A DNA stretch of 64,000 nucleotides from Macrostomum lignano (taxonomy: Eukaryota). The stretch's first letter is position 1, and every line of letters starts with the position of its first letter. The position numbers and the translations under genes are program-made. Under the pieces are notes generated by a model. The model ran no database searches. It was not told where the DNA came from and saw only the letters and a list, made by a program, of their open reading frames with translations. The stretch is from assembly GCA_002269645.1 (NCBI GenBank), contig NIVC01003436.1, forward strand, positions 33,826 to 97,825. The letters are read 5' to 3'. Shown here piece after piece: positions 1 through 64,000 of this stretch.

Positions 1-1110
1 ATTACAGAGTTCGACGGCTGTCTCAATCAGAAACGATACGGGTGCATTTTTGCTATTTCTGACAAGTAAATTGCCTCACCTCAATTCCCTCTATTTGCTG
101 ATACCTAAAACTATACCCAAAACTGACTGAATTCAAGGTCACTGTCCATGCAGTCATCGTGTAGTTTAGCTACTGCCTACATGCGGCTTATGTGAGTAGC
201 AATGTCCTGTCTCAGTGCTCCCTTAGAGTCTTTAAATCAGGGCTCATTGCTCAATAGGTGTTGCTAAGATGCCAAGGCTCAAGGGCGACTCCCATTGTTG
301 CCTTTAGTTCATGGTCCCTACAAAGCGAGTTCGAGTGCCGAATCAACTGACTACGATGACTCACTAATTGAGTCTGAAACCCGATTCCTGATAAATACCC
401 GAACTGTTGGTTCTGGCACGCTAGAAGGGTATTTTTAAATCAACAGGAACGGGAGGAACCGAGGGTTCGAGTTCGCCTAGTGGCTCTCATCTTGTTATCC
501 GGAAATCCCACGCGGCTCGCTGATCTCGCGTGACCCGCGCTGCCCGGGAGAGCAATCGAGTTTCCGTTGGTTTCTTCGCCACTTCCATAAAAGGACTTAC
601 TCAAAAAATCTTTGTCCGCAGACTGAGGGCGCTCAATTAATTCGATCATTTCTTAGAATTGCGTTTTCTCCAACGCAATTTCCGGGTTTATTTTCTACGA
701 AATTTTCGTCACCAGTCGTCGGAGCAGACAAAAAACTTTGTTGCCGACACAAGTTCAAGAAACTCTCGTGGGAACTGCAATTCAATTATGCAGGCTCCCG
801 CCCTGAGAATCTCAGCTTCATCTTATTTATAAAATGCTCGAGAGAAAGCGTTGCAACTCAGCTTGAGCCCTTAAATCCAGATTCAGCCACACTTTTGTGC
901 TAAGCTTGTCTTAAAGACAAAAGTTTGTCAACAGCTTTCCAGGCAGGTTAGTGAATGAGAAAAAGGACGTCCTGTTTTTTAAACTAAATCGGATGTTTTG
1001 GAGTCGTGTTCATGACTGCAAATTGACTCGTACTTTTCCTCTGCCTGGAAACTAAGCACCCGCGAAGTGAACAGAGATTTTTTCGGCATTCTTTGCCAAT
1101 ACAGTGGAAC

Positions 1111-1880
1111 ACTCCTTCAGAACCATAGGCTACTCCTTCAGAACCATAGGCTACTCATTCAGAACCATAGGCTACTCCTTCAGAACCATAGGCTACTCCT
1201 TCAGAACCATAGGCTACTCCTTCAGAACCATAGGCTACTCCTTCAGAACCATAGGCTACTCCTTCAGAACCATAGGCTACTCCTTCAGAACCATAGGCTA
1301 CTCCTTCAGAACCATAGGCTACTCATTCAGAACCATAGGCTACTCCTTCAGAACCATAGGCTACTCATTCAGAACCATAGGCTACTCATTCAGAACCATA
1401 GGCTACTCCTTCAGAACCATAGGCTACTCCTTCAGAACCATAGGCTACTCATTCAGAACCATAGGCTACTCCTTCAGAACCATAGGCTACTCCTTCAGAA
1501 CCATAGGCTACTCCTTCAGAACCATAGGCTACTCCTTCAGAACCATAGGCTACTCCTTCAGAACCATAGGCTACTCCTTCAGAACCATAGGCTACTCCTT
1601 CAGAACCATAGGCTACTCCTTCAGAACCATAGGCTACTCATTCAACACCATAGGCTACTCATTCAGTACTATAGGCTACTCATTCAGTACCATAGGCTAC
1701 TCATTCAACACCATAGGCAACTCATTCAGTAACATAGGCTACTCATTCAACACCATAGACTACTCATTCAGTAACATAGGCTACTCATTCAACACCTTGG
1801 GCTACTCCATAAGTACCATAGCCTACTCCATCCAGCACCTATATGCTGCTCCATTAGTACATTAGGCTACTCCTTCAGTT
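1111..1880. repeat. 21-bp minisatellite, block 1 (CTACTCCTTCAGAACCATAGG)
   Basis: Near-perfect 21-bp tandem units that degenerate toward 1880. They produce the repetitive ORFs 1067..1732 and 1104..1865. Confidence 0.97.
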
Positions 1881-2169
1881 ACCCGTATACGAGTGCCTAT
1901 CAGGTTGTGCTATTCTCTCTGGTTCTGACGTATTGTTTTAATTTACTAAACTCTGTTTGGTTTGTCCTTAATCGGTTCTAAATCCGCCCCAGTTGCCAAC
2001 CCGATTCGCTCGCTGCGACGCAAACTGGGAGGCTCCGTCTGGCACAGAGCGACCCCTAGGCTGCAGACAAATATTGACTGGGACGGCCTTAATATCCGCC
2101 ATCCGGGAGGCTGGAACTAAAAATGAGGACTTGACGCCGCCCACGCAATTCCGATTGAGTTTTTTTGAG

Positions 2170-2632
2170 GGCTACTCCATAAGTACCTTAGGCTACTCCT
2201 TCAGTTACCATAGGCTAAGTTACCTTAGGCTACTCCTTCAGCACCTTGGGCTACTCCTTCAGCACCTTGTGCTACTCCTTCAGCACCTTAGGCTACTCAT
2301 TCAGTACCAAAGGCTACTCATTCAGTACCAAAGGCTACTCATTCAGTAAAATAGGCTAATCATTCAGTACCATAGGCTACTCATTCAACACCATAGGCTA
2401 CTCATTCAGTACCAAAGGCTACTCCTTCAGTACTATAGGCTACTCCTTCAGCACCTTAGGCTACTCCTTCAGTACCTTGGGCTACTCCTTCAGTACTATA
2501 GGCTACTCCTTCAGTACCTTGGGCTACTCCTTCAGTACTATAGGCTACTCCTTCAGCACCATAGGCTACTCCTTCAGCACCTTAGGCTACTCCTTCAGTA
2601 CCTTGGGCTACTCCTTCAGCACCTTGGGCTAC
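2170..2632. repeat. 21-bp minisatellite, block 2 (same family)
   Basis: GGCTACTCCTTCAGYACYWTR units. Separated from block 1 by about 290 bp of unique sequence. Confidence 0.95.
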
Positions 2633-2665
2633 TTAAGGAGTAGCTAAGGAGTAGCTACTTAAGGA

Positions 2666-3505
2666 GTCGACGCCAACCGGAGAGACGGCTCAGCGTGCTT
2701 AGCTACGCCGATGACCTCGCCCTGCTGTCCTCAACCGTCGAGGGTGCCCAACGACAGCTGGATAGGCTGGTTGCCGTTGCGGCGAGCGTCGACCTGGTGG
2801 TCAACACGCAGAAGACCGTCGTGCTATGCGTGCCGGACGACACCGAGGCTGCAATCTTCTGCCGAGGCGCTGACGGACAGGCGAGTGAGCTTCCAAGATG
2901 TCAGCAGTTCGTCTACCTCGGCGGTCTGGTTCCCCACGTCCGCGAGGATCTGCGGCGTCGCCGAGGACTTGCTTGGGCTGCCTTTCGTTCTATAAGGTCA
3001 GTCCTGCAGTCCGAGGCCCTACCGGACCGCCAGAGGGCGGCGCTGTTCCAGGCGGTGATCGAGACCGTCCTGTTATACAACGCCGAGACCTGGACGCTGA
3101 CAGACTCGCTCGAGGCTCAAGTCGACGCGGCGCACGCTGGCCTGCTGCGCGCCGCCTTCAAGATCGGCAACGAGCGAGTCACCAACACGGCGCTTTATCA
3201 TCGCGCCGGCCTGGCCCGTCCTAGCGATCTGCTGCGCCGTCGGCGACTCCAGCTGGCAGGCCACGTCATCCGCGCCGAGGCCTACTGTCCGGAGCCGGTG
3301 CAGGAGGTGCTGCTACTTACGTTGCAGGCACCCTACCGGCGGGGACAGGCGAGGACTCGGCGCTACGTTAACTGTCTGCTGGCTGACGCCGGCGCCCCGG
3401 ACTCAGCCGGCGGTGCGGCCTTTGTTCGCGCCCAAGCTTCGAAGCGCGCTATCTGACGCTGCTTTTGCGAACTGACAGCGTACTCTGTTGCTGTTGTTGT
3501 TGTTG
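2666..3505 (+). mobile_element. 5'-truncated RTE-like non-LTR retrotransposon (RT C-terminal part, 3' UTR, (GTT)n tail) inserted in the minisatellite
   Basis: Frame reads RRQPERRLSVLSYADDLALL...FVYLGG...VLLYNAETWTLT...RRRRLQLAGHVIR; stop at 3456; GTTGCTGTTGTTGTTGTTG tail at about 3487-3505; the 21-bp repeat resumes immediately after. The C-terminal motifs are typical of the RTE clade. Confidence 0.9.
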
Positions 3506-4232
3506 GGCTACTCTATCAGCACCTTGGGCTACTCCTTCAGCACCTTAGGCTACTCCTTCAGTACCTTGGGCTACTCCTTCAGTACTATAGGCTACTCCTT
3601 CAGTACTATAGGCTACTCCTTCAGCACCTTGGGCTACTCCTTCAGTACTATTGGCTACTCCTTCAGTACCTTGGGCTACTCCTTCAGTACTATAGGCTAC
3701 TCCTTCAGCACCTTGGGCTACTCCTTCAGTACTATAGGCTACTCCTTCAGCACCTTGGGCTACTCCTTCAGTACTATAGGCTACTCCTTCAGTACTATAG
3801 GCTACTCCTTCAGCACCTTGGGCTACTCCTTCAGCACCTTGGGCTACTTCTTCAGCACCTTGGGCTACTCCTTCAGCACCTTGGGCTACTCCTTCAGCAC
3901 CTTGGGCTACTCCTTCAGTACTATAGGCTACTCCTTCAGTACCTTGGGCTACTCCTTCAGTACTATAGGCTACTCCTTCAGTACTATAGGCTACTCCTTC
4001 AGCACCTTGGGCTACTCCTTCAGCACCTTGGGCTACTCCTTCAGCACCTTGGGCTACTCCTTCAGTACTATAGGCTACTCCTTCAGTACTATAGGCTACT
4101 CCTTCAGCACCTTGGGCTACTCCTGCAGCACCTTGGGCTACTCCTTCAGCACCTTGGGCTACTCCTTCAGCACCTTGGGCTACTCCTTCAGCACCTTGGG
4201 CTACTCTGTCAGCACCTTAGGCTACTTCTTTT
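3506..4232. repeat. 21-bp minisatellite, block 3
   Basis: Two interleaved unit variants (..CAGCACCTTGG / ..CAGTACTATAG). Confidence 0.97.
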
Positions 4233-4904
4233 AGCTCCCCTACGGTACCAAATGCCCAATTTTAATGCCTTTCCTTGTTTTGCTGATGCATTTTACCCAG
4301 TAATTTACAATTATCCAGCAGTTATCCAGCCGGGGGCCACAGACTCGTGAATAACCGAAGTCGTAAATCTTAGCAGACTGTTTAAGTCAGAGCGGCATTT
4401 TTATGAAGGCCTCTGATAACCTCAGTTCAATGGCTCTATATTGAGCAAGCCATGAATGACTTAGAAAGAGTGCATAAAAATGGAGAATACCGGAGCATGA
4501 GGCTACAGAATATTTTACATTCTTAGAAATTTTTACGCAATAATACTATTATTAATAACGCAGAAGATCTCTGATCTGCCTGGCGAAACGTCACCCAACC
4601 AGCGCTGAGGCAATTCGAACTGTCGGGCATGTGCACTCTCTCTGTGCATTGCGAGTTGGCCTTCGTGGCTGCAAATCGCACGAAAATCCCCAAGCAGGCC
4701 AAATTTTGCGCACACGAGTCCCATTGTACATAAATACGAATAATTAATAGCGCAAAAAGTGGATTCATCCAAAATTTATATTTTAGACCTTCCTAAGCTG
4801 TTCTCCCAGCAGCCGAATCAAGTATGAAATATGGAGAGCTTTGCCACTCAGCATGTTAGTGAAACATTTAGATTGCATTTGGCTCCGGCGAGAGTTTTTA
4901 GAGG

Positions 4905-5215
4905 GGAAGAGGCGCCAGTTGCCGATCAGAGATGGGGAAGCCGCGGGAAGGCGGAGAGGCGCCATTTGCCGATCAGAGATGGGGAAAGCCGCAGGAAGGC
5001 GGAGAGGCGCCAGTTGCCGATCAGAGACGGGGGAAGCCGCGGGAAGGCGGAGAGGCGCCAGTTGCCGATCAGAGACGGGGAAGCCGCGGGAAGGCGGAGA
5101 GGCGCCGTTTGCCGATCAGACGGGGGAAGTCGCGGAATGGCGGAGAGGCGCCGTTTGCCGATCAGACGGGGAAGCCGCGGGAAGGCGGAGAGGCGCCAGT
5201 TGCCGATCAGAGACG
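4905..5215. repeat. ~47-bp minisatellite
   Basis: GGAGAGGCGCCAGTTGCCGATCAGAGACGGGGAAGCCGCGGGAAGGC, about 6.5 copies. Confidence 0.92.
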
Positions 5216-6165
5216 CATCGATGAACATCGATGATCGACGGGACTGCGGCTTCCACTAATGCAGACAGGTTTCATTAACCTTTAGGCCTAAGGGCAATTC
5301 TATGCATTCCCAAGAAAAGGAAGCAGACAGAGGAGAGAGGTAGAGAGATAGCATATCAGCTTTGGTCAGCTAAGTAGCTAAATACTTGGACTGTAAACAT
5401 GCCAGCGAGTGAAGGTAAAAAAAACAGGTCAACAGCCGCTAAGCGATCAGATGAGAAGGGATGAGAAGGGCTCTCTAGTGCCGTTGCAGTGGGGCGGAAA
5501 CGGCACTCAGACCTGCTAATTTTAGCTGCTCGACTCATATCGGATGAGTTGGAGGCAGAGCAGCCCCGATAGAGCAGCGCATGCTGGGTTGCAGGAGCAT
5601 TGAATACGAAAGCAGCGTCCAAAATAGCAGCAGTCCCTGGATCGATAAGGCAAAGCAGGCGCGACTTTCAGCTTGGCGATGATAGACTGAGGCCTCCAGC
5701 CCCTCTACCCGCGAGCATTTTAACAAAGCAAACCCGGAAAATCGAAGTGCCGAGAGCAATTAATTTAATGAAAGTCTGCGATGCATGCAGATTGCAGACT
5801 GAAGTGCAGCGGGCCATCCGGAGTGCTCAATTCAAAGCCGGCTTAGACGTTTTGTGTTTTCTTCTATGCTGGATTTGTCATAATACGCAGCGCTTTTCCG
5901 GATTTTGTGAAAAATTCAGATAGCCCCGTGGACTCGTTAAAGCAATTAAAGTAATTGAGTTTTACTGTCCTGCGACTGGCTCGGTGTGAAAATTCCAGAC
6001 TGCTTGTCTGCACAATGGTCGGTGTAACTGGCGACCAATTAACGTAATCTGTTGGCACTACGCTCGTGGCAACGTCTTCAAATTTTGTAACACATTCTGC
6101 TATTGGCCAGCTGACTTGTTTTGCTAGCTGTTTCTTGGAACAGATTTCTAATTTATATCAGAGCC

Positions 6166-6500
6166 GGGGGCACCAGGGAGTCGGATGGTGGGAGCTGGGG
6201 CACCAGGGAGTCGGATGGTGGGAGCTGGGGCACCAGGGAGTCGGATGGTGGGAGCTGGGGTACCAGGGGTTCCGATGATGGGAGCTGGGGCACCAGGGAG
6301 TCGGATGGTGGGAGCTGGGGTACCAGGGGTTCCGATGATGGGAGCTGGGGCACCAGGGAGTCGGATGGTGGGAGCTGGGGTACCAGGGGTTCCGATGATG
6401 GGAGCTGGGGCACCAGGGAGTCGGATGGTGGGAGCTGGGGTACCAGGGGTTCCGATGATGGGAGCTGGGGCACCAGGGAGTCGGATGGCGGGAGCTGGGG
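6166..6500. repeat. 30-bp minisatellite with alternating variants (60-bp higher-order unit)
   Basis: GGGAGCTGGGGCACCAGGGAGTCGGATGGT alternating with GGGAGCTGGGGTACCAGGGGTTCCGATGAT. Confidence 0.95.
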
Positions 6501-7224
6501 ACGACATACCGGAAGCAAACAACATGTATGATATCAGCTATATAGAAATTTTAAAGTGGCAATCGGAAGCAGACCAGATGTAACAAAATCAAGCATTTTT
6601 TATTCTCAAATTCATCTTTCATTACAAGGTTCAGTGTTTTATTTTTATCAAATTTCAGGTCCGGCAAAAGTCATTAACGATGTCCGGGCCGTTTGCCAGA
6701 ATCTGGCATAGTCAGGACAGATGTCCTTGTCGGCAAACGCTTAGTTAAAGAGCTGATCAAAATATAGCAACCTTTGACAATATTTGCAAAGCTAAAAATG
6801 ATGCTTTGGACATCGGATATGGCCGGACCATTAGCTCAGCGATTCTTTCCACGCATTTTTTTCAGCTCCTAAACTGAGAATTCTTGTCTGCTTTAGTGCT
6901 AGGCGTCTCTGTACTCTAATTAATTAGTCATTACTTGTTCACAGACTCCGCCTCAGAGGCAGAGCGGAATAAGAGTTACATTCCTTCATTCTCTCGGACT
7001 CATCGTCTGGTAATTCAATCTTGAGTCTAAAACGCTGCAACACAGTACTCAGCCATGCAGTCAGTCTGAGGGCCTTCAGGGGATTTGCACTTGCCGCAGA
7101 CCACAGGACAAGGCAGAAGAAAACCGATGTCTTGTCGATATCCATCAGACTTCAAGCAAAGTCGCTTAACTCCCTGCTCAGACACAAAGACAGTCAATTA
7201 AGTGTCTCGGGTGGTGCATCTGAG

Positions 7225-7565
7225 GGAAGTCACTGCGGGACTCACTGATGCATCGGAAGGAAAGAGCAGCGGGACTCACTGATGTATCGGAAGGAAAGAA
7301 CGGCGGGACTCTCTGATGCATCGGAAGGAAAGAACGGCGGGACTCTCTGATGCATCGGAAGGAAAGAACGGCGGGACTCTCTGATGCATCGGAAGGAAAG
7401 AACGGCGGGACTCTCTGATGCATCGGAAGGAAAGAACGGCGGGACTCTCTGATGCATCGGAAGGAAAGAACGGCGGGACTCTCTGATGCATCGGAAGGAA
7501 AGAACGGCGGGACTCTCTGATGCATCGGAAGGAAAGAACGGCGGGACTCTCTGATGCATCAGAGG
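7225..7565. repeat. 34-bp minisatellite
   Basis: GGGACTCTCTGATGCATCGGAAGGAAAGAACGGC, about 10 copies. Confidence 0.95.
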
Positions 7566-8117
7566 GAAGCCACGGCTTGTAAACATGTACCTGAAATATG
7601 CGGTCAGTTATTTTTATTCTTGTACGTGATTATTGCAAACAGAGAGCTTGAAGTCTCAACCAATTTAATCTCGGCAAACTCTTTCAGAGATCCAGAAGCA
7701 GATAAAAGCAACCCGCTTTGATCTCCTACCGATTGACGGATCAACGAATGGTAGCAGCCAAACGGTCGTGTCTCGTCCGTCATCACCGGGCATCGAGCTT
7801 GCAGTAAATTGTGCGTGCCCAGACGGGCGAATTACAAATTGAAATTCTAATCCTGGCTGGCTTTCTGGAGCCCCCCCCCCGGTCCCAAGGACGGCCGTAT
7901 GCAGTCGTCTCTCAGGCTGGCTGGCTTGGCTGATCAAGCGAACCACTTCTGATTGGCCAGGGCGCGTGATCCAATGACGCTCTTGCCTAGCGAAATCCAG
8001 AGAGGACAAAATTGGCAAAGGGCTTTCCTGAGCGGAGCAAACGTCAGACTAAAATCAGCGGTGACTAAGTGACCAACTGCCAAGAGTTACACTGAGAGAA
8101 TCATTTACCTGGATAGC

Positions 8118-9434
8118 ATGAATGATACAGTCGACTTGACTGAGGATGAGCAGCTCTATTGGTCATTGCTGCTGCCCTCCTACATCCTGAGCCTGTGCGT
8201 CTCGCTGGCGGCGCTGCTGTCCCTGGTCTTCACTCTGTGGATCTTCGCCAGAAAGAGGGACGCCACAGCCGGAGCTCGGGGCATGGTGCTGCTGATTGTT
8301 ACTGGGCTGCTCACGTCCGCAGCGCTCACCGTGCTGCATGTGAGCAGCATCTTCGGTCTCACAGGTGCTGGCGGGTCCAGCAGATCAGCTGGGAATTCTA
8401 CATCTTCACTGGAGATTTTCGCTGACGCGCAGTACCTTGTGACCAACGCCAGCCTCCTGCTGCGCAACTGGTGGGTCACATTTCTCACCGGGATCCGTTT
8501 CATCGTAATCCTCTTCCCGCTGCACGTCCCGGAAATTCTTACGCGTCGCCGGCAGTCGGTGGCCTTCGGCCTCATCCTCTGCCTGTCCGTGGCCATCAGC
8601 GTTCTGAGACACGTCGAAGAGAAATCCTGCAACGTCCCTGTTGGCATACTTGACGCCAATGTGACTGCTCAGCAGGAGCAGCAAGCCTCCTTGCTGTGCG
8701 AGCGCTTCATTCTGTTCTTCTTCGTGATGCAAACCGGAATCCCCGTGCCCGCTGTGCTGGTACTCTCCGTGGCTCTGGCCATGCACCTCTGCGCCGCTCG
8801 GGAGCCTTCGGACGCCTCAACCGCGTCTGGCGGTTACGTCAGGAGATCAGACTCCACCGTCTCATCGAACGCGCTCTCGACCACCTCAGCCGTGACGGTT
8901 GGGGCCGCGTGGCGCCAGCAGAACCAGTTGGCCACGTCTTCAATCGCGAAGAACCGAGGGCGCTGCAGGAAGCGCAAGGCGACCAGAATTCTGCTGGTCC
9001 TGGCGGCCACCTTCACCGTACTGGAGCTGCCTACCTTTGTCTACTTCATCCTGCTGCACTTCTTTCCAAGCTTCCGCAGCGACAGCCACGTCAAGAATCA
9101 GCTTATCTTCTCCGTTTTGAACGCGCTGATAACGCTGGACACACTGGCAAACTTTTTTGTCTTCTTCGTATTCTCGGATTCGTTCAAGCGCGAAGTTCAG
9201 AACTGCTTCCGGCGCCGGCTGCCTCTGCCGGAGTTTTGCCGTCGCGCAGAGAAGCGGCAGCGGCTGGGTAACCTGCGCGACGGCGGCAGCGACGTCAGAG
9301 GCAGATGCGGCGACGCGCTGGTCAGCAGCGTCAGCAACGGGGCGGCCGACCTGGACCTGGCCGTAGTGGCGGGCGGCAGTGCGGCGCGGACTCCGCTGAC
9401 CACTCCGACCGCGATGCCGGAGCTGTACGACTGA
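8118..9434 (+). CDS. Intronless class A (rhodopsin-like) 7TM GPCR, orphan peptide-receptor-like
   Basis: 438-aa ORF with seven hydrophobic segments. TM3 end FLTGIRFIVILFP (DRY variant), TM6 RKATRILLVLAATFTVLELP, TM7 LDTLANFFVFFVFSDSFK. N-terminal N-glycosylation sequon NDT. Confidence 0.92.
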   Translation: MNDTVDLTEDEQLYWSLLLPSYILSLCVSLAALLSLVFTLWIFARKRDATAGARGMVLLIVTGLLTSAALTVLHVSSIFGLTGAGGSSRSAGNSTSSLEIFADAQYLVTNASLLLRNWWVTFLTGIRFIVILFPLHVPEILTRRRQSVAFGLILCLSVAISVLRHVEEKSCNVPVGILDANVTAQQEQQASLLCERFILFFFVMQTGIPVPAVLVLSVALAMHLCAAREPSDASTASGGYVRRSDSTVSSNALSTTSAVTVGAAWRQQNQLATSSIAKNRGRCRKRKATRILLVLAATFTVLELPTFVYFILLHFFPSFRSDSHVKNQLIFSVLNALITLDTLANFFVFFVFSDSFKREVQNCFRRRLPLPEFCRRAEKRQRLGNLRDGGSDVRGRCGDALVSSVSNGAADLDLAVVAGGSAARTPLTTPTAMPELYD

Positions 9435-11104
9435 GCGGCTCGGGCCATCTGACAGCTGGTTGGCGCTCATTCACTCACCCACAGTGACTGGCCGAGTGAA
9501 GCATTGACTGGGCTGCCTGAAATCGACTGGCTGGCTAACTGAATTCCTGTCGCGTTGCAACTAATAATTACAATTGTAGATCGTTCTGCTGTATTAACTC
9601 TGTTGTGAAAGTTGGCATACCGACAATTGGGGCGTCGAGCTTTGGGGATTCGGGGATTCGGTCGAAGCTAGTACGCACTCGACCCCCACAGTCTCAGCAC
9701 TGGTCTCAAAATAACAGCGTTAGTTTCAAGCGCTGGCTAGCACACCTGGCCACCTCTCAGATGGTCCGGTGTATTTATATTTTCTGAGTAGCAATACTCG
9801 TATCAAGTCTACAGTAAATTGGTTTGTGATGACTTCTATCTATAATTTTTTGAATATTAATTAAACCCACTTTTTTAAAATCGAATTTGCGACAACCGAG
9901 CATACTTGTACCATATTTTACGTACACACATTTGTGCCGCGCGACAAAAAGAAATTCCTGTAATTTCACACCAATTAAGTCAGTAGTAGATTGTAGATCT
10001 CGTTATCATTTTTTTGCAAACATGTCGGTCACTGCATCCCCGTGTTCGTTTTTCTGAGATTAGCCGATTATAATGTTTCAACTTGCAGCCCTGTAACTCT
10101 GCAATGCCCCCCACACACACACTCAACACATAATATACTGGCGCATGGAAAATATATATTCAGCAGTGAAAACCTAATAATTTTGTTTGCTTGTTTTCAG
10201 GGGGCTTTGGCCACTGTTGCAAATCAAGGTGACGGGCGCCCTGCGGTCAGCAAGGAGGCTAGCAGTCATGCTATTCCGCCGGCCCCTGAGCAGGTACTCG
10301 CTCATGGAGCGTAGACAGGCACACTCTCACTCGGGATGCACAGAGGCCCTGATTTTCAAATCCCGACAAGCCTGACAAGTGCCAGGGCAATGTTCGCTCG
10401 CGAGCTCCTCCGAGCATGGAATCGAACCCAGATACTGTGTCGTGAGAGTCGGAAAGCATATTGACTTTTGCTCAACTGCAGAGTGGGAATCGCCCATTCT
10501 GTGGGTCCCAGAGCCAGTCTTAAGGAGGTCCGCAGTTCCCTCTTGTGTAATGTGTAATCTCTGCTTGTTGAGAAGGGGGCCATCTAGTCTCGTAGAGGAA
10601 CCTAACGAGTCGCGGGTTGTCCTGCAGACGATCCTTGTCGAATTCCGGGCAACCAAGGCACGAGCTTAATTAGGTTTTCTCGGAAAAGTACTTTTTGTGC
10701 GATCAGAGAAATTATTAATCAGAGAAGCAAATTTTGCGCTCAGGACACTCACTTCAAAGTGGGGGCAGTTATATTTCCAAGAAACCTGTTCTCCACCTAA
10801 CGCGCGCGTGCCTCTAAGATCGCCAGAAAAAAGGTGAGAAATCTCTACCCCAGAAGAAAGTCACGTCAGCTACTTTCACTTGAACATAATCTTGGCGGAT
10901 TCGCTAATCTCCAATTATAACTGGCCGGTTCTCGGCAGTAAAGTCTCCCAGATTAACTGGCAAGCCGCTTTGTCCCCACTCGATCCATAACCGAAATGAT
11001 CTGGGAAAACGTGTAACAAAAGCCAGTCAAGTCAGCCAGTCAGAGTCCGCAATCGCAGAACCTCTTTTAAAGTGCATGCTGAGATTTAGTTAACCGTTAA
11101 CTTC

Positions 11105-11385
11105 AGGACCCAATGGACAGGACCCTTACCGAATGGACAGGACCCTTGCCGAATGAACAGGACCCTTGCCGAATGGACAGGCCCTTGCCGAATGGACAGG
11201 ACCCTTGCCAAATGGACAGGACCCTTACCAAATGGACAGGACCCTTGCCGAATGGACAGGACCCTTGCCGAATGGACAGGACCCTTGCCGAATGGACAGG
11301 ACCCTTGCCGAATGGACAGGACCCTTACCAAATGGACAGGACCCTTGCCGAATGGACAGGACACTCACCGAATGGACACGACCAT
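11105..11385. repeat. 20-bp minisatellite (AATGGACAGGACCCTTGCCG)
   Basis: About 13 tandem copies. Confidence 0.95.
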
Positions 11386-12289
11386 CACACCATGAACAGG
11401 ACCACCATTCAATCTGTATAACTAAATATAAGCTGTGAATCGAAGTTACCGATACAGTAACCTGATCTTGGGGTTTTGAGTATTCTTTACTCATAAAGCA
11501 AGTTAATTGCCCAATCAAAATCAATTTTTTCTTACTTTGAAGCTACAGCGAGCCTTCAACAACAGACATCGACAAAATTGATGCCCTGTGGGTTGGCTAA
11601 GAAGATGATGCGGTACTTGGACATGTCCAGAATCCGATACTTGGTTGTTTTGGAAATTTGAGCCTTGTTTTCTCGCGGTACAAGACCGAGAGGACGAGGG
11701 CGAGAGAGAAGCGAGAAATGAGAAAATATGAAACTGTAGCGGCGCAGACTCGCTACTCAGGGACCTGAGAGCCGTCCGTGATTCAAGCAAGCCATTGCTC
11801 AGCAAAAAATCTAGAACATTGCAACACTGCAGCAGCTGAGTAGCTTCACTCCCCCACGGCACCACCTCCTATCTGCGCCACTGCTCAGATATTCAGGATA
11901 GACGCAGGTCAAAGCCAAAGTTTTTATTGCCTGCAGGCAGGGGGGGGGGGTGGCCAGCAGAAACTTGAAACAGGCTGTCGGCGAGGCAGCTGGGACTGCA
12001 TCAATTATGCAGGGGCACGCGAGGCCTCAAACTGCGGCCGTCGCGCATCCGCCACAACACGTAAGCACAAGCAGATATGGATACCTGTTATTGCCATGAT
12101 AATATCCGGGACTGATTAGGCTTGGTATTGATGCTTAAACGGTAATTTAACCATTTAGCTATATGACACAGGGCTGCTTCATTCTAGAAAAAAGTACACT
12201 GCAAATTGCCATCAACGAGCTGCATGTAGACACGCTAGTTGAATTTTAGTTGTTTGTGTTCTTTTTCTCGTTGAGTGCCATTGACGCCA

Positions 12290-12475
12290 GAGACGTCACA
12301 ATGATGACGCCAGCCACCGAAGTGGCGCCAGCTACCAAAATGACGCCAGCTACCAAAGTAACACCAGCTACCTAAGTGACGCCAGCTACCGAAGTGACGC
12401 CATGCAGCTACCGAAGTGACGCCATGCAGCTACCGAAGTGACGCCATGAAGCTACCGAAGTGACGCCATGCACTT
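12290..12475. repeat. 18-22-bp degenerate minisatellite (GACGCCA(TGC)AGCTACCGAAGT)
   Basis: About 9 copies with a length gradient. Confidence 0.85.
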
Positions 12476-13364
12476 CCCTGTGACTGCTGCTGGAAGCTGG
12501 CTGCAACGAGCTGCCTGTCAGTGCACACATGTCTAAGCTATCTAAATTTCGCCTACTTGTAACTCTGGTGTCAAGGACCGCTAGAATTAACGGTGACTTC
12601 TAGGGGTCCTTGGCTGGTGTTCGAAGAGGGTCTCTTATTTGCTGCTTCCGCACATCCTGCGATTGTTTTTTGACTGATTTGATGCACCGAGCACACAGCA
12701 AAGTTCGGAGAAGGCTACGCATGACCCATTATGGAAATTGAGTTGAGCAATCTTATATATAAGCGAATTGGATTTTTGCGGTTTCTTTGAGCACTTTGAT
12801 TACTTTAGCTCTGCTAAACTGCACAAACTGTGGTAGCAATCCCTGAGTATCGCAGAAACTTTTCCGGTCACTGGCACTGTGCAGCGGATTAGGTTATTAT
12901 AATTAAATGCACTATTAAGCCTAATAGAAACTCGCTACCAAAACTGCAAATCACTTTGTCACGGAAGGGCACTGCCTCGCATCACTATGCACAGCGTTAT
13001 CTTTGCCGCAACCTGGGTGATTCAAAATGTCAGGAATGATGCCAGTGTCTAGCATCGGTGCCATAAGACTGAACTAAACACACTAGTGTACACAGCCTTC
13101 CTTCACATGCAGTCTTAGAAGATTGCGTCCCCTGCGAAAGCACCAGTACTGCTCCAGCAAGGCCTCTTGACTGGCTGGCTGGCTGACAGGCAGCGGGTGA
13201 CTTGAGTTGAGTAACGTAAGAATAAAAGCACTGCTTACTTGAAAGCATGTATTTTATTGATTTTAAAGTGCGCGGGCACGGCTGATTGTCAGCCTTTCGG
13301 ATTTCCAATTCCAAATAAGCCCAATTGATACAGAGCTTTTTTGTCTGTAGCTCACATGATTGCT

Positions 13365-13520
13365 TGTGAAGTGTCCCGCCTGTGAAGTATCGCGTTTGGA
13401 AGTATCCCGCTTGTGAAGTTTGTGGTGCCTGTGAAGTGAATATCGTGTCTGTGAGTATTGTGTTTGTGAAGTATCATGTTTGTGAAGTATCGTGCCTGTG
13501 AAGTATCGTGCCTGTGAAGT
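13365..13520. repeat. ~16-bp degenerate minisatellite (TGTGAAGTATCGTGCC)
   Basis: Repeated TGTGAAGT core. Confidence 0.8.
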
Positions 13521-14020
13521 GCATTTCTATAGTACTTGTCTATAAAACCCAGCTGTAGTTCTTAAGACTTGTATAGTCGTAGACACTGCACGGCATCAAT
13601 AAAACTCACGCATCTTTCCTTCAAACTCCGTCAGTGTTTTTGAGCACAGTCTCAAAACACTTTAAATCCGCTGTATAAAGTAAAGAAGCCAATAGATGTT
13701 TTTAAGCTTCACAAGCTTAAGAGGGAATTCTGGGATTCCAAGGCTTAAGGGGAATTCTACATCTATTAGCATCTACAACAGGGTGGCTACTCGTACTTTG
13801 ACATTACTCAGAGCATGGAGATTGGCATCGAGGTCCAGACTCAATTTCACAAGGCTCACTGAATCGAAAAGGTTCAGAAAGCCAAAGTTTCGAGTAGTTG
13901 AGAGGACTTGAAAATTCTAATTCAAAACTCTTTCAACCCTGCCGAGGAGCTGCAAGATGTGATTCCTACTGACAAAGCTGGCTGCACCTACCAAGCATGG
14001 TCGGGAGTCCTCGTAGGAGA

Positions 14021-14390
14021 TTAAGACATCAAAGACGATGCCGACATCCGGTCTTTCACTGTATGAGTGAAATGGTAGAGCTCCTTGAAGCGCGTCCGAT
14101 TGAGTTTGCTTTGCATGATCCGGCAGTCAGAGGGGCATGGCGTGAAGTCGGGAGCGTTCATCGAGTCCTGCCAACAGTCTACAGAGGGTAGAATAAATAA
14201 AATTCTTCCGGTGCAAGCTATGGGCCATCAATCAATCATAATTAGGATCATATCCGCTTTTCGACCCAGCAAAGTAGCTATGCATGCACCTGTTGTACAT
14301 AGAAGCCACAATGTTTGCAATCTGAATTGACAGTCTGTCTTGAAGTTTTCAAACTCGCTTACCGATATAGGGATTTCAGAAGAATTCTCT
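14021..14390 (-). CDS. Possible small multi-exon gene divergent from the CRAL-TRIO gene; product unknown
   Basis: Minus strand has a strong acceptor (ttttatttattctaccctctgtag) before a 14178..14021 segment reading CWQDSMNAPDFTPCPSDCRIMQSKLNRTRFKELYHFTHTVKDRMS*. A gtaagc donor lies near 14362. No start codon or homology established. Confidence 0.3.
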
Positions 14391-14534
14391 GTTTAAATAT
14401 TTGGCGCATCCTTCAGCCTTCGCTGCATGTCTATGGGCCAAACCGAATTTCCCTCCGAGAAGAGAGACGTCGTTCTCAATATATGATTCAGCCAGAGCAC
14501 CACACTGACAAAGACAATAAGTAACCAAGTCAAG

Positions 14535-14674
14535 ATGTCAGACGGATATCTTTTCGAGAACATCTCAGACGATAACAGTAAGGAAGATGATGAGGCAGCT
14601 GACCAGTCACCAGATCAGCTGACAGTTCAAGACTCTCACAATTTTTTGAAGTCGTCGATTGCTTTGAAGCAGCT

Positions 14675-14724
<50 letters not shown>

Positions 14725-15746
14725 GCTTAAAACAGCAGCTGCAGCAGCAACCGCAGCTGCATCCTCAAGTTCACGTGGTGTCGCGCGGCGCCTCCGAACT
14801 GCTGCACATCTTTGACAGGGAGCTGGTCAAGCGCCTGACGGAGCCAAACAAAGAACTGATCACGGACACGGTCTGCTGCACCTGCTGCGGCCGGAACTTC
14901 GCCCGCGCCTTCACCCTGCAATCGAGTCTTGTCGGCCTGTTCAAACGCCGAGATGAAAAGTGCAGTGAGCGAGAGCGCAAGTTCTTGGTTAACGGAGATC
15001 TGGAAGCCTGGGCCATCGCTGACGCCGATTGCCAGCCGGCTACGGCGCTGGAGCGGCTCGAGGCTATCCGCCGGACCTACCGACGGCTCGGGCTGGGCAA
15101 CATCGAGGTCTGCACCGTCTGCTTGCACAAGCCGGGCTTCCACCTCATCGAGATGGCCGGGTTGGACACTCTGGGCCGGCCGGTTATTTTCTCGTCCTTC
15201 AGCCTGCGCAGCTCCATGGGACTCGCCGTGGCCGATCTGCCCGCCTACCTGGCGCACCTGTTCCACTTGATCATCGCTTGTATCGAGTATGAACTGCTAA
15301 ATTTAGAAATCCGATTTTAGTGATTTTACCGCGAGCGAATTATGTACTTTTCAAATCAGGTTTAAAGCCAATTAGTTGCACGCCGAAATTTTCGGCACCC
15401 AATCTTCTCCAGATATTTGCCGAAAACTCAGCACGGCGTCTGTCTGTTCTTCGACTGCGCCCACCTGAACCCAAGTCACTGCACGGTGGACACCGTGAGC
15501 TCCGTTGCCGAGGTGCTCAAACTGCTGCCCTGCCAGATTGCGTACGCCGTACTCTACCGGCTGCCCTACCTGCTGCGCCGGCTTCTGGTGCCGCTGCTGT
15601 ACCTCACCGGCCTGCAGGACAAGATCGTGTTCCTGACCGACGGCTCCGAGCAGGAAAAGATGCTCAACCGGCTGCGACAGTCGCGGCTCTTCTCGGACGC
15701 GGTGATGACGTATCTGGTGAATAACTGCTTCGACGCTGGGCAATGA
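14535..15746 (+). CDS. CRAL-TRIO (Sec14-like) lipid-binding domain protein with N-terminal polyQ; exons 14535-15286 and 15413-15746 (361 aa)
   Basis: A 126-bp intron (gtatga...tcttctccag) joins the two ORFs in frame (IIACIE/YLPKTQHGVCLFFD). The pattern GLDTLGRPVIF...GVCLFFDCAHL...LLPCQIAYAVLYRLPY...DKIVFL resembles the CRAL-TRIO core. CAA(CAG)15 at 14676-14723. Confidence 0.75.
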
Positions 15747-16551
15747 GCCACTGAGTAAACAGTTGGACTTGTTGGCGCAAGTGACCAAATGCTAAACAGA
15801 GATTTGCGGATAGACATTGGGGAACCGGTTTGCGGATCAGGGCGGGCTCCATAGGAATAGTGAAAATTAAGTTGCGAGAAATGCAAGCGATAGGATAAGA
15901 TCTGAGTAGAGGGTACAGGAGGCCCGCTCCTCAGCAACTGATCCCGATACCGATGACTGCTGATCCGTCAACTCACTGGAAATTGCCGGATTTATTGGTA
16001 CAAAGCGATCCATCACGGCTCGTTGATTCCGCGAATTGGTGAAATCCGAATTTATTATAGGACAAAACTATTCGGTGCCAGCGATTCCGTAAGAGATGCT
16101 TCCTGTTTGAGATTTTATCAAGTACACCAAGTACGATCGTATGACCAGTTTCAATAGTAAAATATGAACAAACAAAACCCCTAATTAATATTTGTTAACT
16201 AGGCAAGTTTTCTTCAGCGCTGTTATTAAACGTCCAGTCTTAAAGCCTATTGTCATTGTGTGTCTACTGTAGAAATAAGGAAGTGAACAGCGTACTCAAG
16301 AAGTCCGGCTGTTGCTACTTGCGAGCAAGTAAACAGATTTTACAAGCCAGGCTAAAGCACTAAAACATGATGAGGTCAACGAGGGCTGTTGTTGATCTGC
16401 TGGCTGCGCATTTTCGTGGGGTATTAATCAGTCAGCGCTGAGTACGGCACTGCATGGCACTCGAACGACATTTGCATAATTTCATTACCCTTACACACTA
16501 TCACTTAGCTCGTATAAAGAATCGAATAGGAAATCCAAACTAATAAAAGAA

Positions 16552-17970
16552 ACTACACTGTAAGTCAGACACTAATAAGAGACACTACACTGTAAGTCAG
16601 ACACTAATAAGAGACACTACACTGTAAGTCAGACACTAATAAGAGACACTACACTGTAAGTCAGACACTAATAAGAGACACTACACTGTAAGTCAGACAC
16701 TAATAAGAGACACTACACTGTAAGTCAGACACTAATAAGAGACACTACACTGTAAGTCAGACACTAATAAGAGACACTACACTGTAAGTCAGACACTAAT
16801 AAGAGACACTACACTCTAAGTCAGACACTAATAAGAGACACTACACTCTAAGTCAGACACTAATAAGAGACACTACACTCTAAGTCAGACACTAATAAGA
16901 GACACTACACTCTAAGTCAGACACTAATAAGAGACACTACACTCTAAGTCAGAATAAGAGACCCTACACTGTAAGTCAGACACTAATAAGAGACACTACA
17001 CTGTAAGTCAGACACTAGTAAGAGACACTACACTCTAAGTCAGAATAAGAGACCCTACACTGTAAGTCAGACACTAATAAGAGACACTACACTGTAAGTC
17101 AGACACTAATAAGAGACACTACACTGTAAGTCAGACACTAATAAGAGACACTACACTGTAAGTCAGACACTAATCAGAGACACTACACTGTAAGTCAGAC
17201 ACTAATAAGAGACACTACACTGTAAGTCAGACACTGATAAGAGACACTACACTGTAAGTCAGACACTAATAAGAGACACTACACTGTAAGTCAGACACTA
17301 ATAAGAGACACTACACTGTAAGTCAGACACTAATAAGAGACACTACACTGTAAGTCAGACACTAATAAGAGACACTACACTGTAAGTCAGACACTAATAA
17401 GAGACACTACACTGTAAGTCAGACACTGATAAGAGACACTACACTGTAAGTCAGACACTAATAAGAGACACTACACTGTAAGTCAGACACTAATAAGAGA
17501 CACTACACTGTAAGTCAGACACTAATAAGAGACACTACACTGTAAGTCAGACACTAATAAGAGACACTACACTGTAAGTCAGACACTAATCAGAGACACT
17601 ACACTGTAAGTCAGACACTAATAAGAGACACTACACTGTAAGTCAGACACTGATAAGAGACACTACACTGTAAGTCAGACACTAATAAGAGACACTACAC
17701 TGTAAGTCAGACACTAATAAGAGACACTACACTGTAAGTCAGACACTAATAAGAGACACTACACTGTAAGTCAGACACTAATAAGAGACACTACACTGTA
17801 AGTCAGACACTAATAAGAGACACTACACTGTAAGTCAGACACTAATAAGAGACACTACACTCTAAGTCAGACACTAATAAGAGACACTACACTGTAAGTC
17901 AGACACTAATAAGAGACACTACACTGTAAGTCAGACACTAATAAGAGACACTACACTGTAAGTCAGACAC
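16552..17970. repeat. 32-bp minisatellite (GACACTACACTGTAAGTCAGACACTAATAAGA), about 44 copies
   Basis: Highly homogeneous head-to-tail units with no spacers. Confidence 0.98.
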
Positions 17971-18904
17971 AAATAATACTAATCCAGAATATATTTTTAG
18001 AGCTCCATGCACAACAATAATCACTGTCATATCAGCGGTGAGGCAAAGAGCCTGCCGGGTTTATTAACAACTCCCTGCCTTGCCTCCGCATCAGCTGCAC
18101 CGCGGACCCAAAGGATGGGCGTAGGTCGTAAAAATTGAATTGAATTGCCAGCAGCATCTCATAGGGGCGGCGGCTACTGCAGGTTGCTGGGTGGAAGAGG
18201 AGGTTTGCATTCGACTGAAAAATAATAGCTGAGAACGCGGAGTTTTTTATTCCCTCAGGCGCAAGCCGGTGCAATCCCACGGCTGTATCAATATAATTAC
18301 GTCAGCTTCCACGCATCAAAGCAAAGTTTTTTAGCCAGAGAGATGGGCGGGTCCGCCAAGTGTAGCTCACTCCGATATAAAGTACAACTGCATTACTATT
18401 GTACTACAGACAATCCTACATGTATTTATTTCGCCAATGATTGCACAGACAGCACAGGATAATTGTATGCTTGCAGATAAAGATTTTCCGATAATTTTCA
18501 TATCGTAACGATTAATTGAGATGGGCGAGCTTGGGAATGAGTTGTCTGCAGTATAAGCAGATCTAGGCTCTGCACTGCATACTGCTGAGCCAGGCAGTGA
18601 CCTGGCGGAATGAGTATTGACTTCCGACTCCTGACTCAAATCATGCCGAGATCATATGGCTCAGTTTCTTCTCAAACTCAGCAACACGTTTCAACTGTTT
18701 TCTGATCTCAGACCACAAGGGATGCAATTCACAACATTACGCCTGCAGTTCTTGGCTCAACTATGGGTGATGCAAGTTCCGAGGCCCCCAGCATAGGCTG
18801 GTGAGGAAAAAGTGGAGAGTTATGGCTCATTTTGCTTCGAGCTGGCACTTGTTGACTGCTGGTTTCGGGGTGGAAACTTTACAAGTTGCTGAGTGCATGT
18901 TGGC

Positions 18905-20240
18905 GAGGTTTTCAGCGTCACAAGGCGCGCCTCAAGGTCAGGTCGCGAATGAACGCCACGCCGCCGGCCATATCCGGGGCGCCGGCGTCTGCAGCCAGCA
19001 GGCAGTCGACGAAACGGCGAGTGCGGGCCTGCCCCTTCCAGTAGGGTGCCTGCAGCGTCAGCAGCAGCACCTTCTGCACCGGTTGTGGGCAGTACTACTC
19101 GGCGCGGATGATGTGGCCTGCCAGCTGGAGTCGCCGACGGCGGAACACATCGCTTGGACGGACGAGGCCGGCGCGGCGATACAAAGCCGCGTTGGTCACT
19201 TGCTCGTAGCCGATCTTGAAGGCGGCGCGCAGCAGGCCAGCATGCGCCGCGTCAACTTGTTGCTAGAGTGGCTCCGTCAGCGTCCAGGTCTCGGCGTTGT
19301 ACAGCAGGACGGTCTCGATCACTGCCTGGAACAACGCCGCCCTCTGGCGGTCATGTAAGGCCTCAGACTGCAGGACTGCCCTCACAGAACGAAAGGAGCT
19401 CACAGGCAAGCACGCGGCGACACCGCAAATCCTCGCGGACACCGGGAACCAGACCGCCGAGGTAGACGAACTGCTGACAACGCGGAAGCTCTGCTGTCTC
19501 TCTATCAGCGCCTCGGCACAAAATCGCAGCCTCGATGTCGTCCGGCACGCAGAGCACGACGATTTTCTGCGTGTTGGCAACTAGGCCGACACTCGCCGCA
19601 ACAGCAACTAGCTTTTCCAGCTGTCGCTGGGCAGCCTCGACAGTTGAAGACGACAGTGCGAGATCGTTGGCGTAGCCAAGCACGCTGAGCCGTCTCTCCG
19701 GTTTACGTCGACCCACGCGCTGCCGCAACAGAAAGCCGTGGTCGTAGGTAGGAATAGCGGTCTTCAGCACCCAGTCAAGCACCAGAACGAACAGAAACGG
19801 CGCAAGCGTATCTCCTTGAAGCACCCCGGAGGATGTCTCAAAGAAGTCCGATAGGCGGTACATCACCATGATTGCGGAAATCAGATGCTCTGGCACGCGT
19901 TGTACGCACGGAGCACCTTTGGGAGCACAGAGCTGATGACCGAGTCGAATGCCTTCTTGAAATCTATGAAGATTACAATTAGGATCGACTGGCGTGTCCG
20001 CGCCTCCTAGATGACTCACCGAAGAGCCAGGATCTGCGTCAATGTGCCGCGATGGGGCCGAAGTCGTTCTGCTCAGGACGCACGTACGGATCGAGCACGG
20101 GCTGCAACCGCGATAGCAGCATCGCAGCGCAGGACTGAAGGCAGATACCTCGATGCTCCTCAAGCCTTGTGGTGCCCGGCTTCTTAGGAATTGTGACGAT
20201 GTGCGTCTTAAAAAGATCGTCATTGTCATGCACTTCACCG
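18905..20240 (-). mobile_element. Decayed RTE-like non-LTR retrotransposon, RT domain through 3' end
   Basis: Minus-strand fragments HIVTIPKKPG...HRGICLQS, TSSGVLQGDTLAPFLF, LGYANDLAL (YADD changed to YAND), FVYLGG, VLLYNAETWTLT, split by frameshifts. Clearly homologous at DNA level to 2666-3456. Confidence 0.9.
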
Positions 20241-21728
20241 TTTTGCTTTCGAATTCGAAAAAATGAGCCTTCAATTTTGATACTTCGCAGGGAAAAACGA
20301 TACTACAATCAATTCTGACAAAATCCATTCTAGTGTAATGCACGAGCCGAACCTTCATGATTCAGTTGCCTGAATTGTATATATTTATATTCATTGTATA
20401 TTCATCACCTTTTCTCCTTTTCCTTATTCTAATTTTTGCAAGCTGAAATTGATAAATTATAAATTTTAGTTATTCGTTTTTCATGGTTAGGGTGCATAAT
20501 AATGCTTTCCAATACGAGTACATGTATAAATTCGTGAAGTTTGTCATCTCTGATTAAGTCACTTTATACACATACAAAAGTACATCGTAGACTTTTCGAG
20601 TTCAAGTTGGCGCGGTTTTGCAACAACAAGATATAAAATATGGTAGCAATCCCCAAAAAAGCTTTATTTTCAGGAGATCCAGGTTTCTATGCTTTTCTAC
20701 TCGTAGTGCAGATTTTTCTTAACCGATCGAATTTGTCTATTTAATTACGTACATGCAGTACAAACTCTTTTGATCACGCAATTTGATCCCTTATTCTACT
20801 GATCAAGTCGTTCCTAAGGGGATGCAATAGATTGAAAAAATGCCAAGATTCTGTAGTAGATTTTGTTTAATATGCATTCGAGCCATTCGAAATGCATTTG
20901 CAGCGATTATAATTGCGTTCTCTATCTAACTAAGTATAATTCATTTTCTGAGACACTCAACCAGAAAAATGCAAGTGCAATTTCTTGTTCTTATCAAGCT
21001 ATACGTATATGTATTGTAATACAAGGAATGCTGAGCTGATTTTTTATATAACATTATAAAAAGTGTGCACGCAGATATTTCAGTCAGTTTAATCACCGTT
21101 ACAAGCTTTGCTGCTTAAATTTTGAATCGTCATTTCAAGCGGCTTGCTTGCAACGTGCGCATGAATCCCACTGGCTGTAATGCATGGATTGTAACTCAAC
21201 ATTTAGAAAATCGACAGGAACCAGAAGCGCCTGTGCAAATAAACACCTGTATCAGTTGCTTATGCTGAAACCTACGCAGAAAGTTGAATTTGAAGCGAGC
21301 ATCGGGACAAATGCTGCTTTGTTTTATAGATACGAGTGCGTGTAGATCGCTGTTTATACTCAACTGCACCTGCACCCCGAGGAGACCGGCGGGTTTATTC
21401 CCTGAGCTTTTGCCACATTCCTATTCAAGTACTGATTCAACGACCGCTGGGGTATCAAATTGTAAGAGGAAAGCAAAAGTGCTAGTACAATATGTAGCAC
21501 TTAAATTATCGACTACTAAATCACGCTCGTACTACGTTACCACCACCACTACGGGTCCTAGTGCTTTTAATTGTAATTTTAAGTTAAGTTCTAATTATTG
21601 AATGGCAATAGTCAAGAAGAGAGTGAAAAATCGTCCAAAGTGAGGCTGTTAAGACTGTCAAACATTCAACCAAGGTAAATAGTTATACTGCTTTTTTCTT
21701 GGCAGATCCGAACCAATTCTATATAGTT

Positions 21729-24700
21729 GGGTGATTCTCATCGAGAGGTTTCGGAGGTTTTGAGGTTTTTCAGAGGTTTCATTTCGAACAAATATTTTTG
21801 CACAAAACTTTTAATACTGTAAAAAAATTGAAATCTTACTGAAATTTACTAATGAATACAAATTTTCTTTAGAAAATAGCTCGGAGGTTTTGGATTCTTT
21901 TTAATTTTGCTTCTGATAGGCACGCGCGGAAATTATTTAACTGTTTTTATGCGAAGTGGTAGTCAACGACACATTTTATGCCATGCCATTTTCATTGTTT
22001 CCTTTTCATTTTATAAGTGCAAAGTTGCGAATAGTCTCAAGTGTGTGTTGTTCCCTTTGAATGCATATTCGCAACTATCCTAATTTGTACTAGACCTGTC
22101 CATGTAATTAAAAACAGACACTATTTACCAATACGAATTTCATATTGTTTTTGACTTGGTCTTAAGAAAGCTATCAATTTTTAAGCCAGACTAACTAAAT
22201 TAAGACTAACAAGACCAAGTCAGTATTTTTTCATCAAGTCAGTATCAGTCGCTATTTAATATAGATTGTTAGTCTAACTAACTAAAGGCCCTAAGTATTT
22301 TACTAGGCATCTATATTGTAAAATATATTTATTTTATTTCACTTATTTGATATTCTTTTTTATTTTACATCCAATATACTAAAAATTTTATTTTTCTATT
22401 TTATAGTATTTATTATTTTTACATCATCATCCTAAATTCTAACACATGATGCACATAAGATAAAAATTTATTACCTAAGCCTCTAATACTAGTATTCTCT
22501 ACACAAAGCTTTAAAAATGGCAATTTTTTATTTTATTGCTTTACCTCTACCTATAAAATTGAAAGCTCTAATGATCTGAAATGTTTATGCTTTTATTTTA
22601 AATATAATTCATTAATAGCTTTATATTCAGTTATAATTTAAGTTGATATAGTCGAGTACAATTTCTATTACTCTTATACATTAGTAACTTGCTTTAGTTT
22701 TTGTCTTTTTATGCAAATATTCAAAGTAAATAGTAGCTTGTACTTATGTATGTCTAGTTATCACATTTTTATTCAATTTTTAATAAAAATATTTGTTTTA
22801 ATATTAAACAAATATACTCTCTTATCATCCACAGTAGTTATCATGCCAATGAAATGCATGGTGCCAACCATGTTGGGGAGAAGGCTCTAAATCTTTAGAT
22901 TTTCTTGTGATGTTAAGTACTTACACTAGACCCATATACTAAAATGTAAGACTAACATTGTATTTCTCAATCATGCCATCTTTCCAGAACCCATCAAACT
23001 ATGGAAATTTGTGCAAAGCAATGGCCTACTAAAATACCATTGCTCATGATGATATGCTTCTAGAAGTCGCGGTTGGCGCAATATGCTTTTGGCGCGGCTC
23101 GACTTCAGCGTTTTTGCTCATCATTGCATCACTCAAGTCCCATTGTCACATTTTTGGGCTTCCAGCATCAAAAATCAACTGGTTCGATAGTCTCAATTGG
23201 AGGCCATGAAAAGCAATGTCAGACATGCTGGTGCCAATCTTGGAGAGGAATTTGCAGCCCACCTGATTGCCCTGTGGGAATTTTGCCAAGGGAACTCACA
23301 CGAATCATTTTTGTCCAGCAGCAGCAGCCGAGTGTTACTGATCCAAATGGAACTCACTACAACTGACATAATGCAACTGCCCAATAGTACTTTGCTGGCA
23401 GTAGCGGAAACCGCGCACTGAGAAGCATCGCCCATGTTCCTCACCCTACAATATTGAGGTCTCGATCACGTCGGTGGTCTTGACAATATAGGATGCAATC
23501 TTCATAGACATGCCATTGAACCTGGAATGCTATGCTGCATCTCAAAAGGCTGGCTAACATTTTTTCAAGGGTTTAGTGCGGCGAGACTCCAAGTCTGATA
23601 GATAATCCAATGTCAGCCAGCATGCGTCAACTGCGCAAGCTTGATCCAAGCAAATGAGCTTCACAGTAGTTGCCAATCGGTCTTGCCTTATTTTTTAAGC
23701 CTTACATTTGTAAAACATCGAACATTGCAAGAATGCATTTCAAAAAACAAAGAAGGAACGTTTTGTATTTTCTCTATCAGTAATGTATATTTATCCATAC
23801 ATTGCTGTTACATTGCCTAAATACACTATATTATAAATATTCTTTGAGAGTCAAATCAAAATAGTTTAAAAGTTCACATTTCAGATCTGTACATGAGAGA
23901 ATATAAGTCTTGTCTTTATTTACTCAGATGAAAGTGAAGTTCTTAACTTTGGGAGTTAATGCGCATATGAAAGACGATGCCTGCAAAAACGAAGGCTGTA
24001 GCGCGTCATGCAGCCAGCAAGCAGTTGAAGAACTTCAGTCACTCATCTCGAAGGTAGTGCGCAGTAGATTAGCCCCTAGGCTATCGGTTATGTCATCTGG
24101 TGGTTAGTAGCTAGAGCACAGCCATATTCTGTATGCTGACAACCAAACCAATTGCCACCACAAAAGCAACCAGCCTGCCAAAGCTCTAAGGGTGGCGAGC
24201 TAGGTTGCACTGAGTCGCAACATAAGTGGGTATAGGACATGGAATGCCATAATGCCTGTTATTAGATTAGACAAACATGAAGCATTGTTGGCCTGTACAG
24301 GCTCAGAATGCAGGCAGGAGACCAGGCAAGCGGTAGTTCAGGCATGGTATTGGCAGCTGAAACAAAGCATGTTGAAATAAAGGGTATTGATTACTTTCAT
24401 CTATAACTTTTCATAAACAATCAATTTCAAAAGTCAATATTATTTGACATAATGATTTTCCTAAACATTTATTCTTGCAATCTTTAAAGATGCCAATACA
24501 TTTATATTGAAGAAATTATATTATTTTAAAATAAACAATGCCAAAAATGTGTCCAATGACTTTTTAGTTTTAACTCTAGTAAATGTATTGGTATCAGCTA
24601 TCAAGTTTATTGCTCAACATAGATTTTTAGCATCAAACAAAGGTGGTGCATTACATGTACAAAGTCTTACTGCACTGCAAGCATTTTGTTTGTATAAGAA

Positions 24701-25422
24701 CTAACTCTAACGTGTTAGAGCTTTTGTCAGCAGTAACAGTTGTGCAACTAGTGTTATTTATGAAAGAAAAGCTAATAGCTTTTAGTAATTGAAATTAATT
24801 TTATGATTAAAAGTAAAATGCTCTGCTTTAAGTAATTAAAAGTAAAATCCATACTTGTAATTCCAGGCCCTCAGTTATTTATAAAAAAAACATTGAGACA
24901 ACAATAATTCTGCTATTTACTTCTGTGAGGCAGTATGTCATAACATAACATAACATCACATCAATGTTATAACACAATTCGAATGCAAAATGGTATGCAG
25001 CAGCAGCAGCACTCAAAACTAAAAACGGGAAACGGATGAAACAGCTGTCTATATGTTTTCAGTATATTTCAAGCAGCGCCTTCAAGTCTAATATTTTTTT
25101 TATTTACGCACCTTGAATGTAAATGCCAATGGCAACGATGATATTACCAGTGTGTTGTGTTGCGTAGTTTTTAAAAAAACCACTTTCTAAGCATGAAAAT
25201 AGTTGCCTAAGTTAAATAATTTCCGCGCGTGCCTATCAAAAGCAAAAGTAAAAAGAATCCAAAACCTCCAAGCTATTTTCTGAAGAAAATTTGTATTCAT
25301 TAGTAAATTTCAGTAAGATTTCAATTTTTGTACAGTATTAAAGTTTTTGTGCAAAAATATTTGTTCGAAATGAAACCTCTGAAAACCTCAAAACCTCCGA
25401 AACCTCTCGATGAGAATCACCC
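21729..25422. mobile_element. Mutator-like (MULE) DNA transposon, non-autonomous or decayed, about 3.7 kb
   Basis: About 213-bp terminal inverted repeats (21729-21942 vs 25210-25422) starting GGGTGATTCTCATCGAGAGG. Exact 9-bp TSD TATATAGTT at 21720-21728 and 25423-25431. Long TIRs plus a 9-bp TSD are MULE hallmarks. No intact transposase found. Confidence 0.85.
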
Positions 25423-25436
25423 TATATAGTTCTGGT

Positions 25437-26134
25437 CAAGGACGACTTAAGTAGAAGGACGGGAAACCTCGTTTCTTAGAAAAGTTTTGAAGGCACTTTT
25501 TCCCGAAAAAATACACTACGGAGATAGGAAGTTTTCATTTTTTCAGCACAAAAATTGTTATTGCGTTTGATAGGAGGCAGATCCAGTGTTCATCTTTTGA
25601 TATGTTGTACCTTTTTTATTGCTCTATCGATATTAATAAAGCTTTTCGTTCAGAAAATGAGGATTCTATGTTAATTTTTTATTCTACGTATATTTTCGCG
25701 TGTTTTGTGCTTGAAATACATTAGAATGCCACGGCTCGGCTCTTTAGCTTCATGAGTCTTTTTTATAATTCTTACCCGACTGTGTAGCAAATATTTGTAA
25801 CAGAGATGATAAAATAGGTTCATAAAACCAAATATTGGAGCTGTGTCATGCATTTTTGTGATTTTTAGATACAGGAAATATACGTAGAATAAAAAATTAA
25901 CATAGAATCCTAATTTTCTGAACGAAAAGCTTTAAAAATATCGATAGAGCAATAAAAAAGGCACAACATATCAAAAGATGAACACTGGATCTGCCTCCTA
26001 TCAAACGCAATAACAATTTTTGTGCTGAAAAAATGAAAACTTTCTATCTCCGTAGTGTATTTTTTCGGGAAAAAGTGCCTTCAAAACTTTTCTAAGAAAC
26101 GAGGTTTCCCGTCCTTCTACTTAAGTCGTCCTTG
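25437..26134. mobile_element. 698-bp MITE with ~255-bp TIRs, CAAGG termini and 8-bp TSD (P-superfamily-like)
   Basis: CAAGGACGACTTAAGTAG...CTACTTAAGTCGTCCTTG. TSD GTTCTGGT at 25429-25436 and 26135-26142. CANRG ends with an 8-bp TSD fit P-like elements; hAT not excluded. Confidence 0.85.
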
Positions 26135-28596
26135 GTTCTGGTATTGTAATGTGAAAAGCCTGTAGGCGTTAAAATATAAACAAAATGTCTGCCTCTTTTA
26201 GCGAAATTCAAGTAAAAAAATAAAAATCAACTTTTCTTAAAACATTTACTCAACTTAAGAATAAGCAAGTGGAAGAAACAGTATGAAAATTGCAATTTAC
26301 AAAACGTTTTCATTTTAAATAGCAAATTTCTTATTTTGTCTTGCTCAGATTATGTGGTGGCGAATTGTTTTTAAAAAATAATGAAGTGATAATGATTCGC
26401 TAGTGAAATGTGAATAATATGATGCCATACTTGGATAACAGTGATGCTGATGCAGGTGAACTTTACATTACTACATTCTGCTTGTATTTTTATGAAATAA
26501 GCCTAGTCGATTTATTTCTAAAAGTAATAAATAATGAATATCAACGAATAGTCGAATACGACTATACGAGTAGGCATTCAAATTGAGCTTAGCCTTAGAC
26601 CTAAGGTAGATCCCAAAACCCCATCCGATCAGATAGGCATTCCCATGTTAAAATTCTTGCTCAAAATTTGAAGAAAACATTTGTTTACTAAGAAAACCTG
26701 CATACTTGCATCAATGCATCACAAAATAAAATGGAATTGCATACAATTCAAGTGTACATTCTTTTGCTAAGGTGATAATAATGAATGTTAATATGGTCTA
26801 TATTCTCAAAAATCTTGATAATATTATCTAGCCAGATCATTGTAGGCATATGCAGGAATGAAAATTTTAGTTTTTTTGTAGGCCTAAGCCTTAGGCCTAT
26901 TTAAATGGCAGTGTTTTTCGAAATTTTAAGGAGTCTAAACTCTAATTCAGTTTTTGCATATAAGCTGCTTATTATTAATAAACCAGTTATTAACTTAATA
27001 TCAATGACTATATATGGCAATACCATTGCCAATAATAGGTCTAGGCCTAGAAAAAATTAAAAAATGCCCTTTGTTAAAAAAGACCTAGAAATTGCAAGCA
27101 AGAGGGACAGAACAATTTTTCCAAAATATAAGATAATCACTTAGGATCTATCATATTAAAAAAACAAAATGAACAAATACTTGGCATTTTAATAGTTAGT
27201 AATCTTTTATCTTTGAAATGTCCTTCTCTATTGCCTTAAGATAGTCTGCTTTTAGTGTAGTCTTTGGCTCAATGACTTCCAAATACAGCTCGATTCCGGT
27301 ATATTTAATTATTTTCTTAAAAGGTTTCTAAAGTGAGTTTGTGGTTTGTTAGCTTGTTAACTATGTGGGGTTTGTTGCTTGGGGCCTAACTCTATTCAAT
27401 TAAACTTTAAATTCAGTCAACTTAGTTATTTAACTTTATTCAGTTTGCATCTTGCCTTTGTAATCAACATGTTCTATATACTCTGTAAACCAATGCACAT
27501 TCTATGCAATTCAATGTTCATTATTGCACTAGCTTTGCCTGGCTCTTAAAGTCATTCCAGTTACTCAGCCATGCAATCCATCAGTGCAATTAAATAGGCC
27601 TATTCACAATATTAAACCTATTGCTCTTGATCTGTGTCTCATAAAATAACTTGTACTATTCTATTGCAAATATTTCGCAAGAATTTATACTTGTTTAAGC
27701 AACATTTGGTTCCTAACTTTCATGTCACATCAGTTTCAATTTGAATAGATATATAGTGTGGCAATATATATGTTTTTTATCTTCTTTATATTGGACAAAC
27801 TGTATTTTAACCACTATGCAGCCTACTCTATATTGTGCTACAACTGTGTCACCTGTTATATATGCTAATATATCAAACTACAAATGCTTCTATGCACTAG
27901 AATTTCTAGGCAAAATGATATTACTCTGAGTTCTTTTGCCTAGAAAAGAACTTACAAGGATGAGTACTACTAGTAAGCTTATGCTATCCCTTTGGCTGCA
28001 CCAAATTGCAAAAGGCTTTTATTATCTACATAGCATTGAGAAGCCACCAATTTTTTATAGCAGTTTTTAGTTTGAGAAACATTTGAATAATGGCTAGTTT
28101 ACAGGCCAAGATAAGGAAACATGCAAAGTTCTACAGTTTAGTGAATTTCTGCTAAGTGAAATATAGTAAACCAATTATTAGCTAAATTAATAAATTTTAT
28201 AAGACACTGAGATAGGTAGCTTAGGCAAGTTGGTGATAGTTAAACTTGTAATTTATTAAATAAAACTAGACAAACAGTGCAGCTTAAACTACTTATTAGC
28301 TGACAAGGCAACTTGGTCATGGTTATTCCCACTGTCTACTTGCTTGCCCCCTAGATTGGAAATGATTGGCATGCAAAGTGTCTTTGCTCAGAGTCTGGCC
28401 CCAGGGTGGTATGTTCTTTAATCAGTTTCTTGGAATGCTGTGGAGCCATTAGTAAAGACCTTTTTTCTTTGTAAATTCATTTTCTTGCTATTTGTACTTG
28501 GTGTACTTGGTGCACAAAGACTATGATGCTTGTCTGTGTCCACAGACTGTTATAATTTATTTGAATAGGGACTTTTTTTCTTCACAGTCATAGCTT

Positions 28597-31500
28597 ATGG
28601 GTGAAATCGCTAAGATAGCAGGGCTGAGAGGCCAGAAGCTACATGTCGCTTATTTAAGAAAGTTGTTCCATTCTTTGTTGGCTCCTGAATGGGAGGGGAC
28701 GCTGATTGCTAGTCTAAACTAAGGGCTTTTTGTCAAAATTTTTGGTATATAGAATTTTGGATTTGGCAAATGTCTTACTAATCAAAAGAAGTCGAATATT
28801 AACAATCTCGATCCAGTAGGATTTTTAAGGCTCAGCTGCCTGTTCATGGCTCAGCATTGGCTCTTTCTCTTCAGGATCGCCACGGGCGCGGCCCTCCCCC
28901 ACCGCCGCCTCCCTCTGCTCTTCATCCTCCGTTTGTTCGCCCATCGGATTTGCTGCAGCTCGGCCTCCGCGATTTCATCAGAATTTTGTCAGCAACAACC
29001 CGCGCTTCCAGCCTCGTCAGCAGCATCCCAGACTTCATCACCGGCCACCTTGGCCAGTTGGCAGGCTGCCCGATGCAGATGAGGATGCTGCCAAAGCTAT
29101 TGGGGTTTATCAAAACGGCCGGACTGCCCCGACGCCGCAGCCGCCATTTTCAGCATCCTTGACGCAACCTGGCGTTGGCAGAGCCGACGGTATTGGCGCA
29201 TTTCAGTTCCGCATGCCGCCGCCTCCTGACCAGACGCCCGCGCTGCGGCAACGGCGGAGCTCCTCAGATCTCGCCGATTCCGTGCCGCCATCGAAGGTCG
29301 CCCGACAGCGCAATGACGATGATGTCGAAGATGGTTCGACTCCAGGCGTGAGTTTCGATGATCTTGTTGGCCAAGACGAGCTCCATGATGAAGAAGAGCC
29401 TGGGGGGCAGGGGAAGGACGAAGAGCCGCACCCGGATGCGTGGGCGGGCCAGGCGGAGACTCTGCTGTCAAGCCGATATTGCCGCGCCCTCCAGCTCGCG
29501 TCGGTCGAGCCCGGCGCGGCTCGGATTCGCGGCGCCGCCGCGGTGACTGCCGAGCCGGACGCGGGGCTGCTGGGCCAGCTGGCCGGCTTCATCACTCAGC
29601 AGGAGCCGCCAGTTGTGCACTTTTACTCCTGCGACTACTGCTCCTTCTGCACCGAGTATGATGGTCAGGCCGCGGTCAAGCTGACTCATGAGCACCTGTC
29701 TGCTGCCGGCCATGACAGCGCCAGCAGGTGCGAATTCTTAATTGGGTGCAGCTTGGATTGGGCCTGCTGTGTTTATCAGTGCGAATGCGGATTCTTAATT
29801 GGGTGCAGCTTGGATTGGGCCTGCTGTGTTTATCAGTGCGAATGCGGATTCTTAATTGGGTGCAGCTTGGATTGGGCCTGCTGTATTTATCGGTGTGAAT
29901 GCGGATTCTTAATTGGGTGCAGCTTGGATTGGGCCTGCTGTGTTTATCAGTGCGAATGCGGATTCTTAATTGGGTGCAGCTTGGATTGGGCCTGCTGTGT
30001 TTATCAGTGTGAATGCGGATTCTTAATTGGGTGCAGCTTGGATTGGGCCTGCTGTGTTTATCAGTGCGAATTATATGTCACACAGTCACTCTTCTCGCAC
30101 ACTTTTTTTTCTATCACTCCATTGTCACATCCGTCACAATTTTCAATCAGTTTTCACAAATTCAAACTTTTAACTGCCTTTCACTCCTCATTGTCACGTC
30201 ACGTCACTCTTGCCGCACCTTGTCACTCATTGTCACACGTTCCTTTTGTCACACCTGTAACTCAATTGTCAAAATTTCACCCTTCTTGACACCCTCATTC
30301 CTTGTCACTCCCCATTGTCACACGTCACTAATGTCACACTATCACTCTTTGTCACACTTGTCACTCTTGACACCTTGACTTCCGTCACTCAGTTGTCACA
30401 CTCGTCACATCTGTCACTCTGTCACAATTTCCAGTCAATTTTCACAAACTCACTCTGAAATATTCAATTCCCTGTCACTCCCTGTTTGTCACATCACTCT
30501 TGTCACTCTTTTTCACACCTGTCACTTAATTTTCACACTTTCAATAGTCACATGCCAGTTTACTATCGCAGTTGCCAGCACACTCGCCTGTCATGAGTCC
30601 CGGCACTCCTCAACGCCTGTCTCCCATCTCCCAGGTACGGCCGCACCGAGGACGGCCGGGTGGCGGTGGCGAACCCCGGCCAGCTGGTGGCGCCGAGCCG
30701 CAGCCGGCGGGCCGCCGAGTTCAACCGCCTGGCCATCGTCTGCCCGTCCTGCCTGCTGCAGTTTGACAGCAAGTTCGCCTGCGGCCTGCACCACCTGCTG
30801 CACCATGGCGGCCAGCTGGCCTGCTACACTGTGCTGCCGGTGCTGGCCAGCCGGCAGGTGTCATTCACCCCCGCCCACCTGTGCAAACCCTGCGGCCGCG
30901 AGTTCCGTCTGGCCGACGAGCTGCACCGCCATTGGGCCGGCGGCTCCGCCTGCTGCCCCTTCGCCAGCCCAGTTGCCCATCAGCGGCCTGTGCTGGTGCG
31001 GGTGGCCTGTCCGCACTGCAGGCTGCAGTTTGCGTCTCTGCTGCCGCCTGCCAAGTCTGCCGATAAGTCCGCTGCTAGGGAAGGTGAGCTGAGCTGCCAC
31101 TCCTCAGGCTCTTCCTCTTTTTTGTTGCATCTGGGGAGTTGGGACGCCTTTTTGAATTCTTCCCTGAGGCATGCTGTGTACTTTAGTCTTTGCCTTAAAG
31201 CTGTCCCTTTTTGTCCTGGCTGGGTTCTCTGCAGTGGCTTTGGAGTAGCGACTTCAGTGTAGTGTTATTGATGATTTTTTTGGTTCATGACTTTAGCATC
31301 TTTTAGCTGTAATTATGATTACGGATGTCAGTAGTTTAGTTCAGGACCTCAGTGTGATGTAGTAGTTTAGGTCATGACCTCAATATGATCTAGTAGTTTA
31401 GGTCACGGCCTCAGTGTGATTGTAGTAGTTTAGGTCACGGCCTCAGTGTGATTGTAGTAGTTTAGGTCACGGCCTCAGTGTGATTGTAGTAGTTTAGGTC

Positions 31501-31991
31501 ACGGCCTCAGTGTGATTGTAGTAGTTTAGGTCACGGCCTCAGTGTGATTAAAGTAGTTTAGGTCACGACCCAAAATATGATCTAGTAGTTTAGGTCACGA
31601 CCCCAATATGATCTAGTAGTTTAGGTCACGACCCCAGCCCCCGTTCCCGCCACTCACTGCAGCCGCAGGCGCCATGTTCGCAGCTCGCAAGCACATCGTT
31701 GCTTTGCACGCCGAGCGAAGCGCCGGCAGCCACTCGGCGCTGCTGCACATGCGGGCGACCTTCTTCGGCCTCGGTTCCAGTTTGTCGACTCGAACTCGCG
31801 TCCTCGCTGTGCCGCCGCTGACTCAGCGGAGCGCCTGCGACAGCCTGCTGTACTGCATCAAGCTGGCCAAGGAGATCCGGGCTCAGGTTGACCGAAACTG
31901 TCCGAGCGGCTGCGTCCTGTCCGAGCGCCTGCGGGCGGAAATTGCCGAGCTGCAGAAGGTCATGCTGGCTGCCGCCGCCGCTGCCCGCTAG
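28597..31991 (+). CDS. C2H2-type zinc-finger protein; exons 28597-28600, 28875-29727, 30635-31083, 31663(or 31669)-31991 (about 544 aa)
   Basis: All joins are GT-AG and phase-consistent (total 1635 nt). Motifs CDYC...THEH, CPSC...HHLLH, CKPC...HRH, and CPHC...HIVALH split across the last intron. The 4-nt ATG exon is the least certain part. Confidence 0.7.
29730..30070. repeat. 57-bp intronic minisatellite, 6 copies
   Basis: GCGAATGCGGATTCTTAATTGGGTGCAGCTTGGATTGGGCCTGCTGTGTTTATCAGT. Confidence 0.95.
30075..30560. repeat. Degenerate GTCAC-rich low-complexity intronic repeat
   Basis: Dense TTGTCAC/TCACTC motifs. Confidence 0.75.
31335..31635. repeat. 32-bp intronic minisatellite (GTAGTAGTTTAGGTCACGGCCTCAGTGTGATT)
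   Basis: About 9 copies. Confidence 0.9.
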
Positions 31992-32339
31992 CGACAGAAC
32001 TTTTTGCGCTGAATGTGCTGGTATCTATTTGTAATCCATGCTGTTTTAGCTCCAGCTCAGACTGCAATACTTTATTAAATGAATGGATGGCATTTCATAT
32101 TATGTATTCATGCTTATGTCAAGTTGATTTATTGCTGTGTGAGGGGGAGAATCAGTTTTGATTATTGTAAATTATCCATGCGAATAATAGTGTCACAAGC
32201 TTTCTGTGCAATACTTGGTTTGTTGTTTAGGTCTCTTAATGTCTTTGACGGCTGAATGACTTTTTGCTTTCTACAGTTCGAGAGTACAATACGTGATTTA
32301 GTGGAATCTTAAAAATCTAGTATAGAGAAAGTTGAACCT

Positions 32340-32372
32340 GAGACAGAGACAGGCAGGCAGACAGACAGACAC

Positions 32373-32437
<65 letters not shown>

Positions 32438-32615
32438 GAGACACACAGGCAGACAGACAGACAGACAGACAGACAGACACACAGGCAGACAGACAGACAG
32501 ACAGACAGACACGCAGACAGTCTGACAGACAGACAGACAGACGGATACTAAAACAGACAGACAGACGGATACTAAAACAGACAGACAGACAGACAGACAG
32601 ACGGATACTAAAACG

Positions 32616-32646
<31 letters not shown>

Positions 32647-32960
32647 GGATACTAAAACAGACAGACAGACGGATACTAAAACAGACAGACAGACAGACAG
32701 ACGGATACTAAAACAGACAGACAGACAGACAGACGGATACTAAAACAGACAGACAGACGGATACTAAAACAGACAGACAGACAGACAGACGGATACTAAA
32801 ACAGACAGACAGACAGACAGACGGATACTAAAACAGACAGACAGACAGACAGACAGACAGACGGATACTAAAACAGACAGACAGACAGACAGACGGATAC
32901 TAAAACAGACAGACAGACAGACAGACAGACGGATACTAAAACAGACAGACAGACAGACAG
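32340..32960. repeat. (CAGA)n microsatellite interrupted by CGGATACTAAAA
   Basis: Direct reading of the sequence. Confidence 0.97.
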
Positions 32961-33106
32961 GCAAGGCAACAGCCGGCCAGCCAGCCCACTAACAGCGCAG
33001 CCGCTGCAGTTGCAGGCAGCTCCCATCGAATACCTCGGAGACCGAAGGCAGCTCCGCCACTCGCCAAAGTCGTTCGCCTAGCAGCTCAACGGCGGCGACG
33101 GCCAGC

Positions 33107-34025
33107 ATGAACTCCAGCGGCGAGGCTGGCGGCCTCCAGCGCTGCTTCTGGCGCAGCCACGCCGGCACGGTGCTGCCGGCCGAGATTCTGGGCAGCCAGC
33201 CCGGGCCCGGCCGCCAGAAGCTGCTGCTGCTCCGGCTGTCCGACACCGGCCAGCGCCGCCTGGCGCGAGCTCGGGACACCTGGCCGTGCCGGTCCGCGCC
33301 CGCCGGCGCCTGTCAGAAATGCCGGCAGAAGGCGGCAGAACCAGCAGCGCTGGTCTGTCAGGAGTGCCGCAATGTCTACCATCGGCACTGCGGCCTGCTG
33401 GACCCGGCGCAGACCGAAGGCTATCCTAGCGGCTTCTTCCGGTGCCGCAACTGCTGCTTCCGGTTGGCTGTCGGGCCGCTGGGCGCCGCTTCCGACGGTC
33501 GCGACGGCCGAATGCTGCGGGCGGTGAAGCGGCAGCTGGAGTACAGCGTGGCTCAGCTGAGCTGGCCCAGCGATCTGGAGAACTCGGACAATGTCTACTG
33601 CTACTGCGGCGGGCCCGGCAACACCGCCTACGGCATGCTGCGGTGCATCGCCTGCAAACAGCATTTCCACTTGGCCTGCTTGCAGGACCTGCCCGACTGG
33701 ATGCGGCATGGGCTGGTGCCCTGGGATCGGTGAGCTGTGTCTGATTGCAGATGCTTAATTTAGGGGGCTAGTCCTCTCAGATCCTTAGTTTGAGTAGCTA
33801 ATCCTCTCAGATCCCCAATTTGAGTAGCTAATCCTCTCAGATCCCCAGTTTGAGTAGCTAATCCTCTCAGATCCCCAGTTTGAGTAGCTAATCCTCTCAG
33901 ATCCCCAGTTTGAGTAGCTAATCTTCTCAGATCCCCAGTTTGAGTAGCTAATCTTCTCAGATCCCCAATTTGAGTAGCTAATCCTCTCAGATCCCCAGTT
34001 TGAGGAGCTAAGTCTGGTAGACAGC

Positions 34026-34065
<40 letters not shown>

Positions 34066-34078
34066 GAGACACACAGGC

Positions 34079-34113
<35 letters not shown>

Positions 34114-34508
34114 CAGGCAGACAAGCAGGCAGATGGACAAGCAGCCACCCATCCCGCTATCCACCAGTCTCCAAGCAGCCGCCCTCCACCTCCCCCCTCC
34201 GCCAGTTTCTACGCATTTCTGTGCGCCTGCTGCAACGAGTTCGACCCGCAGCCCGGCACGGAGTTCGTGCACCGCCTGCCGCTGCGCTGGCCGGACCTGG
34301 TGCACATGGGCCTGCTGAACCTGGCTGCCACCAGCGAGGGCTCCGGATTTCACTGGGCCCGGCACGTCACGCCCTGGCTGCGCTCCGTGTGGCACCGGCT
34401 GTACGTCTCCAACCTGCGTATGGCCGATCTGGAGACTCAGGTGCGGCTTCTGGCTGCATTGCGACTGGTCTGTCTGTGTCTGTCTGTGTCCGTCTGTGTA
34501 TGTCTGCC

Positions 34509-34547
<39 letters not shown>

Positions 34548-34700
34548 GTCCGTCTGTGTATGTCTGTCTGTCTGTGTCTGTCTGTCTGTCTGTCTTTCTC
34601 TCTGTCTGTCTGTCTCTCTGTCTGTCTGTCCGTCTGTGTATGTCTGTCTGTCTGTCTCTCTGTCTGTCTGTCCGTCTGTGTATGTCTGTCTGTCTTTCTC

Positions 34701-34741
<41 letters not shown>

Positions 34742-34944
34742 GTCCCTCTGTGTCCCTCTGTGTATGTCTGTCTGTCTGTGTCTGTCTGTCTGTGTCTCTG
34801 TCTGTCTGTGTCTGTCTGTCCGTCTGTGTATGTCTGTCTGTCTGTGTCTGTCTGTCTGTGTCTCTGTCTGTCTGTGTCTGTCTGTCCGTCTGTGTATGTC
34901 TGTCTGTCTTTCTGTCTGTCTTTCTCTCTGTCTGTCTGTCTGTA

Positions 34945-34987
<43 letters not shown>

Positions 34988-37879
34988 GTCTGTCCGTCTG
35001 TGTCCGTTCGTCTGTCCTGTGTACCAGATCTCTCCAAGTCAAATCCTGATGCCATTTAACTCCAGTTTGGTCCGCAATTTCCCTTCCCCTGTCCAGGTGG
35101 TCCAGTCTCTGTCCAGCCACACCAAGCGTTTCCAGCCGGTTGTCATGACAACGGGCGACACGCTGTACCGGCCGATCTGCCCGCTGCGGCCCCCCGTGGT
35201 GACGCCGCCGCAGCCGGGCAGCCACCTGGCCCGCGTCAACTGGGCCGCCCGCATCTCCTATGCGCCGCCGCGCGGCGACCTTCCGCCGGCGCTGCTGCTG
35301 GACCCGGCCGCGCCCGGCCCCGAGGAGGCCGACGCCATCGCCGCCGCCACCGCGGCCGCCGTCTCCGTTGCTAATAACAATAATTCGAACTCGAAAGCTC
35401 GCAAAGCCTTCGCCAAGCCAGAAGCTGACAGCGGCTCCGACAGTGAAGACAGCTGCTTGGATGTTGGAGACGACCAGCTGCAGGACGCCGATTTTAAGCC
35501 TGGCAGCAGCGGCGCCGACATGGCTTCTTTGAAATCCGCCGGCTCGCCGCAATCCTCGTCCGCCGCGTCCCAGGCGCTGACAGCTGGGTGAGCGGATGCT
35601 GGGGATTAGTGATGGTGCGGATTAGTGGCGCTGGGGATTAGTGATGCTTGGGATTAGTGGCGCTGGGGATTAGTGATGCTGGGGATTAGTGGTGCTGAGG
35701 ATTAGTGATGCTTGGGATTAGTGGCGCTGGGGATTATTAATGCTTGGGATTAGTGGCGCTGGGGATTAGTGATGGTGCGGATTAGTGATGCTGGGGATTA
35801 GTGATGGTGCGGATTAGTGATGGTGCGGATTAGTGATGGTGCGGATTAGTGATGCTGGGGATTAGTGATGCTGGGGATTAGTGGTGCTGAGGATTAGTGA
35901 TGCTTGGGATTAGTGGCGCTGGGGATTATTAATGCTTGGGATTAGTGGCGCTGGGGATTAGTGATGGTGCGGATTAGTGATGCTGGGGATTAGTGATGGT
36001 GCGGATTAGTGATGGTGCGGATTAGTGATGGTGCGGATTAGTGATGCTGGGGATTAGTGATGCTGGGGATTAGTGATGCTTGGGATTAGTGGTGCTGAGG
36101 ATTAGTGATGCTTGGGATTAGTGGTGCTGAGGATTAGTGATGCTTGGGATTAGTGTCGCTGGGGATTAGTGATGGTGCGGATTAGTGATGGTGCGGATTA
36201 GTGATGCTGGGGATTAGTAATGCTGGGGATTAGTGATGCTTGGGATTAGTGGTGCTGGGGATTAGTGATGCTGGGGATTAGTGATGGTGCGGATTAGTGA
36301 TGGTGCGGATTAGTGATGGTGCGGATTAGTGATGGTGCGGATTAGTGGTGCTGGGGATTAGTGGTGCTGGGGATTAGTGATGCTTGGGATTAGTGGCGCT
36401 GGGGATTAGTGATGCTGGGGATTAGTGATGCTGGGGATTAGTGATGCTGGGGATTAGTAATGCTGGGGATTAGTGATGCTTGGGATTAGTGATGCTGGGG
36501 ATTAGTGATGCTTGGATTAGTGGTGCTGGGGATTAGTGATGCTTGGGATTAGTGGCGCTGGGGATTAGTGATGGTGCGGATTAGTGATGCTGGGGATTAG
36601 TGATGCGGGGGATTAGCGATGGTGCGGATTCAAATCCATTCAGACCCCATTAAACGACTTGAACCGCCGACCCTCCAGGCGAGCTCAGTTCGGCAGGCAG
36701 CAGCGCCGCAATTTGCAGCAGCAGCAGCGCCGCCGCGGCCGCCCGCTGCTGAACCTGCCGCGCCGGCGCCCTGATCATCCCGCGTCGACATCGACATCGG
36801 CAGCAGCGGCAGCTCGAGGCGCCAAACGAGTCGCCGCTGACGAGGACGCCGAGCAGCAGCCCGCCAGCAAGCGGCGGCGCGGCAGGAAGCCTCAACGGCA
36901 GCGCCAGGCAGCGCCGAGACGCCAGCAGCTGGTCGAGGACAGCGACGGAGAGCTGGCGAAGGTTCGCCGGGCCGGCATTCTGGACAGCGACAGCGATGAG
37001 CAGTCCTACCACAGCGCTGACTTCAACACCTCCGAGGACGACAGCGGCGACGCCGATTTTGTCGTCCGCGGTGTTGGCGGCTCCCGTCGGCCTCGGCCGG
37101 TCGTCGAAGGCCGTCAGCGTCGTGGTCGAGGCCGCCCGCCCAGTGCCAGCACCGTCCGACGTCAGCAGCAACGGCTGCGGCTGAATTCTAGCGACCTGGA
37201 CTCCGTCGGGTATATCGAAGACGACGACGGCCGAGATGATGTCGATGACGACGAGGACGCCAAATCCGCCGCTTCTACAGCTGGCGCTGCCCCTCCCGAC
37301 GCACCAGCAGCCGCTTCTGGCGTCCCGGACGATTCCAGCCGAGACGATGTTGGCGGCGATGTTGTTGACCGGTCGTCTACGCAGCCGAAGCCGCCGCCGC
37401 CACCGCCGTCCCGACGTCGGCCGCCAAAGTCTCGCCGAAGTGCCTCTGGGCCCGGCCGGCCTCGCGGCTCTTCAACGGCGTCCCGCGCATCGGCGCCGTC
37501 CGCCCAGCCGTCGTCGTCGACTTGTTCACCGACACTGCCTTCGCCACCGATCCGTTCGGTGGCCGACAGCGCCGCCTCTGTGCTGTCCTTCATTCCGCCC
37601 GCCCAGCGACACCCGTTCCGCCTGCCCTGGGAGCTGCCGGTGCACACCGACGTCCGCATCAGGCGGTCTCTCTGGCTGCAGGTGCACGCCCTCATGCCGC
37701 CGCCACCGCCACCGGAGCTGCCAGCAAAGCTGTCTGAACTGGAGGCTCGGCTGGACGTGGCCTGCAGGTCCAGACAGGGCTCGCCGAGGAAACTACTGAT
37801 AGGCCAGCTGATGGGCACCAGGGAAAGGCGTCTGCCCGACGGAAAGACAACCGTTGACTCGCTGTTCCGCTGGTGGTGA
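33107..37879 (+). CDS. Pcl: Polycomb-like protein (PHF1/MTF2/PHF19 family); exons 33107-33729, 34206-34440, 35097-35587, 36679-37879 (849 aa from this ATG)
   Basis: Tudor-like N-terminus; PHD1 CQKC...CQEC...H..C...CRNC; the diagnostic [10 protein letters not shown]...CYCGGPG...MLRCIAC.QHFHLAC..DR/FYAFLC..C segment matches PCL-family YSVADLEW...CYCGGPG...DRFY; winged helix [11 protein letters not shown]; C-terminal RERRLPDGK...RWW resembles the Mtf2_C/chromo-like end. Splice phases sum to 2550 nt. The frame stays open upstream of the ATG, so the 5' end is unresolved. Confidence 0.92.
33765..34140. repeat. Pcl intron 1: 30-bp minisatellite (AGTAGCTAATCCTCTCAGATCCCCAGTTTG) followed by (CAGA)n
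   Basis: Direct reading of the sequence. Confidence 0.93.
34465..35015. repeat. Pcl intron 2: (TCTG)n microsatellite
   Basis: Source of the spurious CLSV/QTDR ORFs. Confidence 0.97.
35595..36630. repeat. Pcl intron 3: 16-bp minisatellite (GATGCTGGGGATTAGT)
   Basis: About 64 copies with several variants. Confidence 0.97.
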
Positions 37880-37944
37880 TTTTTAGCATATTTTTGGTTG
37901 TTTTTTTCGATGTAATAATCAGTACCTTTATTTGATTGAGGATT

Positions 37945-38845
37945 AGTGACTCTGATTGGTCAGGAGGAGCAATTAGGACTGTGCTACCCTCTGATTGGTC
38001 AGGAGGAGCAATATGGTCTGTGCTACCCTCTGATTGGTTAGGAGGAGCAATAAGGTCTGTGCTACTCTCTGATTGGTCAGGAGGAGCAATAAGGACTGTG
38101 CTACTCTCTGATTGGTCAGAAGGAGCAATAATGACTGTGCTACTCTCTGATTGGTCAGGAGGAGCAATAAGGACTGTGCTACTCTCTGATTGGTCAGGAG
38201 GAGCAATAGGGTCTGTGCTACTCTCTGATTGGTCAGGAGGAGCAATAAGGACTGTGCTACTCTCTGATTGGTCAGAAGGAGCAATAATGACTGTGCTACT
38301 CTCTGATTGGTCAGAAGGAGCAATAAGGACTGTGCTACTCTCTGATTGGTCAGGAGGAGCAATAATGACTGTGCTACTCTCTGATTGGTCAGGAGGAGCA
38401 ATAATGACTGTGCTACTCTCTGATTGGTCAGGAGGAGCAATAGGGTCTGTGCTACCCTATGATTGGTCAGGAGGAGCAATAAGGACTGTGCTACTCTCTG
38501 ATTGGTCAGGAGGAGCAATAAGGACTGTGCTACTCTCTGATTGGTCAGAAGGAGCAATAATGACTGTGCTACTCTCTGATTGGTCAGGAGGAGCAATAAG
38601 GACTGTGCTACTCTCTGATTGGTCAGGAGGAGCAATAGGGTCTGTGCTACTCTCTGATTGGTCAGGAGGAGCAATAAGGACTGTGCTACTCTCTGATTGG
38701 TCAGAAGGAGCAATAATGACTGTGCTACTCTCTGATTGGTCAGGAGGAGCAATAATGACTGTGCTACTCTCTGATTGGTCAGAAGGAGCAATAATGACTG
38801 TGCTACTCTCTGATTGGTCAGAAGGAGCAATAATGACTGTGCTGT
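37945..38845. repeat. 39-bp minisatellite (CTCTGATTGGTCAGGAGGAGCAATAAGGACTGTGCTACT)
   Basis: About 23 copies, starting about 65 bp after the Pcl stop. Confidence 0.97.
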
Positions 38846-39679
38846 GTCTAATTGGCTAGGAGTCTAACAGGTCAGATTAGCATCCGGGCATGCACGTTCT
38901 TGTTTTATAAGTGCCTTGTACTTGATGATACACTTTTGCGGCACGTTAGTTTGGTGAAATAATCATATTTAACTTATATATTTTATAGAGCTAAGAGAAT
39001 TCTAGCCATGCTAAACATTAAGCTTGTTTGCCTTTCGATTCCGATACTCCTAAACCCTTCAATCCGCCTATTACGAGCGCTGTGACTTGGAAAATTCATT
39101 CAGCCCCAGTCTGTCACTGTCCCGTCTGTCTTTTTAATAATACTCGTAGTACAACTGATGACTGCCTGTGCCACACGAATAACATTCTGCAGCAGATAGG
39201 CCTGCTGCTAGTGTACAATGAACTGCATCTTGTGCTTAGCCATTCAATGAACTTTTCTCTTCAATCTAAATGCACTGTAAGCCTTACTTGCATTTTTTGG
39301 TTTTGTGTCCTTTAGTAAAGTTTTCTGATCAGCTCTCGATGCTCTAATAAATTAAATCGTGTTTATGCGGACTGCTTTTGCCCTTGATTTGATTATACGT
39401 TATCCCTGATAACGACTGGCTGCCCCCACACAGTTGACTCTTCAGCCTTCTATTTCCTAGCTGATTTTTACAGCAAGCAATTGTCCTTTGTCTTCTGTTG
39501 CCAAGGAGAATTGCGTTTTCTGAAGTTTTCACTGCGTGCTTTGTGCGCTTCACTGTATACTACTGGTCTGTAGAGTTCATCTGAGTAGTCAGTGCTGCTT
39601 TTGTTATTGCGGTGCCGGGCCCTGCTTTACATTCGGTGATAGCAATACGCGGCACTCTTAACCCGTTTTGAAATAGTCT

Positions 39680-40015
39680 TTAGCGATGGAATGTACATTA
39701 TGCAGCCAATCAAGTAGACTGATTAGCGATGGAATGTACATTGTGCAGCCAATCAAGTAGACTGATTAGCGATGGAATGTACATTGTGCAGCCAATCAAA
39801 TAGACTGATTGGCGATGGAATGTACATTGTGCAGCCAATCAAGTAGACTGACTAGCGATGGAATGTACATTGTGCAGCCAATCAAGTAGACGGATTATAT
39901 AGTGATTGAATGTACATTGTGCAGCCAATCAGGTAGACTGATTAGCAATTGAATGTACATTGTGCTGCCAATCAAATAGACGGACTGTATAGTGATTGAA
40001 TGTACATTGTGCGCT
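39680..40015. repeat. 43-bp minisatellite (TAGCGATGGAATGTACATTGTGCAGCCAATCAAGTAGACTGAT)
   Basis: About 7.5 copies. Confidence 0.95.
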
Positions 40016-40424
40016 GCTTGACAGCCTAGTTTATGATTTATCAAAAATTAGCTCTTGTAGTCTCTTTTTGTTAAAAGCCAAATACCTGTCCTGTCCCGGA
40101 GTTGGCTCCAGGCGCTCTCCTTTGTTATTGTCCGATGGGCCTCAGACTGCGTCTCACTTTAGCTGTATGCTCTGTGTACTGATCCTGGATGCTATTTGGA
40201 ATTGCACCTTTCCCATCATAGCCTGCTTATTCGAATGCACGCTTATCATTAAAGCTCTGCCATTTATTGTTACTGTTATATTTTCATAAGGTCTTCGGCC
40301 ATTTGTTAGCCCCGCTTCGGGCTAATTCTGAGAAAAGCCAAGAAACTCTAAAAAAATAGACTGAAGTTGAGTTCCAAATTCGAGTTTATTTTGCCGTGTC
40401 AGTATGGGAGGCTGTGAAGGATTT

Positions 40425-42245
40425 GGAGATGCAGAGTGATCTGGGGGGATGCTGAGGGATATGGGGGGATGCTGAGGGATATGGGGGGATGCTGAGGGAT
40501 ATGGTGGATCCTGAGGGATATGGGGGATGCTGAGGGATATGGGGGGATGCTGAGGGATATGGGGGATGCTGAGGGATCTGGGGGGATGCTGAGGGATATG
40601 GGGGGATGCTGAGGGATATTGGGGGATGCTGAGGGATATGGTGGATCCTGAGGGATATGGGGATGCTGAGGGATATGGGGGGATGCTGAGGGATATGGGG
40701 GGATGCTGAGGGATATGGGGGGATGCTGAGGGATCTGGGGGGATGCTGAGGGATATGGGGGATGCTGAGGGATATGGGGGGATGCTGAGGGATATGGTGG
40801 ATCCTGAGGGATATGGGGGATGCTGAGGGATATGGGGGGATGCTGAGGGATATGGGGGATGCTGAGGGATATGGGGGGATGCTGAGGGATCTGGGGGGAT
40901 GCTGAGGGATATGGGGGGATGCTGAGGGATATGGGGGGATGCTGAGGGATATGGTGGATCCTGAGGGATATGGGGGATGCTGAGGGATATGGGGGATGCT
41001 GAGGGATATGGGGGATGCTGAGGGATATGGGGGATGCTGAGGGATATGGTGGATCCTGAGGGATATGGGGGATGCTGAGGGATATGGGGGATGCTGAGGG
41101 ATATGGGGGATCCTGAGGGATATGGGGGATGCTGAGGGATATGGGGGATGCTGAGGGATATGGGGGATGCTGAGGGATATGGGGGATGCTGAGGGATATG
41201 GGGGATGCTAGGGATCTGGGGGATGCTGAGGGATCTGGGGGGAGGGGGATGCTGAGGGATATGGGGATACTGAGGGATATGGGGGATACTGAGGGATATG
41301 GGGGATGCTGAGGGATATGGGGGATGCTGAGGGATCTGGGGGATACTGAGGGATATGGGGGATGCAGAGGGATATGGTGGATCCTGAGGGATATGGGGGA
41401 TGCTGAGGGATATGGGGGATGCTGAGGGATATGGGGGATGCTGAGGGATATGGGGGATGCTAGGGATCTGGGGGATGCTGAGGGATCTGGGGGGAGGGGA
41501 TGCTGAGGGATATGGGGATACTGAGGGATATGGGGGATACTGAGGGATATGGGGGATGCTGAGGGATATGGGGGATGCTGAGGGATCTGGGGGATACTGA
41601 GGGATATGGGGGATGCAGAGTGATCTGGGGGTGTTGAGGGATCTGGGGGATGCTGAGGGATATGGGGGGGTGCTGAGGGATATGGGGGATCCTGAGGGAT
41701 ATGGGGGATGCTGAGGGATATGGGGGATCCTGAGGGATATGGGGGATGCTGAGGGATATGGGGGATGCTGAGGGATATGGGGGATGCTGAGGGATATGGG
41801 GGATGCTAGGGATCTGGGGGATGCTGAGGGATCTGGGGGGAGGGGGATGCTGAGGGATATGGGGGATACTGAGGGATATGGGGGATGCTGAGGGATATGG
41901 GGGATGCTGAGGGATATGGGGGATGCTGAGGGATATGGGGGATGCTAGGGATCTGGGGGATGCTGAGGGATCTGGGGGGGGGATGCTGAGGGATATGGGG
42001 GATACTGAGGGATATGGGGGATGCTGAGGGATATGGGGGATGCTGAGGGATATGGGGGATGCTGAGGGATATGGGGGATGCTGAGGGATATGGGGGATGC
42101 TGAGGGATATGGGGGATGCTGAGGGATCTGGGGGATACTGAGGGATATGGGGGATGCTGAGGGATCTGGGGGATGCTGAGGGATATGGGGGATGCTGAGG
42201 GATCTGGGGGATGCTATGGATTGGGGGGGGGGATGCTGAGTGTGA
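40425..42245. repeat. 18-19-bp G-rich minisatellite (GGGGGATGCTGAGGGATAT), about 1.8 kb
   Basis: Variable G-run length; strongly strand-asymmetric. Confidence 0.97.
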
Positions 42246-43554
42246 TGCCGAGCTCTAGGCACTGCAGAGACTAATTACAATATGCGTACCGTGACTAACC
42301 GATATTATGTACGTGTTACTGGATTTCCCGGGCATTCTGCAGGTCGGTCCGGGGCTGCCAAAGTGGCGGCACCTCTTCGAAGGCTGCATGCACCGAATGG
42401 TGTTCGTCTTCGAGCAGTTCCGCAACGGGCCAGGGCGAGTGGCCTGTGATAACTTCAATAACTGAGGCAGTAATGTTGGAGTGAGAAATTGCTCACTTGA
42501 GAGCTTGGCTGGCTATTTATTAGTTTGCAAAGTGATGGTGGGTGCAGAGCAGGCGCGCATAGCTTGAGGGTGAATACAAGTTTATTCAAGTCACTAAGCC
42601 AGTCGAAAAAATAGCGATCAGACGCGCCACTGGCTGGTCTAAAATTCAGTTCATGCAACCGGTTACAAAGTTCATCGTGGGACTAATTAACAACTCAGGA
42701 CGTTACACTCGCGAATAGTAGAAATTCTAGAAAAGGCCGACTGCTTTTACATGTAGCTGTTTGTATAATTTTAAAAATAATTACACTATAGCGCGAAAAA
42801 TTAATAACTGTTAAGTAGTCCTTGATCACTAAGTCACAGTGCGGCCTGCTCTGGATTCATTCACGCTCGGGACATGCCCCCCAAGCTGATGTACCGACCT
42901 TGTGCAATGCACTGTCGCCGTCAAGTTCGCCATATCTAGTCAGCCTGTCCCAGCCGAACACTGCTACTCCTATCCAGCGCGTACATAGGACTAGGCCCCT
43001 TTGTTGCCAGCACAGCGACTCCTTCCGCTACCCCGTACCCCGACCACCCGGCCCGCCGCGGGGCCCATCTCTGTTGCTGGACACCCTCCGGCCTCGTGGC
43101 TCCGCGTCCGCTTGGCCTGAAACTGCAAAGCCTGTATCCGCAAAGGCCTCTTCCTCGGCTGGCCTTCGCTTTCGTAATGGAGCTGTAAACAAATTTACTG
43201 AGCTTCTCCGCCTGTAACAACATAATGACGTGGCGGCTATCCATGAAACAAAGCTTCAGCCTCATGACCTGCTTCTCAACTCTCCTGGCTATATTGCAGG
43301 TTCGCGCTGATCGCCGGCCAGACACCCTGGGGAGCGGTCTCCTCTTCCTGGTTCCTCTTCCTCACGCAAATTAAGGTGACTTAGACGGCACACGCACGCA
43401 TATGATAATTGATCTTACTGTAGAACGTATTGGCACAGTAAAAATCAATGGATTGTAAAATTGATTGAAAGAATACCGGCAGCGTCGAAAGTATAAATGC
43501 TGTGGCTCATGAGGTGTTGCTGAGATGCCAATGCGCGGTCAATTTAAATGGATC

Positions 43555-44196
43555 TATGAGAATTTCCCGCAGGAATTTTTCCCGCCGAGCTTTTCCCGCA
43601 CGAGATTTTCCCACAGCGAGTTTTTACCGCAGCGAGAGTTTCCCGCAGGAAATTTCCCCGTCGAGATTTTCCTGCCGAGCTTTTACCGCCGAGATTTTCC
43701 CGCACGAATTTTCCCCGCACAGACTTTTTCCAGCAGAAAGATTTTCCCGCAAGAAATTTCTCGTGATTGCCTGTTTACCTTCCTACCTTCCTACCTGTCT
43801 GTCTGTCTGCCTGCCTGCAAAATAATCAAGCTTGCTGATTCGATTAATTGCCAAAATGGTGACGCAAAAAGTACAAAAGGTCTTGACTGGGTAGTTTTGG
43901 TTAATACAGAGGCTTCGAATTAAGAAAGAAATTATAAAAAGGAAAGCTATTTAGCAGAGACGCGATTTTCTTTGATAAATTCGACACAGGCAGCCAGCCA
44001 GGCAGGCAGGCAGACAGACAGACAGGTAGGAAGGTAGGAAGGTAAACAGGCGCAATCACGAGAAATTTCTTGCGGGAAAATCTTTCTGCTGGAAAAAGTC
44101 TGTGCGGTGAAAATTCGTGCGGGAAAATCTCGACGGTAAAAGCTCGGCAGGAAAATCTCGACGGGGAAATTTCCTGCGGGAAACTCTCGCTGCGGT
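43555..44196. mobile_element. Foldback/MITE-like element with TTTTCCCGC subrepeats; right arm truncated
   Basis: About 43630-43820 is the reverse complement of about 43990-44196. The left arm has extra subrepeats with no partner on the right. Confidence 0.75.
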
Positions 44197-46805
44197 TTCG
44201 GCCTCATCAACAAGCCTCCGCCTGCCTTCACGCATTCTTCCAACTACCGTTCTGCTACTGACCATGCCGAACAGGTTGACAAGAAACTCTCCGAAGAGCT
44301 CCGCCTTGGCCGCTTAAAACCCGCTAGCGGACGCGTCATGGTGAATGCTATCGGCGCGATCCCTAAGTCTGACGGCAGCGTTCGGATAATTCACGATCTG
44401 TCCAGTCCTTCCGGCTCTTCGGTCAACGACAGCTATCAGCAGGAGCGGAGTCTGAGGTTCTCCTCCGTGCAGGATCTGCTGCGTCACATCCGGCCCGGCT
44501 CGTTTATCGGCAAGGTCGATCTGAAGCAGGCCTACCGCTCTGTCGGCATCCACCCGGACGATCAGGCGTTGACGGGCCTCAGCTGGCATTTCGCAGCTGA
44601 CACCGAATCCTCGGTGTCCATCGACACCCGGCTGCCATTCGGTGCCCGGGCCTCTTGCGAGATCTTTCAGTGTCTCTCAGCCGCCATTCATCGCCACATG
44701 CTTAGGCAAGGCTTCCAAGCTACGGTCAACTACCTGGACGACTGGGCGGTTGCCGGCGACTCACAGGAAGCCGCTGAATGCGCTTACGCCTACCTGGTGC
44801 ACCTCCTGCAAGACCTGGGCTTCACCATCAACTAAAGCAAGTCCACGGCCCCAACGCAGCGGATGGTCTTCCTCGGCGTTCAAATCGACACAAATGACGG
44901 AACACTGTCGCTGCCCATGGACAAGGCCGCCAGCACCAGGGATTTGCTGAAGGACTGCCTCTCCCGTGAGATCGTCAAGCTCAAGCAGCTGGAGAGGCTG
45001 GCCGGGAAGCTGTGCTGGTTGGGCCAGATCAACAAACTGCTGCGTCCATTTCTTCGCCCGCTTTTTGACCTCATCAGCGACGGTCGAGATCTTCGGCTGC
45101 CTCAAGAAGCTCGCGATCTGCTGCAATGGTGGCTGCAGGCAGTGGATTCGCTGCCACCTACGCCGCTGCATCCGCGCTTTCATCAGTTGGTAGCCATCGA
45201 GTCCGACAGCAGCTCCGAGGGCGCCGCTGGCATCGTAAGCGGCACCCGCTTCAACGACTGGGTGTACTTCAGCTGGGAGCACGACTTTGAGTCAGAGTTC
45301 AAAGACCTCCACATCAACTACAAGGAGGCCCTGGCTCCGATCGTCACCATCCTGCGCTTCCACGAGCAGCTCAGCAACAGCCGGGTGGTGGTCTACTCCG
45401 ACAGCACGGCTGCAGTCGGCATGATCAACAAGCTGTCCTGCAGGCATCCATCGCTTATTCGAATCTACCAGACGGTGGCCCTCCTTTGCCTCGAGTCTGG
45501 GATCCAGCTGCAGGCGTTTCACCTTCCCGGTCACATGCAGCTCACTAGCGACTCGGCGTCTCGGATGCTGAGCTCAAAGCATGAGCTCGTGAACTTTTGC
45601 TGTCGCCACTATGGCTCTCTTTGTGTCTGTCCTACTGAATTTGTCTCGCACACCATCTCTGCCGCGTCCTGCACCACTCTTCTTTCACAGGTCGCAGCCG
45701 CGCTCCCCACCGCCACACCGTGTCCGTGCCCATCCTGTGCCGCCTGTCGCTCGCACCCAGCACCCGGAAGTCGTATGCCAGCCACCTGCGGCTCTGGAGG
45801 GAGTTTTGTCGACAGCAGCGGGTCTTCCCCACGGCCGCATCGAAGTCAGACGTCTGCAACTTCACCGCCTTCCTATTGGAGCGAGGCTGCGCCTCCTACT
45901 CAAGCGTGCAAACCAAGCCTCAGCGCAGTGTCCTTCATCCACAGGGCGACGGCAGCACCGGACCCCACCAAGGACAACGCCCGACTGGCTCTCGTCTGCC
46001 GCGGAGCCCGACGCCTACTAAGCAGGCTGCCACGCAGGGCAGAGCCACTGCAGCCGCATCATCTCCGCCTGCTCTGAAACAGCCCTCTGCTTCAGCAATT
46101 GCTGCCCCGGCGCCTCTTCGTGGCCTTCAAGGCTGCGCTGCTGGTTGCCTGGTGGGGCGTCCTTCGTCTGGGCGAGCTTCTTCCGTCTACCGCTGGCGCT
46201 GCTTTGCGCCGCGGCGCGCTGTCGACCTGCCCCGGCGGCCTCCGCCTGACCATCGGCAAGTCCAAGACAAACCAGTTCAAGGAGCGTCAGCTGCTGGTGT
46301 TCCTTCCGCAATGCACCGACTGCCCACCGATCTGCCCGGTCTCTGCCCTCGCCACTCATCTGCATGAGAACCAAGTTGTCGAGCCGCACCAGCCTCTCTT
46401 CGCTGTCCTGGACGCCCGCAGAGTCCCGTTGGCTGCCTCGACCTTCATCCGCCTGCTCAAGCGGGGCCTGTCGATCTGCGGCATCCCTGAGGAAAACTTC
46501 TCTGGCCACAGTCTGCGCAGGGGCGGAGCCAGCGCCGCCTTACAGGGTGGCCTCTCCGTGGCCGACATCTGCTGCTTTGGTGACTGGCGCTCCGACTCCG
46601 TCTTCCGCTATTTCTCGGACGATGCAGCTTTTGCCTACAGGCGCTCCGCCGTCCAGCAGATTGCTGCTTCTATTAATTATCACTAACTTCCCCCGCTTCT
46701 TTTTTTTCGGGGTTGGGGTCGCCTTCCCCACCTCGTCGCTGCTTTGTGCTCGCTGCCAACCCGCCGCCTTTGCCTTCCTTTTGCTGCTTGTGGGGTTGCG
46801 GGTTA
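44194..46805 (+). mobile_element. 5'-truncated Ngaro/DIRS-type tyrosine-recombinase retrotransposon (RT, RNase H, YR), recently inactivated
   Basis: RT: GF...IGAIPKSDGSVRIIHDLS...KVDLKQAYR...RLPFG...NYLDD (YLDD at 44731). RNase H: ESDSS...HINYKEALA...YSDS...SDSASR. YR: LAPSTRKSY...LRLGELL...KSKTNQ...CPV...FSGHSLRRGGA...GDWRSDSVFRY. Lesions: TAA at 44833-44835, +1 shift near 45916, TGA at 46075-46077. No methyltransferase ORF between RH and YR, which favours Ngaro-type. Confidence 0.9.
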
Positions 46806-47672
46806 ATGCCATTTACCACTCTAGCGAGGCACTCTAGTGACCAGGAGTATTTGAGCAGGCCTGATGCCATTTGTCACTCTAGTGAGGCACTCTAGTGACC
46901 AGGAGTATTTGAGCAGGAATGATGCCATTTGCCACTCTAGTGAGGCACTCTAGTGACCAGGAGTATTTGAGCAGGCCTGATGCCATTTGCCACTCTAGTG
47001 AGGCACTCTAGTGACCAGGAGTATTTGAGCAGGCCTGATGCCATTTACCACTCTAGCGAGGCACTCTAGTGACCAGGAGTATTTGAGCAGGCCTGATGCC
47101 ATTTACCACTCTAGCGAGGCACTCTAGTGACCAGGAGTATTTGAGCAGGCCTGATGCCATTTGCCACTCTAGTGAGGCACTCTAGTGACCAGGAGTATTT
47201 GAGCAGGAATGATGCCATTTGCCACTCTAGTGAGGCACTCTAGTGACCAGGAGTATTTGAGCAGGCCTGATGCCATTTGTCACTCTAGTGAGGCACTCTA
47301 GTGACCAGGAGTTTTTGAGCAGGAATGATGCCATTTACCACTCTAGCGAGGCACTCTAGTGACCAGGAGTTTTTGAGCAGGAATGATGCCATTTACCACT
47401 CTAGCGAGGCACTCTAGTGACCAGGAGTATTTGAGCAGGCCTGATGCCATTTGCCACTCTAGTGAGGCACTCTAGTGACCAGGAGTATTTGAGCAGGAAT
47501 GATGCCATTTGCCACTCTAGTGAGGCACTCTAGTGACCAGGAGTATTTGAGCAGGCCTGATGCCATTTGCCACTCTAGTGAGGCACTCTAGTGACCAGGA
47601 GTATTTGAGCAGGAATGATGCCATTTGCCACTGTAGTGAGGCACTCTAGTGACCAGGAGTATTTGAGCAGGC
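46805..47672. repeat. 58-bp minisatellite (TGATGCCATTTGCCACTCTAGTGAGGCACTCTAGTGACCAGGAGTATTTGAGCAGGCC)
   Basis: About 15 copies; abuts the 3' end of the YR element. Confidence 0.96.
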
Positions 47673-47993
47673 AGTCAAATAGGCCATAGCCAACGGTTGA
47701 GCCACTGCTTAGGACTTCAATCGGGAGTCCGCGGCAACAACCAGTAAGAGGGCCTTTTGTACCTGTGATTAGCGACGGTATCGGTCTACTAAACTACTGA
47801 GGGTAATATGGGGGAACATTGTTGTTAGGAAAGTCTTATTGAGTATTAATAAGTCGGCGTTTATTGAGAGTCTTGAGAAAGATCGCAAGAGAAGGTTAAC
47901 ACTGAATTTAGCTCTGGCGCAGCTCAAACAAAACTTATATGTACAGGTTAGGAGTCGGAGACCATTAGACATATAATTACGAAGTTTTAGATC

Positions 47994-48578
47994 TGGTGCC
48001 AGTGGGCGAGGCAGTGGCGGCGGACGGCAGCCTGCGCGGCAGCCAACGGCACGGGCGCGGTGCCTTGCGCCAGCGTGGAGCCTCGCTTGGCGATCTCGTC
48101 CACGGCCTCGTTGCCGGGGATTCTCGCGTGGCCAGGCACCCAGCTGGCCTCCCCGACCTCGCGGGGGGACCTGCCGGAGGCCCGGAGAGCCGCGGCGGAG
48201 CAGACGCTTGCCGCCCTGCCGCCCGCCGGCACCGTGGTCTGGACCGACGGAGTGGTCTGGACCGACGGAGCGGTGAAGGACGGCATCCTGGACGGCGGCA
48301 GCGGCATCCTGGTCGAGCCCAACACCACGCTGTGCGTCGCTGCTGGCCACGTGACGTCCAGCTTCCACGCCGAGTTAGTGGCCATCGCTGAGGCCCTTCG
48401 GTGGGTGCTCGCGGCCCCGGACCCGGCAGAGCTGTCGGTCCGCATCTGCTCTGACTCCCTGAGCGCGCTTAGCGCGCTCGCGTCCGGCCCCAGGTCGACG
48501 GGCGCCACGATGATCGACGCCGTCTGGGCCAGCCTCGCCGACCTCGTCGCGGCCCGGGGAACCTCGGTCCACCTGCAG
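47994..48578. mobile_element. Rearranged RNase H fragment of an RH-bearing non-LTR retrotransposon, with internal inversion
   Basis: Plus strand 48141-48578 reads TVVWTDG...SSFHAELVAIAEAL...ICSDSLSAL...SVHLQ. Minus strand 48142-47994 reads WVPGHARIPGNEAVDEIAK, the natural continuation of HLQ. Confidence 0.85.
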
Positions 48579-48702
48579 GTGTCCCGAGCTCGCGCCAGGC
48601 GGCGCTGGCCGGCAGCACCGTGCCGGTGTGGCTGCACCAGAAGCAGAGCTGGAGGCCGCCTGCCTCGCCGCTGGAGTTCATGCTGGTATTTGACGGGAGC
48701 TG

Positions 48703-48751
<49 letters not shown>

Positions 48752-48756
48752 TAGTT

Positions 48757-48803
<47 letters not shown>

Positions 48804-48808
48804 TAGTT

Positions 48809-48863
<55 letters not shown>

Positions 48864-48905
48864 GCCTGTCTGTCTGTCTGTCTGTCTTTCTGTCTTTGTG
48901 TCTGT
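48576..48905 (-). pseudogene. Inverted, internally deleted partial copy of the Pcl 5' region with its upstream (CAGA)n tract
   Basis: Minus strand reads CAGCTCCCGTCAAATACC|AGCATGAACTCCAGCGGCGAGGC...GTGCTGCCGGCC|AGCGCCGCCTGGCGCGAGCTCGGGACACCTG, matching 33017-33280 with deletions. The (CTGT)n tract carries TTAGT interruptions like the reverse complement of the 32340-32960 tract. Confidence 0.88.
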
Positions 48906-48907
48906 GT

Positions 48908-49000
48908 ATCAGGGATGCAGCCATTCAGTGAAACTGAAGGATCAGGGATGCAGCCATTCAGTGCAACTGAAGGATCAGGGATGCAGCCATTCAGTGCAAA
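48908..49000. repeat. 33-bp tandem repeat, about 2.7 copies
   Basis: ATCAGGGATGCAGCCATTCAGTGMAACTGAAGG. Confidence 0.85.
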
Positions 49001-49438
49001 TATCAGAGGCACCGTTATGAAAAGTCTTGCATGAAGTTTGTCTCAAAATCGCATAAGAAAATGTTAACAAGAAAATCTTCAGATGAAAAGAAATTGTTGA
49101 TCTATTAAAATGCAGGCATTTTTCGCTTTCTTTCAATAATAAAGTTTCATAGGCCCCAGGATGCCTTGACAGATCCGTAGGTCAAATAAAAGTACACACT
49201 CAACTCCACTTGCTCCTTGCTAGGAGGGGTTTAGCCATAGACTATGCGCCAGACAGACAGTCCTCGAGGTCGATCTGAAGCTAAAAGTCCCAGCCCTGTC
49301 CGTTCTCGGACTTTCAGCCACAGAGAGCCACTGCGTTTCCCTGCACTACATAAGCGAGCGCCCTGAGCCAAGTGGGGCGGCATCTTCACAACTTACCTAA
49401 AACCAAACCCGATTTCAGCAAAATTACTTCAAGCTAGC

Positions 49439-52400
49439 ATGAGGACATTAATCTTCATCGCCATCTCGATCATCGTTGTTGCGGGTAAGCATCGGTTCTG
49501 TGCTGATCTGTGTGTTTATCAATTAGGCACTTGGATTGAGAAACTGCATTCTGTGCTGATCTGTGTGTTTATCAATTAGGCACTCAGATTGAGAAACTCC
49601 ATTCTGTGCAGATCTGTGTGTTTATCAATTAGGCACTCAGATTGAGAAACTCCACTCTGTGCAGATCTGTGTGTTTATCAATTAGGCACTCAGATTGAGA
49701 AACTCCATTCTGTGCAGATCTGTGTGTTTATCAATTAGGCACTCAGATTGAGAAACTCCATCCTGTGCTGATCTGTGTGTTTATCAATTAGGCACTCAGA
49801 TTGAGAAACTCCACTCTGTGCAGATCTGTGTGTTTATCAATTAGGCACTCGGATTGAGAAACTCCATTTTGTGCAGATCTGTGTGTTTATCAATTAGGCA
49901 CTCAGATTGAGAAACTCCATTTTGTGCAGATCTGTGTGTTTATCAATTAGGCACTCAGATTGAGAAACTCCATCCTGTGCTGATCTGTGTGTTTATCAAT
50001 TAGGCACTCAGATTGAGAAACTCCATTTTGTGCAGATCTGTGTGTTTATCAATTAGGCACTCAGATTGAGAAACTCCATTCTGTGCAGATCTGTGTGTTT
50101 ATCAATTAGGCACTCTGATTGAGAAACTCCATTCTGTGCTGATCTGTGTGTTTATCAATTAGGCACTCAGATTGAGAAACTCCATTCTGTGCAGATCTGT
50201 GTGTTTATCAATTAGGCACTCAGATTGAGAAACTCCATTCTGTGCAGATCTGTGTGTTTATCAATTAGGCACTCAGATTGAGAAACTCCATTCTGTGCTA
50301 ATCTGTGTGTTTATCAATTATGCACTCAGATTGAGAAACTCCATTCTGTGCTAATCTGTGTGTTTATCAATTATGCACTCAGATTGAGAAACTCCATTCT
50401 GTGCTAATCTGTGTGTTTATCAATTAGGCACTCAGATTGAGGAAACTCCATCCTGTGCTAATCTGTGTGTTTATCAATTATGCACTCAGATTGAGAAACT
50501 CCATTCTGTGCTAATCTGTGTGTTTATCAATTATGCACTCAGATTGAGAAACTCCATTCTGTGCTAATCTGTGTGTTTATCAATTAGGCACTCAGATTGA
50601 GGAAACTCCATCCTGTGCTAATCTGTGTGTTTATCAATTAGGCACTCAGATTGAGGAAACTCCATCCTGTGCTAATCTGTGTGTTTATCAATTATGCACT
50701 CAGATTAAGAAACTCCATCCCATGGTTAGGGGGTCCAGTGAGAAATTTTTTTTTCAAAACTCAAATTTTTAACTATGCCATGTTGTAGCCCTGGATGTTA
50801 TGAGTGAAATGATACTAGACTTTTGAAAATTGATCGAGTAGTAAAAAAATTATGAAGTTTTTCGTTTCAAAAAAATGGTGTTTTTTTCCTATCTCAAATA
50901 CACTAAAAACTGTGCCATTTTTAGGCAAAAAAGCATGTTTTTTGCAGTTAAATGTCTGTAACTTTTTTATTTCATAACCGATTTTAGTGTTTTAGGTGTT
51001 ATTTTGTAGATTTTTGTTACCATAACATTTTCTGATAATTTTGTACATATACACTGTTCTATATATGCAGATATCTGGGGATTAAGACAGAAAAAGGGAA
51101 GAAAATTTTTTTTCTAGAGTACCACTTTTTGGCTTTATCATGGTATTCTTTCTATTAACCTTAATTTGTATTACCTTCATGTTAAAGTAATACTTGTATA
51201 CTATAATTAGTAAGATTTTTGACTTTCTACTGTAAGTAGTATGCAAATAGTTGACCATTATTTCCATGAAAATGGGTCTTCTAAAGTACCACACTGGTTG
51301 TCAAAAATCGATGTAGCTCCTGACAATCTTAATCTTCTATCTTCATGCTGAAGTCATTAAAAACTTTTTTGTAGTCCATCTGACAATTGTAATGAATCAA
51401 TGCTTTACTAAGTAATATGTTACTAAATCATGTACTTTCATGTTTGAAAAGGCCATGCCCGAATTCAGCAATTGAATCTACCTTTACAGTTTACCTGGAT
51501 TATTTGATTCATTTACTTGTTCACTGTGTCCACTTTTCAGCACAATAGCTTTCCGTTGTAATCCAGTCAATTTGTCTGCTACCAATTCATCTGCAGTCAG
51601 CTTGTCAGCAAATATCTGAATGAGAATTTCGTCTGCTATGCTGGCCTTCTCATTGTACTATGAGTCTACTACAGTACTACAACTGTAGCTACTACAGTCA
51701 AGCCAGTCAGGCATGATCGAGACAATGTTACAGGGTGGGTTTCAGGGCTTTGACACGAATGTATAGGTCGCATCATCGGCAGTGTCAAGGGTGTCAGCTG
51801 CATCAGCCGGCAGGCAGTCAATAAAATGCGAGTGCGTGCCTTTCCTCTCCAGTATTACAGTGCCTACAGCATAGCAGCATCAGCACCAGCTGCGGGCAAT
51901 ACGAATCGGCTTGGTTGACATGGCCTGGCAGCTGGAGACTGGAGTCGCCAACTGCGCAACAGTTTGCTAAGACGGACACCAGTTCGGCGATAAAGTGTCG
52001 CATTGATGACTCGCTCGTAGCTAATCTAACAATCTTGGGGGCAGTACACTACACAGCGTGATTACATTGTATATGTACATGTACATTATGAGAGTATGAC
52101 ACTCGATTCGTCTGCTCCCGTTTTCATTCCCAGTCAGTTTGTCTGCCAGAAGCTGAATTGACTGAGAACCCTTTTAGTCAGCTCAGCTTTTACTCAGCTG
52201 CTCCATTTGAGTGCTTTAATACTGTATTAATTAGCTTGGCAGAATGTATCAGTCTGTCTATATACACTGAACCAGACGTACTTTATAACTTTATAACCTG
52301 TGGCTGTGGCAGGCAGTAACGAAAGTGAAGGAAAAAAACGCAGGACCTGTTGAGGTCGAAGGTGCGCAAGAAAGCTGCTGGCAAGCAGAGTCCCTGGGCT

Positions 52401-54005
52401 ATCTACATGGACCAGACATTTGCCTTTCCTGCAGTGGTCCCAGCTGCAACTGCGCCAGAGTCGACTTCCAGCATGCCAGTTTGCCAACATTTCTCTGCTG
52501 CTGCTGTTGCCTCGTCCCCTTCAGAGAAGAGGGGCGCCGATGCAGGATGCAGGCCTTCAAGAAGCTTCGAAGCGCGATCTTCGGGCCCAGCTGGAATGAT
52601 CAGAGGAGACTGTGTAGAAAGCTGCACCATGAGCTTGTCAGGCGCTCATAGCAGCTACTGTATACATGTAGGTGCAGCGTGTCTGGCATCTGCAATATCT
52701 GCAAGTAAAGGATGGATTAGTGAGAAATGCATAAAAGATAAAGTATATCCTAAGTCCTGCTATCATTTTAAAAAAAATTGCATATATGACTACTTTTCAA
52801 ATGTACAACCCCTCAATGTACATTTTTCCTATCTCTGTAGTGTATTTTGCATGTACACCTGTGCCAATTATGCTTAATAACTTTGGTGTGGCAAAAGCTA
52901 TCAGGATGTGCCTTTAGGACAAAGAGTTTGGTCTGTTTTGCTATCATTTTATCGAAGAAACTAACTGGCCATTCTTTCGAGCTTCAAAAATTTCCCGATT
53001 TTTATGTCCCTTATGGGGATTTGCATGTATTTTGGCGATTTCCATTAAGCATACTGCGGCAAGAGTTACACTCATCCTGTCTAGCCTAAAAGTTTTATTT
53101 TGTCACTAGAAGTAAGTAGCAAAAAGAATTAGGGTGGCCGCTTTTTCCATTCAAAAGTTATGACCATTTTAAATTTTACATGTACATGTACATATTTTTG
53201 AACAAAAAAGTTTGCTTAAAATGACCTGCAGGAAGTTACCTACACCCAATGTGCAAGCATTCTTACCAGTTATGCACTCATTTACTAAAAAACGAATCCT
53301 CCCGACCCCACATTTTCAAGCAAATTCGGCACAGTTTTGAAAATGTATGAAAATGTATACGATCTTTGATAGTCTGTATCTTTGTAATCGTATGTCCTAA
53401 ACATGTTAACTATATGTCGTTTAAAATATCTGTTTACCTTCTTTTCAATGAATATAAGAACATTGTCATATCTTAAATATTTAAAAAGTTATAGCCATTT
53501 AAAGAAGACCACTTTTTTACTGTTTTTCGGTTTTGCACACACTAAAAATAGGCTCACTGGACACCCTACCATGGTTGCAACAGGGAGCCGCTAGAGGAGC
53601 TTAGGGATTCAGATGTGAAAGGATAAAGAAATGAAATAATCAATAGATATTCCTTTTCCATGCACTCGCACTCATTTCTCTTACCTCTTCACTCCTCCAT
53701 TTACAGGATTTGCGGAATGCTGTCCGAATCGGATTCGAAATGTAGCTAAAGGTGCAGCTCGAAAATTTTCGAGTCCTTCTCTGCGCAGAAGCCAAGCTAA
53801 CCCGATGGACGCTTCAAGGGTCCAGCAGTATGCGCATGATCAATTCCATAAGCATAAAAAGGCATGGTTAAAGGTGGTGCAAAGGCTGTTGTCCAGTGCG
53901 CTCGTAAACACATGGCTTGCGGCAATTCCGGAACCAGCTCCGAATGCTGTAGGCCCCTTTGAGTGTCAAAAAGACCCATCTTCGCAGGAATACCAATGCG
54001 TGTGA
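49439..54005 (+). CDS. Small secreted protein (114 aa); exons 49439-49484 and 53707-54005
   Basis: Exon 1 encodes a signal peptide MRTLIFIAISIIVVA-G ending at a gtaagc donor. Exon 2 follows ctcctccatttacag in matching phase: GFAEC/CPNRIRNV...GPFECQKDPSSQEYQCV*. The join is inferred; intermediate exons are not excluded. Confidence 0.65.
49490..50720. repeat. 53-bp intronic minisatellite
   Basis: TTCTGTGCTGATCTGTGTGTTTATCAATTAGGCACTCAGATTGAGAAACTCCA, about 23 copies. Confidence 0.97.
50727..53568. mobile_element. TAGGG-ended DNA transposon (hAT-like), decayed or non-autonomous, about 2.8 kb, intronic
   Basis: 16-bp TIR TAGGGGGTCCAGTGAG / CTCACTGGACACCCTA (1 mismatch). Flanking direct repeat CCATGGT(T) at 50720 and 53569 (7 bp, or 8 bp counting the first TIR base). 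No intact transposase seen. Confidence 0.7.
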
Positions 54006-55609
54006 AACTGGTGCAGGATTTAAAACATTAATTGACAATAATAAATTCTCAATGCTGATTATTAGTACTACCATATATCCCCATCAAAACTAAACAATAT
54101 TTTTACTAGTAATCAAAATAAAAAATAAACAAAGACAGAACCGACCAATCTAATGTTCTAATGTTGTTAAAATAAAGTAAAAAATTGACTAAATTTTACT
54201 TGTCTTAAAAAGCTCTGCAAGCTTTGTACTTGATGCCAGTAGATGAACTGGCTAAAATGTACTTGTAAATAAAGTGAATCTTACATTTTGAATCCAAATA
54301 ACTTCCACAATTGAGTTTATAGAAGCAGGATTGAGCCTGATCAAGGATTTCTCCATAACTATAACCTGGAATCAGGGACTACTAAATGACTTGAGTATTG
54401 AGTAGTCCCTGCGCGGAATGTAGATGAGAAACCTGTGTGTGGGGCGTACCAACTGAGGCCTACCTACGAGTGCAATTCTGGCCCAGTCTTCCACACCAAA
54501 GCAGCCAAGTTTTCCTGCCTAATTCTGACTAAATATTAATTTTATAGTTTCAGTACATAGCTTCCATGTTATGTAGTGCATGCGCCCTTGTCGGTTGGCG
54601 GGGCGCGTTGCACTTTGGGGCTGGCTAGGGGGGTTGGCGGGCGTGGCAGGGTCTGGCCGCCGGCCGGGCTTTGCGCGTGCCCCTCCCCCCCTAGACGGGG
54701 TTTTGATTGGCTGGCCGGCGCGGCCAGTCTCTATTTTTTGTGTAGTTTGTTTGTTTTAGTGGGCTTAGCCGGGGGGCCGTCTGCCCCACGGTTTGGTTGT
54801 TATTTATAGTGCGGCTCTGGGTTTTGCCCACGCGCTGCGTGCTTTTTGTGTTTCCCTTTGTGTTTCCTTGCCAAGAAACACAAGAGCCTAATTGAGACGA
54901 GTCTTTGAGAATTGAGAAGTCAGAAACTGTGCTTGAGACCAACGATAAAAATCAATAAACGTACGAACGGCAATTCGGCCACTGGTAAGCCACCTGCTGC
55001 TTGAGTTCATTCTTTTCTGGGGAGCTTGTTAGGCTGAGTTCTTGCCAGAGCGTCATAACGCCGGGAGAGCATATATAGCTTATTGTAGTACAGTACCGGC
55101 TACTCTATAGAGTGTACAACCTACAGTATCGAGGTTAGAAGCACTCGAGAGTGTCATCACACCTCGAGCCGCAGCGTGAACTCTGAGTGTCACAACACCA
55201 GAGGGATCGAACTATTATCGCAGAGCGTCGTCACGCCTGCTCGTATCCATAAAAGTACATACAGAGCGTCACTACGCCTGTTTCATGACGTATAGTATAT
55301 ATTGTACTCGGAACTGGGCACCCAAACCGACTCGGGTTACGACAGTTACCAGCGTACATTGATTTTGGATCATTTTTTGCTATTGAAGCTTATTAGTTAA
55401 TGTGATCTTAGACATTTAGTATAGGTGGATGACGGCTATGTAAATTCTCATAAATAAATCAGTCGTTGCCGAATATTAATTCTAGACTTTAGCGAAAAAT
55501 GGGAGCTGAGCGTTGATGAGGCGCCAGTTTGAGCATTGATTTAAGCTATTTGGGTCAGGGGTTCGAGTTGCTGTATGCGGTCTAAATGGATTTCAATCTA
55601 CACTAATCA

Positions 55610-55750
55610 ACAGCATCACTCATCGCCAGCATCACTGATCCCCAGCATCACTAATCCCCACGATCACTAATCCCTAGCATCACTGATCTCCAGCATCACT
55701 AATCGCCAGCTTCACTCATCCCCAGCATCACTAATCCTCATCCTCACTAT
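55610..55750. repeat. 16-bp minisatellite, reverse-complement relative of the Pcl intron 3 repeat
   Basis: CCCAGCATCACTAATC is the reverse complement of GATTAGTGATGCTGGG. Confidence 0.85.
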
Positions 55751-56381
55751 TCCTGAATTATAATTTACTGCTCCATTCAGGCTCTGTGAGTGCGAGTAAA
55801 AAAACAATTTTCCCGGCCATTACTCTCAGTAGTTGAGTAGGCCGGTACCATCGCTAATCACAGGCTCAAAAGCTTGGTGCCGTGGACTCCCGATTGAAGT
55901 CCTAAGCTGTGGCTTATGCCTAACATGCAGGTCCCCCGCAGCATACCTCCCAGTCCCCGAAGTTCCCGAATCATTTTCAGCAATGCGGGACGAAAAGGAC
56001 GGATAACATATGTAAAAAGAGCGGAGGAGATGATAAGCCAGCAAATGTATGAGTTGGGAGCATTTATGCCATCTCTAATTATATTTGCAAGCGGAAAAGG
56101 TTATAGTGGCTTAATAACTTACTCGGGCACACACAAATGTAGATGGAAATGCAACTCTGCTGCTCACTGAAGAGCACCATTTTATACGCAAAGAAAAACA
56201 CTCTTTCTCATTTGACCTTTGTCGAGCTGGCTAAAACGGAATACGAGTAAGTCTGCAGCAGTTCTAATTGCACATGGAGTATTCCAGTCCATCTGCTGAC
56301 AGAGGTTCTCCTACAGAAAACTGAAGTGCAGATAAACTCGCTGAGTACTTGGGTCCTGAGCACACAGTGCAGCTATTCAAG

Positions 56382-57023
56382 CTAAGGCATGAGCAGTTGC
56401 CGATGCCAGACCAGCCTCAGAGCCGGCGCTGTCACCAATGAGAGAACGGACACCAGGGCGGTCGGTCGGGTCACCGAGCTGCTCACAGAAACTGCCTCAT
56501 CGCTGAGAAGCTTTGACCCTTTTATAGAAGTATACGGTCTCGCATTTGGATCTCCGTATTCCCAATAGTCGCCCCTGTTGTTGCACAGGTCGGTGTGGCA
56601 GCGGCGGCAACTTTCCCAGCCAAGTTGCTCGCAGTCCTCCCCGCAGCCAACCATTATTGCCTGAAACTGGAGCAGGGTGTGGAAGATCGAATAGCTTTGT
56701 TGGGATCAATGCGAAAGCTGCGATTCTGACAGCTCAGCTCAGAACAGACGCAAAGAGTTTGAGTAAACTCGACAACTTACAGTGTCGTAAACAAGACCAG
56801 TGGAACAGCCATGTTTTCTGGGACACTGCATCGCAACCGGATGAATAACCTCTCCATCTTCAAAGTTCTGTGTTGCGTAGCAAGTGATTAAATTCGGAAG
56901 TTCCGGTACCAGTTCCTTGGCGAATTTGTCGTTGCACAAATTTGTGGTGCATTCGCGACAATCGAACACGCTCGGATCCCTGATATACCACTCTGGACAG
57001 TGTCCGCAGCGCACAAGCAATTG
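56382..57023 (-). CDS. 3' exons (57023-56781, 56660-56382) of a Cys-rich Ly6/uPAR three-finger-like, probably GPI-anchored surface protein; 5' exons not located
   Basis: Two C..C.T.LCN terminal motifs (CRECTTNLCN, CRRCHTDLCN). The second module starts ITCY. In-frame gtaagt...tttcag intron. Ser/Thr spacer then a hydrophobic C-terminal tail. Confidence 0.7.
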
Positions 57024-57219
57024 CTGAAGTGTAAGATATTTTAAAATGCCTGTTTGTAGCCATTAAATATTCGCTGATAAGATCATCGCCTGTTTCGTAA
57101 TGGTTTTAGCTATGGGGCTAGAATTCCACGATATTACTTGGGACTAAGCGGTCTTATTCTAGATAGTTTCCGACTAATTCTATTTGCAAACTTATTCTAT
57201 TTGCAAATCGGTGCAAGTA

Positions 57220-57590
57220 GATGCCGCGAACTGCCCGTGGGGAACTCGAAGAGCCGCGCTTAACTGCTGCGCCAACAGCGGCAAGACCAAGCGAGGGCAG
57301 CGAAGCGAGCGCTCGCGAGTTGAACGTCGGCGTGAGCGAAACCGGCGAGGTCAGCAATGCGGTTCCGCCCCTCGAGCTGCTGCCATCCTTGGCCAATCGG
57401 ATCTTCTGGGTGGCGCCGGGGACCGTGAGGCTCACTGTCATCGAGCCCCAGCGGTATCACAGGGACGCTTCAGGTCAGGACGTTGAACTTCCGCCCTCTC
57501 AACGCCGCCTGGCGGAGAGGACTGTTGGCGCATCCACCGCTCGACTTAAGCTGTGACGTCATCGCGCTGCAAGAGGTTCCATCAGGGCCC
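57220..57590 (+). mobile_element. Fragment of a non-LTR retrotransposon 5' region with the start of the APE endonuclease
   Basis: RTLNFRPLNAAWRRGLLAH..LDLSCDVIALQEV (57477-57578) matches APE motifs I and II (TxNV...D.IALQE). Confidence 0.6.
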
Positions 57591-58614
57591 ACTGAGGAAC
57601 TCATTGTGAGGAACTGGGCGCCAGTCGAACCCTCTGGTACACATGTCGGCGGACCAATAAAGCCGTGGGAGAGTTGGGAACCTGATCGGAGAAAGGCTGC
57701 AGCAGAGTTGTCGCTAGCATCTCCCTGTCTGACTGGCTGCTTCGGGTCAACGTCCGGCTTCGTGGTCGGAACGCTCATCTGTTCTGCGCCTAAGCGCCTC
57801 CTGCTATCCGACCTGACGAGGCTCAAGTCTTTTTCAAACAGCTCTCGACGCAGGTGGAGGAGAGGGCGCAGTGTGACACAGTGGTCTTTATAAAGACTTT
57901 GCCACTGTTGACTTGCTTGACTCGCTGACAACTTTGTTGTTGTTCGAGCTGGTTCTGTCGTCTGTCTACTGTTGTATAAATCCTAAGCACTCAACAAAAT
58001 TTCTCTTTTGAAAACGCATCTCTCTAATACGCTCGTAGCTCTTCCTATTCTTTAGTAGAGTTGCTCGCTTAATTAATAGCAAATAAATAAAGCTTAAAAT
58101 CAACAGTTACGGCAAAAACCACTTTTGTCGTTTGTTACCCTCCCGTTTTCAATTTGACACTTTCAGCAGTGGGCAGCAGTGGGCTACATAAAAACCAAGC
58201 AGCCTACAGCTATTAGCATTATAATCTATGGCCAAAACCGTTTGCAAGCTCTCACTGCCGAAAAAATACATTAGCGAGATGGGCAAAAACCTGTTTTCTG
58301 ACAATTGAGAGGCCTCTTTAATTTGGATAGCTTATTAAAAATACGTGTACCGATTCCGGACAATTTGCCATCTAATGGTGCAAAAACGGAGAAAATCGGT
58401 CATTCCGTTCGCAAGATTTTCTGTTACAAGCAAACAAACAAACAAACAAACTCAACTTTAGTATATAAGACTAGCAATTTTCGCCCCCCGTTGGGGGACA
58501 TCTGTATAGAATCTCTGTTCTCTACAAGGAATAAGAAGATAGCCAAATAAAGCTTTCACAAAGAAAACAGACAAACTACTCAAATGAAGTGCAATGCAAA
58601 AAGAAATCATCCCA

Positions 58615-58725
58615 AGACAGCAAGCATCCCCCAGATAGCAAGCATCCCCCAGATTGCAAGCATCCCCAAAATAGCAAGCATCCCCCAGATAGATAGCATC
58701 CCCAAATAGCAAACATCCACCAGAC
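58615..58725. repeat. 18-bp minisatellite (CAAGCATCCCCCAGATAG)
   Basis: About 6 copies. Confidence 0.85.
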
Positions 58726-58799
58726 AATAAGTAGCTAGTGCGACAATTTCCTTAGCATTATAGTGGCTCCTTCAAAATTCGCTCACTTTTACGTTTGAA

Positions 58800-60270
58800 A
58801 TTGTGTATCTTTTATGTTCGACATGGTGGCTCCTTTATGTTCAACATGGTAGCTCTTTAATGTTCGACACGATGGCACTTTAATGTTTGACATGGTGGCT
58901 CTTTAATGATTGACATGGTAGCCCTTTAATGTTCAACATGGTGGCTCTTTAATGTTCGAAATGGTCGTTTTTATGTTTTACATTGTGGCTCTTTAATGCT
59001 CAACATGGTGGCTCTTTTATGTTTGAAATAAAGTCTCTTATATGTTTGACATGGTGGCTCTTTAATGTTCTACATGGTGGCTCTTTAATGTTCTACATGG
59101 TGGCTCTTTAATGTTCGACATGAAGTCATGTATATGTTTGATATAGAGTCACATATATGTTTTACATAGTGGCTCTTTTATGTTTGAAATGGTGGCTCTT
59201 TAATGTTCGATGTGGTGGCTCTTTAATGTTCGACATGGTGGCTCCTTAATGTTCGACACGATGGCTCTTTAATGTTTGACATGGTGGCTCTTTAATGTTT
59301 TACATGGTGGCTCTTTAATGTTTGACATGGTAGCTCTTTAATGTTTGACATGGTGGCTCTTTTCTGTTTGACATGATGGTTCTTTTATGTTTGAAATGAA
59401 GTCACTTATTTGTTTGACATGGTGAATCTTTTAAATGTTTTACAGGGCGGCTCTTTAATTTTCAACATGGTGGCTCTTTTATGTTCGACATAGTGGCTCC
59501 TTTATGTTCGACATGGTGGCTCTTTTATATTAGACATGGTGGCTCTTTAATGTTTGACATGGTGGCTCTTTAATGTTTGACATAGTGGCTCTTTAATATT
59601 CAACAAAGTGGCTCTTTAATGTTTGACATGGGGGGCATGGTAGCTGGCCAGGGATTGAGTATGGCTCTTTAATACTCAACAAAGTGGCTTTTTAATGTTT
59701 GACATGTTGACTCTCTAATGTTCAAAATGGTGGCTCTTTAATGTTTGACATGGTGGCTCTTTAATGTTCAACATAGTGGCTCTTTTATGTTTGACATGGT
59801 GGCTTCTTTATGTTTGACATGGTGGCTCTTTAATGTTCGACACGATGGCACTTTAATGTTTGACATGGTGGCTCTTTTATATTAGACATGGTGGCTCTTT
59901 TATGTTCTACATGGTGGCTCTTTAATGTTTGACATGGTGACTCTTTAATGTTCAAAATGGGGGCTCTTTAATGTTTGACATGGTGGCTCTATAATGTTCA
60001 AAATGGTGGCTTTTTAATGTTCGACATGGTGGCTCTTTTAGGTTTGAAATGGGTGGCCTTATAATGTTTGACATTGTGGCTTGTTAATGTTCGACTTGGT
60101 GGCTCTTTTAGGTTTGAAATGGTGGCTCTTTAATATTTGACATGGTGGCTCTTTAATGTTTGACAAGGTGGCTCTTTAATATTTGACATGGTGGCTCTTT
60201 AATGTTTGACATGGTGGCTCTTTTATGTTCGACATGGTGGCTCTTCTATATTTGACATTGCGCTTCTTTT
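58800..60270. repeat. 23-bp degenerate minisatellite (CATGGTGGCTCTTTAATGTTTGA)
   Basis: About 60 diverged copies. Confidence 0.95.
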
Positions 60271-60320
60271 ATGATTAGCAATTTTTTCTTTTCAAAGTGT
60301 TTTAATAAAAAATCATTTTG

Positions 60321-60384
60321 CGCTACTAAGATTCGAACCCAGGTCGCTACATTAGCAGTCCAGTCTGTTCGCATCTAGGCTATC
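60321..60384 (-). pseudogene. tRNA-derived remnant or SINE head (tRNA-Ser(GCU)-like anticodon arm)
   Basis: Minus strand GATAGCCTAG...GGACTGCTAAT...GGGTTCGAATC shows an A-box-like and a B-box motif, but it does not fold as a full cloverleaf. Confidence 0.5.
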
Positions 60385-61384
60385 TCTTTTTAATTGGAGA
60401 ACATGAATTGTGGCCCTTATAATTCAATTCTTACAGCAAGTCAATTGGAGTAAAAAGTTATGACATAATCAATTTCTCAGTCAGCCAGTATCAGTCTCAA
60501 TTCAAGTTAGCAATATGGTTACGCAATTTTAACCAAGTTGTGTGTGCATTTCTTCGACACTGTTTTCAATTTGTTGTGATGCAATCTTTATCAGAATTGA
60601 AATTCAGCCAGTCAGTTTTTTCTCTAGCATTCTTACAATGCATTTCAAGTCGAAAATTTTGCTTGACCTTTGCAAAAAAGCATGTTTTTCGAATATTTAA
60701 TCCCTTTAACATTGAGCAATTTCTTAGCCAAGATGCATGTACCGTCCCAGGAAAATTTCTGATTGAATGGTACAAGTTTGAAGAAAATCGGTTGAGACAA
60801 TTTTTCTGAAATCTATCGCATAGCTAGATACAGACAACTCATTTTTAGTATATAGGACTAGCCATTTAGCCCCCCGCTGGGGAGCCTTGAAAATGACACC
60901 AATTGGTTTTTATTTTGGCACAAGAGTAACCTCACTATAATCATCCAAAATTTTGATTTCCAATAATCAAAAATTACCTTTTCTCATTTTGGCAGAAATA
61001 AATTGTCGTCAATCCGAATTTTATTAGCCAAAAAAGTTTCGTTCATCAGCTCAAAACCCTTTCTAAATCGGCAAATAGTGCTTATCCTTTCAAGCACAAA
61101 CTCTTGATGCATATCGTCACTGGCCGGGGCATATTCTGATCCGCAGCAGGAGCTCAATATGCAAATCCCTGACGCCCTTAGACCCTCTCTCTAGATTAGC
61201 CTAAATCAAAGGATCAAACCAGCGCAAAGGATTAAATGCGCTGGTATTTCCTATTAGCAGAAATCAGCATCACTTGTGTGTAATTTTTCATTATCTGAAT
61301 TACATGAGCTACTTGAGCCGTACTACCTGACTATCTGACAATCGCCCAACAACCTAACACCCCCCAAAAAAATTTAGGCATCGT

Positions 61385-62190
61385 CCATGAGCCTTGACGT
61401 CTCAGCAATTTCCACAGTAAGCCTTGAGATCTCAGAAATTATCCCAGTAAGCCTTGAGATCTCAGCAATTCCCCCAGTAAGCCTTGACATCTCAGCAATA
61501 CCCCCAGTAAGCCTTGACGTCTGAGGAATTCCCCGAGTAAGCCTTGAAATCTCAGCATTCCACCAGTAAGCCTTGAGATCTCAGAAATTATCCCAGTATG
61601 CCTTGACATCTCAGCAATTCCCCCAGTAAGCCTTGACATCTCAGCAATTCCCCCAGTAAGCCTTGACATCTCAGCAATTCCCCAGTAAGCCTTGACATCT
61701 CAGAAATTCCCCAAGTAAGCCTTGAGATCTCAGCAATTCCCCAGTAAGCCTTGACATCTCAGCAATACCCCCAGTAAGCCTTGACGTCTGAGGAATTCCC
61801 GAGTAAGCCTTGAAATCTCAGCATTCCCCCAGTAAGCTCTGAGATCTCAGCAATTCCCCCAGCAAGCCTTGACATCTCAGCAATTCCCCCAGTAAGCCTT
61901 GACATCTCAGTAAGCATAGAAATCTTAGCAATTCCCAGTAGGACTTGACATTTTAGCAATTCCAGTAGGACTTGACATTTTAGCAATTCCCAGAAAGCCT
62001 TGACATCTCAGCAATTCTTAGTAGGACTTGACATCTCAGCAATTCCCCCATTAAGCCTCGACATTGCAGCAATTCTCCCAGCGCAGTATTTAGCCTTGAC
62101 ATCCCAACAACCCAACTCCCCTCTCCCAAGAATTCAGCAATCCCCTTATAAGCCTTGACAACTCAGCTATTCCCCCCATGAGCTTAGATA
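61385..62190. repeat. 29-30-bp minisatellite (CCCAGTAAGCCTTGACATCTCAGCAATTCC)
   Basis: About 25 copies, degenerate at the edges. Confidence 0.93.
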
Positions 62191-63514
62191 TCTTAGCAAG
62201 TCTTTAATTGATTGTTGACAGTGGTTAGTCTATGATTGAACCAAAACTGACCCTAAGCCCCCAAACCTACCCATAAGTGAGTCTTGGCAAAAAATTGCAT
62301 GAATCCTTATAGGAAACAATGATTATTGTCACAAAGATAAATTCGCTGCTTCAATACAGACTCGAACTGCCGACCTTCTGCTAAAAGCCTTATACTATTC
62401 AAGAAGTTTAGTAACTTCGGCAGTTTGAAGTTAACCCCCCCCCCTGAAATCGGCAGTTATCTCCACAACATCCTGAAATTAGCTATCACTTCTAATCCCA
62501 CAAACAGACTGCAGTCATACTCTTAGCAGCCTGCAGATATCCACTGTGCCGTCTAAAACTTTCATTAACATCAGCAAACTACAATACTTCACTCAGCAGT
62601 CCGCAGTTATCCACTCAACAACTTGCACTTAATTCTTCACAGCTATTATCCACTTTAAACTCTGTAGATAGTTATCCCCTCAACAGTTTGCTGCTATGCA
62701 CTCATAAGTGTGGAGGAACTACCTCAGCAGTTTGTTCCATTTTTCCCTTTGCAGTCTGCATGAATGATCCCTTTGACAATCTGCAGTTCCCCTCAGCATC
62801 TTCTGTTCTCCTTGCCAATAATCTTCCAATCTTCCAATAATCTAAAAATGTGCTCAGCATTTTACGGCTCACTAAACAATGTTCAGTACATATCGGCATT
62901 CTTTAAAAAACTCAAAATTTAGCAATACCTTTAAGCAATTTTAACAGCATGGTGTGCAGTTAAATAGCAATTTCATACTTTCATGGTGCGAGGCAGTACT
63001 CGTTGATGGGATCAGTAATACACGAAGCAGTTTTTAAAAATCAAATTTAATAAGTGGCTTGTGCCAAGTAGCAAAAATTATTTGCTAATTAATAAAAAGT
63101 GTTGCAATTAAAATTAATAAAAAATATGTTATATTTAGTCGAGTCACAAGCTACAAATGAATGAATTTACTTATTTTAATTATCCACCGGGGAGGCGGAC
63201 TCGAACCTTGTACCTTTTTTATTATTAGAGGCAGGGGGTTGTGTGCACCCTGGCGCACTTTAGGCGACATAGGCACACAACCGGCGAGAGGCATTGCTGC
63301 CCATTCCGCCGACTCCCCTGAGCAGGCATTACAAGCGCGCGGATACGTTACGCAGGCACACACTCACACAGGAGTGTACAGCGGCCCTAACTTTATCAAT
63401 TGTTAGGCATGTACACTTCACTGCGCCTTGGGGGGTTGGCTCTCAAGGCCGTTAATTGCACAAGCCGAGCCAAGCCGAAATTCCAATTCAGCCCCAATTA
63501 ATGTGACTGCACTT

Positions 63515-63574
63515 GGAATCGAGCCTGGTCGCGGCACACCAGAGCAGCTGCGCTACCGCTGGGCTACGGCCCCC
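63515..63574 (-). mobile_element. tRNA-derived SINE head
   Basis: Minus strand GGGGGCCGTAGCCCAGCGGTAGCGC (A box) ... GGCTCGATTCC (B box). Confidence 0.5.
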
Positions 63575-64000
63575 GAACCTTGTACCTTACGCCTAGCCTA
63601 AAACCTTAGTCCTATAGTGCCTACACTGCGGCTATTCCGCCTACTAATGGAAGGGCGCAAAAATCAGACATATATGCTTCGGCACTGCAGTCAAATACAT
63701 AGCAGTGATAGCCTGCTCAGTGTGCACAGTTTTGGTGCTGGAGAAGCCATTGCACAGTTTAAGTAAATCTGTCAATTTCAATACTTTTAAAATGCACTGG
63801 CTGATTTCTCTCTCCCTCCAGAGTGCCTGCGCAATGCTTGGCACACTGCCTCCTGCTGAAAAGCTCAGAGTCAGTTTATAGCGAGAATATGCAGTACGCA
63901 GTTGTGGCGCAATCATTTAGAATTGGAATTCAGCCAGTCAAGAATTCAACGCTGCTTGCCTTCCATTAAAAGCATTTAGATAAACTTGTTTTTCGAATAT

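What the first reader, a model, noticed from the sequence alone, without database searches (positions are those of the whole stretch)
47994..48905. Chimera: LINE RNase H with twin-priming inversion fused to a serially deleted copy of the Pcl 5' end
Seen: reading the minus strand gives (CAGA)n, then a Pcl fragment, then the RNase H N-half inverted (beginning exactly at the HLQ end), then the RNase H C-half in sense (beginning at WVPGH, the next residues). The Pcl piece and the inverted piece overlap by 3 nt (CAG, 48576-48578). The Pcl copy has three deletions of similar size (about 56, 69 and 70 bp), each bounded by microhomology (CAG, CC, CCGGCC), and none is a GT-AG intron. There is also an 18-bp in-frame duplication of VVWTDG. 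Known: flank + antisense(p to q) + sense(p onward) is the geometry of twin-primed LINE insertion. Inference: either a LINE RT switched templates onto Pcl pre-mRNA and skipped GC-rich stretches, or microhomology-mediated template switching copied a locus 15 kb away. An antisense Pcl fragment near its parent could also be a source of dsRNA or small RNA against a PRC2 cofactor.
Basis: partly seen in the sequence, partly recalled or inferred. Interest (0 to 1): 0.72.

Follow-up and report, generated by a model that had tools for sequence, protein, structure and literature searches.

The report
LINE and Pcl fragment repair patchwork
A 0.9-kb dead patchwork in an animal genome joins an internally flipped piece of a jumping-gene (LINE) enzyme domain to a gapped copy of the start of the Polycomb-like gene 15 kb away; it looks like a real scar of untidy break repair or retrotransposition, not a new kind of element.

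Summary
The description holds. On the minus strand, 48905 to 47988 reads: (CAGA)n; a 127-nt copy of the 5' end of the neighbouring PHF1/MTF2/Pcl-like gene in three blocks (gaps 57, 69 and 70 bp); the N-terminal 438 nt of a LINE RNase H region, inverted; then the next 155 nt in sense. The flip lies exactly between codons Q and W. These are contiguous (LQWVPGH) in 8 protein relatives, and 59 metagenome loci match through the same motif.

- The inverted-then-sense order is the twin-priming geometry.
- The sense arm is not a LINE 3' end. Relatives continue for about 130-170 more codons, a short 3' UTR and an (AAG)n-type tail. The window's homology stops at 47988, with no tail and no target-site duplication.
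- The Pcl copy reaches at least 160 nt into the upstream microsatellite.
- The skipped blocks are neither GC-richer nor more structured than the retained ones.
- The donor is only 15 kb away.

My best reading is a one-off break-repair scar. LINE cDNA was primed from both ends of a break (non-classical, 3'-truncated). The upstream end first copied the nearby Pcl 5' region by low-processivity, microhomology-guided synthesis. An in-place inversion, capture of Pcl RNA, or several separate events remain possible. There is no sign of function. Interest is modest.

The parts
48703..48905 (-). (CAGA)n array with two AACTAAGA variant units (48811-48797 and 48759-48745). Probably part of the copied Pcl upstream region.
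   Evidence: TRF. The in-phase xACT|AAxA variant occurs only here and in the parent array at 32347-32960 (13 copies of CGGATACTAAAA). It is absent from the three other (CAGA)n arrays in the window.
48687..48702 (-). Pcl copy block a, matching parent 33017-33032 (5' leader), 14/16 identical.
   Evidence: Global alignment.
48613..48686 (-). Pcl copy block b, matching parent 33102-33175 (5 nt of leader, the ATG and the first 23 codons), 70/74 identical.
   Evidence: The gap to block a is 69 bp with CC microhomology.
48576..48612 (-). Pcl copy block c, matching parent 33246-33282, 37/37 identical. The last 3 nt (48576-48578) are shared with the LINE arm.
   Evidence: BLAST E 1.4e-11. The gap to block b is 70 bp with CCGGCC microhomology.
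48141..48578 (+). LINE ORF2 fragment Y..X: the RT-RNase H linker plus the RNase H N-half, ending ...VHLQ. It is inverted relative to the other LINE arm and has an open frame of 146 codons.
   Evidence: Translation. Pfam RNase_H. 73% nt identity to L001:404-821. tblastn of P0001-P0007.
48234..48269 (+). Exact 18-bp tandem duplication (VVWTDG twice) inside the N-half.
   Evidence: the repeat finder D5. Absent from L001.
47988..48142 (-). LINE ORF2 fragment X+1..Z: the RNase H C-half, WVPGH...HWHQ. It is 3'-truncated relative to relatives.
   Evidence: Translation. 86% nt identity to L001:818-976; homology stops at 47988. Relatives continue.
48563..48588 (.). Junction J1 (Pcl | inverted LINE). 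It is a 26-nt quasi-palindrome with CTGCAG at its core and a 3-nt overlap.
   Evidence: the repeat finder I1. 12/16 same-sense homeology. Simulation P about 0.002. Hairpin energy is unremarkable.
48135..48150 (.). Junction J2 (start of the inverted LINE arm | start of the sense LINE arm). CAGCTG core, 2-nt overlap (48141-48142).
   Evidence: BLAST end points versus L001.
32347..33282 (+). Donor: the (CAGA)n/CGGATACTAAAA array, leader and first 176 nt of the coding sequence of the intact Pcl/PHF1-like gene.

Best explanation
The locus is a dead, one-off repair scar, not a working element. A break in this satellite-rich stretch was patched with two kinds of borrowed sequence.

1. LINE sequence. 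LINE cDNA was made from both sides of the break on one LINE RNA. The lower end primed internally at Z and copied back to X+1. The upper end primed at the CAG of codon Q and copied X back to Y. The two cDNAs were then joined through a 2-nt overlap. This gives the twin-priming order with zero gap. Because priming did not start at the element's tail, there is no 3' end, tail or target-site duplication. That is the non-classical, endonuclease-independent form of LINE insertion.

2. Pcl sequence. Before it primed on the LINE RNA, the upper end had copied the upstream microsatellite and 5' end of the Pcl-like gene 15 kb away, from DNA. This synthesis was short and poorly processive, most simply started by homology between (CAGA)n arrays, and it skipped forward three times.

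Shown: the anatomy, the exact adjacency of the two LINE arms in element coordinates, the 3' truncation, the short overlaps, the shared microsatellite variant and the intact donor.

Inferred: that all this was a single event, the order of steps, that the LINE template was RNA, and that the Pcl template was DNA.
For: - Exact adjacency of the arms (LQ|WVPGH) in 8 relatives, with 59 further metagenome loci matching through that motif. About 46% of human L1 5' inversions have the two cDNA ends within 20 bp of each other (PMC12016303).
- 3' truncation, no tail and no target-site duplication. These are the criteria used for non-classical L1 insertions, one of which was also truncated/inverted, and which carry extra non-L1 DNA (PMC1920257).
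- No other piece of this LINE lies in the 64-kb window. The LINE template was therefore not a local DNA copy.
- The Pcl donor is 15 kb away and intact. The copy extends into the array, sharing the xACT|AAxA variant.
- All three large gaps lie in the 270-nt Pcl span and none in the 593-nt LINE span. If gaps were spread evenly, (270/863)^3 = 0.03 (my arithmetic). The gaps therefore belong to how the Pcl copy was made, or to an earlier time.
- L1 cDNA intermediates are known to recombine with DNA breaks, and more so where there is homology (PMC13526784 abstract).
- The copy is 95% identical to the parent, not 100%, and 4 of 6 differences are at parental CpGs. It is an aged genomic copy, not a mis-join of reads.
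Against: - Only one haplotype is available, and neither the pre-event sequence nor a consensus of this LINE family in this genome is known.
- An in-place inversion of a colinear Pcl-LINE fragment gives the same sequence with one filler base.
- Human endonuclease-independent insertions rarely show inversions: 2 of 21 showed internal rearrangement of the L1 segment, one of them a simple truncation/inversion (PMC1920257).
- The 3' truncation could be a later deletion in a very unstable, satellite-rich region.
- Gap 1 looks like a GC-AG intron, which would point to an RNA origin for the Pcl piece.
- The same-sense 12/16 homeology at J1 (P about 0.002) has no role in this model.
- The similar sizes of the three gaps are unexplained.
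Confidence: 0.4

Rival explanations
1. Several separate events. (i) A partial, inverted DNA duplicate of the Pcl upstream array and 5' end arose and lost three blocks. (ii) A LINE inserted into it by ordinary twin priming. (iii) A later deletion removed the LINE 3' part, its tail, the target-site duplication and the rest of the Pcl copy.
For: - The twin-priming geometry and junction overlaps are met.
- The region is packed with satellites and rearranged repeats, so later deletions are plausible.
- The Pcl copy shows ageing: 4.7% divergence and CpG loss.
- All large gaps lie in the Pcl part, consistent with that part being older than the LINE part.
Against: - It needs three or more independent events that end exactly at the present junctions.
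- No trace of Pcl sequence lies beyond the LINE.
- Three gaps of 57-70 bp within 270 bp is a dense cluster for independent decay.
Confidence: 0.25
2. Capture of Pcl RNA by the LINE reverse transcriptase. The cDNA copied LINE RNA from Z to Y, then switched onto a (possibly nascent, read-through) Pcl transcript and ran to its 5' part. This would make a colinear, same-sense Pcl-LINE chimera like the known L1-mRNA chimeras. The Y..X segment was inverted afterwards.
For: - Pcl and the non-inverted LINE arm are in the same orientation, and the Pcl piece is first-exon sequence. This matches L1-mRNA chimeras (PMC13174262).
- Gap 1 is bounded CAG|GCAAGG...CACTAAC...GGCAG|CT. Only 9e-6 of random 45-90-nt intervals carry such signals (the features were chosen after seeing the data).
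- Pcl just past its breakpoint reads CTGGCC, the same bases as in the start of the N-half (CAG CTGGCC).
- The 12/16 same-sense homeology at the breakpoints would favour a sense-to-sense switch.
Against: - The predicted splice product differs from the copy by 2 nt, and the putative intron has no pyrimidine tract. The gene's real intron at 33733-34207 has one.
- Gaps 2 and 3 cannot be introns in any placement. They are not GC-richer or more structured than retained blocks.
- The copy includes at least 160 nt of upstream microsatellite, which would have to be transcribed.
- A retrocopy landing 15 kb from its parent is very unlikely unless the RNA was tethered in cis.
- It still needs a separate inversion and a separate 3' truncation, and there is no tail or target-site duplication.
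Confidence: 0.15
3. Purely DNA-level replicative template switching (MMBIR/FoSTeS type). One nascent strand copied the Pcl array and 5' region with three forward slips, then one strand of a LINE DNA copy from X to Y, then the other strand from X+1 to Z, and then resumed on the original template.
For: - There are five or six joins with 0-6 nt microhomology, mixed orientations, and an intact donor in cis 15 kb away.
- These are the usual marks of such events (own knowledge: Lee et al. 2007; Hastings et al. 2009).
Against: - There is no LINE DNA donor in the window.
- Two independent landings on opposite strands at adjacent nucleotides (X and X+1) would be a coincidence of roughly 1 in several hundred, unless a resident LINE fragment was already inverted.
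Confidence: 0.12
4. Assembly artefact: reads from the Pcl locus and from LINE copies were mis-joined.
For: The region is flanked by long tandem arrays that are hard to assemble. No independent assembly holds these ORFs or junction J1.
Against: - The Pcl copy differs from the parent in the same window by 6 substitutions and 3 gaps. It is therefore not the parent's reads.
- The junctions are clean, with short overlaps, and there is no duplicated fold-back.
Confidence: 0.05

Closest known systems
Twin-primed (5'-inverted) LINE-1 insertions (Ostertag & Kazazian 2001; surveyed in PMC12016303)
   Same: The inverted upstream segment is followed by the sense downstream segment. The two are adjacent in element coordinates, and the junctions have short overlaps.
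   Different: Here the sense segment does not reach the element's 3' end. There is no tail and no target-site duplication. The element is an RNase H-bearing non-L1-type LINE with (AAG)n-type tails in its relatives.
Non-classical / endonuclease-independent L1 insertions at double-strand breaks (Sen et al. 2007, PMC1920257)
   Same: 3' truncation, no tail, no target-site duplication, microhomology at the ends, extra non-LINE DNA at the site, and an occasional truncation/inversion.
   Different: The pre-insertion state is unknown here, so break repair is inferred rather than shown. The extra DNA is a gapped copy of a neighbouring gene's 5' end.
L1-mRNA and L1-small-RNA chimeric insertions (Law & Burns 2026, PMC13174262)
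   Same: First-exon host sequence lies at the 5' side of a truncated LINE, in the same sense as the non-inverted LINE arm.
   Different: In the known cases the whole chimera is flanked by a target-site duplication and has a tail. Junctions often sit at splice sites, and the parents are usually unlinked. Here the host piece ends mid-exon, has two non-intronic gaps, includes upstream microsatellite, abuts an inverted arm and lies 15 kb from its parent.
Microhomology-mediated template switching (FoSTeS/MMBIR) and ectopic synthesis-dependent repair (own knowledge)
   Same: A patchwork of short templated segments with 0-6 nt microhomology, mixed orientation, and an intact donor nearby.
   Different: One of the templates is a retrotransposon with no local DNA copy, and its two arms meet at adjacent nucleotides. 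That points to an RNA/cDNA intermediate or to an in-place inversion.

Membership tests
Non-LTR retrotransposon (LINE) ORF2 fragment | RNase H1-type domain whose relatives lie in ORF2 with APE endonuclease and RT | tested here: met
   Pfam RNase_H 50.5 bits for the rejoined halves. L004 has a 1212-aa ORF with Exo_endo_phos + RVT_1 + RNase_H. L005 has APE + RT followed by the RNase H ORF.
Classical twin-primed LINE insertion | An inverted 5' segment and a sense 3' segment that adjoin in element coordinates | tested here: met
   The arms meet at Q|W. Relatives are colinear across that point.
Classical twin-primed LINE insertion | The sense segment runs to the element's 3' end and tail | tested here: not met
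   Homology to L001 stops at 47988. Relatives carry about 130-170 more codons, a 3' UTR and an (AAG)n/(GAAA)n tail. Neither follows in the window.
Classical twin-primed LINE insertion | Target-site duplication flanking the whole insertion | tested here: not met
   No direct repeat abuts the ends. The only candidate, 47887-47900 versus 49055-49068, lies about 90-150 nt away from them. The test is weakened by the missing 3' end and by the arrays.
Non-classical (endonuclease-independent) LINE insertion | 3' truncation, no tail and no target-site duplication | tested here: met
   Criteria as in PMC1920257.
Non-classical (endonuclease-independent) LINE insertion | Verified pre-insertion (empty or deleted) site in a relative, and an atypical endonuclease site | not testable with these tools
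   No related genome or haplotype is available. Exact-protein and junction look-ups found nothing.
LINE-mRNA chimeric retrocopy (RT template switch or trans-splicing) | The host part is processed RNA: it starts at the transcription start and its introns are removed | tested here: inconclusive
   Gap 1 is GC-AG-like but is 2 nt off the predicted splice product. Gaps 2 and 3 are not introns. The copy includes upstream microsatellite.
LINE-mRNA chimeric retrocopy (RT template switch or trans-splicing) | The host part is in the same sense as the adjoining LINE, and the whole is bounded by a target-site duplication and a tail | tested here: not met
   The adjoining LINE arm is antisense to Pcl. Only the distal arm is in the same sense. 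There is no target-site duplication or tail.
MMBIR/FoSTeS-type complex rearrangement | Several templated segments joined by microhomology, with donors intact and nearby | tested here: inconclusive
   Met for Pcl: donor 15 kb away, overlaps of 0, 2, 6 and 3 nt. Not met for the LINE: no donor in the window.
Polycomb-like (PHF1/MTF2/PHF19/Pcl) gene as parent | PHD1-PHD2 followed by the extended-homology region | tested here: met
   PDB 5xfn PHF1 at E 1.4e-19 over residues 54-197, and Drosophila Pcl 5oqd at E 3.4e-10. The next exon begins FYAFLCACC. The Tudor part itself was not aligned.

The most novel reading that the evidence does not exclude
The Pcl piece was copied from a spliced, still-tethered (read-through) Pcl transcript by a LINE reverse transcriptase during repair of a break 15 kb downstream of the gene. 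That would be RNA-templated repair in cis by a retrotransposon enzyme. The resulting antisense 5' fragment (37- and 25-nt perfect matches plus a (TCTG)n tract) could then pair with Pcl RNA and feed small-RNA control of a PRC2 cofactor.
Probability: 0.07. Interest if true: 0.6.

Novelty: new member of a known kind. Interest (0 to 1): 0.3.

Why it matters
Taken at face value, this is a clean natural example, outside mammals and outside L1, of a LINE fragment with twin-priming geometry but without the 3' end. It is fused to a gapped copy of a neighbouring gene. Such scars record how retrotransposon cDNA and local DNA are used to patch breaks, and how gene fragments become scattered. It does not change what is known about LINEs or about Polycomb-like genes. 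Nothing suggests that it is expressed or selected.

Tried and rejected
- Hairpin skipping as the cause of the three gaps. The deleted blocks fold no better than dinucleotide shuffles (z from -0.8 to +0.2).
- 'GC-rich stretches skipped'. The deleted blocks are not GC-richer than the retained ones.
- GT-AG or GC-AG introns for gaps 2 and 3. No placement within the microhomology gives splice dinucleotides.
- The rest of the LINE elsewhere in the window (RT, zinc-knuckle region, tail). tblastn with 8 relatives and two full ORF2s finds only 47993-48578. The RT fragments at 2695-3456 and 19363-20358 are not detected by those queries.
- Target-site duplication. None abuts the ends.
- Independent copies of the locus. 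The exact ORF products are not on record, and junction J1 is absent from JGI metagenomes.
- Organism or orthologue via Pcl exon 1. There were no hits in the 5.8-billion-protein search.
- The lower-flank repeat (47700-47826, similar to 55800-55914) as a tRNA-derived SINE. There is no tRNA and no Rfam match.
- J1 and J2 quasi-palindromes as stable hairpins. Their energies are unremarkable (z -1.0 and -0.2).
- A colinear ancestor with a 6-nt CTGGCC overlap. This is weakened because relative L001 shows CAGCTG as native LINE sequence at Y, which puts the overlap out of register.

Full report
**What is there.** Reading the minus strand from 48905 to 47988 gives four parts:
- a (CAGA)n array (48905-48703);
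- 127 nt copied from the 5' end of the gene that starts at 33107 on the plus strand;
- 438 nt that encode, on the opposite (plus) strand, LASPTSRGDL...GTSVHLQ;
- 155 nt that encode WVPGHARIPGNEAVDEIAKRG...HWHQ on the minus strand.

The two coding pieces are the two halves of one RNase H domain. Separately they score 21.2 and 19.1 bits against Pfam RNase_H. Joined, they score 50.5 bits over profile positions 5-140 of 141.

**The parent gene.** It is a Polycomb-like gene. Exon 1 matches the PHF1 Tudor-PHD1-PHD2 structures at E 1.4e-19, and Drosophila Pcl at E 3.4e-10. After a GT-AG intron (33733-34207), the next exon begins FYAFLCACC, the start of the extended-homology region.

**The LINE part.**
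- A search of 5.8 billion proteins gave eight relatives, all from ENA metagenome contigs. All have LQWVPGH or its equivalent as one uninterrupted stretch.
- By tblastn, their matches to the window break at adjacent residues: P0001 158|159, P0003 140|141, P0004 43|44, P0005 84|85.
- A further 59 loci from JGI metagenomes were picked up through the [LI][QVH]WVPGHA[GRD] motif, and many of their tblastn matches run across residues on both sides of the split.
- The relatives sit in true non-LTR elements. L004 has a 1212-aa ORF with APE endonuclease, RT and RNase H. L005 has APE + RT followed by the RNase H ORF.
- At DNA level the closest relative, L001, is colinear. L001:404-821 matches window 48141-48578 on the plus strand (73%), and L001:818-976 matches 48147-47988 on the minus strand (86%).
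- The 18-bp tandem duplication (48234-48269) is exact and absent from L001.

- The sense arm is not the 3' end of the element. After ...WHQ, four of the eight relatives (P0004, P0005, P0007, P0008) continue for about 130-170 residues, and two of these carry a zinc-binding zf-RVT motif. P0001 continues for 38 residues and its contig L001 carries further ORF2-like coding sequence.
- In L002, L004 and L005 the ORF is followed by 40-100 nt of 3' UTR and an (AAG)n or (GAAA)n tail.
- In the window, homology to L001 stops at 47988. What follows is unrelated AT-rich sequence with no tail.
- No other piece of this LINE exists anywhere in the 64 kb.
- No direct repeat abuts the ends.
- The hallmarks that define a classical twin-primed insertion are an intact 3' end, a tail and a target-site duplication (PMC12016303; PMC1920257). 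None of these is met. Only the geometry is.

**The Pcl part.**
- The copy has three colinear blocks: parent 33017-33032, 33102-33175 and 33246-33282. They are separated by gaps of 57, 69 and 70 bp.
- It is 121/127 identical to the parent. Four of the six differences lie at parental CpG sites. This is what an unconstrained, ageing copy would show. It also excludes a simple mis-join of reads from the parent.
- Gap 2 is bounded by CC and gap 3 by CCGGCC. No placement of either gap gives splice dinucleotides.
- Gap 1 has no microhomology in the best alignment.
- The deleted blocks are not GC-richer than the retained ones: 0.68, 0.68 and 0.74 against 0.50, 0.73 and 0.81. They also do not fold better than shuffles. 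'Skipping of GC-rich stretches' is therefore not supported.
- All three large gaps fall in the 270-nt Pcl span and none in the 593-nt LINE span. This suggests the gaps belong to how or when the Pcl copy was made, not to general decay of the locus. Under evenly spread gaps, (270/863)^3 is about 0.03 (my arithmetic).

**The copy reaches into the microsatellite.**
- The parent array (32347-32960) is a higher-order repeat of (CAGA)3-7 CGGATACTAAAA, 13 times.
- The array next to the copy is (CAGA)14 AACTAAGA (CAGA)11 AACTAAGA (CAGA)11.
- The variant xACT|AAxA lies in the same phase in both arrays. It is absent from the three other (CAGA)n arrays of the window.
- The duplicated segment therefore most likely includes at least 160 nt of the upstream array.
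- Caveat: I could compare only five arrays. A genome-wide family of such arrays is not excluded.

**A feature in favour of an RNA origin.**
- Gap 1 is bounded CAG|GCAAGG ... CACTAAC ... GGCAG|CT. That is a good GC-AG donor, a branch-point-like motif and an AG.
- Only 9e-6 of random 45-90-nt intervals in GC-rich parts of the window carry this combination. I chose the features after seeing them.
- Against it: the predicted splice product differs from the copy by 2 nt. There is no pyrimidine tract, whereas the gene's real intron has a strong one. The other two gaps, of the same size class, are certainly not introns.

**Junctions.**
- J1 (Pcl | inverted arm) has a 3-nt overlap at 48576-48578.
- J2 (start of the inverted arm | start of the sense arm) has a 2-nt overlap at 48141-48142.
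- J1 is a 26-nt quasi-palindrome. The reason is that the last 16 nt of the Pcl piece and the 16 nt of the LINE that end 3 nt before its break are 12/16 identical in the same sense.
- This is the best match of that 16-mer anywhere in the LINE fragment. Random junctions reach it with P about 0.002.
- As a hairpin it is not unusually stable.
- I have no model in which this homeology is used to form an inverted junction. It would naturally guide a sense-to-sense switch between Pcl and the LINE. I record it as unexplained.

**Mechanism.** The inverted-then-sense order with zero gap arises naturally in two ways. One is two cDNAs primed on one RNA from both sides of a break (twin priming). The other is an in-place inversion of a colinear fragment. 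It is an unlikely coincidence for two independent template switches onto opposite strands of a DNA copy.

Several facts bear on the choice:
- There is no LINE DNA donor in the window.
- The 3' truncation, the lack of a tail and target-site duplication, and the extra non-LINE DNA match the criteria for non-classical, endonuclease-independent insertions at breaks. Human examples include a truncated/inverted one (PMC1920257).
- L1 cDNA intermediates are now known to recombine with DNA breaks (PMC13526784).

For the Pcl piece, three points favour copying from the neighbouring DNA:
- The strand that continues into the inverted arm is Pcl sense, so it was a primer or pre-existing DNA, not first-strand cDNA.
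- The copy includes upstream microsatellite.
- The donor is only 15 kb away.

The synthesis was most simply seeded by (CAGA)n homology, with three forward slips. I put this single-event reading at about 0.4. The rivals are separate events with a later deletion (0.25), capture of a Pcl transcript followed by inversion (0.15), pure DNA-level template switching (0.12) and an assembly artefact (0.05).

[quoted passage not shown] Twin priming puts them in opposite senses (PMC13174262). Here Pcl is antisense to the adjoining arm and in the same sense as the distal arm, so neither simple class fits. The locus is best filed as a new instance of LINE-associated complex break repair. It is not a classical twin-primed insertion and not a classical LINE-mRNA chimera.

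**Function.** Nothing indicates any.
- The longest perfect complementarity to Pcl RNA is 37 nt, and the next longest is 25 nt.
- The Pcl introns already contain (TCTG)n tracts.
- The ORFs that cross the junctions are by-products of GC-rich sequence.
- The small-RNA idea is untested and, in my view, unlikely.

**Verdict.** This is an ordinary kind of thing in an unusually legible state. Interest 0.3.

Noticed in passing
window 44338-46686 (+), with inverted 195-bp repeats at 43626-43818 and 44002-44196: A DIRS-like retroelement lies 1.3 kb from the chimera. It has an RT ORF (Pfam RVT_1, E 5.9e-10), a 404-aa ORF with no Pfam match and a weak tyrosine-recombinase ORF (Phage_integrase, E 0.004, below Pfam's cut-off). 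A 98%-identical inverted repeat pair lies just upstream.
   Followed up: partly
window 31324-50718: There is an extreme density of tandem arrays, many inside introns of the Pcl-like gene. Unit sizes are 32, 4, 30, 4, 66 (TCTG higher-order), 16 (65 copies), 39 (23 copies), 43, 19 (93 copies), 58 (15 copies), 33 and 53 bp (23 copies). The chimera sits between the 58-bp and 53-bp arrays.
   Followed up: partly
window 55552-55914 versus 36483-36673 and 47700-47826: An inverted copy of the 16-bp intronic satellite of the Pcl gene (55601-55753) lies next to a 77% inverted copy of the chimera's lower flank (55800-55914 similar to 47700-47826). This is a small dispersed repeat with no tRNA or Rfam match. 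It may hint at further shuffling between these loci.
   Followed up: partly
window 48563-48588: The Pcl and LINE breakpoints share 12/16 nt in the same sense, which makes junction J1 a quasi-palindrome. Simulated P is about 0.002. None of the models considered accounts for it.
   Followed up: yes
window 32961-33019: A possible 59-nt GC-AG intron (CAG|GCAAGG...CACTAAC...GGCAG|CT) lies in the Pcl leader. If real, the 614-bp (CAGA)n array would lie in a 5' UTR exon. There is also an acceptor-like site, ttctacag|TTCGAG, at 32275/32276.
   Followed up: partly
window 2666-3461, 18913-19712, 51800-52027: A dispersed repeat encoding an RT fragment (Pfam RVT_1). Two copies are inverted relative to each other at 83% identity, and there is a weaker third copy. 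The LINE ORF2 queries did not detect it, so it is a different retroelement family.
   Followed up: no
window 8118-9434 (+): An uninterrupted 438-aa ORF for a rhodopsin-family GPCR (7tm_1 E 4e-8; Srw-type E 4.8e-6). Together with the Pcl homologue, this suggests an animal genome.
   Followed up: no
L002:737-800, L004 (minus strand below 7104), L005:4386-4452: Relatives of this LINE end in a short 3' UTR followed by (AAG)n or (GAAA)n tails. RNase H lies upstream of a C-terminal zinc-binding (zf-RVT) region.
   Followed up: partly
window 21719-21942 versus 25210-25429: A 224-bp inverted repeat pair at 95% identity, 3.3 kb apart, in an AT-rich stretch. It could be the ends of a DNA transposon or a foldback element.
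   Followed up: no
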